This document shows, one piece after another, positions 1 to 64,000 of a stretch of 64,000 bases of DNA. This stretch comes from Candidatus Poribacteria bacterium (GTDB lineage: Bacteria; Poribacteria; WGA-4E; WGA-3G): contig OZ242029.1 in assembly GCA_965205015.1 (NCBI GenBank), forward strand, positions 4,974,939 to 5,038,938, in the 5' to 3' direction. How positions within the stretch are numbered: position 1 is the first letter of the stretch; every line of letters starts with the position of its first letter. The notes below the pieces were generated by a model. The model was not told the DNA's origin. It saw only the letters and a list, made by a program, of their open reading frames with translations, and searched no databases. A program made the position numbers and the translations under genes.

Positions 1-206
1 ATGTTCCTTAAATTTCAAATTTTACTATAGTAACCTAAGTTGCCCCCTTATGGAAAATAAGCAAGAATTGTAGGGATAGGACCCCATAGAGAACCAGAAT
101 TAGAGGAAATTCCTTGTATTTTTAAACGAAAATGCCATATCCCTGTCTAAAACGTTGTAAGTCGCAATTTGGGTTATAAAAAAAGCGTTTACACTGCTTG
201 AAATAC

Positions 207-235
207 TTGACAATTCCGTGAAAAACTTTTAGAAT
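207..235 (+). promoter_or_regulatory. sigma70-like promoter upstream of ggt
   Basis: TTGACA (207-212), 17-nt spacer, TAGAAT (230-235); AAAGGA RBS then GTG start at 271. Confidence 0.5.
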
Positions 236-270
236 TCCGCGTATTAACCTTCAGCGAAAGGAACAAACTT

Positions 271-1872
271 GTGAATTTACATAAACGGGACTATGGGACC
301 GTCGCTGGACCCCACCCCCGCACTGCGCAAGCGGGGTTTGAAATGCTCCTTGCGGGTGGAAACGCCGTTGATGCCGCTGTTGCCGCTGCCTTTGCAGAGG
401 GTGTTGTGGAACCCTCTCACAACGGTATCGCGGGTTACGGGGGTTGCGTGCTTATCTATCGCAAGAAAACGGAAGATGTCATCGCGATAGACTATAACAC
501 TGCCGCTCCGGCTGCCACCTCTGAGGATATGTTTACGATTGAAGATGCTCCAGATACAGTTGCGGGGTACCGAGTCCCGGGACGCGTAAACGTTCATGGA
601 CCGTTGTCTATTGGAATACCGGGGGTCGTCGCTGGTTTGTGCTTGGCTTTAGAGGCGTTCGGAAGCCTACCACTCCCGGAAGTACTCCGACCCGCCATCA
701 ATTCTGCCCGCTACGGCTATGCGCCGAACAGTGCGAATCGCGGCGGGATGGCAGGAAATGCCGAACGATGGAAACAGGACTTCCCCGAAACGGCACGTGT
801 TTTTCTGAAAAATGGTAGAGCACCGAAGAAAGGGGAAAAACTCACTAACCCCGAACTCGCGCGAACCTTGGAGGCGGTCGCTGAAGGCGGACATGCCGCA
901 TTCTATGAAGGTGCAATCGCTGAAACAATTGCAAACCACATTCAGGCATTAGGCGGATGCCTCACCGTGGACGACCTCAAGAACTACCGTCCTTTCATCA
1001 CAGAACCCTACAAAATTCAGTATCGAGGCTACTCGGTCTATACGGCACCCCTCGGCGCAGGCGGACTGACCACCTTACAGATGCTCCGGTTGGTAGAGGC
1101 ATTTGACATAGCGGCGATGTCCGTCTCTGAACGGTTTCACCTTTTCGCTGAAGCCATGAAAATCTGTTGGCCCGAAAGACTCCGCCGATTCGGGGACCCC
1201 ACTTTCGTGGACATAGATATCGAAACGGAACTCTCCGATAACTTCACCGCTGCACTCAGCGAAAAACTGAAGGCGGGACTTGAATCGCCGCAACCAGGGG
1301 AGGTCGTCTACCACGAACCGATGAACTGTACGAGTCACATCTCGACTGCGGATGCGCACGGGAATATGGTCTCCCTTACACAAACGCACGGGGGTGGATT
1401 CGGCTCAATGGTAACAGTACCAGGCACAGGACTCCTTTTCGGACACGGTGTCGGACGTTTCGATCCCCGACCGGGAATTGCGAACTCCGTGGGCCCCGGC
1501 AAACGTCCACTTCACAACATGGCTCCGTTTCTCGCTACGCGGGACGGTAAACCCTTCGCTACTTACGGTATCCCCGGCGGCAGAACTATCCCGAACAATC
1601 AGTTTAACATCAGCGTTAGTCTTATAGATTTACAAATCTCAATGCAGCAAGCACTCGATGCCCCACGGTTCCACTCCGATGGTGCCGAACCGATTCAAGT
1701 CGAATCTCGCGCCGGTGAAGATGTGCTCGCAGCGTTAAGAGACCTCGGACACGAGGTCACACCAAGTGCGGGTATTGGAGGTCCAGGACACGGGGTTCGC
1801 GTCTGGAACGATGGAACGCATCATGACGGTGGGACGGATCCGCGCGGTGAAGGTAAAGTAATGACGAAATAA
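271..1872 (+). CDS. ggt: gamma-glutamyltranspeptidase (Ntn hydrolase)
   Basis: GGNAVDAAVAAAF N-terminal motif; TSHISTADAHGNMVSLTQTHGGGFGS catalytic Thr region; GPGKRPLHNMAPF matches E. coli GGT GPNKRPLSSMSPT. Confidence 0.9.
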   Translation: MNLHKRDYGTVAGPHPRTAQAGFEMLLAGGNAVDAAVAAAFAEGVVEPSHNGIAGYGGCVLIYRKKTEDVIAIDYNTAAPAATSEDMFTIEDAPDTVAGYRVPGRVNVHGPLSIGIPGVVAGLCLALEAFGSLPLPEVLRPAINSARYGYAPNSANRGGMAGNAERWKQDFPETARVFLKNGRAPKKGEKLTNPELARTLEAVAEGGHAAFYEGAIAETIANHIQALGGCLTVDDLKNYRPFITEPYKIQYRGYSVYTAPLGAGGLTTLQMLRLVEAFDIAAMSVSERFHLFAEAMKICWPERLRRFGDPTFVDIDIETELSDNFTAALSEKLKAGLESPQPGEVVYHEPMNCTSHISTADAHGNMVSLTQTHGGGFGSMVTVPGTGLLFGHGVGRFDPRPGIANSVGPGKRPLHNMAPFLATRDGKPFATYGIPGGRTIPNNQFNISVSLIDLQISMQQALDAPRFHSDGAEPIQVESRAGEDVLAALRDLGHEVTPSAGIGGPGHGVRVWNDGTHHDGGTDPRGEGKVMTK

Positions 1873-1887
1873 CAGGAGAATCTGGCA

Positions 1888-2676
1888 ATGGCTTTCTGTA
1901 ACGATGCACTCGCTGGACGACATATCGTTATCTCCGGTGGGTGCGGAGCGATCGGACTCGGAATCATCAAAAAATTAATGGCGCACGGCGCAAATGTAAC
2001 GGTGAACGACATCCTGTCGGATCAACAAGCAACAGACCGACTCAGTCAGAACGGCATTGACATATCGAAAACGAACTATGTTAAGGCAGATCTGACGGAT
2101 ACCAATGAAACCGATATACTGGTAGATACTGCCCGTGAACGGTTCGGACCCATCCACGTCGCGCTATGCCATATCGGTATGGTGATTCCGAAACCGTTGT
2201 TGGACTACACAGCAGAAGAGTGGGATGAGACCATGGCAGTCAATGTGCGGACAGCGTTCTTATTGGGCAGTGCCGCATCCCGTTCAATGCTGGAAGATGG
2301 CATTAAAGGACACCTCATTTTTACGACATCTTGGGTCGCTGATGTGCCGTGGCCCGAGATTGGACCGTATAACGCAAGCAAGGCGGCGATGAAGCAGCTC
2401 ATGCGTTCCTTCGCACGGGAGCTCGCCGACAAAGGGATCCGCGCCAACGCAGTCGCACCCGGGATCGTCAGCGTCGGGCTTGCAAAGCAGCAGTGGGATA
2501 CGGATCCAACTTATCGCGCTCGAGCACAGAAAGCCATTCCTCTTGGCGTTATGCAACCGCTGGATTCGGTGGCAGACGCCTTTCTGTTTTTGTGCAGCAC
2601 CGCTGCAGATTATATGACGGGAACAGTGCTACTCGTAGATGGCGGATGTAGCCTGTATCCAATGGATGATGCATAA
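1888..2676 (+). CDS. SDR family oxidoreductase
   Basis: Gly-rich NAD(P) motif ISGGCGAIGLGI; YNASKAAMKQL catalytic YxxxK. Confidence 0.85.
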   Translation: MAFCNDALAGRHIVISGGCGAIGLGIIKKLMAHGANVTVNDILSDQQATDRLSQNGIDISKTNYVKADLTDTNETDILVDTARERFGPIHVALCHIGMVIPKPLLDYTAEEWDETMAVNVRTAFLLGSAASRSMLEDGIKGHLIFTTSWVADVPWPEIGPYNASKAAMKQLMRSFARELADKGIRANAVAPGIVSVGLAKQQWDTDPTYRARAQKAIPLGVMQPLDSVADAFLFLCSTAADYMTGTVLLVDGGCSLYPMDDA

Positions 2677-2742
2677 TCCGCCAAGGATAGATACAATAAA
2701 TTTTCGCGTGCTTCGTAAAATGCACGCAAAGATGGAGGAATT

Positions 2743-3063
2743 ATGTCACAATTTGTAAAAGCCGCAACAACCGATCAGATTCAGCCGGGTAAATGTATTG
2801 GCGTGAAAGTCGAAGGCGTTTTCATCGGCATCTACAATGTGAAGGGTGAGTATTACGCCATGAACAACATCTGTCCACATCTCGGCGGGGTTTTGAGTTA
2901 CGGCTTTTTAGATAACAACTGTGTTACGTGTCCACTTCACATGTGGGAATTTGATGTGACGACAGGCGAATGTGTGTGGCCCGGTGAGGAAAAACTACCC
3001 ACCTACCCTGTTAAAGTGGAGGGTGAAGATATCCTTGTGAATGTGGAAACACCACTCTTGTAG
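2743..3063 (+). CDS. Rieske [2Fe-2S] domain protein (nitrite-reductase small-subunit-like)
   Basis: CPHLGG ... CPLHMW = CxH-Xn-CxxH Rieske ligands in a 106-aa protein. Confidence 0.8.
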   Translation: MSQFVKAATTDQIQPGKCIGVKVEGVFIGIYNVKGEYYAMNNICPHLGGVLSYGFLDNNCVTCPLHMWEFDVTTGECVWPGEEKLPTYPVKVEGEDILVNVETPLL

Positions 3064-3064
3064 G

Positions 3065-3081
3065 GGCGAGGTTACCTCGCC
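3065..3081. repeat. REP-like perfect hairpin GGCGAGGT-T-ACCTCGCC
   Basis: Inverted repeat directly after Rieske stop; same GGCGAGGTTAG...CCTCGCC family as 28344, 29259, 51386. Confidence 0.5.
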
Positions 3082-3141
3082 TCTACTTGGTAGAACGGCG
3101 CGGTCGTTCGATCGCGCCTGTCGAAAAGAAGGAGAAAAATT

Positions 3142-4089
3142 ATGGCATATCTGCTCACCGGTGGCATGGGGTGCATCGGTACTTACGTCATCCGCGACCT
3201 ATTGACCGCCGGTGAAAAGGTAGTCGTTTACGATTTTGCTTACGACCTGACGATCCCCAAAATGGTCCTCACGGATGAACAACTTGAAGGGTTCACCTTT
3301 GTGCAGGGCGACATCACCGACTTGCCACACGTTTTGCGCACTATTCAAGAACATGAGATTGATCGGGTCATCCATCTCGCCTCGTGGCAGGTACCGGCGT
3401 GCAACGCGAATCCACCAGAAGCGTTAAAGGTGGTTTGCGAAGGCACGATCAACATATTGGAAGCAGCGCGCATTTTCAAGCTCAAACGGGTTGTATGGGC
3501 AAGCAGTGTCGCAGTCTTCGGCGCACCCGAGGATTACAACCACGAACAGATTCTCAATGATGCCCCCCATTACCCGAAATTCATCTACGGAGCGTGCAAA
3601 TCCCTCAACGAAAGATATGCGATGCACTATTTCGATGCCTACGGTGTCGATTCGATTGGGCTCCGGTTTACTGCTGTCTATGGGGTCGGTAGAACCCGTG
3701 GCATGAGTTCATTCACAACGCAAATGATCGAAGCAGTGGCGTTAGGCAAACCACACGTCTGTCCGTTCGGTGATGATGCTGTGGATTGGCAGTATGTAGA
3801 GGATGTCTCCCGTTCGATCGTGGTCGCTTGCACCTGCCCAACAACGCAGACCCGCGTCTTCAATGTGAAGGGCGGTATCCGACCGGTCAAAGACGGCGTG
3901 GCGTACCTCAAGACGTTGGTGCCAGATGCACAGATTACGTTGGAGCCAGGGGTATTTGGAATCTCGTGGGATTACGACGCGACACCTATCGCTGAGGAGA
4001 TGGGATTTACGCCTGACTACACGATGGAAGAAGGGATTTTGAAAACGTTTAATCGTTTCCGGGAGCGTGCGGGGTTGGCGCTGATATAA
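3142..4089 (+). CDS. NAD-dependent epimerase/dehydratase family protein
   Basis: N-terminal LLTGGMGCIGTYV Rossmann motif; YGACK catalytic YxxxK. Confidence 0.85.
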   Translation: MAYLLTGGMGCIGTYVIRDLLTAGEKVVVYDFAYDLTIPKMVLTDEQLEGFTFVQGDITDLPHVLRTIQEHEIDRVIHLASWQVPACNANPPEALKVVCEGTINILEAARIFKLKRVVWASSVAVFGAPEDYNHEQILNDAPHYPKFIYGACKSLNERYAMHYFDAYGVDSIGLRFTAVYGVGRTRGMSSFTTQMIEAVALGKPHVCPFGDDAVDWQYVEDVSRSIVVACTCPTTQTRVFNVKGGIRPVKDGVAYLKTLVPDAQITLEPGVFGISWDYDATPIAEEMGFTPDYTMEEGILKTFNRFRERAGLALI

Positions 4090-4262
4090 CTGCTACAGGG
4101 TCAAAAACGTTCATTCTATTATAGAAAAGATTATGTAAGGCGCAATGAATTACGCTTCTACGAACCGGGGTCCCACCCGTTCCTGGAAAGGGACACCGCT
4201 TTATCGTCTGTCTGTGTAGGTCGTAAAAAATGAAAGAATGATGATGTTGTTCAATCCTTAGC

Positions 4263-5021
4263 CTAATAGTACTTTTTCATCTGTGCCCAAGTGACGGCTA
4301 ACTTCCCGCGGGCATCAACAGATAGCACCCGTTCCCACGGGATATTCTTTCCTCTGGAATCGGCTTGATGTATATCATCAAAGTTTGGATGTCCCCATCC
4401 ACCGCTATTGTTATCCACAACAACAATTTGGGCGGTCTTGCCTTGAAATTCGGAGACATCCCACTCTGCCCGCGCCATCGTTTCGGTGTTGTTCCCCGTC
4501 GATGTCCGCACGACTTTCCCTTTAATCTCAAGGTTAACACTACACGGCGCGGGGTCATCCTTCCAGGGGTGATTGCCGCCCCCGATGAGGAAGTTCATCG
4601 TTTTTCCGATAATCGTGAACTCGATTGAGGTGAGGGTGCCTTGCGGTCCATCGCCCTGCGTGGCACCTGGATTCTGTCCGAGTTTTTTCCCTTTATCTGG
4701 ACCTTGGTACTTTTCGTATAAACCTAACCACCAATCGCCTTGATGTTCAGAGGGCTGACCGCGGTTTCGGGCCGTTGGGTTATCTCCCCAGGTAGGTTGG
4801 AAATCGAAGGCAACGTCGTCTTTCTCCCAATCCGTGAGGTCGCCCGTCTCGAAGTCATTGTTAAACGCCCGTGCCGAGGCGATGTTAAGAGGCAGAACCA
4901 AGAGTATTAGGAGGACGGAGGGAATCATGAGCGGGAATACCATTTTTTTCATGAGATGCGTCTCCTTCTGTTTGTGAAAAGTTGTATGCTTCAGGTCATT
5001 TAGACAGGAACTTGTGAACAC
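4263..5021 (-). CDS. secreted concanavalin-like protein, DUF1080 (3-keto-disaccharide hydrolase)-like
   Basis: N-terminal signal peptide; FNNDFETGDLTDWE resembles DUF1080 FNGKDLTGWE; C-terminal KLAVTWAQMK motif shared with two LamG paralogs. Confidence 0.5.
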   Translation of the reverse strand: MFTSSCLNDLKHTTFHKQKETHLMKKMVFPLMIPSVLLILLVLPLNIASARAFNNDFETGDLTDWEKDDVAFDFQPTWGDNPTARNRGQPSEHQGDWWLGLYEKYQGPDKGKKLGQNPGATQGDGPQGTLTSIEFTIIGKTMNFLIGGGNHPWKDDPAPCSVNLEIKGKVVRTSTGNNTETMARAEWDVSEFQGKTAQIVVVDNNSGGWGHPNFDDIHQADSRGKNIPWERVLSVDARGKLAVTWAQMKKYY

Positions 5022-5112
5022 ACGTCTGAAAGTTGAACAACATCATCACTTTTCATTATACACTATTATGGAAATAATGTTAAGAAAAATTGTGAATTCC
5101 GGCAGGGAATGA

Positions 5113-5625
5113 CTATAACAGGTCAACAATTTGTCTTGCGAACATCAAGCCGATGACGCAGATAATCGCTGTCAATGTCCGCTTTTCGCTTTTGAGGGCG
5201 CGTGTCCAAGAAAAATCGTGGGGAGAGGGTTCGGGATAAGAATGGAACTGGGGAACAAAGCGTGGCACACGCGTCCGGTATGCCTGATAGACGGGACCGC
5301 AGGATTCCAGCAAATACGCTTCCTCTATTGCGATAATCGGGAGGTATTGGAGGAGATAACCGATAATAAGAACGGCGACAAGCCAATAGACGTTCGCGAC
5401 CAGGCAGACACCGAGGCTGAGTAGGAAATTACCGAGATAAAGGGGGTTACGGACATATCCATAGGGACCGGTTGTGACAAGGTCGCGGGCGGCACCAAGG
5501 GTTCTGGCACGGGTAGATGCGCCGGCATATCCAACCGCCCATATCCTGAGAACCTCGCCCGTCGCAATGAACACTGCACCAATGCTTACGGTGTACCACA
5601 CAGGTTCAGCAAAATAAAGGAGCAC
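5113..5625 (-). CDS. isoprenylcysteine carboxyl methyltransferase (ICMT/PEMT) family membrane protein
   Basis: TGPYGYVRNPLYLGNFLL matches the RHPxY-type ICMT motif; multiple TM helices. Confidence 0.75.
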   Translation of the reverse strand: MLLYFAEPVWYTVSIGAVFIATGEVLRIWAVGYAGASTRARTLGAARDLVTTGPYGYVRNPLYLGNFLLSLGVCLVANVYWLVAVLIIGYLLQYLPIIAIEEAYLLESCGPVYQAYRTRVPRFVPQFHSYPEPSPHDFSWTRALKSEKRTLTAIICVIGLMFARQIVDLL

Positions 5626-5764
5626 AAGGATGAATGGGATAGGTGTGAAACTCCGGATTTTGAAGAAGAGGTTGCCGATTTTTTTAATTTTTCTTGCGGT
5701 TCGGTGAAGTCGGTGTGAACTTTTGTATGCCTCTCCGTATATCCGCCCTCCACGTTCCTACATC

Positions 5765-6826
5765 TTACTTCGGTGTACGCCAGATCATGATACCCCCAAC
5801 GGCAGCGTACATGAAGTTCGCGCCCCAACAGGCGAGAAAAGGATGAAGTTTGCCATTTTCACTCAATCCCTCAAGTACTGCAAAGGAGAGTGCCCAATAG
5901 ATAAAAGAGAGGAAGAAAGCGAGTACCAAACCCGCAAAGAAACCAGCCCTACCGAACCGGATAGCGATAGGTGCGCCAAGCATAATAACAACGACAGCTG
6001 CGAATGGGTACGCCGTTTTGTGATACAATTTTACCTGTTCTTTGCGCGAAATCTGTCCTGCTTCCTGTTTATAGGTGATCTGTTGGCGGAGTTCTTCGAT
6101 TGTCATGGCCCTCGGATCCTTTTCACTCCCGATAAAACGGGCGGGATCCTCGTGCCGCTCTATCGCATGCGTATCAAAAGCTTCATAACCGACCTCGACG
6201 CCCCTTTCAAAGTGGCGAATGTATCCATCCGTTAATTGCCAGTGGGTAGGTGTCCACACCGCTGTCTTCGCGAACGTTACGCGAGCGAGTTTCCCATCTG
6301 TATCATATTCATAGATAGTGAGTTGTTGGATTCTACGCGCGTCCAAAGCAATCCGCTGTGAGTAAAAGATACGGTCGCCTTTGCCTTTGAAGACGATGTT
6401 CCTGCCCCGACGCGGTCTAACGTTATTTTGTAAGAGATGCGCTTCATGAAAAGCAGGCGACGCAACCCGGTTATAAAAAATAGCGAAGAGTCCACAAATA
6501 ACGAGCGTTACCATCAAAACAGGCGCGAGGAGCCGGTAAACACTCAGACCGCCCGCCTTCATCGCGGTGAACTCGTTGCTCTGGACCATCCGACCCAGCA
6601 CAAAAAAGATGGCGACAAATGCAGCAACGGGCACTACCTCCATAATCCGACGCGGCGCTTGGAAGAGAACAATTTTAACAGCCGTCATATAAGCGACATC
6701 ATCATCAAACTTCTTGATGTCCTTATCCAGCAAACGCACGATAATAATCAGTGCGATAAAGAACAAAAGCCCGACAAAAAAGGCTTTCAGGTATTCGCGA
6801 AGCAGGTATCGATCTAAAATATTCAA
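5765..6826 (-). CDS. lptG: LPS export permease, LptF/LptG (YjgP/YjgQ) family, LptG-like
   Basis: MNILDRYLLREYLKAFFVGLLFF N-terminus typical of LptG; downstream member of tandem pair; TTG start. Confidence 0.8.
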   Translation of the reverse strand: MNILDRYLLREYLKAFFVGLLFFIALIIIVRLLDKDIKKFDDDVAYMTAVKIVLFQAPRRIMEVVPVAAFVAIFFVLGRMVQSNEFTAMKAGGLSVYRLLAPVLMVTLVICGLFAIFYNRVASPAFHEAHLLQNNVRPRRGRNIVFKGKGDRIFYSQRIALDARRIQQLTIYEYDTDGKLARVTFAKTAVWTPTHWQLTDGYIRHFERGVEVGYEAFDTHAIERHEDPARFIGSEKDPRAMTIEELRQQITYKQEAGQISRKEQVKLYHKTAYPFAAVVVIMLGAPIAIRFGRAGFFAGLVLAFFLSFIYWALSFAVLEGLSENGKLHPFLACWGANFMYAAVGGIMIWRTPK

Positions 6827-6848
6827 TTTTTAATTATACCTTGCGGAA
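6827..6848 (-). promoter_or_regulatory. conserved CCGCAAGG-TATAAT-TAAAAA motif abutting lptG start
   Basis: On the minus strand TATAAT ends 6 nt before the TTG start codon; same motif recurs at 8170, 22034, 27859, 30795, 51452 (and orphan copies at 9113, 62067). Confidence 0.4.
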
Positions 6849-6969
6849 TAAGGACATGGAACTGGCAATCAAGTGCCTTTCTTAAATCCGTTCTCCACTA
6901 CGTTACGGACTACAGACTTAGGATTTTGAGAAGAATTACAGGTACTGGCTGCTGACAGCCTCCCTTCGG

Positions 6970-8169
6970 TTATGATTCGACTTTCCTATTGACGACAAGC
7001 GTCAGCGTGTCGCGGGCGCGCCACGTCAGCAAGATCCCCTCGCCGATCATACGAATACTGAGAAAAACGCCCAACACGCCAATTGCTATATTGGGAAGCC
7101 ACATGGCAAGGGCAGGAGATATCATGCCGTTCAAACCTGCACTTTGACCGATCTGAAGCAGTAAGTAGTAAACCAAGATGACAGTTAATCCAATACCAAA
7201 CCCAATCATCTTACCGCCCTGTTTTACCATCAATCCAAGGGGCACGCCCATCAATCCGAACGCCAGACATGCGAAAGGGATAGAAAACTTTTTGTGGTAC
7301 TCAACCTCCGCGACACGGAGTTTATTCCGGGTATAGTCAGGATTCTGACTGGTTTGGACGGCGGCTTCCAAAGTATTGATGAATGCCTTGAGTTGGACGA
7401 TAGTCATGGACCGGGGTGTTTGGTTCCGTAAAGCCCCACGCTCCAGATCCTCGGTCAACTGCAGTGCGAGTTGTTGCTGCCGGAACTTTGTTATACGATA
7501 TCCATCCGAATTATCGGTTGTCGGTTCGTATGTAAGTCCATCGTAAAGCGTGAGCACGGCTCTGCCATTTTCAAAACCGAGGGTCCCTTCTTGCGCGTGA
7601 CTGAAACGAGGCCGTCCTGTCCAGATCCCATCCCATATTTTGACATCCTGCATGCGTCCACTCTTGGCATCCGTGGATTCGTACATCCAGAGTTTGCCTT
7701 CTCTCTCCAACTCCTTCATAACGGTGGCTTCTTCCAAAACGAACGTCGGATTGTGTCTTTGGATGTCGCGTTTGAGTGTCGCGTAAGCGAGATTTGCCCT
7801 TGGTAGCGCGTAGTCCATTAATCCGAGATTAACGATGCTTAGGACCACTGCCATGCCTAAAAGCGGGAGCATCAGGTGATGGAAAGCGAGCCCGTGTGCC
7901 TTCATGGCGATGATTTCATTATCGGTAGAGAGTCTTCCAAGAGAAAGTAAAATTGCGACCAAAGCCGCCATCGGAAGAGATAACACAACCGAAGCGGGCA
8001 TCACATAGATAAGCAACTCAACCAGATAAATCGGACTTATCCCCTTCTGCACAAAAAGTTTCGTCAACCGAAACAGGTCATCGAAGATGAGGATAAAGGT
8101 AAAACAGATAAGTGCTATTATGAAGGGTGGAAGAAATTCTTTAAGTATATACCGCGCTAATATTCTCAT
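6970..8169 (-). CDS. lptF: LPS export permease, LptF/LptG family, LptF-like
   Basis: MRILARYILKEFLPPFIIALICFTFIL N-terminus; 399 aa, multi-TM; upstream partner of lptG. Confidence 0.8.
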   Translation of the reverse strand: MRILARYILKEFLPPFIIALICFTFILIFDDLFRLTKLFVQKGISPIYLVELLIYVMPASVVLSLPMAALVAILLSLGRLSTDNEIIAMKAHGLAFHHLMLPLLGMAVVLSIVNLGLMDYALPRANLAYATLKRDIQRHNPTFVLEEATVMKELEREGKLWMYESTDAKSGRMQDVKIWDGIWTGRPRFSHAQEGTLGFENGRAVLTLYDGLTYEPTTDNSDGYRITKFRQQQLALQLTEDLERGALRNQTPRSMTIVQLKAFINTLEAAVQTSQNPDYTRNKLRVAEVEYHKKFSIPFACLAFGLMGVPLGLMVKQGGKMIGFGIGLTVILVYYLLLQIGQSAGLNGMISPALAMWLPNIAIGVLGVFLSIRMIGEGILLTWRARDTLTLVVNRKVES

Positions 8170-8191
8170 TTTTTAATTATTCGCAAGACGT
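8170..8191 (-). promoter_or_regulatory. variant of the start-abutting motif (CGTCTTGCG-AATAAT-TAAAAAA-ATG)
   Basis: Same architecture as 6827 motif with AATAAT in place of TATAAT, immediately upstream of lptF ATG. Confidence 0.3.
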
Positions 8192-8217
8192 TAAAATAAG
8201 GGGGTCTGTTTATGAGT

Positions 8218-8310
8218 CGTTTTCCTTTATATCCGCCCGCGTGTTTTTGCCAACGCTGAAATCCAATGCGAAGAAAGTCTTTGCTTGGGTATTTCTGCGT
8301 ATTGTTGCAG
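8218..8310. repeat. mosaic intergenic repeat (copy A)
   Basis: tttatatccgcc(c/t)gcgtgtttttgc(c/a)aacgct(g/a)aaatccaatgcgaagaaagt...atttctgcgtattgttgcaggct nearly identical to 51490-51590. Confidence 0.6.
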
Positions 8311-8423
8311 GCTGCCGTCTTAAGATAATTTTCGTAACCGTAGCTTCCCGTAAGCGAAGTGGAGCACTGATACAGTTCTCCTCTGTTTGTTGATTTGTGC
8401 CGGAAAAACCTTCATAATTTAAT

Positions 8424-8939
8424 TTGAAATTTTGGTATGAAAGATGTTATCATACCCACATGGAACTTACGCTTGAATCCATTCAACTCACAACTGATGA
8501 CTTGGCGGACGTAGCCGCACGTCATACTTCTGCCCAAGAAATCTACTCTCCAACAGCCCCGAGGCGTCCGACTGCCCAATTCGGTTGGCGGGACAGATGG
8601 TGGTTAAACCAGACGGCAGCACAGCAAGTTGTCATCAATTACTGGTTTTTCGAGTCCCCCGATGAAGCCCGCGCAGCCGCTGATGAAGGCAGATTTCGGC
8701 TTTCAGCACAAACCGTACCGAAATTAGGTGGACGCGATTCCATCTATCAACCGCCCCCAAACGACAAACATGGACTGGGGGATGTGGTGTGGCAGGCTGG
8801 CGCGAATTTTCTGTTCGTCCAACGGACGATCGTCGTGCTGGTTGCTGAAATAGGAGGGCAGGTTCCCGAGGAAACAACCCTCCATATCGCGAAAAAAATT
8901 TCCAAGAAAATTCAGGACGCGCTGCCGTCAAAACAGTAA
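8424..8939 (+). CDS. hypothetical protein
   Basis: ORF with no recognisable motif; flanked by direct repeats GCTTGGGTATTTCTGCGTATTG at 8284 and 9021. Confidence 0.45.
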   Translation: MKFWYERCYHTHMELTLESIQLTTDDLADVAARHTSAQEIYSPTAPRRPTAQFGWRDRWWLNQTAAQQVVINYWFFESPDEARAAADEGRFRLSAQTVPKLGGRDSIYQPPPNDKHGLGDVVWQAGANFLFVQRTIVVLVAEIGGQVPEETTLHIAKKISKKIQDALPSKQ

Positions 8940-8967
8940 CGTGTTAAAAGCGTGTCAAGCCCAAAAC

Positions 8968-9060
8968 ACCAAAAACCAAGCCCGAAACGTAGTGGAGGTG
9001 TTTTTGCTTGGGGTGTTTTTGCTTGGGTATTTCTGCGTATTGATAGGGTGTTTCTGCGTA
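8968..9060. repeat. intergenic repeat cluster with internal tandem duplications
   Basis: gtgtttttgcttggg x2 and gt(a/g)tttctgcgtatt x2; contains the ACACCCAAGCAAAAACACC module in reverse orientation. Confidence 0.55.
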
Positions 9061-9112
9061 TTTCTTCAACTCGAACACGAAAAACATTAAGATACAGGTT
9101 CCCGTTCCCTAT

Positions 9113-9131
9113 CCGCAAGGTAAAATTAATA
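9113..9131 (+). promoter_or_regulatory. orphan plus-strand copy of CCGCAAGGTAAAATTAA motif
   Basis: Motif in plus orientation at the 3' end of the minus-strand aldolase gene; would be antisense. CCGCAAGG...CGTTGCGG also forms an inverted repeat. Confidence 0.3.
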
Positions 9132-10190
9132 CTCTTGATACCACGTTGCGGATTGCTTGGCAATCTGAACGTTTTTCACACCCCCAAATTGGCGATGCTC
9201 AAACCACGGTAAGGCGTTCTCCGCTGCAGCGTTTGCGTTCTTGAAGTTCGTTGTTGCCTCGTTCTCCAAAAACTGCTGAACTGCTCCCGTATCAGGATAG
9301 TATTGGACAGCATCTTTCCAGATAGCTCTGCCGCAAAGGAAACCACTTGCCCCGGCACCGGTCGCCAGGTCAACGTTTTCAATGAATTCCTCAATATCCA
9401 CACCGGCACTCAAAATTACCCACGGGAGTGTCGAGGTTTCATCTAACTTCTGGCAGATGTCCTTCACTTCAGCGAGTTCATACGCAGCGTCGCCTGCATA
9501 AAAACTGGTATCTTTATAATCCGTTGTGTATTTCAGATCAGCAGGAAATTCTAACTTCAGAATGTCAACTTTGTAACTGGGATCCGTGAACTCCTCAACA
9601 CTCCGAATCACAAGGTCGGGTTTCTGTTTCGCGAAGGCGACACTCTTCGTCGTCCCCTCAAGTGCATAACTGACTAATTCCAACAAAAATGGTAAATCCT
9701 GCTTTTCGCATTCGTCCCCGACATGACGCACAAAGGCTTGTTGGTGTTCAAGGGTTTCAGCGGAGGCATCAGGGTGGTAATAGGCGAGGAGTTTAATGGC
9801 ATCTGCCCCGGCACGCTGTGCCTTGGCGATGCTCCAGTTTGCAATCGGATTGGAGAGCCGTTCGTTTTCAGCCACACCTTCACTGACATACCCCGATTCT
9901 TCATAGGCTAAGAGCAATGCGACATCCCGTGGAATCTCGGTGATAGAGTAGGGATGCCCGTAAATTGGGTCGGTCAGAACGGCGGTTGCATTTGGGGAAA
10001 GGATTCGAGTAATCAAAGTCTTCAGGGCTGCGACATCATCGTATTGGACATCAGCATTGTCCTTGTTGAGCGTATCTGCAAGTGCCTGTACCATGGAACC
10101 GCGCTGGTCAATCGCCATCATTTTAAAGCGACCCTTTGCATCGGCGAGTTTCATGATCCCCCGCAATTTACCAGAGGAAATATCGTTCAT
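9126..10190 (-). CDS. lacD: tagatose-1,6-bisphosphate aldolase family protein (class I, LacD-like)
   Basis: KLRGIMKLADAKGRFKMMAIDQRGS, LLAYEESGY, FLLELVSY, VDILKLEFP, WVILSAGV, GFLCGRAIW align block by block with S. aureus LacD. Confidence 0.7.
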   Translation of the reverse strand: MNDISSGKLRGIMKLADAKGRFKMMAIDQRGSMVQALADTLNKDNADVQYDDVAALKTLITRILSPNATAVLTDPIYGHPYSITEIPRDVALLLAYEESGYVSEGVAENERLSNPIANWSIAKAQRAGADAIKLLAYYHPDASAETLEHQQAFVRHVGDECEKQDLPFLLELVSYALEGTTKSVAFAKQKPDLVIRSVEEFTDPSYKVDILKLEFPADLKYTTDYKDTSFYAGDAAYELAEVKDICQKLDETSTLPWVILSAGVDIEEFIENVDLATGAGASGFLCGRAIWKDAVQYYPDTGAVQQFLENEATTNFKNANAAAENALPWFEHRQFGGVKNVQIAKQSATWYQEY

Positions 10191-10311
10191 TTAGTTCTCC
10201 TTTTTTGCTGGTTATCGGTTATCAGCCTTCAGGGGTCAGTTTTAAGAGGTTTTCGTTTAACAAAGGTTTCCTCCCGTTGCTGACTGCTGACTGCCGACCA
10301 CTGAAGGCTAT

Positions 10312-11376
10312 TTAGTATTCACGTTCAACGAAAAAACGGATTAAAGAGAGAAACAACTGCTTTGCCCGTCTATCAGGGAGATGGGTAAAATTGTTCTGAA
10401 ACCGTCCAGCGGCTTCCTGTAAGAGCGCCTGAGATCGCTGTTGGGCATAGGTAATCGACTTATATTTTTGCATTAATCGGAGGACGCTCTCGACCTCTGC
10501 CTCGGTTTTCTCATCACGGGGACGTGCCATGATGTCAATTACATGCCGAGCTTCAGCCGAACTGCAAGCATTGATCAGATGAATAAGCACGAGGGTCCGT
10601 TTGCCTTCACTAATATCTCCGGCAATCTCTTTTCCATACCTGCCGACGTCCCCGATCAGGTTAAGGACATCGTCCTGAATTTGAAAGGCGATTCCGAGTT
10701 CTTTGCCGAGTTCTACGAGTCCATCTATTTCTGTTTCGCTTGCGCCCCCGATGATTGCCCCCACCCGACAGGGTGTGATACAGGTATACCATGCGGTTTT
10801 CTGTATGCACATCGTTAAGTAGTCATCTTCATCGAGGTCCCAGCGGTTATCGTTCACCCAACTCAATTCGATGTGCTGTCCCTCAACGACTTGGTTGCTG
10901 AGTTGTATGAATTCAGATAAAATTCGGAAGGCGAGTTGATGTCCGAGAATCTCCGTGTTTCGGTGGAGCATCTCCCACATCTTGCAGTGGAGAGCGTCCC
11001 CAACGTTGATAGCCATTGGGATCCCGTGTTTTTGATGGAGACACGGCTCGCCTCTGCGGAGTTCGGAGCCATCTTCAATATCATCGTGAATCAGGAGCCA
11101 ATTCTGGAGGAGTTCAAGAGAAGCAGCCGTGTTAACGGCGCGCTGTGTATCTCCGCCGAACGCCTCACACATGAGCATGCAGAGTGCCGGACGTAACCCC
11201 TTGGCGGCGCGGCGCGGGTAGTCTAACATCATCTGGTACAACTGATGGACATCCGGGTGCTTGTGGGTAGTCGGGAGAAAATCAAAAATACAGGCATCAA
11301 CCTTACTTTTGACATCGCTGAGGTATGTTGTGACAAGATGCTTTGTGGGTGAGGATTCCTGTCCAGTTTTCTGCAT
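10312..11376 (-). CDS. polyprenyl diphosphate synthase (trans-IPPS family)
   Basis: First aspartate-rich motif LIHDDIEDGSELRRG and second FQIQDDVLN. Confidence 0.85.
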   Translation of the reverse strand: MQKTGQESSPTKHLVTTYLSDVKSKVDACIFDFLPTTHKHPDVHQLYQMMLDYPRRAAKGLRPALCMLMCEAFGGDTQRAVNTAASLELLQNWLLIHDDIEDGSELRRGEPCLHQKHGIPMAINVGDALHCKMWEMLHRNTEILGHQLAFRILSEFIQLSNQVVEGQHIELSWVNDNRWDLDEDDYLTMCIQKTAWYTCITPCRVGAIIGGASETEIDGLVELGKELGIAFQIQDDVLNLIGDVGRYGKEIAGDISEGKRTLVLIHLINACSSAEARHVIDIMARPRDEKTEAEVESVLRLMQKYKSITYAQQRSQALLQEAAGRFQNNFTHLPDRRAKQLFLSLIRFFVEREY

Positions 11377-11495
11377 CGGTTTCCTTATGTTTTTCGCCGT
11401 CTTTTTATTTCACTCAGCCCTCCCATGATTTCGTCGGGTCCCTGAGCACGAACATCAACATTTATCAAGCGTTGGTTCGCAAGTTTTGCTTTAAA

Positions 11496-11524
11496 ATTAT
11501 AACACATTGAGGCGTGAAAATCAA
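11496..11524 (-). promoter_or_regulatory. sigma70-like promoter with extended -10 for polyprenyl synthase
   Basis: Minus strand: TTGATT, 17-nt spacer ending TGT, TATAAT (TGn-extended -10). Confidence 0.5.
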
Positions 11525-11591
11525 ATTTTTGTTGGACAGGAAATGTAGAATATTTCAACAGAAGTTGAAATCCGCCACCACCTATCACGCG

Positions 11592-11828
11592 CTACAATTC
11601 ATCCAAATCGAGTGCGATGAACCGGTATCCCAAGGGTTTTATCCGATCAACCAGAGTTTCTCGCAATTGGAGGGCACGCGTAAATTGTGACTCCGAGACC
11701 TGTATCCGCAGAACTGGGGTATTGTCGAAAAGCGAGACGTTTTCAAGCGCAAATTCGCTCAGGATCTGCTTGACCTCTACCAATGCTGCGCGACTTTCGG
11801 CTTGCACCGTGTTGGAATCTTTTGACAT
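11592..11828 (-). CDS. small hypothetical protein (78 aa), translationally coupled to upstream SDR
   Basis: ATG at 11828 lies one base after the SDR TAA stop; tracked ORF extends further 5' but overlaps the SDR. Confidence 0.4.
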   Translation of the reverse strand: MSKDSNTVQAESRAALVEVKQILSEFALENVSLFDNTPVLRIQVSESQFTRALQLRETLVDRIKPLGYRFIALDLDEL

Positions 11829-11829
11829 T

Positions 11830-12636
11830 TTAGGACTGTCGCCTCCAGTCGCTACCCGCCATAAATCCCCCATCAACGAAGACCATTTGTCCCGTAACAA
11901 AGTCAGAGGCATTCGAGGCGAAGAAAATTGTTAAGCCCGCAAGGTCCTCAGGTTCCCCCCATCGCTCTGCAGGGGTGCGATTGAGAATCCACCGGTTTCG
12001 GTTGTCCTCGCGTGCGGGGGCGGTCATCTCGGTTCGGATGAAGCCGGGGGCAATGCCGTTGACCTGAATGTTGTGCTCCGCCCATTCTACGGCGAGCAGC
12101 TTCGTTAATTGGAGGAGTCCCCCTTTCGCCGCGGTATAGGCGACACTCGTAGGGAGTCCAATCGCTGAGGTGAGGGATAATGTGTTGATGACCTTACCTG
12201 CTTTCTGTCGCTGCATGACGTTGCCACAGGCTTTTGCGAGGAAAAACGCGCCCTTCAGATTAATATCCGTAACGAAGTCCCAATCCGCCTCGGTAAATTC
12301 CAAGGCAGGGTTGCGTATATTGACCCCAGCATTATTGACGAGGACATCAAGTCGTCCCAGAGTCTCCACAGTTTGCGCGACGAGCGCGTCAATTTCTGTA
12401 AGATTGCTGACATCCGCCTGAATAGGGAGAACGTTTCTGCCGGTTTCATTGGCAATCCGTTCAGCGACGGGGGTTAGTGTATCTATCTCTCTACCCACAA
12501 CGACGATATCTGAACCTGCCCCTGCAAGCCCTTCTGCCATTGCAAGTCCAATGCCGCGACTCGCTCCAGTGACGAGACTTACTTTACCCTCTAACCGAAA
12601 TTGTTCAACGATCCCCGTAGCAGATTTTTGATTCAT
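11830..12636 (-). CDS. SDR family oxidoreductase (FabG-like)
   Basis: VTGASRGIGLAMAEGL Rossmann motif; YTAAKGG catalytic YxxxK. Confidence 0.85.
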   Translation of the reverse strand: MNQKSATGIVEQFRLEGKVSLVTGASRGIGLAMAEGLAGAGSDIVVVGREIDTLTPVAERIANETGRNVLPIQADVSNLTEIDALVAQTVETLGRLDVLVNNAGVNIRNPALEFTEADWDFVTDINLKGAFFLAKACGNVMQRQKAGKVINTLSLTSAIGLPTSVAYTAAKGGLLQLTKLLAVEWAEHNIQVNGIAPGFIRTEMTAPAREDNRNRWILNRTPAERWGEPEDLAGLTIFFASNASDFVTGQMVFVDGGFMAGSDWRRQS

Positions 12637-12661
12637 GTTTTACTCCAATTCCAACCTGTAA

Positions 12662-13870
12662 TTAATCGGTCAATCCATCTTGTTCTGCGAATTCAAACAG
12701 TTGCCCACCATCAATAGCCTTTATTTTGCCGCCATATTCCTCGGCAAGAGAGACAAGCAGCTCCGCACCAAGGGAAAGTTTTAAATCAATTTCAAGTGCG
12801 ACAACATAGATAACGGCGTTGTTGCGGTTATGTTCACGCACAATATCAAGAATCTTCTGTGTATTGGTCTCAATTTGTACATAAGCCCCGTCATCTACCT
12901 GCGGCAAGCCATCTGTTATCAAAACAACAACAGTCGGTTCAAACGTTAAGGCGGCTTTAATAGCAGAGAGGATGTTAGTGTCCAGATTGCCCTGAATACT
13001 TTGGGGAGTGAACCTGTCAAGATACTTCAAGACGCGCTCTATGTTTGCGGAGTTCGCCGGGAGCATTTCCTTGCTCATAGGTTTCGCTGTATCGGAAAAC
13101 GCTACAATGTTCAGCTTATCGTTGTTTCCTAACATCATCACGGAATCTTTGAGAGCGTTTATTGCCAGTGGCAATTTTTTCATCCCAGCAGCCTGCATAC
13201 TTGCGGTTATATCAAGACAGTAGACGACATCTTTAGGTCCCCCGAATTCATCAAGGAAATCAATGAGGCCGAGTCGATCTGCGGCGCCATCCTTTCCACC
13301 GCCACCGAGAAGTCCACCGTCGGAACCGCCCTGCCCATCACCACGGAATCTACCCATACCGTCGCCGCGCGCTCGGACCCTACCGGTAACAATACCGCGT
13401 CCATCCGTCCGTCCAGGCTGGGCGATCAGTCTGCTGAGATTTGACGCCTCCGCCTCCCGTAATTGTGCGTCCGTCATAACATCTGGAATCATCTCACTCA
13501 AGGGTGCTTTGTTGACCTCTACGTCTTCGAGAACAACACGCGGACTGAGTTTCATGACCTCATCTATTTTATTCCGAGCGGCTTCAATCTTTTTCTGCTC
13601 TGCATTTCGGGCGAGCTCCTCGTTGGGATCATACATCTTCTTAGTGAGCGGTGGTTTCGGTTTGGGTTTCCGTTTTCTGGGGGCATCGGCATCATTAATT
13701 AAGTCAACAGCGAGGGCATCCGCCTGTTCTTGACTGAGTTGATTTATTGGCAGAAACAGGTAGGTAATCGCGAAAATCATGTGTAGAATAAGCGATAATA
13801 AGATGACAGAGCGTGTGCGGTTTTTACGTCGTCTTGCATCAATGCCCCAAGTTAGCAAATGATTTAACAT
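12662..13870 (-). CDS. von Willebrand factor type A domain membrane protein (BatA/BatB-like)
   Basis: N-terminal TM helix, Lys-rich linker, C-terminal VWA domain with DITASM (DxSxS-like MIDAS motif). Confidence 0.8.
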   Translation of the reverse strand: MLNHLLTWGIDARRRKNRTRSVILLSLILHMIFAITYLFLPINQLSQEQADALAVDLINDADAPRKRKPKPKPPLTKKMYDPNEELARNAEQKKIEAARNKIDEVMKLSPRVVLEDVEVNKAPLSEMIPDVMTDAQLREAEASNLSRLIAQPGRTDGRGIVTGRVRARGDGMGRFRGDGQGGSDGGLLGGGGKDGAADRLGLIDFLDEFGGPKDVVYCLDITASMQAAGMKKLPLAINALKDSVMMLGNNDKLNIVAFSDTAKPMSKEMLPANSANIERVLKYLDRFTPQSIQGNLDTNILSAIKAALTFEPTVVVLITDGLPQVDDGAYVQIETNTQKILDIVREHNRNNAVIYVVALEIDLKLSLGAELLVSLAEEYGGKIKAIDGGQLFEFAEQDGLTD

Positions 13871-13959
13871 GATAAATTCCTCCGCGTTTCGTTTCTTTTT
13901 TCATTGCATGCTTTAAAATTATAGGTTATCAAGCAACATGTTTTGGGGTTTTCGGACGC

Positions 13960-14499
13960 CTACGTTCCTGACGCAGCTTGTTGATTTTCAAAAGCCTGGA
14001 TCCATGTTCTGCCTTCAGGTGTCAGTTCATAATAGGTGTGATTTCGGTGCTTGATCCATTTCCCCTTGACGATATTTTTTCGATAGTGGATGATCCGGCC
14101 TTCAACCCGTTTTAAACCACCCAGATCCCTCAATTTACGATGTCGCTGGTGCGTCTCTTCAAGCGGAATTCTCAAAGTTTCAGCGACAACGATAGAATAG
14201 TCCATCCCCAATTCTTGATGGTGTTTGAGTATAAAGTAATCGGTCTCATCAAGTTCGGCAAACTCAGAGGGAAGTGCAATTGAATCCGTCGGCGTCTCGG
14301 TTGTTCGAACTTCATCCCACGCGACTGTCAAGAGTCGCTCTGGTCGGAAGCCTTGCACCGCACGACAGTCGACGTGATGGACAGTTATCGTGCTGTCTTC
14401 CTTGAAGTATCCAGTGATTGCGTCCCCTTCTTGAGGGGCACAGCACTTCGCGATTTTATAGGTGAGTTCCGCTGCCATATCTTTGCACCATTGCAACAC
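13960..14499 (-). CDS. RelA/SpoT zinc-finger (CC/ZFD) domain fused to PadR-like winged helix
   Basis: AELTYKIAKCCAPQEGDAITGYFKEDSTITVHHVDC...PERLLTVAWDEV parallels E. coli RelA [36 protein letters not shown]...PERIVDAVWGE; C-terminus HRKLRDLGGLKRVEG...HTYYELTPEGRTWI matches the PadR wHTH pattern. Confidence 0.55.
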   Translation of the reverse strand: MLQWCKDMAAELTYKIAKCCAPQEGDAITGYFKEDSTITVHHVDCRAVQGFRPERLLTVAWDEVRTTETPTDSIALPSEFAELDETDYFILKHHQELGMDYSIVVAETLRIPLEETHQRHRKLRDLGGLKRVEGRIIHYRKNIVKGKWIKHRNHTYYELTPEGRTWIQAFENQQAASGT

Positions 14500-14544
14500 C
14501 GTCTATTAACCCAAGTTCCATTTTTTTATGGATATAACCCGTTA

Positions 14545-14670
14545 CAGGGTAGGCACGAGACCTACCCCTACAGGGTAGGCACGAGACCTGCCACAGGGTA
14601 GGCACAAGACCTACCACAGGGTAGGCACGAGACCTGCCACAGGGTAGGCACAAGACCTACCCCTACAAGG
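14545..14670. repeat. tandem array of 5 hairpin repeats, unit GGGTAGGCACRAGACCTRCC plus ACA or CCTACA linker
   Basis: Five contiguous ~23-nt units, each a GGTAGG...CCTACC palindrome; no intervening spacers; same family as the dispersed GGCAGGTACAAGACCTGCC-CCTACAAG elements. Confidence 0.85.
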
Positions 14671-14694
14671 TGTCCTTTAGGGTTATAGGCGTCC

Positions 14695-15969
14695 TCATTC
14701 CCGTTCCAATGCGCGATATCCGATGTCCCGCCGCGCGTGTGCATTCTCAAAATGAATGACGGAAACGCCTTTATACGCCTGTTGAATCGCATCGCGCAAC
14801 CTGCCAGCCACAGCCGTGACCCCTAACACTCGACCGCCATCGGTGACAATGTTTTCACCCTTCTGCTTTGTGCCTGCATGAAAGACGGTAACGCCCTCAA
14901 TCGCATCGGCATCTTCAAGCCCTGTGATCACTTTACCTGTCTGGTAGGGATCTGGATATCCACCTGAAGCCATAACGACACACGCTGCTGCCTCGTCATG
15001 CCATTGCACATCAGCGTACTGTTCAAGCGTTCCGTCAATGCATGCGATTAGCAAAGGGACTAAATCACTTTTGAGGCGAGGTAAGAGAACTTGTATTTCA
15101 GGGTCTCCAAAACGACAGTTGAATTCCACGACTTTCGGACCGGCCTCGGTAATCATCAATCCGACGTATAGCACACCTTTGAAGGGTCTTCCAATATCTG
15201 CCATGCCGTTGACAGTCGGGTAAACGATGCGTTGCATTACATCGTCATGTAATACTGGTGTGATAACAGGTGCTGGAGAATAAGCCCCCATTCCGCCAGT
15301 GTTTTTGCCTATGTCCCCATCATGTGACATCTTATGGTCTTGGGAGCTGACAAAAGGGAGACAGTAGGTGCCATCGGTAAGCACTGTGAAAGAGGCTTCT
15401 TCACCGATGAGTTCCTCTTCAATGACGACACTATCGCCTGCCTCACCGAATGCCCTATCCACCAAAATCGTTTTGACGGCTTGCCACGCCTCCTTGAAGG
15501 TGCGTCCGGGGATGACGCCTTTGCCTGCCGCGAGTCCATTTGCCTTAACGAAAACTGGGGCATTGCGATCTTCAATGTATGCCATCGCTGCTTCGGCATC
15601 CGTAAATGTCTGGTGTTCCGCTGTCGGGATTCCGTTTTTTACCATCAGCTGCTTGGCGAAATCTTTACTCGCTTCCAAGCGTGCTGCGCGTTTATCGGGT
15701 CCAAATGCCTTCAACCCGCGTTCACTGAAGACATCTATAATCCCGTCAGCCAATGGGGCTTCGGGTCCGACAACGGTTAGCGCAATGCCTTGGGACGCTG
15801 TCCAATCTGCCAAGTCGGTAAACCGATCGGGCATGGGGATAGATTCTGAGATTTGCGCGATGCCAGCATTACCGGGCGTGCAATAGATTTTTTCGACGAG
15901 TGGACTCTGGGCAAGTTTCCATACGAGCGTATGTTCGCGTCCGCCTTGCCCCACAACCAGAATTTTCAT
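14695..15969 (-). CDS. purD: phosphoribosylamine--glycine ligase
   Basis: MKILVVGQGGREHTLVWKLAQSP N-terminus and ATP-grasp body. Confidence 0.95.
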   Translation of the reverse strand: MKILVVGQGGREHTLVWKLAQSPLVEKIYCTPGNAGIAQISESIPMPDRFTDLADWTASQGIALTVVGPEAPLADGIIDVFSERGLKAFGPDKRAARLEASKDFAKQLMVKNGIPTAEHQTFTDAEAAMAYIEDRNAPVFVKANGLAAGKGVIPGRTFKEAWQAVKTILVDRAFGEAGDSVVIEEELIGEEASFTVLTDGTYCLPFVSSQDHKMSHDGDIGKNTGGMGAYSPAPVITPVLHDDVMQRIVYPTVNGMADIGRPFKGVLYVGLMITEAGPKVVEFNCRFGDPEIQVLLPRLKSDLVPLLIACIDGTLEQYADVQWHDEAAACVVMASGGYPDPYQTGKVITGLEDADAIEGVTVFHAGTKQKGENIVTDGGRVLGVTAVAGRLRDAIQQAYKGVSVIHFENAHARRDIGYRALERE

Positions 15970-15992
15970 GCTTACATATCCTTTTTGACTGT

Positions 15993-16021
15993 ATTATAGC
16001 AGAATATGTTCGGAAAATCAA
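15993..16021 (-). promoter_or_regulatory. sigma70-like promoter for purD
   Basis: Minus strand TTGATT, 17 nt, TGc-TATAAT, ~23 nt before ATG. Confidence 0.5.
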
Positions 16022-16042
16022 GCAATTTCGTCTGAAAGCCAA

Positions 16043-16071
16043 CGCTTCTAATTTGACAAAGGATGTCGTAT
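16043..16071 (+). promoter_or_regulatory. sigma70-like promoter for the TA-like ORF (divergent from purD)
   Basis: TTGACA (16043-16048), 17 nt, TGt-TATAGT (16066-16071). Confidence 0.5.
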
Positions 16072-16140
16072 CTGTTATAGTAATTTCGGTGTATCTTACA
16101 AATTCAGGTGTAACATTCACTGACAGAGAAAAAATCAATA

Positions 16141-16704
16141 ATGCGCAATACACAGCTCCGAGACATAGAAGTTTACGAGACCTTAAATGGTCAAGTACCG
16201 TTCACTGAATGGTTTGCATCCATTCAAGATACAAAAACACAAACCAGAATTCGAGGACGACTTGATCGCCTGGAAAAAGGGAACTTTGGAGAAACAGCGA
16301 TGAGAAAGTACCGGAAATGGCGAGAAATCGTAATAGAGCAACTTGCAGCCGACTGGGATGCGGCATTTGACTATATTCAATTCGCAATGGAAGAATACCA
16401 AGTTGATGGGGATACCGCAGTGTTTCTGCTTGCCCTCCGAACGTTTGTAGAATCTCAAGGGGGTATTACTGAGCTTAGCAAAAAAACCGGCGTGAATAGA
16501 GAAATTTTCTCGAAAGTGCTTTCATCTGAGGAACCTCCGCGACTTGACATGTTCGTAACTATTCTATCTGCCCTTGGGGGCAAACTTTCAATTAAACCGC
16601 TGGGATCCGAGGATTTTCGTGGAGAAAAGGAAGATGTGGATGCTGTGTTAGCAACATCAGAGGGTATAAAACCCGATATAGTATTCGCTAGAGATAACAA
16701 ATAA
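16141..16704 (+). CDS. in-frame fusion of truncated HigB-like killer-protein N-terminus with an intact HigA-like antidote protein
   Basis: Residues 1-53 (IEVYETLNGQVPFTEWF...RLDRLEKGNFGE) match the N-half of the TIGR02683 killer family but lack the VGEGVSELR...GPGYR half; rest (DWDAAFDYIQFAMEEY...GDTAVFLLALRTFVESQGGITELSKKTGVNREIFSKVLS...LSALGGKLSIKP) matches the TIGR02684 antidote family. Confidence 0.6.
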   Translation: MRNTQLRDIEVYETLNGQVPFTEWFASIQDTKTQTRIRGRLDRLEKGNFGETAMRKYRKWREIVIEQLAADWDAAFDYIQFAMEEYQVDGDTAVFLLALRTFVESQGGITELSKKTGVNREIFSKVLSSEEPPRLDMFVTILSALGGKLSIKPLGSEDFRGEKEDVDAVLATSEGIKPDIVFARDNK

Positions 16705-16881
16705 TACCATTTCTAAGAGATTATATCGCATTGACAGATCACCTCAAAGACTGCACAGGCTAACAGCCTATGCTACAAAGATCTCGTTTATTGAAGCATT
16801 TTCAATCAGAAATGGTATAAGATCAGTTTTAATGCCACATAAGGACAGCCCAAGTTTTGAGCGAGATCTACGGTAAAATGC

Positions 16882-17565
16882 TTGCTGCTGCATGGCTCAC
16901 TTAGATTGGGTAAGAGGAAACAGTCTATGCGCTATTTGCGAGGTATCATTACATGGATTGATTCATTGGAATCCGGCAGACAATTTCGGAGTTGGGCTGC
17001 AATTCTCGTCAAAATCCTTGCGGTGGTTGTTTTCGTAGGTATCAACGTATGGGGTATTGTAACGTGCGTGGACACAATAGTCGCGAGCAAAGATTTGGAA
17101 ATAACCCCACAGGCTCTTATCATCATTGGATCAATTTTGGAGGTTGGTATCACCTTTATTATCGCCACAATCCTCGCGATGCTGTTTTGGAACAGAGCGA
17201 ATAAACTCAAGCCCCTTGATAAGGACCCGAATTTCATTTTAATATCTATTGCGGTTATCATGGTCCAACTGTTTGGTGAAGTCAGTTTTCTCGTACTCAT
17301 CGGGGTAGGTGTTCAAACATTGGTTGCTTCTATTTTCGGATCAGGTGCCCCGAATTTCGTGTATATGCTCATAGACGACTTGGACGTAAATTTTGACTTT
17401 ACTGTAGGTATAGTGCTGTTTTTGCTGGCTGTTCTCTGCAGCCCAGCCTTATTGATTGTCGCTTACTTCGCAGCAGAAAAGATCGATGTCAATGCCAATA
17501 TAGCAGAGAGCCTCAATAACATAGAGGCGAAGTTGGTGTCTGAGGAACCTACTTCAGATTCATAA
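16882..17565 (+). CDS. hypothetical 4-TM membrane protein
   Basis: Four predicted hydrophobic helices; likely true start MRYLRG at 16927; no recognisable domain. Confidence 0.55.
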   Translation: MLLHGSLRLGKRKQSMRYLRGIITWIDSLESGRQFRSWAAILVKILAVVVFVGINVWGIVTCVDTIVASKDLEITPQALIIIGSILEVGITFIIATILAMLFWNRANKLKPLDKDPNFILISIAVIMVQLFGEVSFLVLIGVGVQTLVASIFGSGAPNFVYMLIDDLDVNFDFTVGIVLFLLAVLCSPALLIVAYFAAEKIDVNANIAESLNNIEAKLVSEEPTSDS

Positions 17566-17598
17566 TCAATAGCCCTCGTTAGATGGAGGTTTTGAACG

Positions 17599-18267
17599 AT
17601 GTGCACGTATGTATTTTCACAACTCTCGGAAGAAACGCTCAAAACACTCGTAACGTTGAACGAAACGTACATTGCTCCAGAGAAATGGGAGAAAATGCAA
17701 ATTCCCCTCACCGCAGAGGAGCACAGGCGGCTTGACGATATCAAATCAACGCTGTACCATCGGCATCTGGTCGTTATGAACGAGACGACGCTCTGGGCGC
17801 GTGCGATTTATCCGATGTTGGTACTTGCAGAACAAGGACATATTCAAGCGTGGAGTAGCGTACCGCTGAAAGCCTCATACTTAACGTTTGAATTGGAAGG
17901 CGAAGCGGATGGTGCCCTTGCGCCTTCCCTCGGTGGACGTGTCCGCCCCCCTTATCTCATCGTGAATGAAGCAAAACGCGGTATTCATGCTCCTGATCCA
18001 CAATTTCAACTCTACGGCGAAATGCTTGCCGCCGCATGGCTCAATTGGGAAAAAGACGCTAATCCTGAACAAGAAGTTTTCGGGTGTTATACCGTCAATG
18101 ACAGCTGGGCATTCGTGCGCGGTGTCGTCAGCGAGATTGAGACCGACAAACCAACGTTCACACTTGATTTTTCGCCGGTATACAACGGAATATGGGATGC
18201 AGAACAGATCATTCAACTCCTGAAGTTTATCGTTGCGAAGCATTTGGAGGAGATAAAAAATGGCTGA
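17599..18267 (+). CDS. PD-(D/E)xK nuclease-fold protein (HsdR-N/Mrr-like restriction-endonuclease-like)
   Basis: EADGAL...PPYLIVNEAKRG gives D-x(n)-E-x-K after a hydrophobic strand; 8-nt overlap with downstream hydrolase gene. Confidence 0.4.
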   Translation: MCTYVFSQLSEETLKTLVTLNETYIAPEKWEKMQIPLTAEEHRRLDDIKSTLYHRHLVVMNETTLWARAIYPMLVLAEQGHIQAWSSVPLKASYLTFELEGEADGALAPSLGGRVRPPYLIVNEAKRGIHAPDPQFQLYGEMLAAAWLNWEKDANPEQEVFGCYTVNDSWAFVRGVVSEIETDKPTFTLDFSPVYNGIWDAEQIIQLLKFIVAKHLEEIKNG

Positions 18268-20266
18268 ACAACATTACGAACTCGCCCATGTTTTTGCTAA
18301 GACTTCACAGCGTGTCAACGACGCACGCGGCGGCACGTCACGCGACCTCAACACCCCCTACACTTTCCCCGGCTATACCAAAGCGGAATGGACCGAAAAA
18401 GCCGAAGCCTTACGTCAGCAGATTCGCGTGGCTAACGGTTTAATTCCAATACACGCACCGACACCGCTCAATGCCGAGATCTTTGGGAAAATTGAACGAG
18501 ACGATTACACCATCGAAAAAGTCCACTTTGAACCGTTCCCCGGCTTCTTCACGACCGGAAATTTGTACCGTCCATTAGGGAAACAGGGACCTTTTCCTGG
18601 GATTGTGAGTCCACACGGGCACTGGGGACGCGGGAGACTGGAGAATATCGAGCGGGGTTCAATCCCCGGTCGTTGTATCAATTTCGCTAAGCAGGGTTAC
18701 GTCATTTTTGCCTACGATATGCTCGGCTATAACGACAGTGGTAAACAGATAGAACACGGTTACGGCGGCGCGTATGAAGAGCTGTGGGGACTCAGTGCGA
18801 TGGGACTTCAGCTCCAGAACAGCATCCGTTCCATCGACTTTTTAGAGAGCCTGCCAGATGTGGATAATGAACGTATTGGGTGTACAGGCGCATCAGGCGG
18901 CGGCACACAGACCTTTATATTGACGGCAATTGATGAACGCATTAAGGTCTCGGCACCCGTCAATATGATCTCAGCCACGATGCAAGGCGGCTGCATCTGT
19001 GAAAACGCCCCGAACCTGCGCTTAGATGTAAGCAATATTGAGATCGGCGCACTGATGGCCCCACGTCCCCTCCTACTTGTGTCCGCGACAGGCGATTGGA
19101 CAGTGAATACACCGACGGTTGAATACCCAGCCATCCGAAGCATCTATGCACACTTCGACGCAGAAGAGAGGGTACACCAAGTTCAGGTAGACGCAGAACA
19201 TAACTATAATAAGGAAAGCCGCGAAGCGGTCTATGCCTGGTTTGCTAAATGGTTTTTGGGAGTAGAGGACACTTCGGCGTTTAAAGAGGTTGCATTTCAG
19301 GTTGAGCCAGATGAGGCCCTGCTGGTTTTCTCGGAACGCGATCTACCCCCGTACGCCCTGAAACAGGACAAGTTTCTACCGGCTTGGATGAACAGATCCC
19401 AACAGGCGATCGAAAAAGTGAAGCCGACGAACGAAACAGAACTCCAAACATTTCGGGAAGAAATGGGGAATGCGTTAGAACACGCTCTCGGATTAAACAT
19501 CCCAAAAAGCACGGATGTAACGCTTGTTGAACCAGAGGACGCGTTTCCGACAACTTACCATGCGAATTTATCCGCGAGACACCTTGTCATCGGTAGAAAG
19601 GGTATGGGGGACGCCATCCCTTCCGTCCTATTTAGCTCAGAACCGCAAGTCGGACACGCTCCGGTAACGCTCATTGTTCATCCAGAGGGTAAGGCGAAGT
19701 TAATCAATCCAGAGACAGGCGAACCTTCTTCGCTGATCACGGATTTACTCGGTGCTAACCAGAAAGTATTGAGTATTGATGTTTTTGGGACGGGTGAGCA
19801 TAGCGACTATGAGAGATCGGAAGATACCAACTACTTCACCACATATAACCGAACAACGGCAGCCCTACGCGTGCAAGATATTGTAACGGCACTGCACTGC
19901 TTCACAGACAGGGGCTATGTTTCAGAGGTGAACCTGATCGGGATAGGTGAAGCAGGATTGTGGAGTTTACTGGCAGCGGCATTTACGGACGTCAAAAACA
20001 TCGTTGTGGATGCAGCACAATATGCGCTTGACAGTGACGCGGCGTTCTTGGAAACCTTACCGATCCCGAGTATCCGTCGCGTAGGTGATCTTCGGACAGC
20101 CGGAACACTTGTCGCACCCCGACCGCTGACTATCCACAATACCGGTGATGTGTTTGATACAGGATGGATTGCTGAGGTCTACGGAAACATTGAGGCAAGC
20201 CAGTACTTACTTGTTGAAAAAGACAAGTTTTCCGATGAAGAGATCATTACACAGGTGATTGGGTAG
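18260..20266 (+). CDS. tandem alpha/beta-hydrolase fold protein (acetylxylan-esterase/peptidase S9-like N-domain, degenerate second domain)
   Basis: GCTGASGGGTQTF nucleophile elbow, VSATGDW and AEHNYN (Asp/His); C-half repeats the fold with GIGEAG (no Ser). Confidence 0.65.
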   Translation: MAEQHYELAHVFAKTSQRVNDARGGTSRDLNTPYTFPGYTKAEWTEKAEALRQQIRVANGLIPIHAPTPLNAEIFGKIERDDYTIEKVHFEPFPGFFTTGNLYRPLGKQGPFPGIVSPHGHWGRGRLENIERGSIPGRCINFAKQGYVIFAYDMLGYNDSGKQIEHGYGGAYEELWGLSAMGLQLQNSIRSIDFLESLPDVDNERIGCTGASGGGTQTFILTAIDERIKVSAPVNMISATMQGGCICENAPNLRLDVSNIEIGALMAPRPLLLVSATGDWTVNTPTVEYPAIRSIYAHFDAEERVHQVQVDAEHNYNKESREAVYAWFAKWFLGVEDTSAFKEVAFQVEPDEALLVFSERDLPPYALKQDKFLPAWMNRSQQAIEKVKPTNETELQTFREEMGNALEHALGLNIPKSTDVTLVEPEDAFPTTYHANLSARHLVIGRKGMGDAIPSVLFSSEPQVGHAPVTLIVHPEGKAKLINPETGEPSSLITDLLGANQKVLSIDVFGTGEHSDYERSEDTNYFTTYNRTTAALRVQDIVTALHCFTDRGYVSEVNLIGIGEAGLWSLLAAAFTDVKNIVVDAAQYALDSDAAFLETLPIPSIRRVGDLRTAGTLVAPRPLTIHNTGDVFDTGWIAEVYGNIEASQYLLVEKDKFSDEEIITQVIG

Positions 20267-20296
20267 AGAAAAATTGGGCGGACACAAGGTCCGCCC
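20262..20296 (-). terminator. bidirectional hairpin terminator candidate downstream of amt
   Basis: GGGCGGAC-acaa-GGTCCGCCC followed on the minus strand by AATTTTTCTCT. Confidence 0.45.
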
Positions 20297-20439
20297 TTAC
20301 ATTTGTGCGTGCGGTTCACCGACATAAAAAAAAGAGCTCGGTAAGGTTGTTTGACGCTCGATGCGGTTGGGGTGAAAGACCCTACCGAGTCTAAGGCAGT
20401 GAATTACCGAAACCACGCGACATCGGAAAGTGGACGCCT

Positions 20440-21924
20440 CTATGAGAGGTTGTATCCACGTTCGTTGTGTTGCGACAGATCGAGCCCTTGACGTTCCTCA
20501 TCCTCTTCAACGCGTAAGCCGACCGTGGCATCCACAATTTTGAGAATAATAAACGAAAGCACACCACTCCAAACAATGGTAACAATGATACTGAGCAGTT
20601 GCGCCCACACCTGCGTTCCTATTGTCATACCGTCCGCTAATCCAACACCCCCTAAGCCATCGGCGACAAAAACGCCAGTCAACAAGGCACCGACAATTCC
20701 ACCGATACCGTGAACACCGAATGCATCCAGGGAATCGTCATAACCGAGTTGTGTCTTCAGGCTGGTGGCACCCCAGAAACAGACAACACCGGAGACGATG
20801 CCGATAACAAGCGCGCCCATCGGTCCTACAGAGCCTGAGGCAGGGGTAATCGCGACCAATCCAGCCACTGCTCCTGTTACAATCCCCAAAGCACTCGGTT
20901 TGCCGTGTTTCGCCCATTCCACAAACATCCACGCAATAGCGGCGGTAGCAGTTGAAATCTGGGTAACGAGCATTGCCATGCCAGCGGCACCATCAGCAGC
21001 CACAGCACTACCCGCATTGAAGCCAAACCAACCCACCCAGAGCATCGAAGCCCCAACGACGGTGAGTGTCAAACTGTGTGGTGGCATCGGTGTTGTCTGG
21101 TAGCCGATCCGTTTGCCGACTAATATCGCAGCGACTAACGCTGCGATACCTGCGTTAATATGCACAACGGTTCCACCCGCGAAATCAAGCGCGCCGATAA
21201 TATCGCCAAATAACGAACCATCCCCCGACCATGCCATGTGACAGAGCGGTGCGTAGACAATTATCGACCACAGAACAGAGAAGATTAACATCGCCGAGAA
21301 CTTCATCCGCTCCGCGAATGCGCCAGCGATGAGTGCGGGTGTAATAATCGCAAATGTCAACTGGAAGGTAATAAAAACGGTCTCGGGGATAGTCCCAGAA
21401 AGGGTGTCCACGCCGATACCCCGTAAAAACATGGTTCCGAGTCCACCGACAAAAGAGGTAAGCGTGACTTTCCCTGCCTCCATACCGGCGGTGTTAAAGG
21501 CAAGGCTGTAGCCACAGATAACCCAGATAATAGTAATCAACCCTGTCAATGCAAAACATTGCATAAGCACAGAGAGGACATTTTGGACGCGCACGAGCCC
21601 GCCGTAGAAGAGCGCAAGCCCCGGAATCGTCATAAAGAGCACAAGGGCAGTTGACGTTAACATCCAAGCAGTATCCCCTGAATCAGGGGCAGTTGCCTCT
21701 TGTGCCATCGCTAAACTTGGCAGACCACACAGCAATAAAATAACAATTAGCGTTCTAATTCGTGTATAACCAGATCGCTCCTTTGTAGATGGTGATGCAC
21801 ATCGTTGTTGCATCTGTATCCTCCATTCGATGAGTCTCGCAAGCCAAGGCTTGCTTTCAGTACAAGCAGATGTCGCTTGTTTTTTTGTTGCTCTAAGGTA
21901 GACAACTTTGTCTACCGTTTCCAT
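20440..21924 (-). CDS. amt: ammonium transporter (Amt family)
   Basis: DFAGGTVVHINAGIAALVAAILVGKR Amt signature; 11 TM; true start probably internal (MQQRC..., before signal peptide). Confidence 0.9.
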   Translation of the reverse strand: METVDKVVYLRATKKQATSACTESKPWLARLIEWRIQMQQRCASPSTKERSGYTRIRTLIVILLLCGLPSLAMAQEATAPDSGDTAWMLTSTALVLFMTIPGLALFYGGLVRVQNVLSVLMQCFALTGLITIIWVICGYSLAFNTAGMEAGKVTLTSFVGGLGTMFLRGIGVDTLSGTIPETVFITFQLTFAIITPALIAGAFAERMKFSAMLIFSVLWSIIVYAPLCHMAWSGDGSLFGDIIGALDFAGGTVVHINAGIAALVAAILVGKRIGYQTTPMPPHSLTLTVVGASMLWVGWFGFNAGSAVAADGAAGMAMLVTQISTATAAIAWMFVEWAKHGKPSALGIVTGAVAGLVAITPASGSVGPMGALVIGIVSGVVCFWGATSLKTQLGYDDSLDAFGVHGIGGIVGALLTGVFVADGLGGVGLADGMTIGTQVWAQLLSIIVTIVWSGVLSFIILKIVDATVGLRVEEDEERQGLDLSQHNERGYNLS

Positions 21925-22033
21925 TTTTGTAGGGACAGGTAGTTGTGTCCCACTAACCGTTTCTTGAAAGAGAACCTCATTCGCAGAAGTTGTTGATTTA
22001 GCATTTTATCAGAATATCATAATAGTATCAAAT

Positions 22034-22052
22034 TTTTAATTTTACCTTGCGG
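22034..22052 (-). promoter_or_regulatory. CCGCAAGGTAAAATTAAAAA motif ~110 nt upstream of amt
   Basis: Same conserved motif, here followed by a leader containing CTGATAA/CAACAAC elements and a GGGACA...TGTCCC hairpin. Confidence 0.35.
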
Positions 22053-22189
22053 TTAAATGGTAGATAAAAAAAGTGGAACGTCCACAGAACGTGAAGTAAC
22101 TCAGGGATATAAGTGAAACTTCGTGTGGACGTTCCTATTCGGTTTTCAGTCTCCGTCTTATTTGGAGCGAAGACTATATCGCAATATAT

Positions 22190-23527
22190 TTAACGCATCG
22201 AGGAAACATTAAAGTCAGGATAAGCACTTGCGCCGTGTTCTTCGTAGTCCAGTCCTGTTTGTTCTTCCTCTTCACTCACCCGTAAACCTGTAACAGCCTT
22301 AATTCCGTAGAACAGAATAAAGCCAGTAACGAGGCACCATGCGAGAACGGCAACGACACCGACGATTTGTGCCCAGAGGAGTGTAAATCCTCCACCGAAG
22401 AAAAGGCCACTTGAGCTGTCGAAAAATCCGAGGAGAATTGTACCTAAGGCACCACACGTTCCATGTACGGAGATGGCACCGACCGGGTCATCAATGCGGA
22501 GTTTCTCAAACAACAGAACACTCAGAACAACAACAATACCACCGAGCGCGCCAATAATCGCGGCGGATACTGGATTCACAGACGCACAACCGGCAGTAAT
22601 TGCTACCAATCCAGCGAGTGCACCGTTGAGCGACATACCAGCATCGGGTTTGCCAAGAAAAATCCACGCGGTAATCATAGCAGTAATTGCACCTGCGGCA
22701 GCAGCGAGGTTCGTGGTTACGGCAATACCGGAAATTTCAGCGGCATCGGCACCCATTTGACTCCCGGGATTAAATCCGAACCAACCGAGCCATAAGATAA
22801 AGACCCCGAGTGCAGCGAGCGGGAGATTGTGCCCAGCAATCGGTCGTGGATTTCCATCGCTATCGTATTTACCGGCACGGGGACCTAAGACAACAGCACC
22901 CGTCAGTGCGAGCCAACCACCGGTTGAGTGAACGACTGTAGATCCTGCGAAATCTGACATACCAAAGTCTGATAGCCAACCCCCACCCCAAATCCAGTGT
23001 CCAACAACAGGGTAGATGATACCGGTGATGAAGACGCTGTAAATCAGGTAGCTTTTGAACTGTGTCCGTTCCGCCATTGCACCGGAAACGATAGTTGCGG
23101 CGGTTGCGGCGAACACCAATTGGAAGAGCCATGCGGCGTGTGTCGGGACAGAACTCCACTCTAACGAGGTAAAGGCACTCGAATCAGCGGGAACGAACCA
23201 TCCGCTTGTTCCCATGAAGGCGTTACCAACACCGAACATAATGGCGAAACCGATTGCCCAATAAGCAATTGAACCCATTGAGAAGTCCAGCAAGTTTTTC
23301 ATTAGAATGTTAACAGCGTTCTTGGCACGGGTGAAGCCAGACTCCACCATAGCGAACCCTGCCTGCATAAAGAAAACCAGAAATGCAGCGACGAGCACCC
23401 ACAATGTGTCTGCCATATACTTTGCGTCAGAAACCTTCTCACCTTCAATGGATCCGTTTAAGGCGAAAACGTTCAGGCTCAGCAAACATGTGAGTACCAA
23501 AACTGTTATGATAATCTTACTTTTCAT
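22190..23527 (-). CDS. amt: ammonium transporter (Amt family), second copy
   Basis: DFAGSTVVHSTGGWLALTGAVVLGPR signature; signal peptide. Confidence 0.9.
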   Translation of the reverse strand: MKSKIIITVLVLTCLLSLNVFALNGSIEGEKVSDAKYMADTLWVLVAAFLVFFMQAGFAMVESGFTRAKNAVNILMKNLLDFSMGSIAYWAIGFAIMFGVGNAFMGTSGWFVPADSSAFTSLEWSSVPTHAAWLFQLVFAATAATIVSGAMAERTQFKSYLIYSVFITGIIYPVVGHWIWGGGWLSDFGMSDFAGSTVVHSTGGWLALTGAVVLGPRAGKYDSDGNPRPIAGHNLPLAALGVFILWLGWFGFNPGSQMGADAAEISGIAVTTNLAAAAGAITAMITAWIFLGKPDAGMSLNGALAGLVAITAGCASVNPVSAAIIGALGGIVVVLSVLLFEKLRIDDPVGAISVHGTCGALGTILLGFFDSSSGLFFGGGFTLLWAQIVGVVAVLAWCLVTGFILFYGIKAVTGLRVSEEEEQTGLDYEEHGASAYPDFNVSSMR

Positions 23528-23551
23528 GCGAAATATCTCCTTGTAGAACGG

Positions 23552-23581
23552 CAGTCAGTTATCAGTTGTCAGCAGTCAGTG
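23552..23581 (-). promoter_or_regulatory. TGAYWRC heptad-repeat element in amt 5' leader
   Basis: Sense strand CACTGACTGCTGACAACTGATAACTGACTGCC just upstream of RBS/ATG; related copies upstream of 10190 and 24795. Confidence 0.35.
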
Positions 23582-23651
23582 AAGAGAGACTGATATATCA
23601 AACGCCTCTTGTTACGCATAACTCATAACCAACAACTGATAGTTTCCATCT

Positions 23652-24377
23652 TTACCAAGAACGGACGAAAGTCATTCTGCCGGTGATCCCTGTTTCATCA
23701 TCGCCTTTCTGGGTTTCAAATCCCACAAAGACGCCGAGGGTGTTATTTTCGCCATAGCCGACATTGGCACGGAGACCGGGGGCTAAACTACTGAGTCCGC
23801 CTTCGGTTAAATCAAGCGTCACCTCTACTTGGGGACCAACAGAGAGCGTGTCATTTAGCGACAGCAGCACAAAATTGCGGAGGTAGAACGAATCGCCTGC
23901 TTCTTCATCAAACATAGAATTGAAGAACCCCTGTATCCATGACTCAAAGTAGATGGAACCCGCGGTGAGATAGGTAAACAACTGCGGTGCAATTAAGGAA
24001 GAAGGACCATTCGGGGCAGCGTAATCGAACCCAATACCGACCATTGGAAGGAAACTGAGGGACAGGGAATCGCTGTCAACGACCGGAATGCCGATTCCGA
24101 CGTCTAACTCACCGAATGTGTCAACGACGTAAATATCGGTGTCCAGAGAGAGATCGCCGAGGAAGCTTGGGGAATGACTGGCACCCACCCAGATCTGTGT
24201 TCCTAAACTATCTGTATCTGTCCGAAACCATCCGGAAACACCAGAAGTCTCTTCTTCTGCTGCCATCTCTTCACCCGCTTCATGCGCATCTGCATAAACC
24301 ATTGAAATACTACCAACTGCAAAAATACAAACCATTACTAACAAACGAACCAACCAAAACGCATGCGTTTTCATCAA
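23652..24377 (-). CDS. putative small outer-membrane beta-barrel protein
   Basis: Signal peptide, acidic linker, alternating amphipathic segments, C-terminal GRMTFVRSW (terminal aromatic); paralog of 26344..27084; directly upstream of amt pair. Confidence 0.5.
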   Translation of the reverse strand: MMKTHAFWLVRLLVMVCIFAVGSISMVYADAHEAGEEMAAEEETSGVSGWFRTDTDSLGTQIWVGASHSPSFLGDLSLDTDIYVVDTFGELDVGIGIPVVDSDSLSLSFLPMVGIGFDYAAPNGPSSLIAPQLFTYLTAGSIYFESWIQGFFNSMFDEEAGDSFYLRNFVLLSLNDTLSVGPQVEVTLDLTEGGLSSLAPGLRANVGYGENNTLGVFVGFETQKGDDETGITGRMTFVRSW

Positions 24378-24492
24378 AAACTCCTTTATACGCGTTTTGA
24401 AACGCGCCTACAAGATTACACTTTAAATTTGAGCAACGCACTCTCACGGTGCGATCATGTCAGTCTGCGGTTTTCATAGAGAAAGAGCCCGC

Positions 24493-24521
24493 TTGACTTC
24501 AGCATAAATTTGTGATATAGT
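24493..24521 (+). promoter_or_regulatory. sigma70-like promoter for GT39 gene with long structured leader
   Basis: TTGACT, 17 nt, TGa-TATAGT; ~270-nt leader with GCCTGTC...GACAGGC hairpin and CTGATAAC-type repeats. Confidence 0.45.
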
Positions 24522-24794
24522 GATTTTGCCTGTCTTTTTCGATAAAAGGGGACAGGCGTTTATCGTAAAGACGAGGTAACCGCGCCCCTACGGTTGCACC
24601 TATTTCCGTTTAAAGCAAAAGGCGTGCCAATTAATAGTTATCGGTCGTCAGTGCATTCGCTTCGCTCATTTTCAGTTGTCAGTAATCTAAACACCACAAG
24701 CATTTAACCGATAATAGATAATGAATAACTCTTGCTGTTAGGTAAACTTTTAAAACTGATAACCGACAACTGATAACTGACAACTCTTAAAAAA

Positions 24795-26201
24795 ATGCTG
24801 AAATTTTCAACAAAACATTGCCCAAAAAAGATGCAAATCGTGCTTTTGAGCGGTGTTGTACTGTTCGGAACAGCACTCCGATTTTGGAACTTAGGGCAGT
24901 GGAGTTTCTGGATTGATGAGGTTTTCACCGTTCGAGACGCCCAACACCTTTCAGTCGAAAGTTGGCGAGTGATCCCAAACCCGCTTCCGTATCTTGCGGT
25001 GAAGTTATCAACCTCAATTGCTGGCAGTCGTGAGTGGGGGGCGCGTTTAATTTCGTGCCTGGTCGGCATCGCCTCCATTCCGATGGCTTTTGGGTTAGGC
25101 CGAACCCTCTTCAATTGGCGGATCGGACTCCTGAGTAGCGCATTTGTGGCATGCTCCAGTTGGCATCTGTTTTGGGCACAAAATGCGCGTTATCCAGTCT
25201 TTACCTTTTTCTTTGGTGTCCTGACAGCGTGGTTTTTTTACACATCCCTTGAACGCGATTCAACACTTTTAACCATAGGTGCGCTCGTTTCCTGTTTCTG
25301 TTTAATCCTTTCGCACACCCTCGCCGTTGTGATCGTTCCGGCATTCGCTGCGTATGCCGTGATGTGTCTATTAGAAAAATCTGACAGAAAGCGGTGGCTG
25401 AATCTTCTCATCTTCTTTATCCCCTTCGCGCTGCCGGTGCTTGCATTAGCACTTCCACAAGCTCGAGGTTACCTGTTCTCCGGATGGGGCCGCAACGTAT
25501 GGCAGCGGAGTCCACTCTATATCGTGCTAACACTCGTCCAAGGCGTGAGTATTCCAGTCGCTGTTACCGCTTTTTTCGCTCCCATCGCGACGCGATTCAA
25601 CAAAGCCACGCTCTTCTTACTCTGTTATGCGGGGGTACCGCTGATCCTTTTTCTGATCGCATCGCAGCTCCAAAACGTCGCCGGTTATTACCTATTTTGG
25701 ACGATACCTGCCTACTTTATTCTGGCAGGCGTTGCGTGTGAACGGGTTTGGCAAGTAATAGAAGGTAGGTCTGGAAGAATACTCGGTATGCTCGTGCCGT
25801 GCGTACTGCTGGTGACGCTCCTGTCGCAGGACTATCTCTATTTCAAAATCGAAAATGGTGGGAGACCGAAATGGCGGGAGGCGTTTGAAGTCGTACAAGT
25901 AGAGAAGAAACCTACCGATAAAGTGGTACTCTCAGAACCTGAGATGGGTAGGTATTATCTGCCAGAATTGACCCCGATCTACATCGGGGGGTTATTAGAG
26001 GATTCGGAAGCGTTTGAAAGGGAGTGGGAAACTTCGGGAAGAGAACGGTTATGGTTTCTTGTAGATGTGGCGAGTTTTAATGTCTTCGATGGAAATGAAA
26101 ACGTCCGCAATTGGATTCGTCAACGCGGACATATCGTAAAAACACTGCCTGCCTTTTCACGGGCGAAAGACAGGACAATTCATGTGTATCTGTTGGAATA
26201 G
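24795..26201 (+). CDS. glycosyltransferase family 39 (ArnT/PMT-like) membrane protein
   Basis: ~12 TM, FWIDEVFTVRDAQH DE-motif in first periplasmic loop. Confidence 0.8.
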   Translation: MLKFSTKHCPKKMQIVLLSGVVLFGTALRFWNLGQWSFWIDEVFTVRDAQHLSVESWRVIPNPLPYLAVKLSTSIAGSREWGARLISCLVGIASIPMAFGLGRTLFNWRIGLLSSAFVACSSWHLFWAQNARYPVFTFFFGVLTAWFFYTSLERDSTLLTIGALVSCFCLILSHTLAVVIVPAFAAYAVMCLLEKSDRKRWLNLLIFFIPFALPVLALALPQARGYLFSGWGRNVWQRSPLYIVLTLVQGVSIPVAVTAFFAPIATRFNKATLFLLCYAGVPLILFLIASQLQNVAGYYLFWTIPAYFILAGVACERVWQVIEGRSGRILGMLVPCVLLVTLLSQDYLYFKIENGGRPKWREAFEVVQVEKKPTDKVVLSEPEMGRYYLPELTPIYIGGLLEDSEAFEREWETSGRERLWFLVDVASFNVFDGNENVRNWIRQRGHIVKTLPAFSRAKDRTIHVYLLE

Positions 26202-26343
26202 CATAACCGAAGTCTGAATCGCGGATTACACAGATGACACGAATTTTAAAAGGCGCGTTTCCTATCTGCTTGAAACGCGCCCCTATACATAGGGAGAACG
26301 ATCTCTCGACCGCGATGCTTTAGCATCTGAAGGAAAAAGGGTG

Positions 26344-27084
26344 CTACCATCTACGGGTAAAATTCATTCTACCGGTAAGTCCTGTTTGACCTTCGTCCTT
26401 TTTGGTTTCATACCCAACATATATGCCGAGTGTATTATTCTCGCCATAACCGATGTTCACACGTCCGCCGAAATTGAGAGCCCACAATCCACCCCCCTCA
26501 CCGAGACCGAGCACGGATTCAAACTGTGGACCCACCGCGACAGTTTCGTTTAAAGCGTATGTAAGGTACGTCCGGTTGTAGACTTCATCAAGGGTTTCGC
26601 TATCAAATATGGTTTTGATTGTGCTGATTGTCCAATGGAAGCCGAAGATTTTACCGGCGGGTAGGATCACAAAGATTTGTGGGTATAAGGCATAGGGGCC
26701 ATCTGGACTGACATAATTGAACCCGACACCGAGCATCGGTGTTAGCAGCAGTGCCATGCTGTCATTCGCGATAACAGGGAATGAAACGCCCATATCAAAC
26801 TCGCCCAAATGATCGTTCACATAGATATTAGAATCAAATGAAATACCACCGCTGAGCGGATGACTTGCACCAACCAAAAAATAGGTGCCTAAACTATCAA
26901 CATCAATTTGGAACCAGCCTGTTATCTTCGGTTTTTCTTCTGCTTTTTCACCTTCCATTTCATGACCATCGGCGAAGGCAGTAGAGAAGTTGGTAATAGA
27001 TATTATACAAATTAGTACCCCGATAGCAATTAACCGAAAGCCATTATTGATAGCCCGTGCAAGGCAGATGAAATGATTGTTCAT
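26344..27084 (-). CDS. putative small outer-membrane beta-barrel protein (paralog)
   Basis: Same architecture as 23652..24377 (ITGWFQIDVDSLGT, NIGYGENNTLGIYVGYETKKDEGQTGLTGRMNFTRRW). Confidence 0.5.
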   Translation of the reverse strand: MNNHFICLARAINNGFRLIAIGVLICIISITNFSTAFADGHEMEGEKAEEKPKITGWFQIDVDSLGTYFLVGASHPLSGGISFDSNIYVNDHLGEFDMGVSFPVIANDSMALLLTPMLGVGFNYVSPDGPYALYPQIFVILPAGKIFGFHWTISTIKTIFDSETLDEVYNRTYLTYALNETVAVGPQFESVLGLGEGGGLWALNFGGRVNIGYGENNTLGIYVGYETKKDEGQTGLTGRMNFTRRW

Positions 27085-27168
27085 GAAAATCTCCTTTTTA
27101 AGGGGTGTCGGTTGTTAGTTAAGAGGTAAACTGTTAAACGAAAGTTCGCTTTAACCGACGCCTATTTT

Positions 27169-27858
27169 TTATTCAGCTTGCCCGACCTGTTCCATAAGCC
27201 GTTCCAGCTTACTCGGATCTTTGACCCCTTTTGATGCTTCGACGCCGGAACAGAGGTCGATGCCGTGAGGTCGGATTGTTTCAATAGCGGCTTTGACGTT
27301 CTCTGGACGAATCCCACCTGCAAAGAAGACTGGCAGCGGACTTTCTGTAATGAGTTCAGCAGCGACATTCCAATCACAGGTTTTTCCCGTGCCACCGTAT
27401 CTCGGTTTCTCAAGACTCACATCAACGCTATCAAAGAGTAGAAAATCCGCACCGGCATCCCGGTATGCCTGCATCTCTGTGCGTACAGCCGGTATATCTA
27501 CATTTTCAGGACTTCCGGCTGGCAAATAGACAGACTTCCAGAATTCACAGGTGCCTGTGCGCTTGAGTTCCTCAACCTGCTGTGGTGCCTCCTGTCCGAG
27601 GAGTTGAACGGCAAACGGCTGAACTTGTGAAATGATTTCTTGGATGTCGGATGTTGAGCGGTTATAGAGTAGAATTACGGTAGGAATCGGACTTCCGCTG
27701 GCAATTTCGGCGGCTTGCGTCGCGGAGCGGGTCCGTTCAGAGACGGCAACATCCACCAACACGCCGATGTAATCCGCACCAGCATCGGCGGCAAGTCGAG
27801 CATCATGGATAGAAGTGATGCCGCAGATTTTAACACTGCAGCGGGATTCTTTGGACAT
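27169..27858 (-). CDS. trpF: N-(5'-phosphoribosyl)anthranilate isomerase
   Basis: VKICGITSIHDARLAADAGADYIGVL. Confidence 0.9.
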   Translation of the reverse strand: MSKESRCSVKICGITSIHDARLAADAGADYIGVLVDVAVSERTRSATQAAEIASGSPIPTVILLYNRSTSDIQEIISQVQPFAVQLLGQEAPQQVEELKRTGTCEFWKSVYLPAGSPENVDIPAVRTEMQAYRDAGADFLLFDSVDVSLEKPRYGGTGKTCDWNVAAELITESPLPVFFAGGIRPENVKAAIETIRPHGIDLCSGVEASKGVKDPSKLERLMEQVGQAE

Positions 27859-27878
27859 CTTTTAATTATACCTTTTAG
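27859..27878 (-). promoter_or_regulatory. AAAAGG-TATAAT-TAAAAG motif abutting trpF ATG
   Basis: TATAAT ends 6 nt before ATG; preceded by GGGATT-tgta-AATCCC hairpin after the cupin gene. Confidence 0.4.
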
Positions 27879-27924
27879 TGAGATAGAGTCGGGATTACAA
27901 ATCCCGCCTACGGAAGCGTCGCTT

Positions 27925-28284
27925 TTACTCTTCAAAAACGGTTTGGCGATCGGCATCTGAATAACAGATAATCATCGTTACGGGTTGCCAACCGGTGTTG
28001 ACGGCATTGTGTTTGACATTGCGCGGAATACGCAGCATCATCCCCGGCCTGAGCGGAATAATCTCATCTCCCAATTTGTGATCGCATTCACCGGAGAGCA
28101 CATAGATAAGTTCCTCACAATTTGGATGGTAGTGGGTCGGATTGCCTTCCCCCGCATTAATATAGACGACCCCGAATGTCATCTCAGCTTCAGGATCAAT
28201 TTGATCGTTACAGAGCCACTTAATGGCGCCCCACGGAAATTCAAGTGCTCCAGCATCGTTACTGTTGGTTAAAGTTATCTCCAT
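27925..28284 (-). CDS. cupin domain protein
   Basis: GNPTHYHPNCEELIYVLSGE cupin motif 1. Confidence 0.7.
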   Translation of the reverse strand: MEITLTNSNDAGALEFPWGAIKWLCNDQIDPEAEMTFGVVYINAGEGNPTHYHPNCEELIYVLSGECDHKLGDEIIPLRPGMMLRIPRNVKHNAVNTGWQPVTMIICYSDADRQTVFEE

Positions 28285-28343
28285 AGCGGTTTCCTTCCTA
28301 TCTTTTGAGTAAAGCTCACAATTAAGTTTACACTCTCTAATGT

Positions 28344-28365
28344 GGCGAGGTTAGGAAACCTCGCC
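28344..28365. repeat. REP-like hairpin GGCGAGGTTAGGAAACCTCGCC
   Basis: Perfect 8-bp stem; direct-repeat partner at 29259. Confidence 0.6.
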
Positions 28366-28379
28366 AGCGAGGGTTTCAA

Positions 28380-29216
28380 TTATACATTGAAACACGCTAA
28401 ACATTGCGCTGCATAAGCCTTCAACGCTATTATCGGTTTTTCATGCAGGTAACCGACGGGGGCACATATAGCCCGCACAGTGTCGATTTGCATATCAAGT
28501 GCCTGATGGGTATGTCCGAAGAGCGCATGTGTGACAAGCGGCTCCTGCAAGCACTGCGCCCCAAGGTGTTTGCTGCCCATGAAAGCCCGGAAAAAATCCC
28601 ACGGTAACTCACCCCGGTATCGGATACACTCCCGAAACGGGACATGGTGCGTGACGACAATAATACGTGATACATCCTTCCGAATAGAGGCAATCTGCGC
28701 CCCAAGAGATGCTTCAAAGCGTCGGGCGACCGCTGGATCGGTATCATTCCATTTGGCATACCGCTTATCGTTCCAGACGGCTCCCATCAACTCTTTTTCG
28801 GCGTATTGATCGTCGGAAAAATCGTAACCCTCTGGAGCGAAACTATAATCGTACCAGCCGATAGTCCCACAGAAACCGACTTTCTCCCTGATAAAGGGTT
28901 CGTCCATCAAGGGATGAAATCCGCAGGCATGACAGAGTTCCGAAATAATTCCGCACTTCTGTTCACTCGTAACGTCAGTCGTCTCAATAGCCCAAATGTC
29001 GTGGTTACCGGGGACGAACAATTTCTCACACCTCAGATCCGCAAGGTGAAAGGCATTCAGCGTTTCGGAGAGTTGAACCAAATGCCGTGCGAGATCTCCG
29101 GCAAGCACTAAAACATCAAGTTCTGCTGCCCGAACAGCCGCAATAAGATGTGGAACCAGTGCTTTGTTCCAAGGCGTAACGTCCGTGTGTAAGTCTGAAA
29201 TGAGACCAATCTTCAT
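28380..29216 (-). CDS. metallophosphoesterase (calcineurin-like)
   Basis: MKIGLISDLH, VLAGDL, GNHD motifs. Confidence 0.8.
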   Translation of the reverse strand: MKIGLISDLHTDVTPWNKALVPHLIAAVRAAELDVLVLAGDLARHLVQLSETLNAFHLADLRCEKLFVPGNHDIWAIETTDVTSEQKCGIISELCHACGFHPLMDEPFIREKVGFCGTIGWYDYSFAPEGYDFSDDQYAEKELMGAVWNDKRYAKWNDTDPAVARRFEASLGAQIASIRKDVSRIIVVTHHVPFRECIRYRGELPWDFFRAFMGSKHLGAQCLQEPLVTHALFGHTHQALDMQIDTVRAICAPVGYLHEKPIIALKAYAAQCLACFNV

Positions 29217-29258
29217 TAGCAGTTTTTATAGTAAAGTCCACAATTACGTGAACACAAG

Positions 29259-29279
29259 GGCGAGGTTAGAAACCTCGCC
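29259..29279. repeat. REP-like hairpin GGCGAGGTTAGAAACCTCGCC
   Basis: Same family as 28344; together they flank the phosphoesterase gene. Confidence 0.6.
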
Positions 29280-29345
29280 AGCGGGACCTGGGAGGGTGCT
29301 GCGATTTCCTAAAATGCCAACTTATTTTTCGGCTTTACTATAAAA

Positions 29346-30794
29346 TTACATCGATTCCTCTTCCAGACTTCTGAATATCTCATCCAGAAAGATACGCACC
29401 CCACTCTCATCGTCCTGTTGGTACTGTTGAAGTTGGCGTTCCAACGCTCGGATAGAAGGGGCGTCACCGATTTTGGCAACTGCGTCGACGAGGGTGAGTT
29501 GAATCGCGGATTCAGTGCTATTTTCCAAGGCATTAATCAATCGATCTCTCGCCTTAGATCCACCAATGCTCCCGAGTGCGGAAGCAGCGATATCCTTCGT
29601 GCTGGTGTCTCCGTTTTCAAACGCAGTAATAAGCGTATCAACAGCGGGTTCACCAATCTGACTGAGTGCTAATCCAGCTTGGAAGCGGATGCCCGGAATT
29701 TCCACAGCATTTTCAAGAACCGCGATGAGGGCATCAATGGCAGAAACCGGTTTGAGAATTCCGAGTATAGAAAGACAAGCGCGTCGAATTTCTTGCTCGG
29801 GTTCCACTTCAATTTGGATGTATTCTTGCGCGAGTTCAGCGAGTTGCCCTTCGTTAATTTTTTGATAAAGTGCTTCGGACCTGTGTCTGAATTGCGTCCC
29901 GAAGGGTGCCTTAAGGGTGGCAGTATTCTCGGTTCTATCCACAGTGAGTAACCCCAGGATCGCAGCAGATTCTAATTGTTGTGCCTGAAGACTATCGGCT
30001 GGCAGTTGGTTGACGTCCGCGCTTTGAAACTCCTGAAAAAGGTCGTTAAGGACGCTCAATTCAACGAGGTGTTGAAGACTATTAATTGCCTCTTTCCGGA
30101 GCGAGAACTCGGTGCTATTTTTGAAGAGGTCCACGAGTGGTTCAATCGCCCGGACATCGCCTAAATCGCCGAGTGCGTCCACAGCGGCAATCTTCACACC
30201 TATGAGCTCAGTTGTTCGGAAAGTAAATTGCCTTTTAGCAAATTTGTCGAGTGTCTTCTTGTAATCATCAAGGCTATAAATTTTGCGTTCATCGACAATT
30301 TTCTCAACGATGTCCCCTACCTGAATATCGGTATTTGCCGCCGGGGTACCGGGTAAAACTTCCTTGACCCGCACAGTTCCACTGCCTTCAACGCTGAGTC
30401 CGACCTTATCCCCCTGTCTGCGGAGCGCGATCCGCAGGGGGGGTTTATCTTTTAGATAAAGAATGAAGTTATTATCCTCATCGAGTGCCTCCTTCATTGC
30501 CCCGTTAAAGTCGCCGACCTCTCGAACAGGATATTCTGCGATGACATACGAGATGAGTTCACCCGTCTCCAGTTGCGCTCTATCAGCGGGCCCGTTGGGG
30601 GTCGTATTCAAAACAACGACACCACTGGTTGACCAGCGGTCCTTCAGGTCGCTGTCTAACTGCTGCACCTGCATTTTCAGGTGTTCATCGTAATGCTGAT
30701 TATCACACCCGAGTCCGAGCATCAGTACAAAGAGGAGTGGCACGATAAACACCGAGGGGTGAGGTTTGTTAAACCGTGTTATTTTTATTCGCAT
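29346..30794 (-). CDS. HEAT-repeat protein with N-terminal signal/TM
   Basis: Repeated AVDALGDLGDVRAIEPLV-type PBS-lyase HEAT units. Confidence 0.7.
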   Translation of the reverse strand: MRIKITRFNKPHPSVFIVPLLFVLMLGLGCDNQHYDEHLKMQVQQLDSDLKDRWSTSGVVVLNTTPNGPADRAQLETGELISYVIAEYPVREVGDFNGAMKEALDEDNNFILYLKDKPPLRIALRRQGDKVGLSVEGSGTVRVKEVLPGTPAANTDIQVGDIVEKIVDERKIYSLDDYKKTLDKFAKRQFTFRTTELIGVKIAAVDALGDLGDVRAIEPLVDLFKNSTEFSLRKEAINSLQHLVELSVLNDLFQEFQSADVNQLPADSLQAQQLESAAILGLLTVDRTENTATLKAPFGTQFRHRSEALYQKINEGQLAELAQEYIQIEVEPEQEIRRACLSILGILKPVSAIDALIAVLENAVEIPGIRFQAGLALSQIGEPAVDTLITAFENGDTSTKDIAASALGSIGGSKARDRLINALENSTESAIQLTLVDAVAKIGDAPSIRALERQLQQYQQDDESGVRIFLDEIFRSLEEESM

Positions 30795-30818
30795 TTTTTA
30801 ATTCTTCCTTAGCGGTTA
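30795..30818 (-). promoter_or_regulatory. variant start-abutting motif CCGCTAAGG-AAGAAT-TAAAAAA-ATG
   Basis: Same architecture as 6827 motif. Confidence 0.3.
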
Positions 30819-30843
30819 AATGACGCGGGTAAGGGCTCACAAT

Positions 30844-31728
30844 TCAGTTAAGAGGGATGACGACATCCCGGCTGCTCTGTTCTTTTAGAGCGTCTAAGAG
30901 CGGTTCGACAACTTTTTCGTCACCGAGGACTGCCAATGCCCGAATCGCATCAACACGCAGCGAGGACCCCTTATTCTGCACAATTTTGACTAATTCCGGC
31001 ACAGCGCCCCCCCCAATTCTGCCGAGTGCTTCCACAGCAAGTTGGCGCACTTCAGGTTCCTCCCGATCGCGTTTCCATTTGGCAGACCCGGACTCAATTA
31101 AGGCGGCGAGTGCTGGAATTGCTTGTTCACTTCCAACCTCTCCGAGCGCCTTGACGGCATTCAAGCGAGTTTCCATTCTTCGATGATCCAAAAGTTTTAC
31201 CAAAATAGGCACAATCGTCCCTGGATCCTCCTTCCCGAGATGTCCAAGTATCCAATGCGCATTATGTCTATCGCGATTGTCGCTCGACTTAATCGCCTTT
31301 TGGAGTTGGCTGAGGAGTCGATTCCGGTCGCCTTGCTTATAGACCCGCTTCAGCGCATCAAGCGCAGCATTTTGGACATCCAAGTCATCATCACGGAGTG
31401 TCTCAAAAACGAGTCTTTCGAGGTACTTCCGCTGTTCGGCTTTATATGCGAGGAACATCTGCTCACCTCGCGCAGGGATCGACGCTTCCTGCCAATCAGT
31501 GGTATTCGGCTCGTAAAATTCTTGCGAGTTGTAGTATCCAAGCAGATAGTGTGCCTCAGCGCTATCAATCTGTTGCTGGAGCGCAAGTTTAAATTCTCGG
31601 ACGGCGCGTTCCTCTTTGCGTCGTTTATCCGATTTAATCAGTTCTTTACCCTTCGCGAGGTTCTCGTTCTGAGTACCGCACCCAATTACAAAGAGTGTCA
31701 GCACAAGGGCAAGCCAGATTTTCTTCAT
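30844..31728 (-). CDS. HEAT-repeat lipoprotein
   Basis: LVLTLFVIGC lipobox; repeated A(V/I)xALGxxGxxxA(I/V)P HEAT units. Confidence 0.7.
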   Translation of the reverse strand: MKKIWLALVLTLFVIGCGTQNENLAKGKELIKSDKRRKEERAVREFKLALQQQIDSAEAHYLLGYYNSQEFYEPNTTDWQEASIPARGEQMFLAYKAEQRKYLERLVFETLRDDDLDVQNAALDALKRVYKQGDRNRLLSQLQKAIKSSDNRDRHNAHWILGHLGKEDPGTIVPILVKLLDHRRMETRLNAVKALGEVGSEQAIPALAALIESGSAKWKRDREEPEVRQLAVEALGRIGGGAVPELVKIVQNKGSSLRVDAIRALAVLGDEKVVEPLLDALKEQSSRDVVIPLN

Positions 31729-31759
31729 AATTCATTTCTCCTATGCCACTGTCGGTCGA

Positions 31760-32305
31760 TTAGGCATCAAGAAGTTCCTGTTGTTCGCCGCCGGTTTCAG
31801 CAACTTGGTCCTCGGCTTCGCTTGTCTCTTCTTGTTCTTCGACTTCCTCTTGTTCTTCTGCATCAAGTGCCTTCTGCAGGATAACAAGCGGCTTTTCAAC
31901 GAAACCCCAATCCTTATATCTCTGGATGACATTCGTTTCCGTGGGCGTCAGCTCAATTTCAAGGGTTTTCGCGCCATTTTCTGCGGCGGCAGCCTCGGCA
32001 GCTTTCATGAGATGGTCGGCTATCCCCAACTGCCGAAAGGGTCCAGAAACAGCGAGATTCCCGACGTGAGCGACCTCAGCATCGCTGGAATTCTTGCTGA
32101 CGGTAATCTGTCCGATCGGGTATCCACTCGACTCCGCAACGAGTCGATGGGTTCGACCCTCTGATTCTAAATCGGCTTGCAGCTCCTGCGTCACCTGTGT
32201 TTTGGTTTTTTCAGGAAAACAAAATGTGTGTAAATGTGCCGCATCACCTTCTTCCGCTGGGCGTACTTTGATTGCCCCAGCCACGTCAAAATCTTGATTT
32301 GCCAT
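31760..32305 (-). CDS. GNAT family N-acetyltransferase with acidic C-terminal tail
   Basis: HVGNLAVSGPFRQLGIADHLM acetyl-CoA-binding motif. Confidence 0.7.
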   Translation of the reverse strand: MANQDFDVAGAIKVRPAEEGDAAHLHTFCFPEKTKTQVTQELQADLESEGRTHRLVAESSGYPIGQITVSKNSSDAEVAHVGNLAVSGPFRQLGIADHLMKAAEAAAAENGAKTLEIELTPTETNVIQRYKDWGFVEKPLVILQKALDAEEQEEVEEQEETSEAEDQVAETGGEQQELLDA

Positions 32306-32525
32306 GTTATTCTCCTTTAATCTTTATCAAGATGCCGGTATTTTCGCGCACAGCACGGCAGTACCTTTCAATAGCCAGCATCTATACCTATTATTTTGTC
32401 TCATTGTAATACAATTTGTTGCAGATTACAATTACTTTTCTCAGGACTCACGCACAGTGAACAGAGAAAGGCTGTATTTAATTCGGGCGAGGGGACAAAG
32501 GAGTACCCGTTGAAAGCGAAACATC

Positions 32526-34982
32526 CTAAGAAGAAATTGGTGTTTCATCTTCTTCTTCAAACTCATCAAAATCGTCAAGATCAATAAGCAGGGGCTGGTC
32601 GACAACTTCAACTTTTGTTTCCTCAAGGGTCTCCTGCCCAATTCGCAATTGTCGTTCCGCGTCCACAACATCTCTGTTAATTTTGCCAATACACCGGTTG
32701 AGTTTCTCAACGAGGACAGTGTGGCCATGCATCGCACGGCGGATTTGGCGGAGCTGGTCGATGACGAGTCGAAAGGTTCTGACGAAGTCGCCAGCATCTA
32801 AATCGGCATATTTTTCAAGTTGGTCAAAGGCACAGCCTTGACTCCAAGCGAGCATAGCAGTGCAGAGCCGGAGTTCTAACAGGGGTGTGATTTCAGTTAC
32901 CTTATGCTTAGCCTCTAAACGCTGTATGAACGAAATTTCAGAACTGACTGTATAAAGTGCCTCTAACACACGTTCGTCTTTGAGGGGCTTAAAGTATCCA
33001 TCTTTACGAGGCTCCGTGATAATCGCTACCATGAGACAGTTAATTTCGTCTTCCGTCAACTGCTCAAAAAGTCCGCTAAATAGCAATTGGGTTAATTGGA
33101 GTTCATATCCGTAGATAGAAGCAGCGGTGCTTCCACGTGGCAGAACGGATTGGTCTTCAATGTATCCGAGTTCTTCAAGCACCTTCAGACGGGCGGCTAT
33201 CTGCCGCTGTGGCTGGTTCTTCATAGATTTCGTCTTCTTTTTGATTTTCTGAAGCTGCGCATCTGCCTGGCGAATTGCCGTATATCTTCCACCACACGTG
33301 TTCAAGTGCGGACATCCGGTACAAAGACTCTTCTCGGAATTCGTTTGAATACGTTTAATTTCTTTGCGAATGGTGTCCAGCCGCTTCAAGCGCTCCTTTT
33401 TCCGCCTTTTTCCTCGCTTCTGCGATCTGATTTGCGCCATCTCTCCATACAAACGCTGAATCTGGTGTCCACGACTTCGCTTCTGGCGAAGATGTTTCCG
33501 AATTTGCTGACTTCCATCAATACCCTCGTGAATACACTCGGGTTCAGGGAGCGTCTGAAGTTTTTTCGTTTTACTATTAATCTGCCTGCTGCGCTCAGCG
33601 ACCCACACGCGGTTTTGATGATTACTCAGACTCATTGTGTAAACATCGTAAATGTCATCCCCATATTTCTCGTAAAGGTTAAGAATGCTGGAATAGGAAA
33701 GATTGAATTGACTCTCTATGGGTTCAATCTTATTAGAAACAACCCCTTGAATTTCATCGACATCGGCGTATGTAGGTATAATTTGCGCATAGACATAACC
33801 GATGGTATCTATACCGCGTCTGCCTGCGCGCCCTGACATCTGATGATATTCCCGCGCCTTGAGGTGTCGAAATCCGAACCCATCAAATTTTTCGAGGCTG
33901 TCAAAAACCACTGAGCAGGCTGGCATATTAATGCCAACGGCGAACGTTTCTGTGGTAAAAAGGAATTGGATCAATCCGGAGGTAAATAACCTTTCAACGA
34001 TCTCTTTCAGCGTCGGTAGCATACCGGCGTGATGATAGGCGATGCCACAACTCACTAATTTACGGAACTCTGCAATCTTGTTTTCCTCGGCGATGTCGAA
34101 TTGGAGGCAGAGTTCATCAAATTGCTTTAAAATCTGTGCCGTCTGTTCTTCATTCAGCAGCTGTAACTGCGATCCGAACGCCAATGATTTTGCGTTTTCT
34201 TCACACCTCCTCCGACTAAAACAGAAATAGAGGCACGGAAATTGCTTCTCTTGACGGAGATGCGGAATCAGACGTGTCTCCACGAAGCCTGCGGGAAATG
34301 CCGGAAGGTTTCTATTTTCCAATACCCCAGAATTTCGTACCCCGATATCGTGCTGAGATATTTTTCGCAGGCGGGAGATGTGTGAGGTATCCCCAATGCC
34401 GTAATCTTTAAAATAGAGGTAATGTTTTAAAGGAACCGGACGCTTTAATTCCTCGACTATCTCAATGTCGATATCCCGCACGCTTTGCATCCACTCTGTG
34501 AAAGGATTAATGTTCGGGATTGTGGCACTCAGACAGACGAATTTAATATGTTGCGGGGCGAAAATGATACTCTCTTCCCAGACTGTTCCGCGCTCAATAT
34601 CATTAATATAATGGATTTCGTCAAAGATGACGTAAGAAACGTCTTGTAACCGTTCAATATCGTCAAAGATGGTATTCCGAAAAATCTCGGTCGTCATCAA
34701 CAGCACTTGCGCATACGGATTTAGGACCACATCGCCTGTAACAATGCCGATTTTTTCCCCATATTCGGCGTAAAAATCCCGATATTTTTGATTACTGAGG
34801 GCTTTGATCGGTGCGGTGTAGATAACGCGACGGTTCTCCTTAAGACATTTTTCAACGGCGTACTCAGCAATAACAGTTTTACCCGCCCCTGTTGGGGCAG
34901 TGACAATCACTGAAGTATCCCGATTAATCGCCGCGATCGCTTCCTCTTGAAACCGATCCAGTTGTAACCCTTTGTAAAGCAT
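32526..34982 (-). CDS. Ski2-like DEAD/DEAH-box helicase
   Basis: TAPTGAGKT Walker A, APIKALSNQK, DEIH box, SAT, helicase C motifs. Confidence 0.85.
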   Translation of the reverse strand: MLYKGLQLDRFQEEAIAAINRDTSVIVTAPTGAGKTVIAEYAVEKCLKENRRVIYTAPIKALSNQKYRDFYAEYGEKIGIVTGDVVLNPYAQVLLMTTEIFRNTIFDDIERLQDVSYVIFDEIHYINDIERGTVWEESIIFAPQHIKFVCLSATIPNINPFTEWMQSVRDIDIEIVEELKRPVPLKHYLYFKDYGIGDTSHISRLRKISQHDIGVRNSGVLENRNLPAFPAGFVETRLIPHLRQEKQFPCLYFCFSRRRCEENAKSLAFGSQLQLLNEEQTAQILKQFDELCLQFDIAEENKIAEFRKLVSCGIAYHHAGMLPTLKEIVERLFTSGLIQFLFTTETFAVGINMPACSVVFDSLEKFDGFGFRHLKAREYHQMSGRAGRRGIDTIGYVYAQIIPTYADVDEIQGVVSNKIEPIESQFNLSYSSILNLYEKYGDDIYDVYTMSLSNHQNRVWVAERSRQINSKTKKLQTLPEPECIHEGIDGSQQIRKHLRQKRSRGHQIQRLYGEMAQIRSQKRGKRRKKERLKRLDTIRKEIKRIQTNSEKSLCTGCPHLNTCGGRYTAIRQADAQLQKIKKKTKSMKNQPQRQIAARLKVLEELGYIEDQSVLPRGSTAASIYGYELQLTQLLFSGLFEQLTEDEINCLMVAIITEPRKDGYFKPLKDERVLEALYTVSSEISFIQRLEAKHKVTEITPLLELRLCTAMLAWSQGCAFDQLEKYADLDAGDFVRTFRLVIDQLRQIRRAMHGHTVLVEKLNRCIGKINRDVVDAERQLRIGQETLEETKVEVVDQPLLIDLDDFDEFEEEDETPISS

Positions 34983-35165
34983 CCAACCCTCCCTTGCATT
35001 TCAAACCACCTCCGCACAATGGACAAGCAGTGTGAGGTGTAATGTTAAGAACAATTGTAATAGATACGTTATTTTTTGTCAAGCGAAATTTTCTCAAACC
35101 CAAGGCTATTTAGTTTTAAGGTTCTTGTGCAATTTATCGGAAAAGCCGGGAATCGGAGCATTAGG

Positions 35166-35240
35166 GGCAGGTACAAGACCTAAGGAAACACCGAAGCAAA
35201 AACCCCTACAAGAGGTCTATTTATTTTTCGGGTTTACCAT
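35166..35240. repeat. dispersed intergenic element GGCAGGTACAAGACCT[aaggaaacaccgaagcaaaaa]CCCCTACAAG...GGGTTTACCAT
   Basis: Shares modules with 49421-49492 and 62098-62160. Confidence 0.55.
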
Positions 35241-35352
35241 AAATGACCCTGCGTTTCTGTCGTTTCTCCTTGACATCCTCCACTTTTCATGTTACTATAG
35301 GTATTAAGAGCGTTTAAACTGGGTTCCATATCAACGTTAGAGGTGAAAACTT

Positions 35353-35853
35353 ATGCAAAACGCTAAAGGGAGACGAAACCAAGGGTCGTCTATCTATGGC
35401 AAGCAGATCTTGGCGATTCTGATAAGTGTCGCGCTTTGTGGTGTTATCGCATGGGCACAAAAGCGTAATGATGAAAATAAGAAGGGCATCACCTTAGTAG
35501 ATCTCGGCGTAACAGCGGCACAGAAAGCCCAACTTGAAGAATTGTGGGACCTGAAACGTCAAAAAGACATTCAGTCAATCAATGACTTGAAAACCTTAAA
35601 TCGACTCGCCAAGGATTCGCTTGTAGAAGATATAGAAATTCAGAAAACCTTAGACGAATTCCGAGCGAAACGGCAGCAGATGCAAGGACAGATTGAAGAG
35701 ATTGAGGAAGAATTGGTTCAGACATTACCGACTCAAGCGCAACTCCATTTAACACTGATGGGTGTGTTGGATAACGGTATCCCGCGCCGAACGAAGAAGC
35801 CACAAACCAACAAGACCCCAAACGCAGCACCTAAACCACCGTCAGAACAGTAG
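35353..35853 (+). CDS. periplasmic LTXXQ-motif (Spy/CpxP-like) protein, putative
   Basis: N-terminal TM/signal, coiled-coil, GVTAAQKAQLEEL and LPTQAQL resembling LTxxQ motifs. Confidence 0.4.
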   Translation: MQNAKGRRNQGSSIYGKQILAILISVALCGVIAWAQKRNDENKKGITLVDLGVTAAQKAQLEELWDLKRQKDIQSINDLKTLNRLAKDSLVEDIEIQKTLDEFRAKRQQMQGQIEEIEEELVQTLPTQAQLHLTLMGVLDNGIPRRTKKPQTNKTPNAAPKPPSEQ

Positions 35854-35867
35854 GTGCAATAAAAAAG

Positions 35868-35940
<73 letters not shown>

Positions 35941-35980
35941 ACACAAAGATTGTTTTAATTATATCACATATTCTCAGGGA

Positions 35981-36847
35981 ATGCAAGAAAAATTTACCTT
36001 CTTCGGAAAAATGACTCAAAAACCGCAAACAGATCCATTTTTTTCCTTCGCGAATCTTGATAGTAACGAAGTTGAACTCGCAACAGGTGCCCTGCTCATC
36101 GCGCAAAGCGAGTATCGCGAACTCAATATTGAGAATTACCTCTACCAACTTGACGAGATGGCGGCTGCGGTCCGGGAACGGATCCAAGCGGCAACGCTAC
36201 CTGAGCAGCACATCACCGAATTGAATCGATATCTCTTTGAGGAAAAAGGCTTCACAGGAAATATCGATAATTATTACGCGCTCGGTAACAACTTCCTCAA
36301 CTTTGTCCTTGATAAAAAGACAGGGATTCCAATCACGTTAGGTGTTGTCTACATCGAAGTTGGTAGACGCGCTGGGTTACCACTCGTCGGTGTAAATTTT
36401 CCAGGGCATTTCCTTGTCAGATACCAACGCGAACATTTAGACATCCTGCTTGATGTATTTGAAAACGGATCCTTTATGTGCGAAGACGCACTTCGGGCAA
36501 AACTCCAAGAAACCCACGGTGACTCGGTACCGCTGGAATCGAGTATGTTGACTGAAGCCACAGATAAAGAGATCCTTGCCCGCATTTTGCGGAATCTGAC
36601 GCGCGCCTACACGCTCCTTGAAAACTACGATAAAGCCCTTACAGCCGCTGAACGCATTACGTGGTTGTTACCAAACACCGCCCCGGACTACCGCCTGCTC
36701 GGTTACCTACACTACAAAAATCATGCGTACAGCAAAGGTATCGCCGCCTTCGAGACATATCTCCGCCTCGCAGACGCTCCGCCCGATGCCACGGCAGTCG
36801 AGCGAAACATACAGCACCTCCAAAAGCTACTCTCGCGTCTGAATTAA
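35981..36847 (+). CDS. transglutaminase-like/TPR protein (SirB1/YchA family)
   Basis: LPLVGVNFPGHFLVRY matches transglutaminase-like core-2 region; TPR-like C-terminus. Confidence 0.65.
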   Translation: MQEKFTFFGKMTQKPQTDPFFSFANLDSNEVELATGALLIAQSEYRELNIENYLYQLDEMAAAVRERIQAATLPEQHITELNRYLFEEKGFTGNIDNYYALGNNFLNFVLDKKTGIPITLGVVYIEVGRRAGLPLVGVNFPGHFLVRYQREHLDILLDVFENGSFMCEDALRAKLQETHGDSVPLESSMLTEATDKEILARILRNLTRAYTLLENYDKALTAAERITWLLPNTAPDYRLLGYLHYKNHAYSKGIAAFETYLRLADAPPDATAVERNIQHLQKLLSRLN

Positions 36848-36995
36848 GATTAACGCAACATCCCCACGCTTACCCAAGCAAAAGACATGACATTTTCTCG
36901 CGGACGTGATATACTGAGTTTGAACGTCCTGTTAGCGGATGCACACGTGCAGCGGATTTCCGTTTTCACGTTCGTGCCGGTCCGCATAAGGGTTA

Positions 36996-37853
36996 ATGGC
37001 AAATATTACATCTGAATTTCAGCGGTTTCTGGAAAAATCTCAGCCCAAATTAACAATGGAGGAGATAAACATGAATTATCTGGAACGCTATTGCACTTGG
37101 GTATGTACTGTCCTGATCCTGCTCAATCTATCATTGACAGCGTTGGGACAGGCAGAAAAGGCGGAAACTCTTGTTGGACACTGGACATTTGAGAAAGGGG
37201 TCGAACAGGAAGATCTTACGGGTAACTTTGCTGATATTAAGCTCATGGGTGCTACAATCGAGGACGGTCAATTGAATGTGGATATTGGCAAGTGGGCAAT
37301 CGCCAGTGGATATAATGGACCGGATATCGGAGAAAAGACGTTGGTGTCGTGGGCAATCATGGATAATCTTGATGTCCAGAAAGGCTCAATACTCACCATC
37401 GACCGTCTCTCCGATCCGACATTCGACGCGATCGTCTTTGGGGAACGTCAGCCTCATCGTTGGATGGCAGGTAGCGGTTGGTTTCACCGCACCCAAGACC
37501 CGAAACCTGGGTTCGAGGAAAAGAAAACGGGAGAGCTGATTATGATGGCGATCTCGTACGAAGATGACGGTGGCACGGCGCGGGTACAGATATACCGGAA
37601 CGGAGACAAAATTGGCGACTATACATTCGGTCAATTCGTGACCTTTGAGAACAACGATGCCGAGGCAATCTGGGGGAAGCGCCACGGAGGTTTGGGTGGA
37701 GGTCCGGGAGATCTCGACGCGCATATTGAGGATTCACGCATCTACGCTTCCGCTCTCAGTGAGGCAGAGATCAAAAACTTGCTGCCTGATACGCTTGATG
37801 TGGAAGCGCACGGTAAAATCGCGACGACCTGGGCAAGACTGAAAACAGAGTAA
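36996..37853 (+). CDS. secreted LamG/concanavalin-like domain protein
   Basis: Signal peptide; LVGHWTFEKG...DLTGNFADIKLMGATIEDGQL LamG-like start; C-terminal KIATTWARLK motif. Confidence 0.6.
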   Translation: MANITSEFQRFLEKSQPKLTMEEINMNYLERYCTWVCTVLILLNLSLTALGQAEKAETLVGHWTFEKGVEQEDLTGNFADIKLMGATIEDGQLNVDIGKWAIASGYNGPDIGEKTLVSWAIMDNLDVQKGSILTIDRLSDPTFDAIVFGERQPHRWMAGSGWFHRTQDPKPGFEEKKTGELIMMAISYEDDGGTARVQIYRNGDKIGDYTFGQFVTFENNDAEAIWGKRHGGLGGGPGDLDAHIEDSRIYASALSEAEIKNLLPDTLDVEAHGKIATTWARLKTE

Positions 37854-37968
37854 CATTTGAACATGAGTTGTATGAGATGTCCCGGAGGGTTTTGAAACCC
37901 TTCGGGACTTCCACAAGAGAAAACTAATATTGTTTTTATACCTGTAAAGAAAAATCGAAACGCAAAGC

Positions 37969-38658
37969 ATGAAAATTTTAGGTATTGACACCTCAACCCC
38001 TATCGGAAGCATCGCCTTAATAGATGGCGATAATTTAGTCGCGGAGCATACGCTCAATATTGTCCAAGCGCACTCCTCCAGACTCATGCCTGCAATTGAT
38101 AGTGTCTTGAAATGGGGCAACATCACAGTAGATGCTCTGGGCGGATGCGCTGTCGGCATCGGACCCGGATCGTTCACCGGTATCCGCATCGGTGTCGCGA
38201 CGATCAAATCCGTCTGTTATGCCCTTGATAAACCGATTGTTGCCGTCTCGACCCTGGAGGCGATTGCGTATAATCTCCGATCGACAAACGGTGTCATCTG
38301 CCCACTTCTCGATGCCCGACGGAGTGAAATTTATGGCACTGCCTTCCACGGTGGTACCGAATGGCAACGCCTCAGCGAAGACCTCTGTTTACCTATTGAT
38401 GCGTTCCTGGATCGACTTGGTGAAGTGACGGCACAACGGCGTGTGCCTACTACTTTTAATTTTGTTGGAGATGGACTCCTGACATACGGGAAGGCTGTCC
38501 GAGAAAGACTCGGTGAGCGCGCACACTTCGCCGATCCCATTTTCAACGTTCCACGGGGAGCAACGATTGCACACCTTGGGGCACAACGGCTGCAGCACGG
38601 AGAGCGCGATAGTTATTGGACCTTAGTGCCGAACTACGTTAGAGTTGGATTATATTAA
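37969..38658 (+). CDS. tsaB: tRNA t6A37 biosynthesis protein TsaB
   Basis: MKILGIDTSTPIGSIALIDG N-terminus. Confidence 0.85.
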   Translation: MKILGIDTSTPIGSIALIDGDNLVAEHTLNIVQAHSSRLMPAIDSVLKWGNITVDALGGCAVGIGPGSFTGIRIGVATIKSVCYALDKPIVAVSTLEAIAYNLRSTNGVICPLLDARRSEIYGTAFHGGTEWQRLSEDLCLPIDAFLDRLGEVTAQRRVPTTFNFVGDGLLTYGKAVRERLGERAHFADPIFNVPRGATIAHLGAQRLQHGERDSYWTLVPNYVRVGLY

Positions 38659-38717
38659 CGCAAGTTGCCATCTATATAAAATTCCTGACAACCGGAAGGG
38701 GGAAGTGCCGCAGTTAG

Positions 38718-40148
38718 ATGAATCGCATCTTTAAAAACACGTCCTCCCTTTTTAGTGCACACCTTATCGGCCGCCTCGGCTCACTCGTAATAACGATCTG
38801 GCTCATGCCGCGTTATTTTACTGAAAGTGAACTCGGCGGCTATTTTGTTGCGATCGCCCTCACGAACCTTATCGCGATTCTCACGGAATTAGGACTCCAA
38901 AATCCACTTATCCGAGAGATGACGTTGCATCTGCAACAGACCCGTCACTATCTCGGTAACGCCCTCATCGTTCGCTGCATCCTCTCAATTATCGCATACG
39001 GCATCATGATTATCAGCGGTATCTATCTCTACCCCCCGATAATCGTAAAGATGATAGTGTTCCTTGGATTGGCAGAGATCGCAAATTCCTTAGCGCAATT
39101 GTATCGCTGCGTCTTTCGCGCACACGAGGAGATGAAATACGAGGCACTAACGGTAATAGCGGAGCGTGGGGCGTTTCTTGTCATCGGCGGTGGCGCGATT
39201 TTACGCGGCTATGGACTCATTCCCGTCTGTCAAGTGATGCTCGCGGCAAGCTGTATTAACCTGATTTTGAGCGTTGGACTCACCCGATTCCGCTTCACCG
39301 AACTCCGTTTCCGACCGAGTCAGGAGATCGTGAAAGTGTTGATGCAGCAGGCACTTCCGTTTGCGATTGGGAATCTTTTCAATCTGCTCTATTTTCGCGT
39401 TGATGCAATTATGCTGTCGAAATTAAGCGCAGAAGGGGTGGATGCAAACACATGGTACGGTTTGGCGTATACGATCGTTAACGCTTTTACGATTCTGCCG
39501 GGCGCGTTTATGATGGGGGCGATGTTTCCTGTCCTCTCCCGTGCGTGGGAACGCGAAAAAGGGAGATTTCCCGGGGCATACGCGTTCGGTATGCGGTGGA
39601 TGGTGCTGAGCGGATTTCCGTTGGCGGTTGGACTTTCGACCCTATCTCCCGAAATTACGACGGTGTTGTTTCCGACCTACGCACCGAATGAAGTAGAAAA
39701 GGTGTCAAACGCGCTCCAATGGCTGAGTTGGGCGGGTGGACTCATCTTCATAACGACAGCGGTGCAGGCGGTGCTCCGGGCAACAGACAAACGCAGCGCT
39801 TTCTCCGTTCTCATGGGAACAACGGCACTCCTGAACATCTGTCTGAATCTATACTTAATCCCGCGTTTCAGTCATACTGGTGCGGCAATAGCGATGGTTA
39901 TCAGTGAGGGATACCTACTTATCTTTGGAATCGGTTACATTTCAAGAAACATTGTCAAACTCCGAGCAACCCCTTTTATATTCCGCACGCTTTTGAAAGC
40001 AACTTTCCTTTCCGGTGTGATGGGTATCGGTTTAGTGGTGTTGAAGGGTTCTTTCTCCATTTGGGTGCTGATTCCGGTGGCAGTGCTGTTTTATGGTGGC
40101 GGGATGGCTCTTCTGGGCGAATTCCGAGAGAGACTTAGATTTGATTAG
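38718..40148 (+). CDS. oligosaccharide/polysaccharide flippase (Wzx/MOP superfamily)
   Basis: ~12-14 TM, polysaccharide-biosynthesis-protein-like topology. Confidence 0.7.
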   Translation: MNRIFKNTSSLFSAHLIGRLGSLVITIWLMPRYFTESELGGYFVAIALTNLIAILTELGLQNPLIREMTLHLQQTRHYLGNALIVRCILSIIAYGIMIISGIYLYPPIIVKMIVFLGLAEIANSLAQLYRCVFRAHEEMKYEALTVIAERGAFLVIGGGAILRGYGLIPVCQVMLAASCINLILSVGLTRFRFTELRFRPSQEIVKVLMQQALPFAIGNLFNLLYFRVDAIMLSKLSAEGVDANTWYGLAYTIVNAFTILPGAFMMGAMFPVLSRAWEREKGRFPGAYAFGMRWMVLSGFPLAVGLSTLSPEITTVLFPTYAPNEVEKVSNALQWLSWAGGLIFITTAVQAVLRATDKRSAFSVLMGTTALLNICLNLYLIPRFSHTGAAIAMVISEGYLLIFGIGYISRNIVKLRATPFIFRTLLKATFLSGVMGIGLVVLKGSFSIWVLIPVAVLFYGGGMALLGEFRERLRFD

Positions 40149-40361
40149 CAGTCCCTATTTCACTATCATCACCCGTTGTGTTGCGGTGAAATCTCCCGCG
40201 ACGAATTGTAAAAAGTAGATGCCACTCGAAACGGGTTCGCCTGCTTCATTCCGCCCATCCCAATAGACGGCTTGCTCGCGTGTTCTGATATGCGGAGCAA
40301 GTCTCCATTTTCTATACCAGACCAACCTTTTTCCTGAAAGGGCACCATGAAGAGATACCCA

Positions 40362-41633
40362 TTAAGGATACAACTCCTGCAGCACCTCAAAATAATTAGG
40401 GAACGTTTTGCTGACACAGTCTGGATCGTTAATCCGAATCCCGTTTGCCTTTAAGCCGACGAGCGCAAACGCCATTGCCATGCGGTGGTCTTCGTAGGTA
40501 TCAATCGCTGCAGGGGTAACAGATGAAGGCGAAATTTCGAGTCCGTCTCGGTTTTCAACGACAGGCACGCCTAATTTTCGGAGTTCCGTCACCATTGCAT
40601 GGATTCGGTCGGTTTCTTGCCAGCGCGTGTGTTCAATGTTTCGGATGGTTACTCTGCTATCGGCAAAGGGAGCAATCGCCGCGAGGGTTAGAGCAGTATC
40701 CGAAACCGCCCGCATATCCACATCGATCCCTTTCAATTGACGCGGACCCGTAACGGTAATGCCACCGTCAGAAACAGTGACCTGACACCCCATCTGTTCT
40801 AAAATACGTACGAACTGAACATCGCCTTGCCTGGAATCCAAAGACAGATATTGGACAGTGACACGTCCTCCTGTGATCGCGGCAGCAGCAAAGAAGTAGG
40901 AGGCGTTGGAAGCGTCGGGTTCAATATTATAGATACGCGGCTGATACCGTTGCCCACCTTCAATCCGAAAATACTTATAGCCAGCACTGACGACCTGCAC
41001 ACCAAACGCCTCCATCACTGCAAGTGTGATGTCAATATAGGGCATTTCGCGATCGCCGATAACCTCAATCTCTACGTCATTTTTAGCATAGGGTGCGATG
41101 AGTAGTAACGCCGTCAAGAACTGACTGCTCTTACTGACATCAAGTTGGGTCTTCCCACCCGCTAACCCGTCTGCTTCAACAATGACAGGAAGATGTCCAT
41201 TGTCAAATTGCGAGCGTGCGGAAACGCCAATTTGTGTTAGGGCATCCAGTAAATCGGAGATAGGGCGGCCGTGTCGCATCGGTGCATCGCCATCAATGAC
41301 GAACTTTCCACGCCCTAATGACACGTAGGCGGTCAGCGAACGTGAAGTGGTTCCTGAGTTCCCGATATAAAGTTCAGCACTCGAAACCGGAATATCGCCA
41401 CCGTTTCCATGCACATTAAACGTCGTTCGCTTCTCATCAGCGTCAATCTCGACCCCGAGCTTCCGCAGCGCCGTGCACATATAGCGCGTATCATCGCTGA
41501 AGAGGGCACCGGTTATGGTTGAAGCCCCGCGTGCCAACGCGGCAACTAATAATGCCCGATTGGTATAACTTTTAGAACCGGGAACCGTTATGGTGGCATC
41601 AACGGGTTTGCGAATCGGCTGTATTTCCATCAT
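40362..41633 (-). CDS. aroA: 3-phosphoshikimate 1-carboxyvinyltransferase (EPSP synthase)
   Basis: GSKSYTNRALLVAALARG and full-length EPSPS architecture. Confidence 0.95.
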   Translation of the reverse strand: MMEIQPIRKPVDATITVPGSKSYTNRALLVAALARGASTITGALFSDDTRYMCTALRKLGVEIDADEKRTTFNVHGNGGDIPVSSAELYIGNSGTTSRSLTAYVSLGRGKFVIDGDAPMRHGRPISDLLDALTQIGVSARSQFDNGHLPVIVEADGLAGGKTQLDVSKSSQFLTALLLIAPYAKNDVEIEVIGDREMPYIDITLAVMEAFGVQVVSAGYKYFRIEGGQRYQPRIYNIEPDASNASYFFAAAAITGGRVTVQYLSLDSRQGDVQFVRILEQMGCQVTVSDGGITVTGPRQLKGIDVDMRAVSDTALTLAAIAPFADSRVTIRNIEHTRWQETDRIHAMVTELRKLGVPVVENRDGLEISPSSVTPAAIDTYEDHRMAMAFALVGLKANGIRINDPDCVSKTFPNYFEVLQELYP

Positions 41634-42529
41634 TTAGCAATCCCTGCGTCCGATAATAATTGTCGGAGTTCGTCCTTCGCAGCTTCGCTAACGGGCAGCA
41701 AGGGTCCCGTTGTATGGGCATTACAGACTCCCAAAATCTCCAGACACGCCTTCATGCCGCTCACACCCTGTCCATAGGTATACATTTTGCCGAGCCGAAG
41801 TAACAATTTCTGTAACCGGTGGACTTCATCGATGTCGCGTGCCTTTGCGGCATTATAGAGCGCGACAGATTCTTTCGGAGCGACGTTTGAAATCGAGACG
41901 ACACCCCCATCGGCACCAAACAGTACCGCAGCCCCGAGCGCAGTATGCGAACCGAGCATGACAGAGAAATCCGTCCGATCCCCGAGTAAAGCCAAGAGAT
42001 TGAGGCAGTTCGTCCAATCGCCCGAACTGTCCTTAATGCCAACAATATTCTCACACGTCTCCGCGAGCTGGGCAACGATATAGGGTTTAATCGCTGTCTT
42101 GACGGTTGAAGGGATGTTGTAAATGAAAACAGGGAGTTCCGTGCTTGCAGCAACATCATAATAGAATTCAATCAGATCTGCATCGTCGGTAGAGGGGTAG
42201 TAGTAACCGGGTGTTGCAGCGACCGCATCAACGCCGAACTGTTCAGCAATTTTGATGTTTTGGATAACGCGCTGGGTGCTTGTGTCCATCACACCACAGA
42301 TCATCGGCACCCGACCGCCGATCGCTTTGACAGCGATGTCCATCGCCCGTTCGCGCTCCGTATTCGTCAACGTGGTAAATTCACCAGAAGTCCCCAATAG
42401 ATAGATGCCGTGGATACCGTTGTCAATCAAACGATTGAGTTGATTAATAAACCCGAGTTCATCAACGCGCTCTTTTTCATCAAGTGGCGTTATCGTGGGT
42501 GAAAAAATGCCTTCAAATCGGATATTCAT
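41630..42529 (-). CDS. dihydrodipicolinate synthase/N-acetylneuraminate lyase family protein
   Basis: GIYLLGTSGEFTTL and Schiff-base Lys region; stop overlaps aroA start (ATGA). Confidence 0.8.
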   Translation of the reverse strand: MNIRFEGIFSPTITPLDEKERVDELGFINQLNRLIDNGIHGIYLLGTSGEFTTLTNTERERAMDIAVKAIGGRVPMICGVMDTSTQRVIQNIKIAEQFGVDAVAATPGYYYPSTDDADLIEFYYDVAASTELPVFIYNIPSTVKTAIKPYIVAQLAETCENIVGIKDSSGDWTNCLNLLALLGDRTDFSVMLGSHTALGAAVLFGADGGVVSISNVAPKESVALYNAAKARDIDEVHRLQKLLLRLGKMYTYGQGVSGMKACLEILGVCNAHTTGPLLPVSEAAKDELRQLLSDAGIAK

Positions 42530-42856
42530 GAATGCCTCCTATAGAGCGTAATTGCCGTCTTTCTCACGCATATGGCTTGCCAAGAATATAGTATCGAATT
42601 ATGAATTTCAGTGTAGCAGATTCCGATTTAGTTGTCAAGATGATCCGAAAAACGACTCGGGCTATTTAGTCCTCGGATTTTTAGGGAGTTCGGTTGGAAA
42701 ATCGCGACGACAAGAATAGTTTCTGTTTGCAAATTATGCCGAAAACGTGCTATGATACTGTCAAACCCAATCAGGTGACATACCCCGCAGCAACGGCATA
42801 TCGCAAATGTTAAATAAGTAGAAGGTAGACCCGGCAGCGTCCTAAAAGGAATCACA

Positions 42857-44680
42857 ATGAACATCCGCGCCCAACTGACATTCAGGTACATCGGCATTGT
42901 GCTTTTAGTATTGCTCGCCATGTATTTCTATCTTGCTACGATGCTGAAAGACTCCATGAGCAATCACATCACCAGCGAATTGGAAGTTCAGGCAGCATTA
43001 ACCCGGGAATTCCTCATCGAAGAACTCCCTCCCCAGGATAACTTTACTTACGACCTCATAGACCCGCTCGTCGATAGACTCGGAAAGGCGAATAACGCCC
43101 GTGTGACCTTCATCGACTTAGATGGTGTCGTTTGGGGTGACACAGAACGGGATGGACAGGCACTCCGTGCAATGGACAACCACCTCACGCGTCCAGAGAT
43201 CCAGGATGCCATCAAGAAGGGGAACGGGATTCGAGACCGCTATAGCAATACAACCCAGACAGGATTTCGTTATTTTGCTTTGCCAATACACCGCCCTGTA
43301 GGCACAGAAATCTCACCAGATGGAGAAGGCACTTTGATTGGTATCTGCCGCGTCGCGCTTCCGATGGCGGCCGTCAATACAGCGATTGATAATCTCCGGG
43401 GGATGGTTCTCATTGCGAGTGTGGCGGGATTAATTCTCGCAATCGTATTTAGTATCTTTAGCACCGGTGTCATCACAAAACCGATTGAGAAATTAACTCA
43501 GGTGACACAATCGCTCGCTGCAGGCAACATAACCTCGCGCGTCCCTGTCGATTCCGGCAACGAACTCGGCCAACTTTCGCAGAACTTTAACCTCATGGCA
43601 GACAGGATACAGGAACAGATTGACGAGATATCCGAAGAACACCGGCGTTCGGCAACCATTTTGACAAACATGGGCGAAGGGGTCCTACTCGTGAACGGTG
43701 CGTCTGAAATTACCTACGCCAACCCAACAGCTATCTCTATGCTGGCGCTCCCCGATGTTTATATCGGCAAAGCCCTCATCGAAATCAATCGGATTCCAGA
43801 ACTACAAGCACTCCTGAAAAAGGCAGAACAAACAGAAACCATCGCCTTCGCAGAAATCCAGCTGGGGAACCTGAGAGAGCCGGAGGCAGAGGTCACGGTT
43901 GTTCCGGTTTCCGCAGGTCAAGAATACGTCATCGTTATCCATGATGTCACAAAGGAACGGCAATTAGAGCGGATTCGCGCTGACTTCGTGGCGAATGTCT
44001 CACACGAACTCCGAACGCCGCTCACAACGATCCGCGGTTACGCTGAAACCTTACTCAGTGAGAATTCCGTTCGGACAAAGACAGGCGAACAGTTTATCGT
44101 GAAAATTCTCAATCACTCCGCCCGACTGACAAGATTAGTCTCGGACCTGTTAGAACTCTCGCGGCTCGAGTTGGGTGAGGTAGAATTAAAATGCTCGCTC
44201 TGTCATCTCAATACTTTCTACGAACCAATTTTAGACGTGTTTGAACCCTTATTAGAGGAATCAGGATTGGTCTTAAAATGGGAGATTTCTGAAAAGTTCC
44301 CGGCGGTTAACATAGATCAACAACTTTTCATGCAGGTTTTTGTGAATTTGATTGACAACGCCATCAAATACACGCCGGATGGCGGTACAATTACGGTTTC
44401 GGCAGAGATCTGCTCGAGTGAAATCATTGAAGATGCCGATACGACAGCGAAAGAAGTTATTGTGCATGTAAAAGATACGGGGATCGGCATCCCGATGGAA
44501 TCTCAACTTCGCGTGTTTGAGCGGTTCTATCGTGTCGATGAAGGACGTGCCAGAGAGATGGGCGGCACCGGATTAGGTCTGGCGATTGCCAAACATATTG
44601 TCCTCAGTCACAACGGAAAAATATGGTTGGAAAGCACCCTTGGACAAGGTAGCATCTTTCATGTCGCCCTGCCTCTATAA
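42857..44680 (+). CDS. sensor histidine kinase (TM-HAMP-PAS-HisKA-HATPase)
   Basis: ANVSHELRTPLTTIRGY H-box; DNAIKYT, GTGLGLAI ATPase boxes; no adjacent response regulator. Confidence 0.85.
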   Translation: MNIRAQLTFRYIGIVLLVLLAMYFYLATMLKDSMSNHITSELEVQAALTREFLIEELPPQDNFTYDLIDPLVDRLGKANNARVTFIDLDGVVWGDTERDGQALRAMDNHLTRPEIQDAIKKGNGIRDRYSNTTQTGFRYFALPIHRPVGTEISPDGEGTLIGICRVALPMAAVNTAIDNLRGMVLIASVAGLILAIVFSIFSTGVITKPIEKLTQVTQSLAAGNITSRVPVDSGNELGQLSQNFNLMADRIQEQIDEISEEHRRSATILTNMGEGVLLVNGASEITYANPTAISMLALPDVYIGKALIEINRIPELQALLKKAEQTETIAFAEIQLGNLREPEAEVTVVPVSAGQEYVIVIHDVTKERQLERIRADFVANVSHELRTPLTTIRGYAETLLSENSVRTKTGEQFIVKILNHSARLTRLVSDLLELSRLELGEVELKCSLCHLNTFYEPILDVFEPLLEESGLVLKWEISEKFPAVNIDQQLFMQVFVNLIDNAIKYTPDGGTITVSAEICSSEIIEDADTTAKEVIVHVKDTGIGIPMESQLRVFERFYRVDEGRAREMGGTGLGLAIAKHIVLSHNGKIWLESTLGQGSIFHVALPL

Positions 44681-44703
44681 AGAGGTTCTGTTAACCAATA
44701 CGG

Positions 44704-45381
44704 CTAAATTTTCCATGTCTCCTGCGTGTAAGCCATCTCCCAAAAAAGGTACTCATAACGACTACTCAGCAAGAAGTCGTTTTTCATCCGTTCTTTGGCA
44801 GAGGTGTTATACGCCGCGGTGAGATCGTTGAGCAGACGCCGCAGTGACACACCCAACGATAGGAATTCAGGAGACGCGTACATCTCAATCCACTCCTGGT
44901 AGAGCGGTTCCGGTGATCCCCCTTGTTCAGCAAGTGTCGTGCCGATCTCGGCGTAACCCCACTGACACGGTAGAACACTGGCAACGATATTTGCTAAAGT
45001 CCCGACTTGAGCGACATCAAGCAGATGCCGGGTATACGCATGTGTCGTAGGTGCCATGGGTGCGGTCTCCATCTCAGCGGCGGAGATACCAAATTTCGCA
45101 CAATACCCTCGATGCAAATCCATCTCGGTGTTCAGTGTCTCGTTGAGCAGTGTCGCAAACATCGCCATTGTGGTTTCATCATGTGCCTTGATAACACCGT
45201 GCGCAAATACACGGCTGTAGTCCAACAGGAAGAGGTAATCCTGAATGAGGTAAAACTTAAATTTTTCTGTGGGGAGACTTCCATCAGCAAGCCCCCGAAC
45301 GAATGGATGCTTGAGGTCGGCTTCCCAAATCGGTGCAGCAACGCGTCTAAGTTCGTCGGTAAATCGTCCATTTTGTGTCAT
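44704..45381 (-). CDS. tenA: thiaminase II / TenA family
   Basis: FKFYLIQDYLFL and overall TenA/PqqC helical pattern. Confidence 0.8.
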   Translation of the reverse strand: MTQNGRFTDELRRVAAPIWEADLKHPFVRGLADGSLPTEKFKFYLIQDYLFLLDYSRVFAHGVIKAHDETTMAMFATLLNETLNTEMDLHRGYCAKFGISAAEMETAPMAPTTHAYTRHLLDVAQVGTLANIVASVLPCQWGYAEIGTTLAEQGGSPEPLYQEWIEMYASPEFLSLGVSLRRLLNDLTAAYNTSAKERMKNDFLLSSRYEYLFWEMAYTQETWKI

Positions 45382-45456
45382 AATGTTGTTGAAACTCCTT
45401 AAAATATGCCATAATCTTTACTGTGTATCATCCCCTGACGAGCAAAGGATATCAAA

Positions 45457-46344
45457 ATGTTTGAAAAACTCGGAATCGTAACCAATATCTGGTCTGAAGA
45501 AATAGAAAACGGAGCGCGCTTCGATGAACTTATGGTAGAATTTGGCGCGAACGGATTTAAGGATATGGAGGTCCGCGAAGGCGATTACCTGCGCACCTCC
45601 GAATTCGGGGAACTTATTGAACATCTCGAAGCCGCGATGCCTGAGTACACCGACACAGCATACAAAACTATCTGTGACGCCGTATGGACAAAACACTCTC
45701 ACGAAGCGAAGCATCCCACACTCTTTGCGGAGATTGCAGCGTTCGTTCAAAAAGCGTCTGGACTCACCTTGAGTTATGCCATGTCCCATCCTTGGCTTTC
45801 ATCGCCAAAAGACAGTGAAGCTGACACACAAGAGATTATTAGGGCGAAGAAGTTGGCATACTTACTCTGTCCAGCGCGCCCGCGGCTCCGACTCGTCGAT
45901 CTCGACACGGAAGGGGACATTGACGCATCCGCAGCGATCGCCAATTTAAAGCATTATAATGCGCTTTTACCCGATTTTCCGATGATTTTTGCCGTGGAGA
46001 ACGCCCGACAAACCGCTACATTGACCTTGAAGTTAGCCGTCGCGGGCGGTGCCAAACTGACTTACGACGAAACAAACACATACCGAGCAGACGGAACAAC
46101 GGTGAACCCTCCTGACGAATTCTGGAGTGCTGTTAAAATGACGGATCTCACCTCGGTCCATTTCAAACAGAAAACGGAAGACGGTGTGCTCTCAGAAGTA
46201 TGTGACGGCTTCGTCGACTTCCGGGCAATTGCTGAACGCTTGAAAACGCAAGACTATACCGGCGATCTGCTCCTTGAAAACACGCCGACTGCGCATTCTC
46301 TGCAAGATGCCCTACGGAGCCGAGAGTATCTGCTCAATTGCTAA
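45457..46344 (+). CDS. sugar phosphate isomerase/epimerase (xylose-isomerase-like TIM barrel), putative
   Basis: IFAVENARQ, TSVHFKQK, GDLLLEN resemble the conserved strands of the family. Confidence 0.5.
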   Translation: MFEKLGIVTNIWSEEIENGARFDELMVEFGANGFKDMEVREGDYLRTSEFGELIEHLEAAMPEYTDTAYKTICDAVWTKHSHEAKHPTLFAEIAAFVQKASGLTLSYAMSHPWLSSPKDSEADTQEIIRAKKLAYLLCPARPRLRLVDLDTEGDIDASAAIANLKHYNALLPDFPMIFAVENARQTATLTLKLAVAGGAKLTYDETNTYRADGTTVNPPDEFWSAVKMTDLTSVHFKQKTEDGVLSEVCDGFVDFRAIAERLKTQDYTGDLLLENTPTAHSLQDALRSREYLLNC

Positions 46345-46362
46345 GTAAGACAGGTATTTTGC

Positions 46363-47223
46363 CTACATCCCCTTAAGTTTACCCCACGTGGTAGCAAGCT
46401 TGGCTTTCGGAGAAACTGGCAATATTGTAGCCAGTCCCTGTTCCCGAATCATCTCTGTCTCTTCAAAGGTAAGGGCAATACCGTTAAAAAGGGCGGCGTG
46501 CGTAATCGAAACCGCAAAAAAGCCACCGGGGAGTTTATTACACTCTAACAGACACCCCATGAGCAGCGGATACGCCTCTTGTGTCAAGTCATTTCCCTTG
46601 ATAACCTTCACAGCAACTTCCTCGCCGTCCCTGTAGATAAAGGAGTCGGCATCGCGTGTGACGACTGCAGCGACAAACTGCCACGTGTTAACCTCCATCG
46701 TTCCTGCGGGACTGATAATACTTCCGTTATCTGAGCCGTTTGCTGAGGTCTCCAAGCGGATCGCGCCAGGACCCGTGTCACCGATATCGAGAATCCAGCC
46801 GCCATTCCAGCACCACGCGCCTTTGGAGATGATACCTTTTCCATCGCCAGGTAAAGCCGGATTCAACCATGCCACTAAGGTAAAATCGTTCTCTCCAACG
46901 TTGACGGTATCACTGTGCGGAATCTCAAGATAGTCGTCCTTACCATCAAATTTGAGGGCTGGACCGAGATCACTATCTACCCATTCTGGGTCCCCTTCGA
47001 TTGTTCCATCATTGCCGTTCCCCGAGTGATCTTTTACCGTGTTGCCTTTCCCTTCATCAAAAAGCCACGCGCCTGCCAAAGTGCCTAAATCTATTTCAGC
47101 ATAACCCATCGTCCCTGAGGCAAGTAGCATCCCTACAAGAATCACGTATAGCCAATTCACATTAACTTTCATTTTTCCTCTCCTTTTGAAAGCCGTGTAA
47201 TCGTAAACCCGTTCCACACCCAA
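46363..47223 (-). CDS. secreted LamG domain protein
   Basis: LAGAWLFDEGKGNTVKDHSGNGNDGTIEGDPEWV...LKFDGKDDYLEIPHSD classic LamG; C-terminal KLATTWGKLK. Confidence 0.7.
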   Translation of the reverse strand: MGVERVYDYTAFKRRGKMKVNVNWLYVILVGMLLASGTMGYAEIDLGTLAGAWLFDEGKGNTVKDHSGNGNDGTIEGDPEWVDSDLGPALKFDGKDDYLEIPHSDTVNVGENDFTLVAWLNPALPGDGKGIISKGAWCWNGGWILDIGDTGPGAIRLETSANGSDNGSIISPAGTMEVNTWQFVAAVVTRDADSFIYRDGEEVAVKVIKGNDLTQEAYPLLMGCLLECNKLPGGFFAVSITHAALFNGIALTFEETEMIREQGLATILPVSPKAKLATTWGKLKGM

Positions 47224-49298
47224 CGTTTCTTTCGAGTATAAATCACTTGGGTTAGACGCTCATTCGTGATCGTAACAGTGTATCGCCTTTCCGCAAATTC
47301 ATCTGCTGAAGTGAGACGTAGTTTCTGGAATTTCTTTTCGCCGTTCGCAATGAGGTTAATATCCACCGGTGCAATAACCCCTGCGTAGAAATAGCACGTA
47401 ATTTCGTAAGTCCCATTCGGGAGCGTGAGCCTGAAAACACCATCCTCTTCACCCCAGAGGCTATCTTGATACAGAAGAAGATTCGGTTCACCGACTGCTA
47501 AAACATCGCGTAGGTCCCGCGCAGCCTTCGGGGCTTCGGTGTGCCAATATTTGAGTTCAAAACCACCGCCGCCGGTTTTAAATTCATCCTGAACAGATTT
47601 CGATATCCAACCGTACCGCCCATCTGTGTAATCCGTGTCCGTGTATATAGGAATCCGCCCCAGGGCAGTCTCTCCATCGCGCGGTTGCATGTCGAAGGTC
47701 ATCTCAGTCGTATCCTCCCATAATTGCGAGTCCGGTGCGACGCGCTTGCGCCGATACAGCCGATTAAAGTTGGTTGCATGGATCACCTCATAATCTTGGG
47801 TAAGATCTTCAACGTTATCATACTCTGTGCGCCAGACGAGCACATAGTCCGGTGGCACTTTCTTGTTTTTGTAGCGGAGCGGGAAGTGATCTGTGTTCGG
47901 TTCATAGTTCTGAAGATAGGCAACATCGTTCTCCAACGCCAGATACCCCTCTATATGCTCAAACGGGAGAATGTATTTGAAATCCCATTTCGCCGAATCG
48001 GGCGTACCCCCCCACGAACTCGGACGACTCGCAAGGACCGTGTGCGGTTCTATCATCTCTGCCGATGAAAGTGCCTCTTGGGCATCTCTGTCCAGCAGAT
48101 AGTAAGTTTGAACGTGATAACCGAGATGCCATAACGCTAAAACAATCAGGATACCGCTGAAGGCATAGTCAACGAATCGATGAAGACTGAAACTGAAGAA
48201 TGGCAGTAGGGCGAGTAGAATGTAGATATGTATCCGATCACTGATCCACATACCCCCAGAACGCAAACTCCACGGGGATTTGAAATAGAGGAACGTTAAT
48301 ATCAGCGCAATCAGCAAAAAAACGTCTGTTCGAGCGAGAATTGCGGCAGCACCTCTGGAACTTCCGTTTTCCGATGTCGACGCGGCACGGTGGGCATAAA
48401 TTTTACCGATCCTGTCGATGACAGTCAGCAGAAAAGCGATTCCAAGCACAGCAAGGAGAAGGTTGCCTATCAGAACATGGTCATCCCGAAAGGAGACAAT
48501 GGAACCGATGGAGAGAAAGTACTTTATTAATCCTTCAAAACTTCTATGGAAACCCCCTCCCTCTCGTTTCACCAGATAGTAGGACAGTAGGATTACATAG
48601 GCGGGGAGCATGGAACCCAAAAAGAGTAAGATAGATTTTAATTGTGCGACTAACCGCACACGCGGAGATTCTAACACCTCATAAACATAACGGAAAACAC
48701 CGAGAACCGTTAGAGATACTGTCAGCAGCGCGTAGGATTGAAAGTGCGTGAGATAGACGACCGTGAGCCACACGTAAACCGTGACAAACGCCCTTGGACT
48801 GAGTTTATTCTCACATCGCCACCAACAACCGATCGCGAAAAAAAAGAGTGAGACACTTAAGGCGAAGTTATAGAATCCCATGTGCAGCAAATAGTTATAG
48901 GCAAAAATGAAACCGACGAGGCAGAAAAGTGTCTTGCTTTTTTGAATACCGTTGAGGAGATAGAGGAGAGAAAGGGGGAGAAGTCCTATGCAGAGACTAA
49001 AGAATATCTTTTCGCAGACAAGCGGGGGAAAGATATACATGAGCGCTGCCATGAAGGCATGGGACGTCCAATTCGGAAAAAGCGTCGGGTTGCGTTCGTG
49101 AACTTCCCGGAGTATATAGTTTTCGTGATTGTGATATACCTTTAAAATGTGTGCGTTGTGGACATGCGCGGGTCCGTCTTGGGTCCCGGTATACTTGAAC
49201 AGCCAAGTCGGCAAAACATGTATCACCAAAAGTACAATCACGATACTGTGCTGGATAGAGAATCGACGCACTTTCATAGTTGCCTCGCTCTTGAACAA
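47169..49298 (-). CDS. large polytopic membrane protein with C-terminal soluble domain, hypothetical
   Basis: ~12 TM helices followed by ~300-aa hydrophilic domain; probably co-transcribed with downstream LamG gene. Confidence 0.55.
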   Translation of the reverse strand: MFKSEATMKVRRFSIQHSIVIVLLVIHVLPTWLFKYTGTQDGPAHVHNAHILKVYHNHENYILREVHERNPTLFPNWTSHAFMAALMYIFPPLVCEKIFFSLCIGLLPLSLLYLLNGIQKSKTLFCLVGFIFAYNYLLHMGFYNFALSVSLFFFAIGCWWRCENKLSPRAFVTVYVWLTVVYLTHFQSYALLTVSLTVLGVFRYVYEVLESPRVRLVAQLKSILLFLGSMLPAYVILLSYYLVKREGGGFHRSFEGLIKYFLSIGSIVSFRDDHVLIGNLLLAVLGIAFLLTVIDRIGKIYAHRAASTSENGSSRGAAAILARTDVFLLIALILTFLYFKSPWSLRSGGMWISDRIHIYILLALLPFFSFSLHRFVDYAFSGILIVLALWHLGYHVQTYYLLDRDAQEALSSAEMIEPHTVLASRPSSWGGTPDSAKWDFKYILPFEHIEGYLALENDVAYLQNYEPNTDHFPLRYKNKKVPPDYVLVWRTEYDNVEDLTQDYEVIHATNFNRLYRRKRVAPDSQLWEDTTEMTFDMQPRDGETALGRIPIYTDTDYTDGRYGWISKSVQDEFKTGGGGFELKYWHTEAPKAARDLRDVLAVGEPNLLLYQDSLWGEEDGVFRLTLPNGTYEITCYFYAGVIAPVDINLIANGEKKFQKLRLTSADEFAERRYTVTITNERLTQVIYTRKKRWVWNGFTITRLSKGEEK

Positions 49299-49420
49299 CC
49301 GTCTTTCGCACGAATAGAATCGGATGTTGCTATTCTACAAGAACTTTGCCGCAAGGTCAACAAAAACTGTGGATAAGGCGAGGTTAGATGAAGATTAATT
49401 TTTTAATTCGGTAATATGCG

Positions 49421-49492
49421 GGCAGGCACAAGCCCTGGGGAAACACCCAAGCAAAAACCCCCTACAATGTCTTTTTTGGGATAGGATTACCG
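49421..49492. repeat. dispersed intergenic element GGCAGGCACAAGCCCTGGGG[aaacacccaagcaaaaa]CCCCCTACAATG...
   Basis: Member of the GGCAGGTACAAGACCT family; preceded by GGCGAGGTTAG half-hairpin and a TTTTTTAATT motif fragment. Confidence 0.55.
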
Positions 49493-49597
49493 AAATATTT
49501 ATTTAAATTTCATTCAACCGCGCCAACGGGGAATGTAAGCATCGGGAATCGGAGTTCCCTCCTACAGAAAAGCTAAATGCTCTATGTGGATAAAGCA

Positions 49598-50443
49598 CTA
49601 AAAAGGTGAGTCTTGGGCTTGTGTATTTTCTGCTTGCGCGTCACTCGAAGCTGCAGTCTCTTGATTCGCGGATTCCTCAGATTCAGGGACTTCGCTCTCC
49701 TGTGCAGCCGTTGTTAATTGCTTTACACGCTCGCAGAGTTCATCTAACAACTGTGGTGAGGTTTCCGCCGCTTTCAGTTCCGCAGAAAGCTGCGTCCACT
49801 GCATCTCGGTCATATCGTTCCGAGATTCCACACCATATTTACGTTTGATGTAATTCCAGAGATCCGCCTTATCGACACCTTTTCCTTCAAGAGGTCCCGC
49901 CAGATTGTTCGCGATAGCAAAAGCCGCTTTTTGGGCGTTAGCGATATTTCCAGCGCCCTGCTGTAACCGCGGTTGTTGCGCCGTATTACCACTCCCCGCT
50001 TTTCGGTTCAGGTAGAAATTCAGGACCTCGCGGATGACCGGCACGGGGATCAACTGTTTAATTGCGTTACGCTGCGCTTTATGAATCGCTTTGGTGAAGG
50101 CGAACGGATCGGCGCGTCCGCCAGCCATCTTCAGTTGCTCATAAGCACCGTAACGAGAGGAACCGGTGATTGTATCGACGGCTTTCGCAGTCGCAATCCA
50201 AGAATGCTCGCGCTCCTCATAATCAATTTCTTCGATCTGGATACCGCCCCGGCGATTTGCGGCTTCGTTAATACCGGCTAAAGTCAACCCTTCAACAGTA
50301 CGTCCGCCCTGTTTGAAGGAGTAGACATAATCCTGAATCGTCTGTCCAGTCATCAACTCAATGATGGCCTGGTCATCCACCTGATCGACAACTTCATATT
50401 CTGCGGTAACTGGTACCATTTCGTTCTTTTTTTCTTCAGCCAT
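49598..50443 (-). CDS. putative Rad52/Sak/DdrA-like single-strand annealing protein with acidic C-terminal tail
   Basis: [27 protein letters not shown] ~ RAD52 [39 protein letters not shown] ~ [26 protein letters not shown] ~ KEAVTDGLKRALRSF; Q/E-rich tail ending DSPF. Confidence 0.4.
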   Translation of the reverse strand: [281 protein letters not shown]

Positions 50444-50515
50444 GATATCCTCCGATTTCTAAATATATAATTAGTATAACATATCTTTAGATATATATCA
50501 AAAAAAAATGCTATT

Positions 50516-51328
50516 TCATTCATCGTCGGCAATGCCCGTCGTAATTTCGATCTGTACTCCATCTGTTACAATGCTTTCAACGTAGAGCGTGAATGTATAC
50601 ATCTGATGGTTCTCGTATTTTTGAAGTTTGGAAGGAAAGAGACCTTCCCCTGCAACATCATCTATAATCCAAAATGTCACATTTCTATTGTTTGTGTCAA
50701 GTGTCATCGCGCCTGAATAATTTTTTACCCATTCCGGGTCTACATCATCTCCAATGCCCAGCAGTTCATTTAGTCTTTTAAGTGAAACCGTCTCATTTTG
50801 AAGACGCACTGTTTTTCCGACATACCTCTGACCCCCAGCGACAATCTGCTCAAGCGTCGTGTCGAGCACCTCAATATCCGCTTTCGCGGTGTGTTCAGGG
50901 ACATCAGCCCAGATAGTGAAGAAACGCTCGCCATCTGCGGCTGTGTCTCCGGAAATGTCTTTTATTAGAAGTGTAAAAGTGTAAGTGGTATGCCCCCGAA
51001 TATGTCGTAGACCACTCTCCATGTAATTTAAATAATAGTGGCGCACAAACTGCGGGTCAGAGTCGGTGATGAAAAAACGGACTGTCTTGTGATGCGTAAA
51101 CAATTCTAACCTTGGTGGGTCCCCATCAGCACTCGGATAAATTCTGCCAGCAGCGGTAATCGTAACCTTCCGTCCCTTGTACTTTGAGTTGATGCCATTT
51201 ACTTCAACATCGTTGATAATATCGGTGAGGGTGCCAAGTTTGACGCTGGGGGATATCCGATGAAATTTTGCACATCCTCCAAAGATAGTAATGGCAAAAC
51301 ATGCACATAAAGATGTAAAAAGTTTCAT
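50516..51328 (-). CDS. hypothetical lipoprotein
   Basis: FAITIFGGC lipobox-type signal peptide; no recognisable domain. Confidence 0.5.
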   Translation of the reverse strand: MKLFTSLCACFAITIFGGCAKFHRISPSVKLGTLTDIINDVEVNGINSKYKGRKVTITAAGRIYPSADGDPPRLELFTHHKTVRFFITDSDPQFVRHYYLNYMESGLRHIRGHTTYTFTLLIKDISGDTAADGERFFTIWADVPEHTAKADIEVLDTTLEQIVAGGQRYVGKTVRLQNETVSLKRLNELLGIGDDVDPEWVKNYSGAMTLDTNNRNVTFWIIDDVAGEGLFPSKLQKYENHQMYTFTLYVESIVTDGVQIEITTGIADDE

Positions 51329-51340
51329 GTTTTTTTAATT

Positions 51341-51449
51341 GGGACTTACGCAATTTTCCATGAAATGCTCCATATTGCGCCAGTGGCGAGGTTAGGAGGG
51401 AAACACCCAAGCAAAAACACCTCGCCAGCGGGACGGGCTGCGTAAGTCC
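51341..51449. mobile_element. MITE-like ~109-bp insertion with 11-bp terminal inverted repeats GGACTTACGCA
   Basis: GGGACTTACGCA...TGCGTAAGTCC flanked by TTAATT on both sides; splits a copy of the TTTTTAATTATACCTTGCGG motif; carries an internal GGCGAGG...CCTCGCC hairpin with ACACCCAAGCAAAAACACC insert. Confidence 0.45.
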
Positions 51450-51680
51450 TGTTAATTATACCTTGCGGGAGAATAACGTGAGTTTGAATGTTTGACGCAC
51501 CTTCTTTATATCCGCCTGCGTGTTTTTGCAAACGCTAAAATCCAATGCGAAGAAAGTATTTCTGCGTATTGTTGCAGGCTACGTGTCTGGTAGAAAGTTG
51601 TAAAGTGTTCCAAAATCTGTGAAGTTGGGCAAGAAAGTCAGTAAAGTATTTTGGTTTAAGAATTATAACGACTTCCATTT

Positions 51681-53045
51681 GTCACTTACCCCCATTTTTT
51701 TTCGAGAGTAGATTGTAGTTGATGTAGTCAGGTTTTTCTGTGAGAAAGTCAGTCAGTGAGTGGGTCCGAAAAGTGGATCCCCTCTGGCACCTATCTCGGT
51801 GAAAAAGGAGATAAGAAAGTGTTGGTTCCATAAGTCGGTGAGCACGCGTTTGATAATAGTAATAACAGAAAAAGTTTTTCTGTTATTACTATTATATGCC
51901 CTCTGCCAATGCGTAGAGGCGACCTTCTCGTAACTGATAAACAGCAATCCATAAGCGAGGCAGGCACATAACCAAAGGACCTCCAGACGCGCTTGTGTCG
52001 GTTTTTTCAAGACGAGTTTACCAAATCCGAAGCACGACTTTATATCTCGAAACCCGTGTTCAATCTGCATGCGGCGTTTGTAGCAGTGATGTATCTGATG
52101 TCCACTGAGGCGATTGGAGATAAGATACATCGGGTCTTTGAAGGTCTCATCTCTGAGGATATAGAGTTGAAGCGGTATCTGCTCCTGCGCCTGATAAAGG
52201 ATATGCCGATACCAGCCCGCTTCGAGGTCATCAAGTTTCTTCAGACTCCCATCATGCCGGATACCGACATTTCTCGCAACACGCATCACGAACGGGATAT
52301 CCCGTGCCTTGAGAAACTTGATGACGTATCGCGCACGCCCAAAACCACGGTCAAACACCAGAACAGGTCGTTGTTGATGCCGCGACACCACCCCTAAAGC
52401 CTCTTGATAAACATGGACACAGAAGTATTGGATAATCTCATTATGACTCTTATAGATACCCTCGTGAAGCTGGTGATCGCTATAGATGAACCAAAAGACA
52501 GGGATCGCACGATGCCGAAACGGGATCGAAACAACAAGGGCTTTCCACCCGGCAATCAGAGACGTCTCATCAACGAGCAAATACAGATGAGCACCCGCAT
52601 CCTTGAAAAACCAACCCACAACCGACACGAACCACGCTTCTTTGAGCGCATCAATCGGCAGTGGGGTGTCAAGGAAACGCAGAAACCTTTTCTGTTTCGA
52701 CTTCTCCCGCTTGACGACGAGCGACAAACGCGACGCAACTTCATTGATCCGAAACGTCGGGGCAACACTGATCGCTATCAAGACCAATACCAGATTCCGA
52801 AAAACCGGTTTTTTCATACCAACAGACTTGAAGATTTCTCCAAAACGTGTTATCATCGTTTCTGGATTTACCCGTTTTGGGTATCTCTTTTTCATAAAAT
52901 ACCTCCTTACATGTTTTGTAAAATGCGTTTACAAACAGTTGCTGTAAGGAGGTATTTTATCATAAACCCACTGAGTTTCTCACACTTTTTACAACTAAAA
53001 CCTTTCACCACAAACCTTCAGAAAAAAATGGGGGTAAGTGACCTT
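51681..53045 (-). mobile_element. IS4-family insertion sequence (1365 bp)
   Basis: Terminal inverted repeats GTCACTTACCCCCATTTTTTT (51681-51701, 53025-53045) and perfect 9-bp direct repeat CTTCCATTT on both flanks. Confidence 0.8.
51753..52895 (-). CDS. IS4-family DDE transposase
   Basis: LVFDRGF (D), YKRRMQIEHGFRDIKSCFG (YREK signature with catalytic E). Confidence 0.85.
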   Translation of the reverse strand: MKKRYPKRVNPETMITRFGEIFKSVGMKKPVFRNLVLVLIAISVAPTFRINEVASRLSLVVKREKSKQKRFLRFLDTPLPIDALKEAWFVSVVGWFFKDAGAHLYLLVDETSLIAGWKALVVSIPFRHRAIPVFWFIYSDHQLHEGIYKSHNEIIQYFCVHVYQEALGVVSRHQQRPVLVFDRGFGRARYVIKFLKARDIPFVMRVARNVGIRHDGSLKKLDDLEAGWYRHILYQAQEQIPLQLYILRDETFKDPMYLISNRLSGHQIHHCYKRRMQIEHGFRDIKSCFGFGKLVLKKPTQARLEVLWLCACLAYGLLFISYEKVASTHWQRAYNSNNRKTFSVITIIKRVLTDLWNQHFLISFFTEIGARGDPLFGPTH

Positions 53046-53110
53046 CCATTTAACATGTCAAATTATATGGGAAACCCATCCAATTCGCTGAAAAACGCCA
53101 CTCGATAAAC

Positions 53111-53139
53111 TTGACCACCAATCCGAATTCTGCTATAAT
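53111..53139 (+). promoter_or_regulatory. sigma70-like promoter for ABC ATPase gene
   Basis: TTGACC, 17 nt, TGc-TATAAT. Confidence 0.5.
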
Positions 53140-53172
53140 AATCGTAAACCGAGCATCGGAGATTGACGAACA

Positions 53173-54795
53173 GTGACAACCCCTCTTCTCCACATGCAAG
53201 CCATTACCAAAGATTTTCCCGGCGTGCGCGCCTTAGATGACGTCTCTTTTGAAGTACATCCGGGTGAAATCCATGCCCTGTGTGGAGAAAACGGGGCGGG
53301 CAAATCAACGTTGATTAAGATACTCGGCGGTGTCTATCCGTACGGAACTTACGAAGGACACCTGAACATCAATGGAAACGCGCAGCAATTCTATAGCGTG
53401 CGGGATGCAGAACGTGCTGGAATCGCCGTCATCCATCAGGAACTGGCACTTATTCCAGAAATGACGGTCGCTGAGAACATCTACCTCGGCAAAGAACCGT
53501 GCCACTTCGGCACTATTAACAGGCATCGTCTCTACCACGAAGCAGGCGAACTCCTTTCGCAGTTTGGATTGACGATTCCACTGCATAAATCCGTCCATGA
53601 ACTCGGGATCGGACAACAACAACTCGTAGAAATCGCGAAGGCTTTAGGACGTAGCTTGCAAGCCAACAGCGAAGCGTCAAGGAGTGCCTTGTTACTCGTG
53701 CTGGACGAACCGACAGCCGCTCTGACCGAAAGCGAAGTAGACATCCTTCGGCAGATTCTGACCCAACTCCGGGAAAAGGGGGTCGCCTGTATCTACATCA
53801 CCCATAAACTCAAGGAGATTTTTCAGATTGCTGACCGAGTAACGGTACTACGAGACGGTAAAGCAGTTGCAACGCACTCCATTAAATCATCTGAATGTAC
53901 CGAAGAAGTACTCATTTCACAGATGGTCGGACGCGAACTAACCGCCCTGTTTCCAAAACGGCGAACGCCCTCTACTGATGAAAATGGGGCACGTCAAGAA
54001 GATGTAGCACTCCGAGTAGAAAACTTAAACACCTATCCATTGGAACCTCCTCAGCTGAAAGATATCAGTTTCGAGGTACGACGCGGGGAAATCCTCGGAA
54101 TCGCAGGTTTGATGGGCGCGGGAAGGACAGAATTGATCAGTACCATTTTCGGTGCGTATGAGGGTAGGCAGAGTGGCGAAATCGTTATAGACGGTACCAC
54201 CGTTCAGATTCACGCGCCACTCGAGGCAATACAGCACGGAATGGCACTCGTTAGCGAAGATCGGAAACGCTACGGTCTTCTTTTAGACGTGGATGTCGTT
54301 CGCAACATGACGCTTGCGAGTCTCAATGTGTCGTCAGGCATCACATCACACGGAATCATTAACGAAAACACGGCACTCGAAAAAAGCGAGCATTACGTGG
54401 ATTCCCTCCAGATTAAGACGACTTCACTTGAAGCTCCTGTGAACCACCTCAGCGGCGGCAACCAACAGAAAGTCGTTCTCGCGAAATGGTTGATGACACA
54501 TCCGAAGGTGTTATTTCTTGATGAACCGACACGCGGGATTGATGTCGGTGCGAAGGCAGAAATTCACACGCTGATGGCAGAACTTGCGCAAGCGGGTGTC
54601 GCAATTGTGTTTGTCTCCTCTGAACTCCCAGAAATCCTTGGCATGAGCGATCGGGTCATAGTGCTACATGAAGGCAAAATCACGGGTGAATTTATCAACG
54701 ATAACCTGACACAAGCGGACATTTTGCGATGTGCCGCTGGTAATTATGAGCTCCAAGCAAAAACACCCGCCTCACCGAACCGCAAGGTAAATTAA
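53173..54795 (+). CDS. sugar ABC transporter ATP-binding protein (duplicated ATPase, RbsA/XylG/MglA type)
   Basis: Two NBDs: GENGAGKST / LSGGNQQKV and a second Walker A/signature set; no permease or SBP gene adjacent. Confidence 0.85.
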   Translation: MTTPLLHMQAITKDFPGVRALDDVSFEVHPGEIHALCGENGAGKSTLIKILGGVYPYGTYEGHLNINGNAQQFYSVRDAERAGIAVIHQELALIPEMTVAENIYLGKEPCHFGTINRHRLYHEAGELLSQFGLTIPLHKSVHELGIGQQQLVEIAKALGRSLQANSEASRSALLLVLDEPTAALTESEVDILRQILTQLREKGVACIYITHKLKEIFQIADRVTVLRDGKAVATHSIKSSECTEEVLISQMVGRELTALFPKRRTPSTDENGARQEDVALRVENLNTYPLEPPQLKDISFEVRRGEILGIAGLMGAGRTELISTIFGAYEGRQSGEIVIDGTTVQIHAPLEAIQHGMALVSEDRKRYGLLLDVDVVRNMTLASLNVSSGITSHGIINENTALEKSEHYVDSLQIKTTSLEAPVNHLSGGNQQKVVLAKWLMTHPKVLFLDEPTRGIDVGAKAEIHTLMAELAQAGVAIVFVSSELPEILGMSDRVIVLHEGKITGEFINDNLTQADILRCAAGNYELQAKTPASPNRKVN

Positions 54796-54799
54796 AAAA

Positions 54800-55300
54800 G
54801 TGGAAAACAGAAACGAAACGTTTAAAACAGAAAGCCCAGAGGAAACCCAGGCATTCGGAGAAAAATTGGGCAAAACGCTCAAGCAGGGAGATGTCATTGC
54901 CCTCGTCGGCGACCTCGGCACGGGTAAAACCTGTTTGACACAAGGCATTGCGCGCGGTGTCGGTATCGCGTCGGATGCAGTCGTCAACAGTCCTTCCTAT
55001 ATCCTGATTAACGAGTACAATGGGGCAATACCGATCTACCATATCGATCTGTACCGCCTCGAAAATAGTGAGGAGATCGCCGAACTCGGACTCAGTGAAT
55101 ATATGGAAGGCGATGGAATTTGCATTATTGAGTGGGCAGAACGGATGACAGACGCATTGCCCGATACCTGTATCAAGATACACATAACATTAGCAGCAAG
55201 CACCTCACACAGCAATGACGAAACTCACATGTCAATGTTCCAAAGTCCTGAAGATGAAAACATCCGACACATCGAAATTCAATATCCTATATCTCGATAG
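54800..55300 (+). CDS. tsaE: tRNA t6A37 biosynthesis ATPase TsaE
   Basis: LVGDLGTGKTCLTQGIARG P-loop typical of YjeE/TsaE. Confidence 0.85.
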   Translation: MENRNETFKTESPEETQAFGEKLGKTLKQGDVIALVGDLGTGKTCLTQGIARGVGIASDAVVNSPSYILINEYNGAIPIYHIDLYRLENSEEIAELGLSEYMEGDGICIIEWAERMTDALPDTCIKIHITLAASTSHSNDETHMSMFQSPEDENIRHIEIQYPISR

Positions 55301-56429
55301 CGGTTCGGGCATCGGCGGTGGGCAACGGAGTCTCCTACTCCTGCTACACCTATTAGACAAGGATCGTTTTACACCTTTCGTGGGATGCCTCGGTGATAGT
55401 CCTTTCGCCGCGGCGGTAGGAAAGACAGAGGCAAACGTCGTCCCCTTGGCTCTACCCGCCGCGCACAACAAAACCGATAAGGTCCGACGATTTACGTTCC
55501 GCGATCTGCTTGAAGATTTCCGGCAGCTTGGGGTTATCCTCCAACTTCATCGGATGGTAAAACGGTATGCGATCGACCTCATTCATGCGAACTCGCTTTC
55601 GGTGGCACTGCTCGGCGGTATCGTTGCCAGGCTAAACCGTATCCCCATCCTGATGCACAAACGCTACGCGACTTCCTACGGCATTCTGGATCGGATTTGC
55701 GAAAGATTTTTGCACCGCGTGATTCTCGTTTCGGAGGCAACCCGCTGGAATTTTGCGCCTACAGCAAAACAGACGTTAATCTATAATGGCGTCGATTTAG
55801 ACGCTTTTCAAGCGTCCGCAGAAGAGGTGGAAACCCTCCGATCAGAACTCCTTCCCGATGCATCTGATGCCTCAATCGTCACGGGAGTCGTGACTCGGAT
55901 TACACCAGAGAAAGGTATCCATTTTTTAGTGAGAGCAATAGCAGACCTCAAAGGAAAAATAGACAGCAAACTGCTGATCGTTGGCGGTCCTTACTTCCAA
56001 AAAGATATTGACTATATGGAGGAACTTAAACAAGAGGTTACAGATTTAGGCGTTGAAGACTCTGTCATCTTCACTGGATTTGTGTCGGATACACGGGTGG
56101 TTACAAGCCTCCTTGATATCGTATTGGTGCCCTCTATTATTCCAGAGGCATGCCCGCGCACCATTATTGAAGCAATGGCGGTCGGCAAACCGGTCATTGC
56201 CACACCACTCGGTGGAAGCAAGGAACTCGTCACCCCCGAAACAGGGGTCTTAGTGCCACCTGAAGACGCCTCGGCGATTGCGGATGCTATCGCAACACTC
56301 GCAACCCATCGAGAACGATTGAAAGCAATGGGTGAAGCCTCCCGCAACCGTGCTGAGCAGTTATTCAGCAGCGAAAAGAACACAGCATTGACGGAGGCTG
56401 TCTACACTGAATTGTTAGCCGTACGATAA
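55215..56429 (+). CDS. glycosyltransferase family 4
   Basis: EACPRTIIEAMAVGKPVIATPLGGSKELV (EX7E region); probable true start MKTSD at 55254; overlaps tsaE 3' end. Confidence 0.8.
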   Translation: MTKLTCQCSKVLKMKTSDTSKFNILYLDSGSGIGGGQRSLLLLLHLLDKDRFTPFVGCLGDSPFAAAVGKTEANVVPLALPAAHNKTDKVRRFTFRDLLEDFRQLGVILQLHRMVKRYAIDLIHANSLSVALLGGIVARLNRIPILMHKRYATSYGILDRICERFLHRVILVSEATRWNFAPTAKQTLIYNGVDLDAFQASAEEVETLRSELLPDASDASIVTGVVTRITPEKGIHFLVRAIADLKGKIDSKLLIVGGPYFQKDIDYMEELKQEVTDLGVEDSVIFTGFVSDTRVVTSLLDIVLVPSIIPEACPRTIIEAMAVGKPVIATPLGGSKELVTPETGVLVPPEDASAIADAIATLATHRERLKAMGEASRNRAEQLFSSEKNTALTEAVYTELLAVR

Positions 56430-56541
56430 GAGGTCTTCGCATTCCCAGTAGGAGCAATCTCCGAATAGCGACATCTCCTGTATAACACACAGATCAACAG
56501 AATTGCATGTTTCTACTATACCGACATAGGAGTTATCCATC

Positions 56542-57558
56542 ATGAGAGGAAAAACGATTAGTCCGGGGCAAGGTGCCCAAGCGAGTCAAGGTCAGGTGAG
56601 ACAAGTATCTCAACTGTTCGGTGAGGGCATCGGTGGCACCCCGGAATGGGTTGAAATCCACCGCACCAACGATGAATGGGAAGTGAAGCTCATCCAAGCC
56701 ACTTTGAGCGCGCAACAGATCCGGTGCCGTCCCATCGAATTAAGAGAGGAACGCCAAACCGCTCTCCTCGTAGCCCCGGAACACGAAGTGGAAGCCATGG
56801 AACTCATAAGCCGTATTGACGCAATCGTTACGGATAACGAAATGGCGACGCAAGCCGAAGAAACAGCGGAAGCACTCAAACAACGCGATATGACTGTCCC
56901 TCAGAAAGATACGCATCAACACGCGGATCCCGGTGATTCAGCAGAACTCGTCTTCGCCGAACGTGAAGGTATCGGCAGTGTCGTCTATATGGCAGGACAG
57001 GGATACGAACTCCGTGTCGGTCCAGAACCCTACGTCATCGTTCCAGAGCGCGATTGGGAGGAGTTCACAGACTTTAGTGCGCAACGCCAAGAGTTCGTGA
57101 TCCTCCTCCGCCACGAATACCCCGATCTCTTCGAGTGGATTCAAGACGGGAAACTCCTCGCAGAATTCATCCGTCTCATCGAGATGACGTACCAAGAAGG
57201 CGCGCCGCCGCTCCCGCATCGAGCCAGTGCCGCAACTGACGCTGACGAGCTCGATGCGACGCCTTACCATCCGCTTGCCCAATTGAGTCTCACTGTCGCC
57301 GTGATTTCGCTCATTGCCGTGCTTTTTCAGATTCCGTGGCAGATCAACCTTGTGTTGGCGGTCGTCGCTGTGGCATCAGCAGTCGTCGCGAAATACCAGA
57401 TCGATGTTAGCGACGGGGCATCCACAGGTGTTCCCATGGCGCTGAGTGCGATTGTGCTTGCGTGTCTTGTTGTCGTTTTTGCGTGGTGGCTGAGCCAGCG
57501 TCCGGAGCCGGTAGCACCAGAGAGACCCGCCACTCGTGAGACGATTGAGGATCGGTAG
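56542..57558 (+). CDS. hypothetical protein with DUF2007-like N-terminal domain and two C-terminal TM helices
   Basis: EWVEIHRTNDEWEVKLIQATLSAQQIRC resembles putative signal-transducing DUF2007; C-terminal hydrophobic helices. Confidence 0.4.
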   Translation: MRGKTISPGQGAQASQGQVRQVSQLFGEGIGGTPEWVEIHRTNDEWEVKLIQATLSAQQIRCRPIELREERQTALLVAPEHEVEAMELISRIDAIVTDNEMATQAEETAEALKQRDMTVPQKDTHQHADPGDSAELVFAEREGIGSVVYMAGQGYELRVGPEPYVIVPERDWEEFTDFSAQRQEFVILLRHEYPDLFEWIQDGKLLAEFIRLIEMTYQEGAPPLPHRASAATDADELDATPYHPLAQLSLTVAVISLIAVLFQIPWQINLVLAVVAVASAVVAKYQIDVSDGASTGVPMALSAIVLACLVVVFAWWLSQRPEPVAPERPATRETIEDR

Positions 57559-57645
57559 CTTACGTTTGATACCGAAAAAACAGAAGTTGACACTTCATGG
57601 GATATATGGTAGGGTTAAGGGTCAAAGTGCCGCCACGGTTAGAGC

Positions 57646-57912
57646 ATGAATACACGCTTAAACAAAAAGCACCAAAGGACATTAGAGGCTATTTTTAGCA
57701 CACAAACGCCAGCAACGTTGCAATGGCGGCGGATTGAAGCCCTTTTCAAAGCACTGGGTGCTACAAAAAAGGAGAGACGAGGCTCGGGTGTGACATTTAG
57801 GTTGAATGGAGAAACTGTCGGTTTTCACCTCCCTCACCCTCGCAAAGAGGCACATCGATATCACATTCGTGATGCCCGAGATTTTTTGAAACGAGTAGGA
57901 ATAACATTATGA
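57646..57912 (+). CDS. hicA: type II toxin HicA family (long form)
   Basis: KHQRTLEAIF...WRRIEALFKALGA...GSGVTFRLNGETVGFHLPHPRKEAHRYHIRDARDFLKRVGI matches HicA/YcfA mRNA-interferase pattern (GSH...HxP...K). Confidence 0.6.
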   Translation: MNTRLNKKHQRTLEAIFSTQTPATLQWRRIEALFKALGATKKERRGSGVTFRLNGETVGFHLPHPRKEAHRYHIRDARDFLKRVGITL

Positions 57913-58160
57913 AGACAATAACATATAAAGGATACACTGCGGAAATTATCTATAGTGACGAGGATGATTGCTTTGTTGGTCATATCATCAATATTGATGC
58001 CATTGTTGGTTTTCATGGCGATACTGACGAAGAATTGCGCGACGCTTTTGAAAACATGGTAGAACTTTACATCGAAACCCTTGAGGCACCAGAAAACGCG
58101 CCGCAAAAGCATGATGCTGGTGGTTTTTGGGCACGCCTACGTGAAGTTTTCCATCTGTAG
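57909..58160 (+). CDS. hicB: type II antitoxin HicB family (short, lacks C-terminal DNA-binding domain)
   Basis: YKGYTAEIIYSDEDDCFVGHIINIDAIVGFHGDTDEELRDAFENMVELYIE typical HicB N-domain; overlaps hicA stop by 4 nt; only 83 aa. Confidence 0.6.
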   Translation: MKTITYKGYTAEIIYSDEDDCFVGHIINIDAIVGFHGDTDEELRDAFENMVELYIETLEAPENAPQKHDAGGFWARLREVFHL

Positions 58161-58184
58161 AAATACCACCTTCGCTATTTACAC

Positions 58185-60188
58185 TTGAGCGGGTTAGTTC
58201 TGGTTCACGCAAGGGAATTCTACCTATACATGGAAGGCGACCATGTGAAAAAAAGACGACATCACTCCCACATCGGAACTGAAACGACCTCGCTCCTTCC
58301 GCCGCTCACCATCGGCGTGGCTCTGATCCTTCTCAACGCGTATTGGATCGCCTTCGTCAGTGGTATCCATCACTCCCTGAATCCTGCTTATGCCTCCCTG
58401 TTTATCGCCCCAATCGTCAACCTCTTTTTTCTCCTGTTAATCAATACACTGCTGAAACGGATCCGTCCACAACTCGCTTTGAGCCGCGCCCAACTCCTCT
58501 TGGTCTATCAGATGTTGGTCATGCTATGTGTCGTCTCCGGACACAACCCGATGGACTTCATTCTTGGAATCCTCGCGCATCCGTTCTGGTTCGCTACCTT
58601 TGAAAACGAATACGCAACACTTTTCCATCGGTATATCCCGACTTGGTTCACGGTTCAAGATAAAGGCGCGCTCACCGGTTTTTTTGAAGGGAACTCGACC
58701 TTATACACACCGAGACACCTACTCGCATGGATCGGTCCTGTGCTGCTTTGGTCGTTTGTCACATTCGTTCTCTTTTTCATCTTGATGTGCTTCAACAGCA
58801 TCCAGCGTTTGCAATGGAGCGAACGGGAACGACTCAGTTATCCGATCGCACAACTCCCGATAGAGATGACGACCCCCCGCTTTTTTTCGAGAAGATTATT
58901 GTGGCTTGGGTTTAGTATCTGTGCCGTGATAGAACTCCTCAACGGACTCCACTTTCTCTATCCGTTTGTGCCGGGTGTGCCGCTTAAAATACCCGATTTT
59001 GGGGCGAAAATCTTTACGGCGAAACCTTGGAACGCGATTGGATGGTTACCGCTCTTCTTTTATCCTTGGGTCATCGCATTGACGTTCTTTGTGCCGCTCG
59101 AACTCTCATTTTCAGTGTGGTTTTTCTTTCTATTTACAAAATTTCAGTTGATTGTCGGGAGCATCGGCGGCTGGAAATCGCTGCAAGGGTTTCCGTATTA
59201 CAATCAACAGGGAATCGGGGCATGGTTGACCCTTGGAATTCTCATCTTATGGACGAGCCGCAAGCATCTCAAGGCAGTATTTACGACGGCTTTGAAGCCT
59301 CTTGGAAACAGGGCGACCCCCGCCAGTAATGAACCGTTTCACTATCGCACGGCACTGCTCGGCATCTTGGTAGGTACTGCGATCCTCGTTATCATTTTTC
59401 AACAGGCTGGTATGTCCGTTGGAATTCTCCTCGCCTTCCTATGCCTCTATTTCCTCATGTCTATCGCGATAACATACGCGCGGGCGGCGGTCGGTGTGCC
59501 GTATCATGAAGTCATTTGGACGCATCCGCCGCTGATGATCGTCTCGGTTTTAGGCACACGACGGACGGGTGCGGCGAATTTGACGCTTTTCTCTTTCTTA
59601 TATCCGTATGTTCGCGACAACGTCTCGCACCCAATGCCGAGTCAGTTAGAAGGGTTCAAAATCGCCGAACGCGCCCCGGTTTCCCAGAGAAAGATGGCGA
59701 TCGCTATGATAGTCGCCCTATTGGTTGCCATCCCTGTCTCTTTCTGGGCGTATTTGCACCTCATCTATCAACACGGCGCAGTGCGAACTGAGGGGTATAT
59801 TATTGGCATCGGTATTGAAACCTTTGAACGTATGCTACTCCCATGGTTACAACAGTCACACGCGACAGATAGCACGGGATTGAGTTTCACTGCGTTCGCC
59901 TCGCTGTTTACGTTGGGATTAATGTTTCTGAGAAGACAGTTTATCTGGTTCCCTTTCCACCCAACGGGTTATGCACTCGGTTTATCTGCGGGGATGGTTT
60001 GGGTCTGGAGCGCGATCTGTGTGGGTTGGATCATCAAGGCGGTTCTCCTCAAATTCGGGGGGTTACGCATCTACCGGAAGGCGGCTCCATTCTTTGTCGG
60101 CGTGGTTCTGGGTGACTTTCTGATCGGAACGTTTTGGAGTTTAGTGGGTGGGATTTTTGGGATACCCGTCTATCGGGTTTGGTATTAA
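58185..60188 (+). CDS. large polytopic membrane protein (~14 TM), hypothetical
   Basis: Highly hydrophobic, W/F-rich helices throughout; bracketed by duplicated hic loci. Confidence 0.55.
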   Translation: MSGLVLVHAREFYLYMEGDHVKKRRHHSHIGTETTSLLPPLTIGVALILLNAYWIAFVSGIHHSLNPAYASLFIAPIVNLFFLLLINTLLKRIRPQLALSRAQLLLVYQMLVMLCVVSGHNPMDFILGILAHPFWFATFENEYATLFHRYIPTWFTVQDKGALTGFFEGNSTLYTPRHLLAWIGPVLLWSFVTFVLFFILMCFNSIQRLQWSERERLSYPIAQLPIEMTTPRFFSRRLLWLGFSICAVIELLNGLHFLYPFVPGVPLKIPDFGAKIFTAKPWNAIGWLPLFFYPWVIALTFFVPLELSFSVWFFFLFTKFQLIVGSIGGWKSLQGFPYYNQQGIGAWLTLGILILWTSRKHLKAVFTTALKPLGNRATPASNEPFHYRTALLGILVGTAILVIIFQQAGMSVGILLAFLCLYFLMSIAITYARAAVGVPYHEVIWTHPPLMIVSVLGTRRTGAANLTLFSFLYPYVRDNVSHPMPSQLEGFKIAERAPVSQRKMAIAMIVALLVAIPVSFWAYLHLIYQHGAVRTEGYIIGIGIETFERMLLPWLQQSHATDSTGLSFTAFASLFTLGLMFLRRQFIWFPFHPTGYALGLSAGMVWVWSAICVGWIIKAVLLKFGGLRIYRKAAPFFVGVVLGDFLIGTFWSLVGGIFGIPVYRVWY

Positions 60189-60195
60189 GGACTGC

Positions 60196-60308
60196 GGGTG
60201 GACCAGATTTTTTAAGTTGACACTCCAACCGGTATATGATAGGGTTAAGGCAAAGTGGTATCAAATTAAGCGTGCCCGTAATTTTCTGGAAAAGATAAAA
60301 GTAATACC
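60196..60308. repeat. duplicated hic promoter region with internally deleted hicA
   Basis: aagTTGACAct(c/t)ca...gtatatg(a/g)tagggttaagg(c/g)tcaaagtg matches 57584-57632; retains hicA 3' end (cgtgcccgtaattttctgg...) but hicA body is missing. Confidence 0.6.
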
Positions 60309-60560
60309 ATGAAGACAATGACATACCGAGGGTATACAGTGGAAATTATCTACAGTGAAGAAGATGAATGCTTTGTCGGGGATGTTATCAATATTGATGA
60401 TATCATTTGTTTCCACGGTGATACCGATGAAGAATTACGCGTTGCTTTTGAAGGCGTGGTAGATCTCTATCTGGAGGCACTGGAGGAACCAGAGAACCCG
60501 CCACAAAAACACTTTGCGTGGCGGTTTCTATCGCGTCTACGGCAAGCCTTCCACTTGTAA
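60309..60560 (+). CDS. hicB: HicB family antitoxin paralog (orphan)
   Basis: ~70% identical to 57909..58160 product (MKTMTYRGYTVEIIYSEEDECFVGDVINIDDIICFHGDTDEELR). Confidence 0.6.
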   Translation: MKTMTYRGYTVEIIYSEEDECFVGDVINIDDIICFHGDTDEELRVAFEGVVDLYLEALEEPENPPQKHFAWRFLSRLRQAFHL

Positions 60561-60620
60561 AAGCAGAAGGTTACTCGGCTCAGTACACGAACAAAACCAT
60601 GAGAATAAGGAATTTTACCG

Positions 60621-61310
60621 GTGAAGACATGTATCATTGTTTTTGCTAAGAATCCGGTGCCGAACCAAGTCAAGACGCGGCTCGTCCCACCCCTCTCACC
60701 GGAACAAGCGGCGACAGTGTATACGGCGTTTCTCACAGATGGGTGTGACACACTCGCCAAACTTCCCGAGGTGGACCGCATCATCGCCTATACACCGGCA
60801 GGAGCACAATCCGATTTACAAGGGCTTATCAGAGACGATGCCATTTACATCCCACAAATGGGGGCTGACCTCGGGGAACGGCTCGCCTCGGCAACACAGT
60901 GGGCAATTGAACAGGGATATACAAAAATTTTACTCGTCGGGTCCGACAGTCCGACACTACCGATTGCTTATGTCACAAAAGCATTCACACTGCTCGACTC
61001 GCGTGACGTCACCATCGGACCGAGTACAGACGGTGGCTATTATCTCATCGGCTTTTCGGCAACGAACATAGCGACGACCGTCCCGTTTATTTTTCAGGAA
61101 ATCGCATGGAGCACGGCAGATGTCTTTCAGCAAACAGTGGCACGTATCCGCTCGCTAAAGGGAACCTTAGGACTCTTACCACCGTGGTATGATATAGATA
61201 CGGCTGCAGATTTGGCGTTCTTGCACGCTCACATCTCGGCGATGCGACTCGCGGGCGAAACAGTAGCAGCCGTCAGAACAGAATCACTATTGACAGAACT
61301 ATTTTCGTAA
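60621..61310 (+). CDS. DUF2064 / TIGR04282-like glycosyltransferase-like protein
   Basis: MKTCIIVFAKNPVPNQVKTRL N-terminal signature. Confidence 0.65.
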   Translation: MKTCIIVFAKNPVPNQVKTRLVPPLSPEQAATVYTAFLTDGCDTLAKLPEVDRIIAYTPAGAQSDLQGLIRDDAIYIPQMGADLGERLASATQWAIEQGYTKILLVGSDSPTLPIAYVTKAFTLLDSRDVTIGPSTDGGYYLIGFSATNIATTVPFIFQEIAWSTADVFQQTVARIRSLKGTLGLLPPWYDIDTAADLAFLHAHISAMRLAGETVAAVRTESLLTELFS

Positions 61311-61334
61311 ACAGTAAGGAAAGGAGACTTAATT

Positions 61335-62066
61335 ATGGGACAATTAGATGGAAAATTTGCGATTGTAACGGGTGGAAACCGAGGCATCGGAAGAGGGATT
61401 GCGAGAGGGCTTGCTGCTGAGGGCGCGACGCTCACAATCGCCGCAAGGGATGCCGACCTCCTTGAAGAAACCGCCAACGAATTCCGCGCAAACGGCACAA
61501 AAGTGTTGACTGTCCCGACCGATGTAACGGACGAGGCACAGATCAAAGCACTCTTTGAAAAGTCGATGGACGCGTACGGGCGTTTGGATATCCTCGTCAA
61601 TAACGCAGGGGCATTCAATGGGGGTCCCATCGGTGAACTCGCAACGGAAGATTGGGATTGGGTTATTAATGTGAATCTCCGTGCGCCGTTTATCTGTTCA
61701 CGCGAGGCATTCGCAATTATGAAAGCACAAGGTGAAGGGGGACGTATCATCAACGTCGGGAGTATCTCTGCGCATCGCGTCCGTCCCCGAACAGCCCCTT
61801 ACAGTGCGAGCAAATTCGGTATCTGGGGCTTGACCCAGGTAACAGCTCTTGAAGGTAGACCGTTCGGTATCACAGCGAGTTGTTTGCAACCGGGGAACAC
61901 TTACGTAGAACGGCACCAAAACCGCCCACAAGCCCCTATGGAACCGATGATGGACGTTGACGATCTCGCGCAAGCCGCCGTTCTCATGGCGACGCTTCCG
62001 CCGAATATCAATATGCTGGAAGCAACCGTCCTACCGATCGGTCAACTCTATGTCGGGCGTGGATAA
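61335..62066 (+). CDS. SDR family oxidoreductase
   Basis: VTGGNRGIGRGIARGL; YSASKFG YxxxK. Confidence 0.85.
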   Translation: MGQLDGKFAIVTGGNRGIGRGIARGLAAEGATLTIAARDADLLEETANEFRANGTKVLTVPTDVTDEAQIKALFEKSMDAYGRLDILVNNAGAFNGGPIGELATEDWDWVINVNLRAPFICSREAFAIMKAQGEGGRIINVGSISAHRVRPRTAPYSASKFGIWGLTQVTALEGRPFGITASCLQPGNTYVERHQNRPQAPMEPMMDVDDLAQAAVLMATLPPNINMLEATVLPIGQLYVGRG

Positions 62067-62240
62067 CTTTTTAATTTTACCTTGCGGCGCATTGGCGGGC
62101 AGGTACAAGACCTGCCCCTACAAGATGCCTATTTATTCCTCTGGTTTACTATTTGTCGTGTATATCTCGAATTTGAAGAAACACCCAAGCAAAACACCCT
62201 GCGCCGTTGTTGCAGGCTGCGTTTTTGGTTAAGAATCGCG
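62067..62240. repeat. composite intergenic repeat (motif copy + GGCAGGTACAAGACCTGCC-CCTACAAG element + ACACCCAAGCAAAACACC + GTTGTTGCAGGCTGCG module)
   Basis: Concatenation of four modules each found elsewhere in the window. Confidence 0.55.
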
Positions 62241-62274
62241 AGCACAACTCGCTCTTACAGGAAAATCTTCACCG

Positions 62275-63507
62275 ATGGAGACAATTATGCAAGTGAATCG
62301 GACCCAATTCATGGAACAAGGGTATCTCGTTCTCCGAGAGGTGATCCCACCGGAAGAACTGGACGCGCTTCGGGAAAGTTATGAATTAATGGTATCGCGT
62401 CAGCGAGATATCTGGGCGCGAGAACGCGGACCGAACGAACCACCGGGCGGTGTTTGGGAGTCTTCACCACAACCTCGCTTACACCTTGGACGGGGTCCAC
62501 TCGCAGGGCTTGTCGATGAAAAAACGGCGAGTGCTGTCGAAATTTGGGCACACGAAAACACGCAAGGTGTCAGCAGTGAACTGCTCGGTGAGGCGGATGC
62601 CGGGGTTACTGAGATGATGCTCATGTGCAGTCCCGTCAAAGACTGTGGACCCGCCGCGTGGCATCGCGACCATCACCCGATTGATACCGCCCCATTGCAA
62701 GGCTATATCGACGATATCGTAGAGACGGGACCGCGCTACGTTCAGTGGAATCTCTCACTCTACGACGATAACGTGCTGTGGGTGCTACCGGGGAGTCATC
62801 TGCGGGTGAACACCGAAGCGGAAAACGAGCTGCTGCTGGCAGATCCAAAAGTACCATTACCGGGTGCCGTTCAAACACATCTCAATGCGGGGGATGGTGT
62901 CGTTTACATTTTGCCGATCTTACACTGGGGAAGCAACTACAGTCGGAAGATGCGCCGCACGATTCACGGTGGATTTGCAAATCATACGCACTATCAAGCG
63001 TTCGACTACATAGATTACCTCTCACCGGAAATCCGAGAGATGTTTGATCGGTGGAATGAACGTAGTCATCAAATGCGGGACTGGACCGAAAGCGCGCTCC
63101 GAGCGGCTATAGAAAAGGATGCCACTGCCTACCACGCAGCACTGGAAAACCTCCACCCAAGTAGAGGCGAAAAGGGGAAGATGTTATCAACCGTCTTTTT
63201 GTGCAAAGCCGCCTGTTTCGTGGCACTCGAACACGGCTATGAACTCCCAGAAATCCCGGATGACCTTCGGAATCGAGGTAAGGGTTTCCATGCCATTACC
63301 CTCAATTGGGGACCGCCCTTCGCCGAACGATTCACGAAAGCGGAAGCCGCTACGCTCTGGGAGCGCTTTAAGCCACTCGACGCATTACTTAAAACTGACG
63401 AAGAGTTGTATCTACCGGGTTTCCAATCCGGTCCGATGCATTACTATTTCAATGAAATGCCCGCCAATTTCGGTGTCGCAGATTTCATTAAAACGTGGGA
63501 CCTATAG
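62275..63507 (+). CDS. phytanoyl-CoA dioxygenase (PhyH) family protein, putative
   Basis: N-terminal FMEQGYLVLREVIPPEEL typical of PhyH family; WHRDHH (HxD) and later HGG His. Confidence 0.55.
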   Translation: METIMQVNRTQFMEQGYLVLREVIPPEELDALRESYELMVSRQRDIWARERGPNEPPGGVWESSPQPRLHLGRGPLAGLVDEKTASAVEIWAHENTQGVSSELLGEADAGVTEMMLMCSPVKDCGPAAWHRDHHPIDTAPLQGYIDDIVETGPRYVQWNLSLYDDNVLWVLPGSHLRVNTEAENELLLADPKVPLPGAVQTHLNAGDGVVYILPILHWGSNYSRKMRRTIHGGFANHTHYQAFDYIDYLSPEIREMFDRWNERSHQMRDWTESALRAAIEKDATAYHAALENLHPSRGEKGKMLSTVFLCKAACFVALEHGYELPEIPDDLRNRGKGFHAITLNWGPPFAERFTKAEAATLWERFKPLDALLKTDEELYLPGFQSGPMHYYFNEMPANFGVADFIKTWDL

Positions 63508-64000
63508 CGGTAAACCGAGCATCCCGCTGAGATAGAAATACGCTTCCTCGGTATAACGCGGCAGATTCTCTGGATCTTCAACTTCCAACTCCAACGTCAG
63601 ATCGCCTTGGTAGCCGACCTCTTGGAGCGTTTCGATAATCTGCTTGAGTTTGAGTTCACCGCGTCCGATACCGACAGATACAGTCCCGAGATGGTCCTTG
63701 AGATGTACCGCATAGATACGAGAACCGAATTGACGGATCGCCGCGAGCGTATCAACACCCGACGAGTGGAAATGTCCTGTATCTATGCAGACCCCGACCC
63801 GTTCGTCAGGAATAGCGTCTAAAAGCGTTTGGAAATCCTCGGGTTGTTCAAGCACATTTCCGTGGTGTGGTTCAAGCGTCAACTTGATTTGACTCTCCGC
63901 GGGCATACGCTGCAACACTTCGCTCACGCAGGAGGCAACCCTGTCCAAGGCACCGGGTTCCGTTCTCGGTTGTGCACCACTTGTCGTCAGATGTGTTGCC
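63502..64000 (-). CDS. sugar phosphate isomerase/epimerase (xylose-isomerase-like TIM barrel), 5'-truncated by window end
   Basis: VCIDTGHFHSSG, YAVHLKD, GDLTLE conserved strands; N-terminus lies beyond 64000. Confidence 0.6.
   Translation of the reverse strand, partial: ATHLTTSGAQPRTEPGALDRVASCVSEVLQRMPAESQIKLTLEPHHGNVLEQPEDFQTLLDAIPDERVGVCIDTGHFHSSGVDTLAAIRQFGSRIYAVHLKDHLGTVSVGIGRGELKLKQIIETLQEVGYQGDLTLELEVEDPENLPRYTEEAYFYLSGMLGLPL

Follow-up and report, generated by a model that had tools for sequence, protein, structure and literature searches.

An intergenic repeat of Poribacteria ends in a promoter-like core that often abuts start codons

Copies of the motif in the window

The window, by which we mean the whole 64-kb stretch of poribacterial DNA analysed here, carries a recurrent 20-nt motif with the consensus CCGCAAGG-TAWAAT-TAAAAA. 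A motif scan allowing up to three mismatches located six copies, at positions 6827, 9113, 22033, 51449, 54780 and 62068, against zero expected, and none of the six deviates at more than two bases. About five further copies are degenerate, and CCGCAAGG alone occurs 13 times against 1.9 expected. The recurrence described in an earlier, sequence-only reading of this DNA is thus borne out, but the 20-mer proved to be the end of a longer repeat and not an isolated box. Five of the ~62 genes in the window (~8%) have the motif directly against their start codon, namely lptG, lptF, trpF, a HEAT/PDZ gene and tsaE. The first four had been recognised before and tsaE had been missed, while the intact motif previously placed at the ATG of a lipoprotein gene (51328) was not found there. 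Pfam matches identify LptG, LptF, PRAI (TrpF), HEAT/PDZ and, for a gene located further downstream of a copy, Amt. The domain match begins 6-11 residues from the called start in LptG, LptF and TrpF, and Amt has a longer N-terminal extension. In two of the five abutting genes the start is not ATG (TTG in lptG, GTG in tsaE), and both of these lie at operon-like junctions. Genes downstream of window copies serve LPS export, tryptophan synthesis, tRNA modification and ammonium uptake or encode a lipoprotein, and share no common functional theme.

At lptG, the exact core CCGCAAGGTATAATTAAAAA (6827-6846, minus strand) lies directly 5' of the TTG at 6826, and the LptF_LptG Pfam match starts from residue 6. 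The remainder of the repeat unit covers 6847-6932 on the same strand, as judged from an nhmmer match (6826-6925), alignment and hairpin covariation. It consists of a 45-nt linker (6847-6889) and a GTAG-tagged hairpin GTAGTCCGTAACGTAGTGGAGAAC (6890-6913), followed by an A-rich left flank. Both core and TTG are kept in the L034 ortholog, which lacks ~115 nt at this place. The degenerate core GTCTTGCGAATAATTAAAAA (8170-8189, minus strand) adjoins the lptF ATG at 8169; its AAGG is gone while AATAAT-TAAAAA is retained, and the L034 ortholog reads CCGCAAGGTAAGTTAAAAAA and then ATG. The degenerate upstream part of this unit, with the GAAATACCCAAGCAAA module inverted, was traced over 8194-8337 (minus strand) by nhmmer and by alignment with L034.

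Degenerate cores were also present at two other genes on the minus strand. CTAAAAGGTATAATTAAAAG (27859-27878) adjoins the trpF ATG at 27858 (PRAI match from residue 9), and the orthologs in L089 and L036 carry a consensus core at the same position. CCGCTAAGGAAGAATTAAAAA (30795-30815), with a 1-nt insertion, adjoins the ATG of the HEAT/PDZ gene at 30794, whose ortholog in L089 is preceded by CCGCAAGGAATAATTAAAAA. Since the copies at lptF, trpF and the HEAT/PDZ gene have all diverged in CCGCAAGG, this half of the motif is not invariant, contrary to what had been supposed. On the plus strand, the core variant CCGCAAGGTAAATTAAAAAA (54780-54799) adjoins the tsaE GTG at 54800 (TsaE match from residue 11), and the ABC-ATPase ORF 5' of tsaE (Pfam ABC_tran) stops at a TAA inside the core (54793-54795). 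As for the lipoprotein gene, its core is split by an insert of ~111 nt (51341-51451) with duplicated AATTAA at the insert edges. The 3' remnant AATTAAAAAAAC (51329-51340, minus strand) lies directly 5' of the ATG at 51328, and the CCGCAAGG-TATAAT half is found ~120 nt upstream of it. There, a repeat unit detected by nhmmer and the motif scan (51452-51617, minus strand) ends in CCGCAAGGTATAATTAA (51452-51468), the 5' part of the split core. In the L087 ortholog, an intact core is followed by AC and then ATG.

Several copies do not abut a start. An exact core without upstream repeat modules (22033-22052, minus strand) lies 108 nt 5' of the start codon of amt (ATG 21924; Amt by Pfam), in agreement with the leader of ~110 nt reported before. 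It is flanked by a terminator-like palindrome and by the canonical amt promoter (minus strand; TTGATA at 22026-22031, a 17-nt spacer and TAAAAT at 22003-22008), and the same site in L025 harbours one additional full repeat unit. The copies at 9113 (plus strand) and 62068 (minus strand) are aimed at gene 3' ends, not at starts. The former belongs to a unit at 8962-9132 (plus strand; core 9113-9132, two mismatches) that faces the 3' end of a convergent DeoC-family gene, the TAA stop of which (9126-9128) is situated inside the core (the 7-nt overlap class); the arrangement is the same in L034. The latter is the exact core (62068-62087) of a unit at 62068-62242 (minus strand), reversed between two plus-strand genes, and begins 1 nt past the stop of an SDR gene (61335-62066). 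Read in the direction of this gene, the unit presents its hairpin end and then a T-rich tract (CCTGCGCCGTTGTTGCAGG CTGCG TTTTTGGTT). A degenerate unit at 5672-5762 (minus strand), ending in CCGCAAGAAAAATTAAAAAA (5680-5699), lies 54 nt upstream of the ORF 5113-5625.

Anatomy of the repeat

The 20-mer is the sharply bounded 3' terminus of an intergenic mosaic repeat of ~105 nt, which looks mobile. The repeat opens with an A-rich left flank, followed by a REP-like hairpin with a GTAG tag, a conserved linker of 45 nt and finally the core, and the distance from hairpin to core is fixed at 65-66 nt (or 85-89 nt). Copies are near-identical across the ~105 nt and group into sub-families. Stop codons are carried in two frames, and most units possess a single hairpin, not an inverted pair.

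The hairpin is a palindrome of ~24 nt with a helix of 6 pairs. In the alignment of units, 89.8% of cells were paired, compared to at most 49% in slid controls, and 56 cells were altered on both sides, a degree of compensatory change reached in 0 of 500 shuffles. Stem variants with pairing kept include GCCT/AGGC, GCCC/GGGC, GTCC/GGAC, GCAC/GTGC and GCTC/GAGC. In the tag preceding the stem, G was present in 76, T in 78 and A in 112 of 116 units (66%, 67% and 97%), the final G of GTAG being paired with the last C of the stem. The predicted folding energy is -17 kcal/mol (z = -2.7). Read from the core side, the hairpin is followed by UUUUGGUUU, which fits the copies facing gene ends. G-U-type and A-C-type mismatches in the stem numbered 7 and 6, respectively, and this lack of asymmetry means that the sense strand is not marked as a functional RNA. 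A second, long-range stem within the 45-nt linker (AGGAAC/GTTCCT, TCGATTA/TAATCGA) was considered and rejected, with a mean folding z of +0.5 and a complementarity of 3.72 within units vs 3.60 between units (permutation p ~0.11). When the window was searched against Rfam 15, only a tRNA was found at gathering score, and the segment 6780-6990 gave only a chance microRNA match at E <=10.

Distribution of the repeat

The repeat is restricted to one phylum, Poribacteria, where it occurs in many copies per genome. The exact 20-mer was detected in at least 114 reference-genome stretches, of which 112 are labelled Poribacteria and the other two come from a single MAG; we estimate that ~2 occurrences would be expected by chance in the whole genome collection. 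At least 120 metagenome stretches contained it as well, and no copy of the 20-mer was found in viral contigs. Literature searches for the motif, for poribacterial promoters or for poribacterial repeats returned no match, and an exact look-up of the window's proteins in a contig index, aimed at transcript-like contigs, gave no entry.

Position and orientation relative to genes

The position of the motif was assessed at loci chosen for the exact 20-mer, with genes called by a simple longest-ORF rule; according to a codon model, 731 of 735 genes called in this way scored best in their own frame. Of 155 copies in poribacterial genomes, 40 have a long ORF beginning at the first base past the motif. 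In a second, independent set drawn from metagenomes (135 copies in all), 37 of the 77 copies that face a gene start abut it exactly. Exact abutment thus applies to 35-48% of gene-start-facing copies and about a quarter of all copies in the two sets, and offsets of +1 or -1 are ~5 times rarer. The proposed tie between motif and start codon, with the -10-like TAWAAT ending 6 nt before it, therefore holds in two large sets. Roughly 90% of the abutting start codons are ATG (36 ATG, 2 GTG and 2 TTG in the first set; 33, 2 and 2 in the second), and ATG is the very next triplet after the motif in 40 of 135 copies, compared with ~2 by our chance estimate (1 in 64). Conservation breaks off exactly at the last base of the motif. 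Unlike this sharp offset, the SD-to-start register in poribacterial genomes is broad. Some other copies are directly followed by GGAG or GAGG, with the start codon 8-17 nt further downstream, which points to gene-specific leaders that begin where the motif ends. Many copies have a strong SD of their own behind them, are 50-300 nt away from any start or stand ahead of a canonical -35 box.

Orientation of the units is strongly biased. In same-strand intergenic regions, 106 units pointed toward the next gene start vs 25 in the opposite direction in one set, and 63 vs 12 in the other (169 vs 37). About 80% of composite units are aimed at the start of the next gene. Convergent regions are depleted of units (5 of 151 and 5 of 86), and divergent regions also contain them. 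The ~20% of copies that face gene ends have a stop codon inside the motif in half to two-thirds of cases (18 of 28 and 12 of 23). At orthologous sites, the core is retained while flanks and upstream modules diverge. As lptF, lptG, trpF and tsaE, all housekeeping genes, have no other sequence ahead of their start codons, the motif must supply the signals for their expression.

The core as a putative promoter

To explain these observations, we tentatively favour a model in which the core is a sigma-70-type promoter without a -35 box. Transcription would proceed from the motif boundary and yield leaderless or very short-leader mRNAs, and the whole repeat would act as a terminator-plus-promoter cassette. 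Anatomy, copy number, confinement to one phylum, position and orientation statistics and hairpin covariation are observed, and promoter activity, start position, the reader of CCGCAAGG and the manner of spread are inferred. According to the model, TAWAAT would be the -10 element, AAGG (-16 to -13) and, more loosely, CCGC (-20 to -17) an upstream extension read by RNA polymerase or a lineage-specific factor, and TAAAAA the discriminator. Transcription would start at the first base after the motif, or possibly at its last base. When ATG directly follows the core, the mRNA would be leaderless; when GGAG follows, the leader would consist of SD and spacer alone. The hairpin end with its adjacent A/T-rich tract could stop transcription entering from the core side, and in the sub-family that carries an additional T-run, transcripts of the upstream gene may be terminated too. 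Such a terminator-plus-promoter unit would have been multiplied, tandemly duplicated and lost at individual sites.

The geometry agrees well with what is known from other bacteria. Leaderless genes show a spacing of 6-8 nt between -10 element and start codon (PMC6028130), and the core hexamer lies exactly 6 nt from the start codon, within this range. Among 189 canonical promoter-like sites in the same sequences, A is enriched at the seventh base past the -10 hexamer, and the seventh base after the hexamer of the core is the A of ATG. Of degenerate abutting copies, 12 (including that of lptF) keep the -10-like pair without AAGG, and the reverse is true of one. Among 111 copies close to the consensus, the A at -11 was never changed and the T at -7 only once, while -12 and -10 vary freely. 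This pattern is weak evidence for a promoter, because other positions are equally invariant and many of the variants represent inherited sub-family states.

Other features of the core depart from a standard promoter. It contains neither a -35 hexamer nor TGn, the -35 position being occupied by AAACCC or AAACGC and -15 to -13 by AGG. CCGCAAGG had been thought to stand in place of the -35 box, but it occupies -20 to -13 from the presumed start, that is, the spacer or extended -10 region. A scan for consensus promoters and terminators called neither core nor hairpin, which we attribute to the missing -35 box and to a hairpin loop exceeding the 8-nt limit of the scan. The clear promoters of the phylum (tRNA genes, T-box leader, amt) comprise TTGACA, a 17-nt spacer and TATAAT, often with TGn. 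In the 189 canonical sites, AAGG was found upstream of the -10 hexamer in two and TAAAA after it in three, so the flanks of the core do not reflect a general preference of this polymerase. All divergent intergenic regions inspected contained a canonical promoter-like site too, upstream or downstream of the repeat, and the core was never demonstrable as the sole promoter there. A sigma-54 promoter, for which GGCACG in the linker was a candidate, was dismissed upon inspection of the alignment, as the -12 GC is absent and GGCACG is limited to some sub-families. Of the leaderless promoters postulated in the sequence-only reading, the geometry is upheld, with ATG bias and orientation in accord. The absence of -35 box and TGn, the AAGG in the commonest SD register, the TTG and GTG starts at two operon-like junctions and the location of about one fifth of copies at gene ends speak against them, and the larger repeat had been overlooked.

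Alternative explanations

Instead of being a promoter, the core might act at the RNA level as a translation initiation module, with transcription entering the repeat by operon read-through or from an upstream canonical promoter. We consider this rather doubtful, and such a role could also add to that of a promoter. AAGG would then be a weak SD and UAUAAUUAAAAA an unstructured A/U-rich landing site for ribosomes; the two-frame stops would end upstream translation just ahead of the start, and the hairpin would stabilise or separate neighbouring mRNA segments. AAGG is indeed among the least variable parts of the core and sits at register -16, the commonest register of GGAGG SDs here, making a ribosome-binding role possible, but it is only 4 nt long and lost in some abutting copies. 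Both AAGG and TAAAA are foreign to canonical promoters here, and the core is found at tight junctions with TTG or GTG starts (28 nt for lptF-lptG in L034, 4 nt for ABC-ATPase-tsaE). In L007, L041, L033 and L087, a canonical promoter just 5' of the repeat is aimed through it, and we also counted in favour the general view that REPs work as RNA (PMC3733652). However, the start-codon offset is much sharper than SD spacing in the same genomes, and many copies have a strong SD of their own, are remote from starts or precede a canonical -35 box. Degenerate abutting copies prefer the -10-like A/T to AAGG (12 vs 1, the lptF copy lacking AAGG), and the hairpin mismatches carry no RNA-strand signal. Canonical promoter-like sites within 120 nt upstream were present in only 12 of 115 units, vs 5 on the opposite strand, and the pure 5' UTR model, in which the repeat always lies behind a canonical promoter, was rejected on this basis. 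Another reading, which had been the fallback of the sequence-only one, takes CCGCAAGG as the site of a lineage-specific regulator or alternative sigma factor, with the likeness to TAWAAT secondary and a regulon in place of a constitutive promoter. The 8-mer is far better conserved than ordinary promoter spacer DNA, does not occur in the canonical promoters of these genomes, and belongs to a motif confined to one phylum. Still, the downstream genes lack a shared functional theme, functional-looking degenerate copies drop CCGC and even AAGG yet keep the AT-rich half, and we know of no sigma-28, sigma-32, sigma-54 or ECF consensus that the motif would match, all of which renders a dedicated factor very unlikely. 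Finally, at amt (in the window and in L025), L092 and L098, a canonical -35 box lies 1-4 nt past the core, with AAAATTAAAAA at about -37 to -48. This could point to an enhancer or insulator of the UP-element type that serves neighbouring canonical promoters, with the A/T-rich half of the core in contact with the alpha subunits of RNA polymerase. Such an explanation is barely credible, as the arrangement is limited to a handful of copies and is inapplicable to the quarter or more that abut a start codon.

The repeat could also be a selfish interspersed element, REP/BIME-like or some other small mobile DNA, without any host function of its own. The -10 likeness would then be accidental, and the tight fit to start and stop codons would show where insertions were made or tolerated. 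Very high copy number, near-identity over ~105 nt and the existence of sub-families all accord with this, as do tandem arrays (7 x 142 nt in L072; 4 x 86 nt in L117 and L170) and differences in unit presence or absence between orthologous sites. In L036 and L059, the start codon plus 10-12 nt are duplicated on both sides of an extra unit, and the trpB ORF of L005 and L091 seems to begin inside the repeat and to read through the core. The AT-rich end overlaps stop codons as well, in the gene-end-facing copies described above, and we likewise counted the contiguity of GTAG REPs with ORFs, to which they supply stop codons (PMC3733652). On the other hand, a copy placed against a housekeeping start displaces any other SD or promoter and must therefore provide expression signals in order to be tolerated. 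Units are strongly oriented to gene starts, and orthologous positions retain the core despite changes in flanks and upstream modules. The two ends of the unit (TTAAACCAAAACC... and ...GGTAWAATTAAAAA) do not match in inverted orientation, so terminal inverted repeats are missing, and there is no consistent target-site duplication, left and right flanks matching only in tandem arrays and two special cases. A purely selfish repeat is thus distinctly unlikely in our opinion. Mobility and the favoured promoter function might be combined in a self-propagating repeat that delivers promoters. Its hairpin, of REP type and perhaps mobilised by a RAYT-like enzyme, would be fused at a fixed distance to a -35-less promoter whose CCGCAAGG is read by lineage-specific transcription machinery. 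Many genes, including essential ones, would thereby be made leaderless, and in reverse orientation the repeat would give stops and terminators. We deem this full scenario, including its mode of spread, unlikely; if true, a mobile element would punctuate transcription units genome-wide.

Implications for Poribacteria

Poribacteria are uncultivated sponge symbionts, and to our knowledge nothing is known about their transcription or translation initiation. Should the core prove to be a promoter, a large proportion of poribacterial transcription starts would be marked by a single 20-base sequence, and a class of leaderless genes would exist in a phylum where none has been described. Gene-start calls in poribacterial genomes could be improved accordingly, and the core would offer an expression signal that is both short and portable. 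The repeat would, in addition, clearly exemplify how interspersed DNA can carry promoters across a genome, and how REP-like sequences can be tied to gene starts instead of gene ends. Even if the core acts on mRNA, the repeat would be a previously unreported phylum-wide element defining gene boundaries.

Comparison with known systems

The arrangement at abutting copies resembles the leaderless promoters of Actinobacteria and Deinococcus-Thermus (GeneMarkS-2 'group C', PMC6028130), where the -10 box is placed 6-8 nt upstream of the start, no SD is present, ATG predominates and SD-led genes occur in the same genome. Whereas the group C promoters are degenerate TANNNT boxes arising independently for each gene and have no counterpart to CCGCAAGG, Poribacteria employ a near-identical 20-mer at the end of a ~105-nt repeat, with starts that are predicted from sequence.

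Concerning GTAG REPs, BIMEs and REPINs (PMC3733652, PMC2817692), the resemblance lies in a hairpin of ~24 nt after GTAG with pairing-preserving stem variants. High copy number, extragenic location, mosaic structure with other short modules and a position directly against ORFs, even supplying stop codons, are also shared. In contrast to them, the poribacterial hairpin has a non-palindromic promoter-like core at a constant distance of 65-66 nt (or 85-89 nt), and the units are mostly single hairpins instead of inverted pairs. While classical REPs are situated behind genes, the poribacterial units aim mainly at gene starts and are depleted in convergent regions.

Correia repeat enclosed elements of Neisseria (PMC2649163) are short multicopy repeats too, the end of which can create a promoter controlling the adjacent gene, and their copies differ between strains. 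They have 26-bp terminal inverted repeats, TA target duplication and binding of IHF and RNase III, none of which was found for the poribacterial repeat. The two share no sequence similarity, and Correia promoters give rise to leadered transcripts.

MIRUs are reportedly oriented intercistronic repeats of 40-100 nt with ends overlapping the flanking stop and start codons, much like the poribacterial repeat, and are said to contain small, coupled reading frames inside operons. The poribacterial unit is set apart by its stops in two frames and its -10-like end, and divergent regions harbour it as well.

Core copies in the window and across genomes

The sequence-only reading had proposed that a short conserved motif abutting start codons is a candidate leaderless promoter; what it saw holds in the main, and on far stronger evidence than a single stretch can show. 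The core consists of a CCGC-AAGG-type octamer, a -10-like hexamer (TAWAAT) and TAAAAA; one copy, CCGCAAGGTATAATTAAAAA (6827-6846, minus strand), is directly followed by the TTG start of lptG. For CCGCAAGG, the window gave 13 matches where 1.9 were expected; the 20-mer with at most three mismatches was found in six copies (at 6827, 9113, 22033, 51449, 54780 and 62068) against 0 expected. Three start codons, the ATGs at 8169, 27858 and 30794, are preceded by degenerate versions. The gene names assigned earlier (LptG, LptF, PRAI (TrpF), HEAT/PDZ protein and Amt) were borne out by Pfam. The list of abutting genes had overlooked a fifth, tsaE, identified by Pfam as the ORF with a GTG start at 54800, directly 3' of the copy at 54780-54799. 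Most other genes of the window have ordinary GGAGG-type leaders.

The placement of the motif at the lipoprotein gene was half right: AATTAAAAAAAC precedes the ATG at 51328, but one has to go about 120 nt further upstream to reach the CCGCAAGGTATAATTAA half. At the orthologous lipoprotein gene in L087, another core-bearing locus, the motif is unbroken and followed by AC and ATG. The insert splitting the window core (51341-51451, minus strand) is a palindromic sequence of about 111 nt with AATTAA duplicated on both flanks. It has terminal inverted repeats (GGACTTACGCA / TGCGTAAGTCC), an inner inverted repeat perfect over about 10 nt (GCTGGCGAGGT / ACCTCGCCAC(T)GGC) and a GTTTTTGCTTGGGTGTTTC module also present inside many repeat units; it resembles a small mobile element in its own right.

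Scanning one genome per species, we found the exact core in at least 114 stretches, 112 of them labelled Poribacteria and two from one MAG; by our own estimate, about two would be expected by chance in the whole genome collection. At least 120 further stretches, from a few samples, were detected in metagenomes. No core was found in the viral contigs scanned, and a literature search for the motif sequence returned no paper containing it. Five of the poribacterial loci share synteny with segments of the window, at about 82-92% identity, which identifies the window itself as poribacterial. The loci compared here were sampled by presence of the exact 20-mer.

Structure of the repeat unit

When all copies were aligned, conservation broke off sharply after the motif's final A and reached about 85-95 nt upstream. 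The core is the end of a mosaic unit of about 105 nt, comprising an A-rich left flank (ttAAACCAAAACC), a hairpin of about 24 nt starting with GTAG (e.g. GTAGCCTGCAACAACGGCGCAGGC), a 45-nt linker that occurs in sub-families (GGATATACGGAAAGGCACGTCAAAGTCCAAACCCACGTCATTGAA) and the 20-mer itself. In about one fifth of the units, on a rough estimate, the hairpin is followed by an additional 21-nt module, GGTTTTTGCTTGGGTGTTTC. Hairpin and core stand at a constant distance of 65-66 nt, which becomes 85-89 nt where this module is present. In 961 kb, a profile made from the units matched 241 times, including 10 matches in the window.

The hairpin is genuine. Stem variants are GCCT/AGGC, GCCC/GGGC, GTCC/GGAC, GCAC/GTGC and GCTC/GAGC; in the alignment of repeat units, 89.8% of cells were paired, and in 56 cells both sides had changed. 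That value was never reached in 500 shuffles, and controls slid along the alignment were at most 49% paired. In an RNA-strand test of the hairpin mismatches, G-U was not in excess over A-C. A second stem, suspected in the linker, failed testing.

The core is also found alone, as in the amt and trpF copies of the window and at the lptG site of locus L034. Tandem copies are common, some of the 21-nt core only and others of the whole unit. Whole-unit arrays stand directly upstream of genes, for example in locus L072 (2651-3522, minus strand; seven units, 142-nt period), and two metagenome contigs contain arrays of four units each with an 86-nt period (L117, 3716-3993; L170, 1906-2183).

Position and orientation relative to genes

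Among 155 copies from the genome loci and the window, a long ORF begins at the first base past the motif in 40 (36 ATG, 2 GTG, 2 TTG), and 1, 2 or 3 nt further on in 8, 4 and 2, respectively. In several others, GGAG or GAGG comes immediately after the motif, and a start codon lies 8-17 nt downstream. In the independent metagenome set, a start codon was abutted in 37 of 77 gene-facing copies (33 ATG), and 40 of the 135 copies in all had ATG as the next three bases, against about two by chance (1 in 64, our own estimate). Genes were called by a longest-ORF heuristic; in a codon-model check, the own frame was best in 731 of 735 genes.

In same-strand intergenic regions, the core was oriented toward the next start in 106 cases versus 25 among the genome loci, and in 63 versus 12 in the metagenome set. 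Divergent regions held 15 and 6 copies in the two sets, and convergent regions only 5 and 5. Where the core faces a gene end, its TTA, read in reverse, forms the gene's TAA stop in 18/28 and 12/23 cases, the overlap being exactly 7 nt; the ORFs faced were genuine on a codon-usage test. Two window copies, those at 9113 and 62068, face gene ends. Past the former (9113-9132), at a distance of about 17 nt, a terminator-like hairpin followed by a T-run (9149-9176, plus strand) falls inside the 3' end of the convergent DeoC-family gene; if this core fires, it would yield a short antisense transcript, about 45 nt long.

Possible promoter or ribosome landing site

The best single explanation of the core, which we hold with a little under even confidence, is a leaderless promoter, and we likened it to those of Actinobacteria and Deinococcus. 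Its TAWAAT hexamer is separated from the ATG by 6 nt, the same -10-to-start spacing as in leaderless genes (PMC6028130). The seventh base after the -10 hexamer shows an enrichment for A at 189 canonical promoter-like sites from these sequences; in the core, this base is the A of the ATG. Core-to-start offsets peak far more narrowly than the Shine-Dalgarno (SD) registers of these genomes are spread. Numbered from the presumed transcription start, position -11 was changed in none of 111 near-consensus cores and -7 in one, while -12 and -10 vary freely; in degenerate abutting copies, the -11/-7 pair was kept without AAGG in 12 and AAGG without the pair in only one. The motif alone precedes the start codon of housekeeping genes and is retained at orthologous sites while its surroundings change.

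Several observations speak against a promoter. The core lacks the -35 box and TGn of a standard promoter, and its near-identical copies set it apart from the ordinary promoter classes. Textbook promoters (TTGACA, 17-nt spacer, TATAAT) do occur in these genomes at tRNA genes, a T-box leader and amt. Clear sigma-70 sites (TTGACA/TTGATA, 17-nt spacer, TATAAT, often with TGn) were located at 22003-22031 and 35941-35990 (both minus strand), at 4580-4615 (minus strand) in L113, and in loci L040, L043 and L048, ahead of amt, tRNA-Ala, the T-box leader and other tRNA genes; judging from such sites, the housekeeping sigma factor appears conventional. AAGG and TAAAA are nearly absent from the 189 canonical sites. 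Because of these points, and because AAGG occupies the commonest SD register of these genomes and lptG (TTG) and tsaE (GTG) lie at operon-like junctions, a landing site for ribosomes on the mRNA is a serious rival, which may coexist with promoter activity. It also agrees with canonical promoters upstream of some units (loci L007, L041, L033 and L087); other units have one just downstream (amt, L092, L098 and L026). Just upstream of the amt core lies a perfect 12-bp inverted repeat, GGAACGTCCACA ... TGTGGACGTTCC, followed by T7 (about 22070-22145, minus strand) and conserved in L025; it might terminate the upstream gene or serve as a binding site for a regulator.

Viewed from the core, the unit's hairpin gains extra pairing (CCGTA/TACGG; -17 kcal/mol, z = -2.7), with UUUUGGUUU directly beyond it. 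Because of these features, the reversed unit looks like a terminator, as predicted from sequence, for the gene whose stop codon it contains. Together with the evidence for a leaderless promoter, this suggests that the unit is a cassette ending one transcription unit and starting the next.

Possible mobility and comparison with known repeats

The repeat behaves like mobile or recombining DNA, as orthologous sites differ by presence or absence of units. In loci L036 (6580-6730) and L059 (7737-7910; both plus strand), a stretch made up of the start codon and the gene's initial 10-12 nt (ATGTCCAAAG; ATGAGTTATCAG) stands on both sides of an extra unit, which seems to have been inserted just within the gene, duplicating its start. 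In L005 (about 7526-7590, minus strand) and L091 (about 3450-3520, plus strand), the trpB ORF apparently begins at an ATG in the linker and continues across the core in the only frame open there; if so, part of the repeat would be translated. A purely selfish element would nevertheless leave the orientation bias unexplained, and cannot account for tolerated copies pressed against essential start codons.

We regard the whole as a mosaic repeat of the REP type joined to a putative leaderless -10 promoter. The hairpin conforms to the structural definition of GTAG-tagged REP elements, of which it is the signature (PMC3733652); GTAG REPs sit behind genes, whereas the poribacterial composite points at gene starts. 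Like Correia elements (PMC2649163), the repeat supplies a promoter-like end, but it lacks their terminal inverted repeats. With MIRUs it shares contact with start and stop codons. The repeat matched no family in an Rfam search. CCGCAAGGT of the core (e.g. at 6827-6846, minus strand) is presumably identical to the top of E. coli 16S rRNA helix 27, CCGCAAGGUUAAAACUCAAA, with a similar A-rich tail; this likeness is probably due to chance.

Other repeats in the window

Several intergenic regions contain clusters of short ACTGATAAC-like repeats immediately ahead of SD-led genes (24755-24784, plus strand; 24637-24683, 10211-10226 and 23558-23566, minus strand), with 21 matches against 11.4 expected, a number reached by one of 100 shuffles. 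Two similar 83-codon ORFs, both opening with ATGAAGACAAT (57909-58160 and 60309-60560, plus strand), have similar upstream sequences, the first being preceded by an 88-codon ORF; the pair may represent a duplicated small-gene module.

What the first reader, a model, noticed from the sequence alone, without database searches (positions are those of the whole stretch)
13960..14499. Standalone RelA/SpoT zinc-finger (CC/ZFD) domain fused to a PadR-like winged helix
The N-terminal ~60 residues align closely with the conserved-cysteine/zinc-finger domain and the following linker of long RelA/SpoT enzymes (IAKCCxPxxGDxIxGY...ITVHxxDC...PERxxxxxW). In RelA that region contacts the ribosomal A-site finger. 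Here it is detached from any synthetase/hydrolase/TGS domain and instead followed by a PadR-type wHTH (HRKLRDLGGLKRVEG...HTYYELTPEGRTWI). To my knowledge this architecture is not a described family. It could couple a ribosome/rRNA- or alarmone-related signal to transcription. It is adjacent to a VWA membrane protein and the tandem hairpin array.
Basis: partly seen in the sequence, partly recalled or inferred. Interest (0 to 1): 0.55.

Follow-up and report, generated by a model that had tools for sequence, protein, structure and literature searches.

The report
Detached RelA ribosome-docking finger on winged helix
A small, strongly conserved gene of Poribacteria joins the zinc-finger module that anchors the starvation sensor RelA to the ribosome to a winged-helix nucleic-acid-binding domain (DUF2250); databases already list the family, but nobody has studied it, and it may link ribosome state to gene expression.

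Summary
Window 13960..14478 (-) is a real 172-aa gene; the true start is the ATG at 14478, not the GTG at 14499. Residues 4-58 are homologous to the RIS/ZFD domain of long RelA/SpoT enzymes (hhalign E=5e-18; CCHC ligands invariant; model within 1.8 Å of B. subtilis Rel ZFD). Residues 77-170 are a basic winged helix of Pfam DUF2250, not PadR proper.

There is no synthetase, hydrolase, TGS or ACT domain, and no RSH remnant nearby. Both domains are under strong purifying selection.

The architecture is not unique. More than 1000 proteins of about 170 aa carry it in Poribacteria and Zixibacteria/GN15. They are auto-annotated RelA_RIS + DUF2250 and named "DUF2250 domain-containing protein". I found no paper that discusses this architecture.

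In Poribacteria the order purD-X-VWA-SDR is nearly universal and probably co-transcribed. Zixibacteria do not share it.

A parallel family in Firmicutes and Bipolaricaulota fuses the same winged helix to release-factor-1 domain 1. That is a second detached module from a factor that binds the ribosomal A site.

Best model, inferred at about 0.4: the RIS module docks at ribosomal bridge B1a and the winged helix is the effector. The main rival, about 0.35, is an ordinary DNA-binding regulator that reuses a zinc knuckle. Function is untested.

The parts
13960..14478 (-). Gene X: 172-aa RelA_RIS + DUF2250 protein (stop codon 13960-13962). The ATG at 14478 is the supported start; the GTG at 14499 is a mechanical ORF extension.
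   Evidence: orthologs start at the MAAEL equivalent; dN/dS 0.085 against 82 Poribacteria orthologs.
14305..14478 (-). N-terminal RIS/ZFD-like zinc knuckle (aa 1-58): four beta-strands, a short helix and the PERLLxVxW strand.
   Evidence: hhalign E=4.7e-18 to the RSH RIS. (rmsd 1.8 Å to 6htq_x); dN/dS 0.12.
14365..14445 (-). Stretch holding the four predicted zinc ligands: C12 and C13 (14440-14445), H34 (14377-14379) and C38 (14365-14367). They correspond to E. coli RelA C612, C613, H634 and C638.
   Evidence: translation. (invariant in Poribacteria and Zixibacteria). (alignment to RelA 604-660).
14251..14304 (-). Acidic, poorly conserved interdomain linker (aa 59-76).
   Evidence: pLDDT <50 at residues 62-67. 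(dN/dS 0.31 for aa 59-77). (variable columns).
13963..14250 (-). C-terminal DUF2250 winged helix (aa 77-172). It has three helices, an extended beta wing with the invariant KWIKHRNHTYYELT motif, and a C-terminal helix. Net charge is basic.
   Evidence: PF10007, E=1.2e-13. (MarR/AspA-like fold). (invariant wing). (dN/dS 0.035). (hhalign E=9e-20 to DUF2250 of the RF1-like fusion family). Basic charge counted from the sequence.
14695..15969 (-). purD (phosphoribosylamine-glycine ligase), the conserved upstream neighbour on the same strand; probably co-transcribed.
   Evidence: upstream of X in all 80 Poribacteria species loci from the genome scan; spacer of 2-43 nt in 36 of 83 loci.
12662..13870 (-). 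Membrane-anchored VWA-domain protein, the conserved downstream neighbour in Poribacteria only.
   Evidence: found in 79 of 80 scan loci; in the remaining locus the contig ends 1.2 kb after X; spacer of 34 nt or less in 22 of 83 loci. Absent next to X in Zixibacteria.
14544..14661 (.). Five tandem 23-nt hairpin units (GGGTAGG-N7-CCTACCC) in the purD-X spacer. This is a lineage-specific REP-like insertion and not part of the conserved unit.

Best explanation
SHOWN.
- The ORF is a genuine, single, strongly constrained gene of a Candidatus Poribacteria genome.
- It encodes two independently folding modules joined by a fast-evolving acidic linker.
- The first module is a CCHC zinc knuckle homologous to the RIS/ZFD (CC) domain of long RelA/SpoT enzymes.
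- The second is a basic DUF2250 winged helix. It sits where RelA has its ACT/RRM domain but is not homologous to ACT.
- The protein has no catalytic or TGS domain, so it cannot make, degrade or tRNA-gate (p)ppGpp.

INFERRED (working model).
- The RIS module keeps the job it has in RelA. [quoted passage not shown]
- In RelA the domain that follows RIS (ACT) clashes with a fully accommodated A-site tRNA, and RelA does not bind rotated, EF-G-bound ribosomes. By extension X would bind only non-rotated ribosomes whose 50S A site is free.
- The tethered winged helix is the effector. It binds nucleic acid, either DNA when released or rRNA/tRNA when docked.
- The protein would therefore read or exploit A-site vacancy. 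It could be a regulator sequestered on idle ribosomes, or a trans-acting RelA-CTD mimic that occupies the Rel binding site.
For: Domain identity.

Real gene with both domains constrained: dN/dS 0.12 for RIS, 0.035 for the winged helix; 416 homologs of the same length; 998 hits with the Zixibacteria profile.

What the RIS domain is known to do, from papers read here:
[quoted passage not shown] The same paper reports the ACT clash with accommodated A-site tRNA.

The length of the ASF-docking helix in X (8 residues between C38 and ER) falls within the 8-11 range seen in RSH sequences fetched and in E. coli RelA.

Independent parallel: about 31 proteins from Bipolaricaulota, Sporohalobacter, Desulfotomaculum and Firmicutes MAGs carry the same winged helix (hhalign E=9e-20). 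In them it is fused to a three-helix bundle homologous to release factor 1 domain 1. The profile matches RF1 residues 5-101 in PDB at E=1.3e-7 and RF2 at 3e-4. Pfam PCRF scores 34.4 bits against a cut-off of 24. The model matches RF1/RF2 on the ribosome. From established knowledge, that domain is another peripheral ribosome-contacting module of an A-site factor.

No conserved private promoter or operator: the purD-X spacer is 2-43 nt in 36 of 83 loci, and I saw no shared palindrome in the X-VWA spacers. This is atypical for a local MarR/PadR-type regulator.

The wing motif KH(R/M)NHTYY is conserved across Poribacteria, Zixibacteria, the RF1-like family, and single-domain and tandem DUF2250 proteins from other bacteria and haloarchaea. 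That suggests a conserved target rather than diverse operators.
Against: - There is no direct evidence of ribosome binding.
- X lacks the RelA segment 590-595 that touches 16S rRNA, and it lacks the ACT domain that forms the anchoring superdomain with RIS. Affinity could therefore be low.
- The closest structural analogues of the winged helix are DNA-bound MarR and PadR-like proteins.
- JGI and NCBI call single-domain and tandem DUF2250 proteins 'predicted' or 'putative' transcriptional regulators.
- The other DUF2250 contexts seen are DNA- or metabolism-related, not translational: after HerA-NurA, after TatD, and fused to HPPK in a folate operon.
- Gene neighbourhoods of X in Zixibacteria and of the RF1-like family show no translation genes.
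- The RF1-domain-1 similarity involves a helical bundle. Foldseek E-values for it are weak (0.025-0.04).
Confidence: 0.4

Rival explanations
1. X is an ordinary DNA-binding transcription factor or nucleoid protein. The DUF2250 winged helix binds DNA. The RelA-like zinc knuckle has been re-used as a structural, oligomerisation, or zinc/redox-sensing accessory, with no ribosome involvement.
For: The winged-helix fold is closest to DNA-bound MarR family members and to the PadR-like centromere binder AspA. The C-terminal domain is basic (sequence). Sources call DUF2250 proteins 'predicted transcriptional regulator'. DUF2250 genes sit next to DNA enzymes (HerA-NurA, TatD) and in a folate operon. 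The four Cys/His ligands are the most conserved feature of the N-domain. From my own recall, not checked here: older genetics on E. coli RelA implicated C612, D637 and C638 in C-terminal-domain oligomerisation.
Against: No conserved upstream operator or divergent target gene; X is wedged in a probable purD-X-VWA transcript. Conservation of the whole RIS fold, including the PER...W strand shared with RSH enzymes, goes beyond what a bare zinc site needs. It does not explain why the same winged helix was independently fused to RF1 domain 1. A dN/dS of 0.035 and a wing motif invariant across domains of life are unusual for a specific regulator.
Confidence: 0.35
2. X is an operon-specific partner of the downstream membrane-anchored VWA protein in Poribacteria. 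For example, it could regulate or be regulated by that protein, and this could be its main role.
For: X is followed by the VWA gene in 79 of 80 Poribacteria species loci from the genome scan, often with a spacer of 34 nt or less that holds only a ribosome-binding site. The linkage survives insertion of a MatE gene in a divergent genome. One metagenomic ORF reads from X in frame into the VWA gene (P0126).
Against: In the three Zixibacteria loci examined, X orthologs (40-44% identical to X by tblastn) have no VWA neighbour and sit in variable contexts. By the positive-inside rule (my reading of the sequence), the VWA domain is outside the cytoplasm, away from a soluble nucleic-acid binder. The whole purD-X-VWA-SDR block is syntenic, so linkage may simply reflect phylum-wide gene order.
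Confidence: 0.08
3. X senses (p)ppGpp or another alarmone and transmits this to transcription.
For: Only its ancestry from RelA/SpoT and its position directly after purD, a purine biosynthesis gene.
Against: The RIS/ZFD domain is not described as a nucleotide-binding site in the papers read. No synthetase, hydrolase or ACT domain is present. purD linkage is absent in Zixibacteria.
Confidence: 0.04
4. The ORF is a decayed or out-of-frame remnant of a long RelA/SpoT gene.
For: None beyond the local similarity to the RSH C-terminus.
Against: More than 1000 homologs of 160-185 aa share the same two domains. The gene is intact in all 83 loci analysed, with strong purifying selection. tblastn with a full-length RSH finds only the RIS stretch in the 64-kb window and in the fetched loci. 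The flanks are purD and VWA.
Confidence: 0.01

Closest known systems
C-terminal RIS(ZFD/CC)-ACT(RRM) ribosome-anchoring superdomain of long RelA/SpoT homologs (E. coli RelA residues ~600-744; B. subtilis Rel)
   Same: Homologous RIS domain: same CCHC ligands, same four-strand plus short-helix fold, same PER...W exit strand, and 27-37% identity. A second domain follows directly, in the position ACT holds in RelA.
   Different: No HD, synthetase, TGS or alpha-helical domains. The following domain is a DUF2250 winged helix, not ACT; hhalign homology stops at residue 60. X also lacks the N-terminal RIS extension that contacts 16S rRNA. It is a free-standing 172-aa protein.
Single-domain and tandem DUF2250 (PF10007) proteins of archaea and some bacteria, called 'predicted transcriptional regulator' by JGI
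   Same: Same winged-helix family, with the signature wing motif KHRNHTYYxLT.
   Different: These lack any N-terminal zinc knuckle. Many carry a C-terminal '...PYKR' tail that X does not have. Their contexts differ: after HerA-NurA, after TatD, or fused to HPPK. None is characterised experimentally in the literature searched.
RF1-domain-1-like + DUF2250 proteins (Sporohalobacter salinus, Desulfotomaculum, Bipolaricaulota and Firmicutes MAGs)
   Same: Same winged helix (hhalign E=9e-20), preceded by an acidic junction. The N-terminal module is likewise a non-catalytic part of a factor that binds the ribosomal A site.
   Different: The N-terminal module is a three-helix bundle from class I release factors instead of the RelA RIS knuckle. 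The taxa differ, and the wing reads KHMNHTYY.
PadR / MarR-type winged-helix regulators (e.g. AspA of pNOB8, MarR, ZitR)
   Same: Overall winged-helix fold. X also shares the PadR-like YYxLTxxG wing motif and a following C-terminal helix.
   Different: X does not reach the PadR or MarR family thresholds. It has an extra hairpin in the wing and a different N-terminal module. It shows no paired operator or divergent target arrangement.

Membership tests
Pfam DUF2250 (PF10007) | Score above the curated gathering threshold of the family HMM | tested here: met
   51.5 bits against a cut-off of 24.4, E=1.2e-13, profile positions 7-90 of 93. hhalign E=9e-20 to another DUF2250 subfamily.
RelA RIS / ZFD / CC domain (Pfam PF28438 RelA_RIS) | Sequence homology to the RIS region of long RSH enzymes | tested here: met
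   TIGR00691 positions 553-609, E=7e-10. RelA 604-660. hhalign E=4.7e-18. Precomputed PF28438 on all family members. The local Pfam copy lacks this model.
RelA RIS / ZFD / CC domain (Pfam PF28438 RelA_RIS) | Conserved Cys-Cys...His...Cys zinc ligands | tested here: met
   C12, C13, H34 and C38 are invariant in 24 sequences from two phyla and align with RelA C612, C613, H634 and C638. Zinc binding itself was not measured.
RelA RIS / ZFD / CC domain (Pfam PF28438 RelA_RIS) | Four-stranded sheet plus short helix zinc-finger-like fold | tested here: met
   The AlphaFold2 model has pLDDT 81-91 over residues 11-60. Foldseek gives rmsd 1.8 Å over 51 residues to B. subtilis Rel (6htq_x).
RelA RIS / ZFD / CC domain (Pfam PF28438 RelA_RIS) | Binds the ribosome at bridge B1a (A-site finger H38 and uS19) | not testable with these tools
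   Known for RelA from PMC4974054 and PMC5829649. Testing X needs biochemistry or complex modelling.
Long RelA/SpoT homolog (RSH) enzymes | (p)ppGpp synthetase and/or HD hydrolase domain, plus TGS and ACT domains | tested here: not met
   No such Pfam or NCBIfam domain in X. The TIGR00691 score is 37.8 bits against a cut-off of 499. tblastn with a full RSH aligns only to the RIS stretch. ACT homology is rejected. X is not an RSH.
PadR family transcriptional regulators (PF03551) | Score above the family HMM threshold | tested here: not met
   X gets no PadR hit in Pfam at E<=10. The NCBIfam PadR model scores 14.1 bits against a cut-off of 112. The Zixibacteria homolog P0122 scores 13.7 against 27. 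The resemblance is limited to fold and wing motif.
MarR family | Score above the family HMM threshold, and a dimeric helical N/C-terminal interface | tested here: not met
   No MarR Pfam hit for X. Foldseek similarity covers only the winged-helix core (TM-score normalised to the target ~0.45-0.5).
Anti-phage defence or phage protein families | Match to a PADLOC or PHROGs model | tested here: not met
   No hits for X or the VWA neighbour in PADLOC, and none for X in PHROGs.

The most novel reading that the evidence does not exclude
Bacterial DUF2250 fusion proteins could be a previously unrecognised class of ribosome-docked winged-helix factors. Different phyla would have independently taken non-catalytic ribosome-docking modules from A-site translation factors and tethered the same winged helix to them. 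Those modules are RelA's RIS knuckle in Poribacteria and Zixibacteria, and RF1 domain 1 in Firmicutes and Bipolaricaulota. The result would be a trans-acting protein that reads A-site vacancy. It would then either relay that state to gene expression or compete with Rel or release factors for their landing sites.
Probability: 0.25. Interest if true: 0.8.

Novelty: new variant of a known kind. Interest (0 to 1): 0.5.

Why it matters
In the papers read here the RIS/ZFD domain appears only as the ribosome anchor inside long RelA/SpoT enzymes. A free-standing copy, kept under strong selection as a gene found in 273 species-representative genomes spanning at least two candidate phyla, would matter in one of two ways.

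- If it still binds bridge B1a, it is a new kind of small ribosome-associated factor. It could compete with or complement Rel. It would also give a simple handle on how cells read A-site vacancy without an alarmone.
- If it does not bind the ribosome, it shows that the RIS fold has a second, ribosome-independent function. That bears on the old debate about what the RelA C-terminal cysteines do.

Either way it gives the first functional lead for DUF2250, a family found in both archaea and bacteria with no published function in the library searched. It also points to cultured organisms where the sister architecture could be tested, for example Sporohalobacter salinus.

Tried and rejected
1. Homology of X residues 60-125 to the RSH ACT domain. 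BLAST and HMMER local alignments run on into ACT. Profile-profile alignment stops at residue 60 and the predicted secondary structures differ. Rejected.

2. PadR or MarR family membership. Rejected on HMM thresholds.

3. The tandem hairpin array as an operator or RNA target of X. The unit is absent from most orthologous loci, single-copy in some close relatives and present at an unrelated site in L061. There is no Rfam match. It is a lineage-specific REP-like expansion.

4. A conserved operator in the purD-X or X-VWA spacers. The spacers are often too short, and only a ribosome-binding site and a clade-specific promoter-like TATAAT are shared.

5. Defence-system or phage origin. No PADLOC or PHROGs hits.

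6. RSH pseudogene remnant. Rejected.

7. Conserved gene neighbourhood outside Poribacteria. None found in the 3 Zixibacteria loci or in the 2 loci of the RF1-like family.

8. Foldseek against AFDB50. The library was unavailable.

9. Literature. Only 2 papers mention DUF2250; the one I opened lists it only in a table and the other is on an unrelated topic by title and abstract. No paper combines Poribacteria with the stringent response. A search for PF10007 returned Plasmodium gene IDs only.

10. I could not check whether Rel of Poribacteria or Zixibacteria still carries its own RIS-ACT.

Full report
WHAT IS THERE. The minus strand carries an ORF at 13960..14499. Alignment with 27 orthologs shows that the protein starts at the ATG at 14478 (MAAELTYK...), giving 172 aa. 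The GTG seven codons upstream is a mechanical extension. The gene lies between purD (14695..15969, -) and a membrane-anchored VWA-domain gene (12662..13870, -). A short-chain dehydrogenase follows the VWA gene. The best database match is 100% identical and sits on a 5.65-Mb contig; named homologs are from Candidatus Poribacteria.

N-TERMINAL DOMAIN. Residues 4-58 are homologous to the RIS/ZFD/CC domain of long RelA/SpoT enzymes. The evidence is as follows.
- NCBIfam spoT_relA positions 553-609, E=7e-10.
- E. coli RelA 604-660 in ribosome-bound structures, E=1e-5 with one sequence and 3.5e-8 with the family profile.
- Profile-profile hhalign against RSH C-termini: E=4.7e-18, probability 99%.
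- The collection's precomputed Pfam annotation labels the region PF28438 RelA_RIS. That model is newer than the local Pfam copy, which explains why one search missed it.
- C12, C13, H34 and C38 align with RelA C612, C613, H634 and C638. They are invariant in 24 sequences from two phyla.
- An AlphaFold2 model (mean pLDDT 80) gives a four-strand plus short-helix knuckle. It superposes on B. subtilis Rel ZFD at 1.8 Å over 51 residues, with 37% identity.

BLAST and HMMER alignments to RSH proteins run on to about residue 125, across the RSH ACT domain. The profile-profile alignment stops at residue 60 and the predicted secondary structure differs. I therefore reject ACT homology.

C-TERMINAL DOMAIN. 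Residues 77-160 hit Pfam DUF2250 at 51.5 bits against a cut-off of 24.4. PadR, Mrr_N and DUF4364 appear only below threshold. The model shows three helices, an extended beta wing and a C-terminal helix. Foldseek's best matches are MarR-family regulators and the PadR-like centromere binder AspA (TM-score normalised to the target ~0.8). The domain is basic. Its wing motif KWIKHRNHTYYELT is invariant across Poribacteria and Zixibacteria.

The family, however, is DUF2250.

IS IT A REAL, INDEPENDENT GENE? Yes.
- 416 homologs were found with the window protein and 998 with a profile of the divergent clade. The 120 best listed in each search are nearly all 160-185 aa and nearly all carry RelA_RIS + DUF2250.
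- Against 82 Poribacteria orthologs, dN/dS is 0.12 for RIS, 0.31 for the linker and 0.035 for the winged helix, with synonymous sites near saturation.
- tblastn with a full-length RSH finds nothing but the RIS stretch in the 64-kb window and in the fetched loci.
- There is no synthetase, hydrolase, TGS or ACT domain.

The 'remnant of a larger gene' refutation condition is therefore not met.

DISTRIBUTION AND CONTEXT. A scan of one genome per GTDB species found 273 loci that encode a relative. The 80 best are all Poribacteria. The divergent clade (40-44% identical to X by tblastn) is named Zixibacteria/Zixiibacteriota and candidate division GN15 by NCBI.

In Poribacteria the order purD-X-VWA-SDR holds widely. 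purD is upstream in all 80 scan loci. The VWA gene is downstream in 79 of 80; the remaining locus is cut by the contig end. Spacers are short: purD-X is 2-43 nt in 36 of 83 loci, and X-VWA is 34 nt or less, holding only a ribosome-binding site, in 22 of 83. No sigma-70-like promoter or intrinsic terminator is predicted on the minus strand around X. Co-transcription is therefore likely, and X has no conserved private operator.

In the three Zixibacteria loci examined the neighbours are different and variable. They include a GYD-domain gene, nitroreductases and an aminotransferase, and there is no VWA gene. The VWA link is therefore phylum-level synteny and not a property of the family.

The five 23-nt hairpin units upstream of X (14544-14661) occur nowhere else in the window. 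One or two copies sit at the same spot in a few close relatives, and three copies lie at an unrelated position in L061. They have no Rfam match. They look like a REP-like element that expanded locally.

THE WIDER DUF2250 FAMILY. An exhaustive profile search of 1.84 billion representatives found very few full-length two-domain representatives at the 50% clustering level. Apart from the Poribacteria cluster, only two divergent full-length ones appeared, P0122 and P0123. The remaining hits are fragments, RSH enzymes matching only the RIS part, or DUF2250 proteins matching only the winged helix. The DUF2250-only hits include:
- single-domain proteins of about 90-115 aa in Thermotogota (Athalassotoga, Mesoaciditoga) and Desulfurella;
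- tandem DUF2250 proteins in Halobacteriales; another tandem gene, of unnamed taxon, starts directly after HerA-NurA;
- one single-domain gene after TatD;
- an HPPK-DUF2250 fusion that closes a folP-folB-folK operon.

The most informative is a family of about 31 proteins of roughly 215 aa. It occurs in Bipolaricaulota, Sporohalobacter salinus, Desulfotomaculum and Firmicutes MAGs. Their C-terminus is the same winged helix (hhalign E=9e-20). Their N-terminus is homologous to domain 1 of class I release factors:
- Pfam PCRF positions 1-90, 34.4 bits against a cut-off of 24;
- family profile against PDB: RF1 residues 5-101 at E=1.3e-7 and RF2 at 3e-4, both ahead of designed coiled coils;
- the AlphaFold2 model (pLDDT 88.6) matches ribosome-bound RF1 and RF2 over 110-125 columns, though with weak Foldseek E-values.

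These genes also stand alone, without a conserved operon.

HOW IT PROBABLY WORKS. Shown: X combines a zinc-knuckle RIS domain, an acidic flexible linker and a basic winged helix, has no enzymatic domain, and both domains are strongly constrained.

From the literature read here:
- In RelA the RIS domain is the major ribosome-binding element. [quoted passage not shown]
- The ACT domain that follows RIS clashes with an accommodated A-site tRNA.
- RelA does not bind rotated, EF-G-bound ribosomes (PMC4974054).
- The ASF-ZFD contact is key for RelA binding (PMC5829649).

In X the corresponding helix is three residues shorter than in E. coli RelA. It still lies within the range seen in other RSH sequences.

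Inferred: X docks through RIS on non-rotated ribosomes whose 50S A site is free, and it places or sequesters the winged helix there. The independent fusion of the same winged helix to RF1 domain 1 is the main indirect support. The lack of a private operator and the near-invariant wing add to it. I put this model at about 0.4.

The main rival, at about 0.35, is a conventional DNA-binding regulator or nucleoid protein in which the zinc knuckle is a structural, oligomerisation or redox module. In its favour are the DNA-bound MarR/PadR structural neighbours, the 'predicted transcriptional regulator' labels and the DNA-enzyme contexts of other DUF2250 genes.

The two models are not exclusive. Alarmone sensing, a VWA-specific partner role and pseudogene status rank lower, for the reasons given under the rivals.

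COMPARISON AND NOVELTY. X is not an RSH, because the defining catalytic, TGS and ACT domains were tested and are absent. It is a member of DUF2250 and carries a bona fide RelA_RIS domain. It is not a PadR or MarR family member by HMM.

The architecture is already captured by automated annotation. It is common in two candidate phyla, so the window copy is not unique. I found no paper that treats the architecture or the DUF2250 family. I rate it a new variant of known kinds, with moderate interest (0.5).

The strongest unexcluded reading is a new class of ribosome-docked winged-helix factors built from detached A-site-factor modules. I give that a probability of about 0.25. It would be of high interest to the ribosome and stringent-response fields.

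Noticed in passing
Loci L088 (5001-5675) and L089 (5001-5654); proteins P0256, P0195, P0389-P0417: A family of about 31 proteins of ~215 aa fuses a release-factor-1 domain-1-like three-helix bundle to a DUF2250 winged helix. It occurs in Sporohalobacter salinus, Desulfotomaculum, Bipolaricaulota and Firmicutes MAGs. Sources call it only 'DUF2250 domain-containing protein'.
   Followed up: partly
window 14544-14661: Five tandem 23-nt units, each a 7-bp stem with a 7-nt loop (GGGTAGG-N7-CCTACCC), lie between purD and gene X. They are unique within the window. One or two copies sit at the same spot in relatives L010, L012-L015, L017 and L020, and three copies lie elsewhere in L061 (about 9523-9600). 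No Rfam match. Looks like a REP-like element.
   Followed up: partly
L090 5001-5816 (and L091 2822-3637): An HPPK (folK) enzyme fused to a C-terminal DUF2250 winged helix, as the last gene of a folP-folB-folK operon. A type I restriction-modification system follows.
   Followed up: no
L095 5001-5618: A tandem 2x DUF2250 gene starts 2 nt after the end of a HerA (DUF87)-NurA pair, which suggests a DNA-end-processing context for that DUF2250 branch. The taxon is not named by any source.
   Followed up: no
protein P0126 (metagenome fragment): An ORF in which the C-terminus of an X ortholog reads in frame through the spacer into the VWA gene. This is either a natural fusion or readthrough in one lineage, or an assembly or stop-codon error.
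   Followed up: no
window 16141-16704 (+): A 187-aa ORF whose C-terminal half matches the 'dnstrm_HI1420' addiction-module antidote family (E=1e-8). The N-terminal ~85 residues may be the cognate toxin fused or run together with it (my reading; I ran no search on that half).
   Followed up: no
window 12662-13870 (-): The VWA protein has an N-terminal Arg-rich segment and one TM helix, a Lys/Pro-rich spacer (KRKPKPKPP) reminiscent of TonB, a Gly-rich stretch and a C-terminal VWA domain. It evolves faster (54-92% identity) than its neighbours X, purD and SDR.
   Followed up: partly
single-domain DUF2250 proteins P0136, P0142, P0143, P0145 and the HPPK fusion P0144: These non-RIS DUF2250 proteins end in a short conserved tail (e.g. 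LDLKYPYKR, LNLHFPYKR, IDIEYPSR, DIDRPKR). The tail is absent from the RIS-fused and RF1-like-fused forms.
   Followed up: no

Follow-up and report, generated by a model that had tools for sequence, protein, structure and literature searches.

We found that a polytopic membrane-protein gene (DUF6785) in a sponge-associated Poribacteria genome is flanked on both sides by hic cassettes, one of them intact and the other with hicA deleted. The two slots beside this gene are probably an old toxin-antitoxin hot spot, with a compact hicAB module upstream and a solitary antitoxin downstream. The locus points to no new mechanism: it is a compact Class 1 hicAB with a solitary antitoxin. The features are listed in Table 1, in positions of the 64-kb stretch of DNA that was analysed (the window); related loci are cited by L numbers.

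Table 1. Features of the hic locus in the window
Feature	Position	Strand	Basis or remark
Promoter-like block and 5'UTR, upstream hicAB	57584..57645	+	sequence; repeated at 60214-60250; conserved in relatives
Elements of upstream block	-35 TTGACA 57587-57592; 17-nt spacer; TG 57607-08; -10-like TAGGGT 57610-15	+	
hicA, intact HicA-family toxin gene, 88 aa	57646..57912	+	Pfam and model
hicB1, short HicB antitoxin, 83 aa	57909..58160	+	overlaps hicA by 4 nt (ATGA)
DUF6785/DUF6784 polytopic membrane protein, ORF 667 aa	58185..60188	+	Pfam DUF6785 E = 9e-148, DUF6784 E = 5e-31
Promoter-like block, downstream cassette	60214..60250	+	sequence and repeat of upstream block
Elements of downstream block	TTGACA 60217-22; 17-nt spacer; TG 60237-38; TAGGGT 60240-45	+	
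hicA remnant: deletion junction and last ~17 hicA codons	60251..60312	+	alignment to L016, L035, L046
hicB2, solitary HicB paralogue, 83 aa	60309..60560	+	70% identical to HicB1; truncated tail WRFLSRLRQAFHL-stop

The promoter-like block at 57584-57620 is seen again at 60214-60250 with 31 of 37 bases identical. A degenerate pattern derived from both copies matched the 64-kb window twice, at these two blocks, where shuffled sequences gave an expectation of 0. The 3' end of hicA together with hicB (57848-58160) recurs at 60248-60560 with 71% nucleotide and 70% amino-acid identity, and the alignment of 57848-58147 with 60248-60547 is gap-free, also at 71%. HicB1 and HicB2 share 58 of 83 residues (BLASTP E = 2e-44). 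In helix alpha1 (residues 40-59), which is the HicA-contacting helix in solved complexes (PMC10865869), they are identical at 14 of 20 positions, an indirect hint that HicB2 might neutralise a related HicA. About 230 nt of hicA are gone from the downstream copy; the gap was seen directly on alignment to the nearly identical loci L016 and L035, in which hicA is intact at that position. An earlier note on this DNA had described a repeat of the promoter and hicA-hicB after the membrane gene, a clean deletion that spared the promoter and the hicA 3' end, and ~70% identity of the two HicB proteins, all of which these alignments bear out. It had also counted CAAAGTG as part of the retained promoter, but these junction letters fit either the 5'UTR or hicA codons ~67-69.

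The remnant reads ..YQIKRARNFLEKIKVIP*, ends at 60312 and overlaps the hicB2 ATG at 60309, and it now forms the leader of hicB2. The same hicA deletion is present in L046, the same type of junction was found in L010, L049 and L012, and in five genomes the same junction is joined to differing hicA allele remnants. The break falls within a short imperfect repeat. Intact cassettes carry an imperfect 12-nt repeat between the 5'UTR and hicA codons ~66-69, which matches at 9-10 of 12 positions in several of them and is weak (8/12) in the window's own upstream cassette. From these sequences we infer that the downstream hicA was removed by a microhomology deletion of ~230 nt between the repeat in the 5'UTR and codons ~66-69, an event that would have fused the promoter to a hicB2 still predicted to be functional.

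The downstream promoter-like block starts 26 nt past the DUF6785 stop codon. A simple sigma-70 consensus scan called neither hic block, because TAGGGT agrees with TATAAT at only three of six positions, and the case for a promoter is therefore built on the perfect -35, its 17-nt distance from the -10, the TG just before the -10 and conservation across relatives. By alignment, the same block precedes hicA in most related loci, lies directly after the DUF6785 stop in most relatives and is retained in most hicA-deleted cassettes. A strict regular expression matched just two further loci, owing to variation in the -10 (TAGAGT, TAGTGT, TAAAGT), which made alignment necessary. The sole result of the promoter and terminator consensus scan was a weak hairpin at 60164-60178; the scan found no terminator-like site 3' of hicB. 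An Rfam scan of 57000-61000 returned no RNA family.

HicA scored 34.9 bits with Pfam PF07927, above the curated threshold of 27 bits (E = 1.7e-8), and the match spanned positions 1-57 of the 58-position profile. Its predicted model has the HicA fold, with solved HicA structures as best matches. Together with the profile tie of HicB to RHH-type HicB (below), this upholds the hic assignment, for which the earlier note had asked for profile searches. Sequence searches of the PDB with the single HicA and with a HicA profile gave chance-level matches only. In characterised HicA proteins RNase activity and toxicity depend on the histidine of a Gly-x-His motif (Gly22/His24 are motif residues in BpsHicA, His28 in YpHicA3 and His23 in EcHicA; PMC11594946). 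The window HicA lacks the canonical G-S-H histidine and has Gly48 at that position, a placement based on motif spacing and Pfam coordinates rather than on residue-level structural alignment. G46 and S47 are invariant in the family, and position 48 is S, G, T, A or I in relatives. The family conserves H61, P63 and H64 fully or almost fully, and either H61 (invariant) or H64 (nearly invariant) could substitute for the missing histidine. We rejected the idea that HicA has decayed locally for want of this residue: HicA proteins paired with RHH-type HicB relatives elsewhere show the same G-S-R/G pattern, which is therefore a subfamily trait. With the catalytic histidine absent and position 48 variable, an RNase mechanism is assumed for this HicA.

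In HicB1 the N-terminal HicB (partial RNase H-like) domain takes up residues 1-60; behind it come a linker and a truncated RHH (GGFWARLREVFHL-stop). Profile comparison with ribbon-helix-helix (RHH) HicB proteins gave 99.9%. Residues 1-82 match RHH-type relatives column for column, the terminal RLREVFHL aligning to Rl.p.lH of those proteins, and the chain ends two residues into the first helix of the DNA-binding domain. The earlier note had stated that both proteins lack this C-terminal domain; no complete domain is indeed present and both RHH helices are gone, but the linker persists, as does an RHH stump comprising the beta-strand and the initial turn of helix 1. The truncated form is fixed throughout the Poribacteria family, with R76, L77, R78 and L83 invariant and H82 nearly so. 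These proteins fall outside the classical Classes 3/4 HicB, as they stop before the RHH helices. Pfam, NCBIfam and PADLOC scans of both copies found no match, in the case of Pfam because PF05534 spans only the linker and RHH, and PDB sequence searches with the single HicB and a HicB profile gave chance-level matches only. The upstream slot would thus hold a HicA-fold toxin of an 87-88-aa subfamily and a HicB consisting of a HicA-binding N-terminal domain and an RHH stump. Judged by this layout, HicB very probably neutralises HicA by direct binding and would be incapable of autorepression in the manner of an RHH dimer. Toxicity, neutralisation and promoter activity are all predicted here.

The DUF6785 gene itself is a conserved chromosomal gene whose flanks serve as cassette slots; it is a bystander outside the hic modules. 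Its true start is probably ATG 58230 or GTG 58245, and orthologues align from residue ~21 on. A gene for a 338-aa protein lies on its upstream side and DUF2064-SDR-PhyH genes lie downstream, all on one strand, the nearest of them 60 nt past the end of hicB2. We found no mention of DUF6785 in the literature. Papers naming both 'Poribacteria' and 'HicB' use each term once or twice and, by their titles, do not have the DUF6785 locus as their subject.

We surveyed 42 Poribacteria loci (41 species representatives and the window), which hold 60 hic cassettes. Cassettes lie beside this DUF6785 gene in 41 of the 42 loci (downstream in 39, upstream in 17, on both sides in 15), with at most two per side and totals that run from 0 (in L043) to 4. 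L017 and L042 also lack a downstream cassette, and most loci have no upstream one. A locus retrieved separately via HicB, L092, appears to carry three cassettes in all. All HicB and HicA family members that were looked up map to this one locus, and in relatives the same slots also hold mazF-type, DarT/NADAR and TIR genes. Intact hicB was found in 55 of 60 cassettes against 25 of 60 for hicA, which has been lost via several different lesions, and at least 15 of the 42 loci have hicB with no intact hicA at the locus. The sequence database likewise holds 126 HicA clusters against 238 HicB clusters. The hicB alleles form at least eight clusters at 80% identity, and clusters are found in both slots. 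The alleles nearest to hicB2 are 87-88% identical and reside in other genomes. The window, L046, L016 and L035 have near-identical flanks and mosaic hicB alleles; recombination therefore does occur in the region.

The two hicB copies of the window differ with dN 0.164 and pS 0.73, and their synonymous sites are saturated. They are old paralogues, neither a recent duplication nor an assembly artefact. The earlier note's view of the repeat as a local duplication is contradicted by this saturation and by the two-sided layout, which recurs in many independent assemblies, multi-megabase contigs included. An assembly artefact or a very recent segmental duplication has nothing in its favour beyond the existence of the repeat; the copies differ at 29% of nucleotides and in internal structure, and the data in hand leave it practically no chance. 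dN/dS is ~0.12 for paired and solitary hicB alike and 0.04-0.26 for close solitary pairs. Solitary hicB genes are thus kept by selection, with or without hicA. hicB2 is such a solitary antitoxin, predicted to be functional and without a cognate toxin gene, as it follows a mere 17-codon hicA remnant.

Taken together, the two intergenic slots of one DUF6785 gene are probably a site where small hic cassettes have long been arriving and turning over, and the downstream slot of the window would have received another cassette, drawn from an old and diverged lineage of alleles. The most likely role of the solitary hicB is that of a spare or cross-reacting antitoxin, acting on the HicA of the opposite slot or on hic cassettes that recombination brings in. 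An 'anti-addiction' idea exists for chromosomal antitoxins, and the antitoxin-only arrangement of this kind raised in the earlier note is plausible. Looking at the locus only, the 'spare antitoxin' of at least 15 hicB-only loci has no known resident toxin.

We weighed this reading against three others. HicB might have been domesticated for a host function tied to the locus (the DUF6785 protein, or expression of the DUF2064-SDR-PhyH genes), leaving hicA as a dispensable leftover. The restriction of the family to the DUF6785 locus in all samples would fit, as would the equal purifying selection on solitary and paired hicB, the at least 15 of 42 loci with hicB but no intact hicA, the invariant truncated tail, and the single-strand gene order with no terminator-like site after hicB. 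We nevertheless regard domestication as unlikely. Copy number runs from 0 to 4 with slots often empty, no hic genes lie beside DUF6785 paralogues (40-45% identity), hicB is missing at the more remote orthologues L044, L045 and L047, and other toxin-antitoxin cargo enters the same slots. The allele clusters, mosaic recombination and slot-swapping are typical of conflict systems and not of housekeeping partners. Selection might instead act on the downstream promoter alone, driving the DUF2064-SDR-PhyH genes with hicB2 as a decaying passenger. Retention of the block in most hicA-deleted cassettes and the short, terminator-free distance to the next gene speak for this, but it accounts for the promoter and not for the protein: hicB is intact in nearly all cassettes and constrained in close solitary copies, whereas the neighbouring hicA remnants diverge markedly between genomes by eye, and L017 and L043 do without any downstream hic cassette. 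We consider this explanation quite improbable.

The earlier note had also suggested that the hic copies, as direct repeats, could loop out or mobilise the membrane gene. They do bracket the gene in direct orientation, and mosaic alleles occur in close relatives, yet the prospects of such a unit, or of a composite element, are very poor. RecA-dependent exchange usually needs ~20-30 nt of identity, and the longest exact run common to these diverged, 71% identical copies is 13 nt. No recombinase, transposase or terminal inverted repeat was found in 57300-60800, nor any recombinase or transposase gene in 55000-64000, so the locus does not have the make-up of a composite element. The DUF6785 gene and its conserved neighbours are present in 42 of 42 loci, with hic on both sides, one or neither, and the gene is also present in loci retrieved via HicB or HicA. 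A metagenome scan with the upstream 338-aa protein for alleles without the DUF6785 gene returned only five loci, mostly short or distant. The hot-spot reading is the one we prefer.

We think it rather doubtful that the short HicB has a selectable function independent of a resident toxin. In at least 15 Poribacteria species, however, one or more hicB genes with a predicted promoter are retained under strong purifying selection while the locus has no intact hicA, and the multi-allelic cassettes recombine and change slots. Such a pattern would fit population-level immunity in dense populations of sponge symbionts, where HicB alleles would act against hicA cassettes that come in through recombination or with mobile elements. 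It would fit just as well if HicB had taken on a new role in the cell. In either case the conserved RHH stump would do something other than bind DNA.

The locus is most readily compared with Class 1 hicAB modules, in which hicA lies upstream of and is linked to or overlaps a hicB whose small product (60-90 aa) has no DNA-binding domain that can be recognised (Gerdes 2024, mBio 15:e03293-23; PMC10865869). This class is the most prevalent, has had no experimental test, and its regulation has been raised as a question (PMC10865869). The window module belongs to it by its compact, overlapping hicA-hicB order (4 nt) and its 83-aa HicB. It differs in that the short form can be traced to an RHH-type HicB cut two residues into helix 1 with the stump conserved, in that the family seems restricted to a single chromosomal locus within a single phylum, and in that more than half of the cassettes are toxin-less. 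With 60 cassettes around one fixed site in 42 loci, it offers a natural series bearing on Class 1 regulation, shows the origin of a short HicB by truncation of an RHH-type form, and shows repeated independent loss of the toxin with antitoxin and promoter kept. It is a convenient system for asking how compact hicAB modules are controlled and why solitary antitoxins persist.

RHH-type (Class 4) HicAB systems, known from Burkholderia pseudomallei (6g26/6g1n), Yersinia pestis HicA3B3 (4p78) and Streptococcus pneumoniae HicBA (5yrz), have the same gene order, and the predicted HicA and HicB models match their structures; the RHH-type relatives L098 and L099 have HicA partners of the same 87-88-aa type. 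In contrast to these systems, the Poribacteria HicB lacks both RHH helices, so that the dimeric DNA-binding, tetramerising unit cannot form, and the Poribacteria HicA lacks the catalytic histidine (PMC11594946). Stand-alone HicB-fold proteins such as TTHA1013 (1wv8) and TTHA0281 (2dsy) are 15-17% identical and have no RHH stump. Defence-island clusters similarly group hic cassettes and solitary hicB beside other toxin-antitoxin or defence genes; an island in Methanosarcina barkeri, for instance, contains two hicBA loci together with two solitary hicB genes (PMC10865869). The Poribacteria cassettes, however, sit in two fixed slots flanking a conserved gene of housekeeping type whose neighbours are conserved as well, and their evolution looks vertical and recombinational, with no obvious mobile island.

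Reading the sequence together with a repeat comparison bore out the layout described in an earlier note on this region: intact hicAB upstream of the membrane-protein (DUF6785) gene, and a promoter, hicA remnant and hicB downstream of it. Two direct repeats connect the sequences on either side of the 667-aa ORF. When both copies of the 37-nt block were combined into a degenerate pattern, it matched only 2 sites in the 64-kb window, where shuffles predict 0. The start-to-start spacings of the 37-nt and 300-nt repeat pairs differ by 230 nt, which accounts for the hicA body absent from the downstream copy. As proposed, the promoter (TTGACA/TAGGGT) and the hicA 3' end (~17 codons) are kept there, and the stop of the remnant overlaps the hicB ATG exactly as upstream. 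The HicB copies are indeed ~70% identical (58/83 aa, E = 2e-44). GC content is 0.42-0.45 in the hic cassettes and 0.50-0.56 in their neighbours. The terminator-like hairpin lies directly upstream of the downstream hic promoter. Beyond the gene that follows hicB2 come an SDR gene and one for a PhyH-family dioxygenase, and this order is conserved.

Features of the window and of related loci (L handles: genomic loci retrieved in database scans; slot: intergenic space on either side of the DUF6785 gene)
Feature	Position	Detail
37-nt block	57584-57620; again at 60214-60250	31/37 bases identical
300-nt repeat	57848-58147; again at 60248-60547	71% identity, in register, gap-free
DUF6785 gene	58185-60188	also DUF6784
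Terminator-like hairpin	60164-60178	ACCCG-TCTAT-CGGGT plus T-rich run, within DUF6785 final codons
Downstream promoter block	60217-60245	TTGACA, 17-nt spacer, TAGGGT
Downstream hicA remnant		junction, then final ~17 hicA codons (..YQIKRARNFLEKIKVIP-stop)
Gene after hicB2	60621-61310	TIGR04282 ('arsenosugar biosynthesis glycosyltransferase' family, DUF2064), 186 bits
WD40 protein, up to 742 aa	L007 1727-3600; L020, L023, L033, L009, L013	upstream slot, beside NADAR-DarT1 antitoxin (PF22397)
SSB-DarT protein (DarT domain)	L001 4003-5822	adjoining NADAR antitoxin
PemK/MazF toxin gene (PF02452)	L016 and L046, both ~3300-4000; also L026, L031, L041	upstream slot
TIR protein, 412 aa	L027 207-1445	N-terminal TIR/SEFIR domain; upstream of hic cassette
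RRXRR-domain protein (PF14239), 343 aa	L042 ~6267-7300	downstream slot, replacing hic cassette
94-aa HicB variants	L013 6294-6578; L033 6378-6662	different, longer tail replacing RLRQALHL
88-codon hicA frames, no internal stop	L018 ~6062; L030 ~6045; L040 ~6093; L024 ~6070	downstream slot; start position ATA (L018, L030, L040) or ACA (L024)
hicA mini-ORF	L011 ~6040-6084	hicA start + 4 codons fused in frame to last ~17 codons

Scanning species-representative genomes with the membrane protein retrieved 44 orthologous loci; paralogues accounted for about 36 more, and Poribacteria for nearly all of the loci. Cassettes were counted in the 41 orthologues at ≥85% identity plus the window (42 loci); the remaining three (L044, L045, L047) were at 60-69%. 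The close orthologues share one conserved gene order: TsaE, glycosyltransferase, 338-aa membrane protein, slot, DUF6785, slot, DUF2064, SDR, PhyH. At least one hic cassette was present at 41/42 loci; the downstream slot was filled in 39/42, the upstream slot in 17/42 and both in 15/42, with no more than two cassettes per side. A locus retrieved separately via HicB (L092) apparently holds three in all. No hic cassette was found at the paralogue loci or the three distant orthologues, and independently looked-up HicB and HicA members all lay at the DUF6785 locus wherever the contig was long enough to tell. Several DUF6785/DUF6784 paralogues, 40-45% identical, occur in Poribacteria genomes (L050-L085), and the full scan gave 406 relatives across the collection; we found no literature mention of this family.

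In some genomes, other toxin-antitoxin or defence genes occupied the slots. The WD40 or SSB-DarT gene with its NADAR-DarT1 antitoxin looks like a DarTG-like module; each of the best 25 Pfam matches listed for the 742-aa protein was to a WD40/beta-propeller family. In the window's closest relatives (L016, L046) PemK/MazF occupies the slot that holds hicAB in the window. A 113-aa ORF without a Pfam match precedes the PemK/MazF gene. The RRXRR gene possibly encodes a transposon-associated nuclease. As for the DUF6785 gene, it provides the flanks that serve as slots but is otherwise a bystander.

Neither 83-aa HicB matched Pfam, NCBIfam, PADLOC or PDB-sequence models. A direct Pfam match is absent because PF05534 ('HicB', 51 positions) spans only the linker and ribbon-helix-helix (RHH) domain. 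A profile of 42 family members brought up 3854 relatives, and PF05534 was present in 36/45 aligned sequences (43 relatives and the two window copies). Against a profile of 18 PF05534-bearing relatives it matched over columns 1-82 (99.9% probability, E = 6.5e-36), which supports the hic assignment. The tail ..QKHDAGGFWARLREVFHL-stop aligned with ..KPYSGKFmlRlpPelH of longer, RHH-type HicB, a segment made up of the RHH beta-strand plus the first turn of helix 1. The window proteins thus lack both RHH helices, and the usual C-terminal DNA-binding domain is incomplete, as had been suspected; no helix remnant was seen 3' of either hicB stop codon in the window. In a collection of 5.8 billion proteins, all but a few of 120 listed members (238 found) were 83-84 aa long, and every source name given among those listed was Candidatus Poribacteria. 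Four tail residues (R76, L77, R78, L83) never vary, and H82 hardly does. Together, family-wide length and invariant tail indicate that the truncation is old, fixed and under selection, and rule out a recent nonsense mutation. After each 94-aa variant comes another hicB, of the normal 83 aa.

Characterised HicA toxins require the histidine of Gly-x-His (PMC11594946). Family members all have G46 and S47, but the residue that follows differs among relatives and is Gly in the window; H9 and H61 are likewise invariant, and H64 almost so. On unrelated contigs, two RHH-type HicB relatives are paired with HicA of the same architecture (87-88 aa, G-S-R and H-x-P-H); the missing histidine is thus a trait of the subfamily and no sign of local decay.

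An intact hicB (83-84-aa ORF) was present in 55/60 cassettes, against 25/60 for hicA, an imbalance mirrored in database clusters (238 HicB, 126 HicA). In 20 cassettes hicA was not detected by tblastn, though some, including the window's, retain a short remnant; others had 3' remnants with differing break points (6), an altered start codon (ATA, ACA, CGG) or fusion (6), a premature stop (2) or a frameshift (1). L046, L010, L049 and L012 have the same type of junction as the window, with remnants of differing hicA alleles. In several intact cassettes, AAGAGTCAAAGC of the 5'UTR is imperfectly repeated (9-10/12) as AAGAGGCAAAkC at hicA codons ~66-69; the upstream cassette of the window has a weaker version (8/12). 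From these two observations we infer recurrent, microhomology-mediated hicA deletion. Another clean deletion, in the upstream slot of L035, joins the promoter straight to the hicB ATG. The ATA/ACA-start frames share one distinct promoter and leader type and could be silenced or very weakly translated toxins. The hicB beside the mini-ORF reads as 112 aa.

Median hicB dN/dS was 0.12 for both paired-paired and solitary-solitary comparisons (paired: with hicA; solitary: without intact hicA), and 0.04-0.26 for close solitary pairs. Purifying selection thus acts on hicB with or without hicA, and in at least 15 species the locus retains hicB but has no intact hicA. Window hicB1 and hicB2 differ by dN 0.164 and pS 0.73, with synonymous sites saturated; they are old paralogues or separately inherited alleles. 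The hicB copies form at least 8 clusters at 80% identity, the largest with members from both slots. Four genomes with near-identical flanks (window, L046, L016, L035) carry mosaic alleles: L046 combines the window-type deleted leader with the L016 hicB allele, and L035 hicB is window-like in its 5' half and L016-like in its 3' half. This pattern points to frequent recombination among cassettes.

By family analogy, HicA would be a small RNA-targeting toxin (we assume RNase activity for the window's copy) bound by the N-terminal domain of HicB. In solved HicAB complexes, HicB helix alpha1 packs against the HicA sheet (PMC10865869); HicB1 and HicB2 are identical at 14/20 positions of this helix. 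Without RHH helices the dimeric DNA-binding unit would not form, so classical autorepression of the conserved TTGACA-17-TG-n-TAGGGT promoter is improbable. The downstream cassette kept this promoter and a functional-looking hicB2 after hicA loss, and HicB2 most likely acts as a spare or cross-reacting antitoxin.

The suggestion that the direct repeats loop out or mobilise the membrane gene is contradicted by a longest exact run of only 13 nt between the copies, by the lack of a recombinase and by the presence of the DUF6785 gene at every locus, including those retrieved by other queries. Copy divergence and the same layout in many independent assemblies likewise exclude an assembly artefact or recent duplication. 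The earlier interpretation therefore stands for hic anatomy, hicA deletion and truncated HicB, and falls for loop-out and recent duplication. Retention of the promoter to drive the downstream operon may contribute, but leaves the protein-level constraint on hicB unexplained. That HicB is domesticated and toxin-independent fits a locus-bound family and the species keeping hicB alone, yet we consider it unlikely.

We conclude that the locus is a Class 1-type hicAB plus solitary hicB in a conserved two-slot Poribacteria toxin-antitoxin hot spot; it adds useful evolutionary detail, and the mechanism is not new. Classes 1 and 2 of Gerdes are the most prevalent hicAB, experimentally untested and with unexplained regulation (PMC10865869). 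Class 1 comprises a small HicB, no recognisable DNA-binding domain and overlapping genes (PMC10865869), and the window's hicAB fits it on all three counts.
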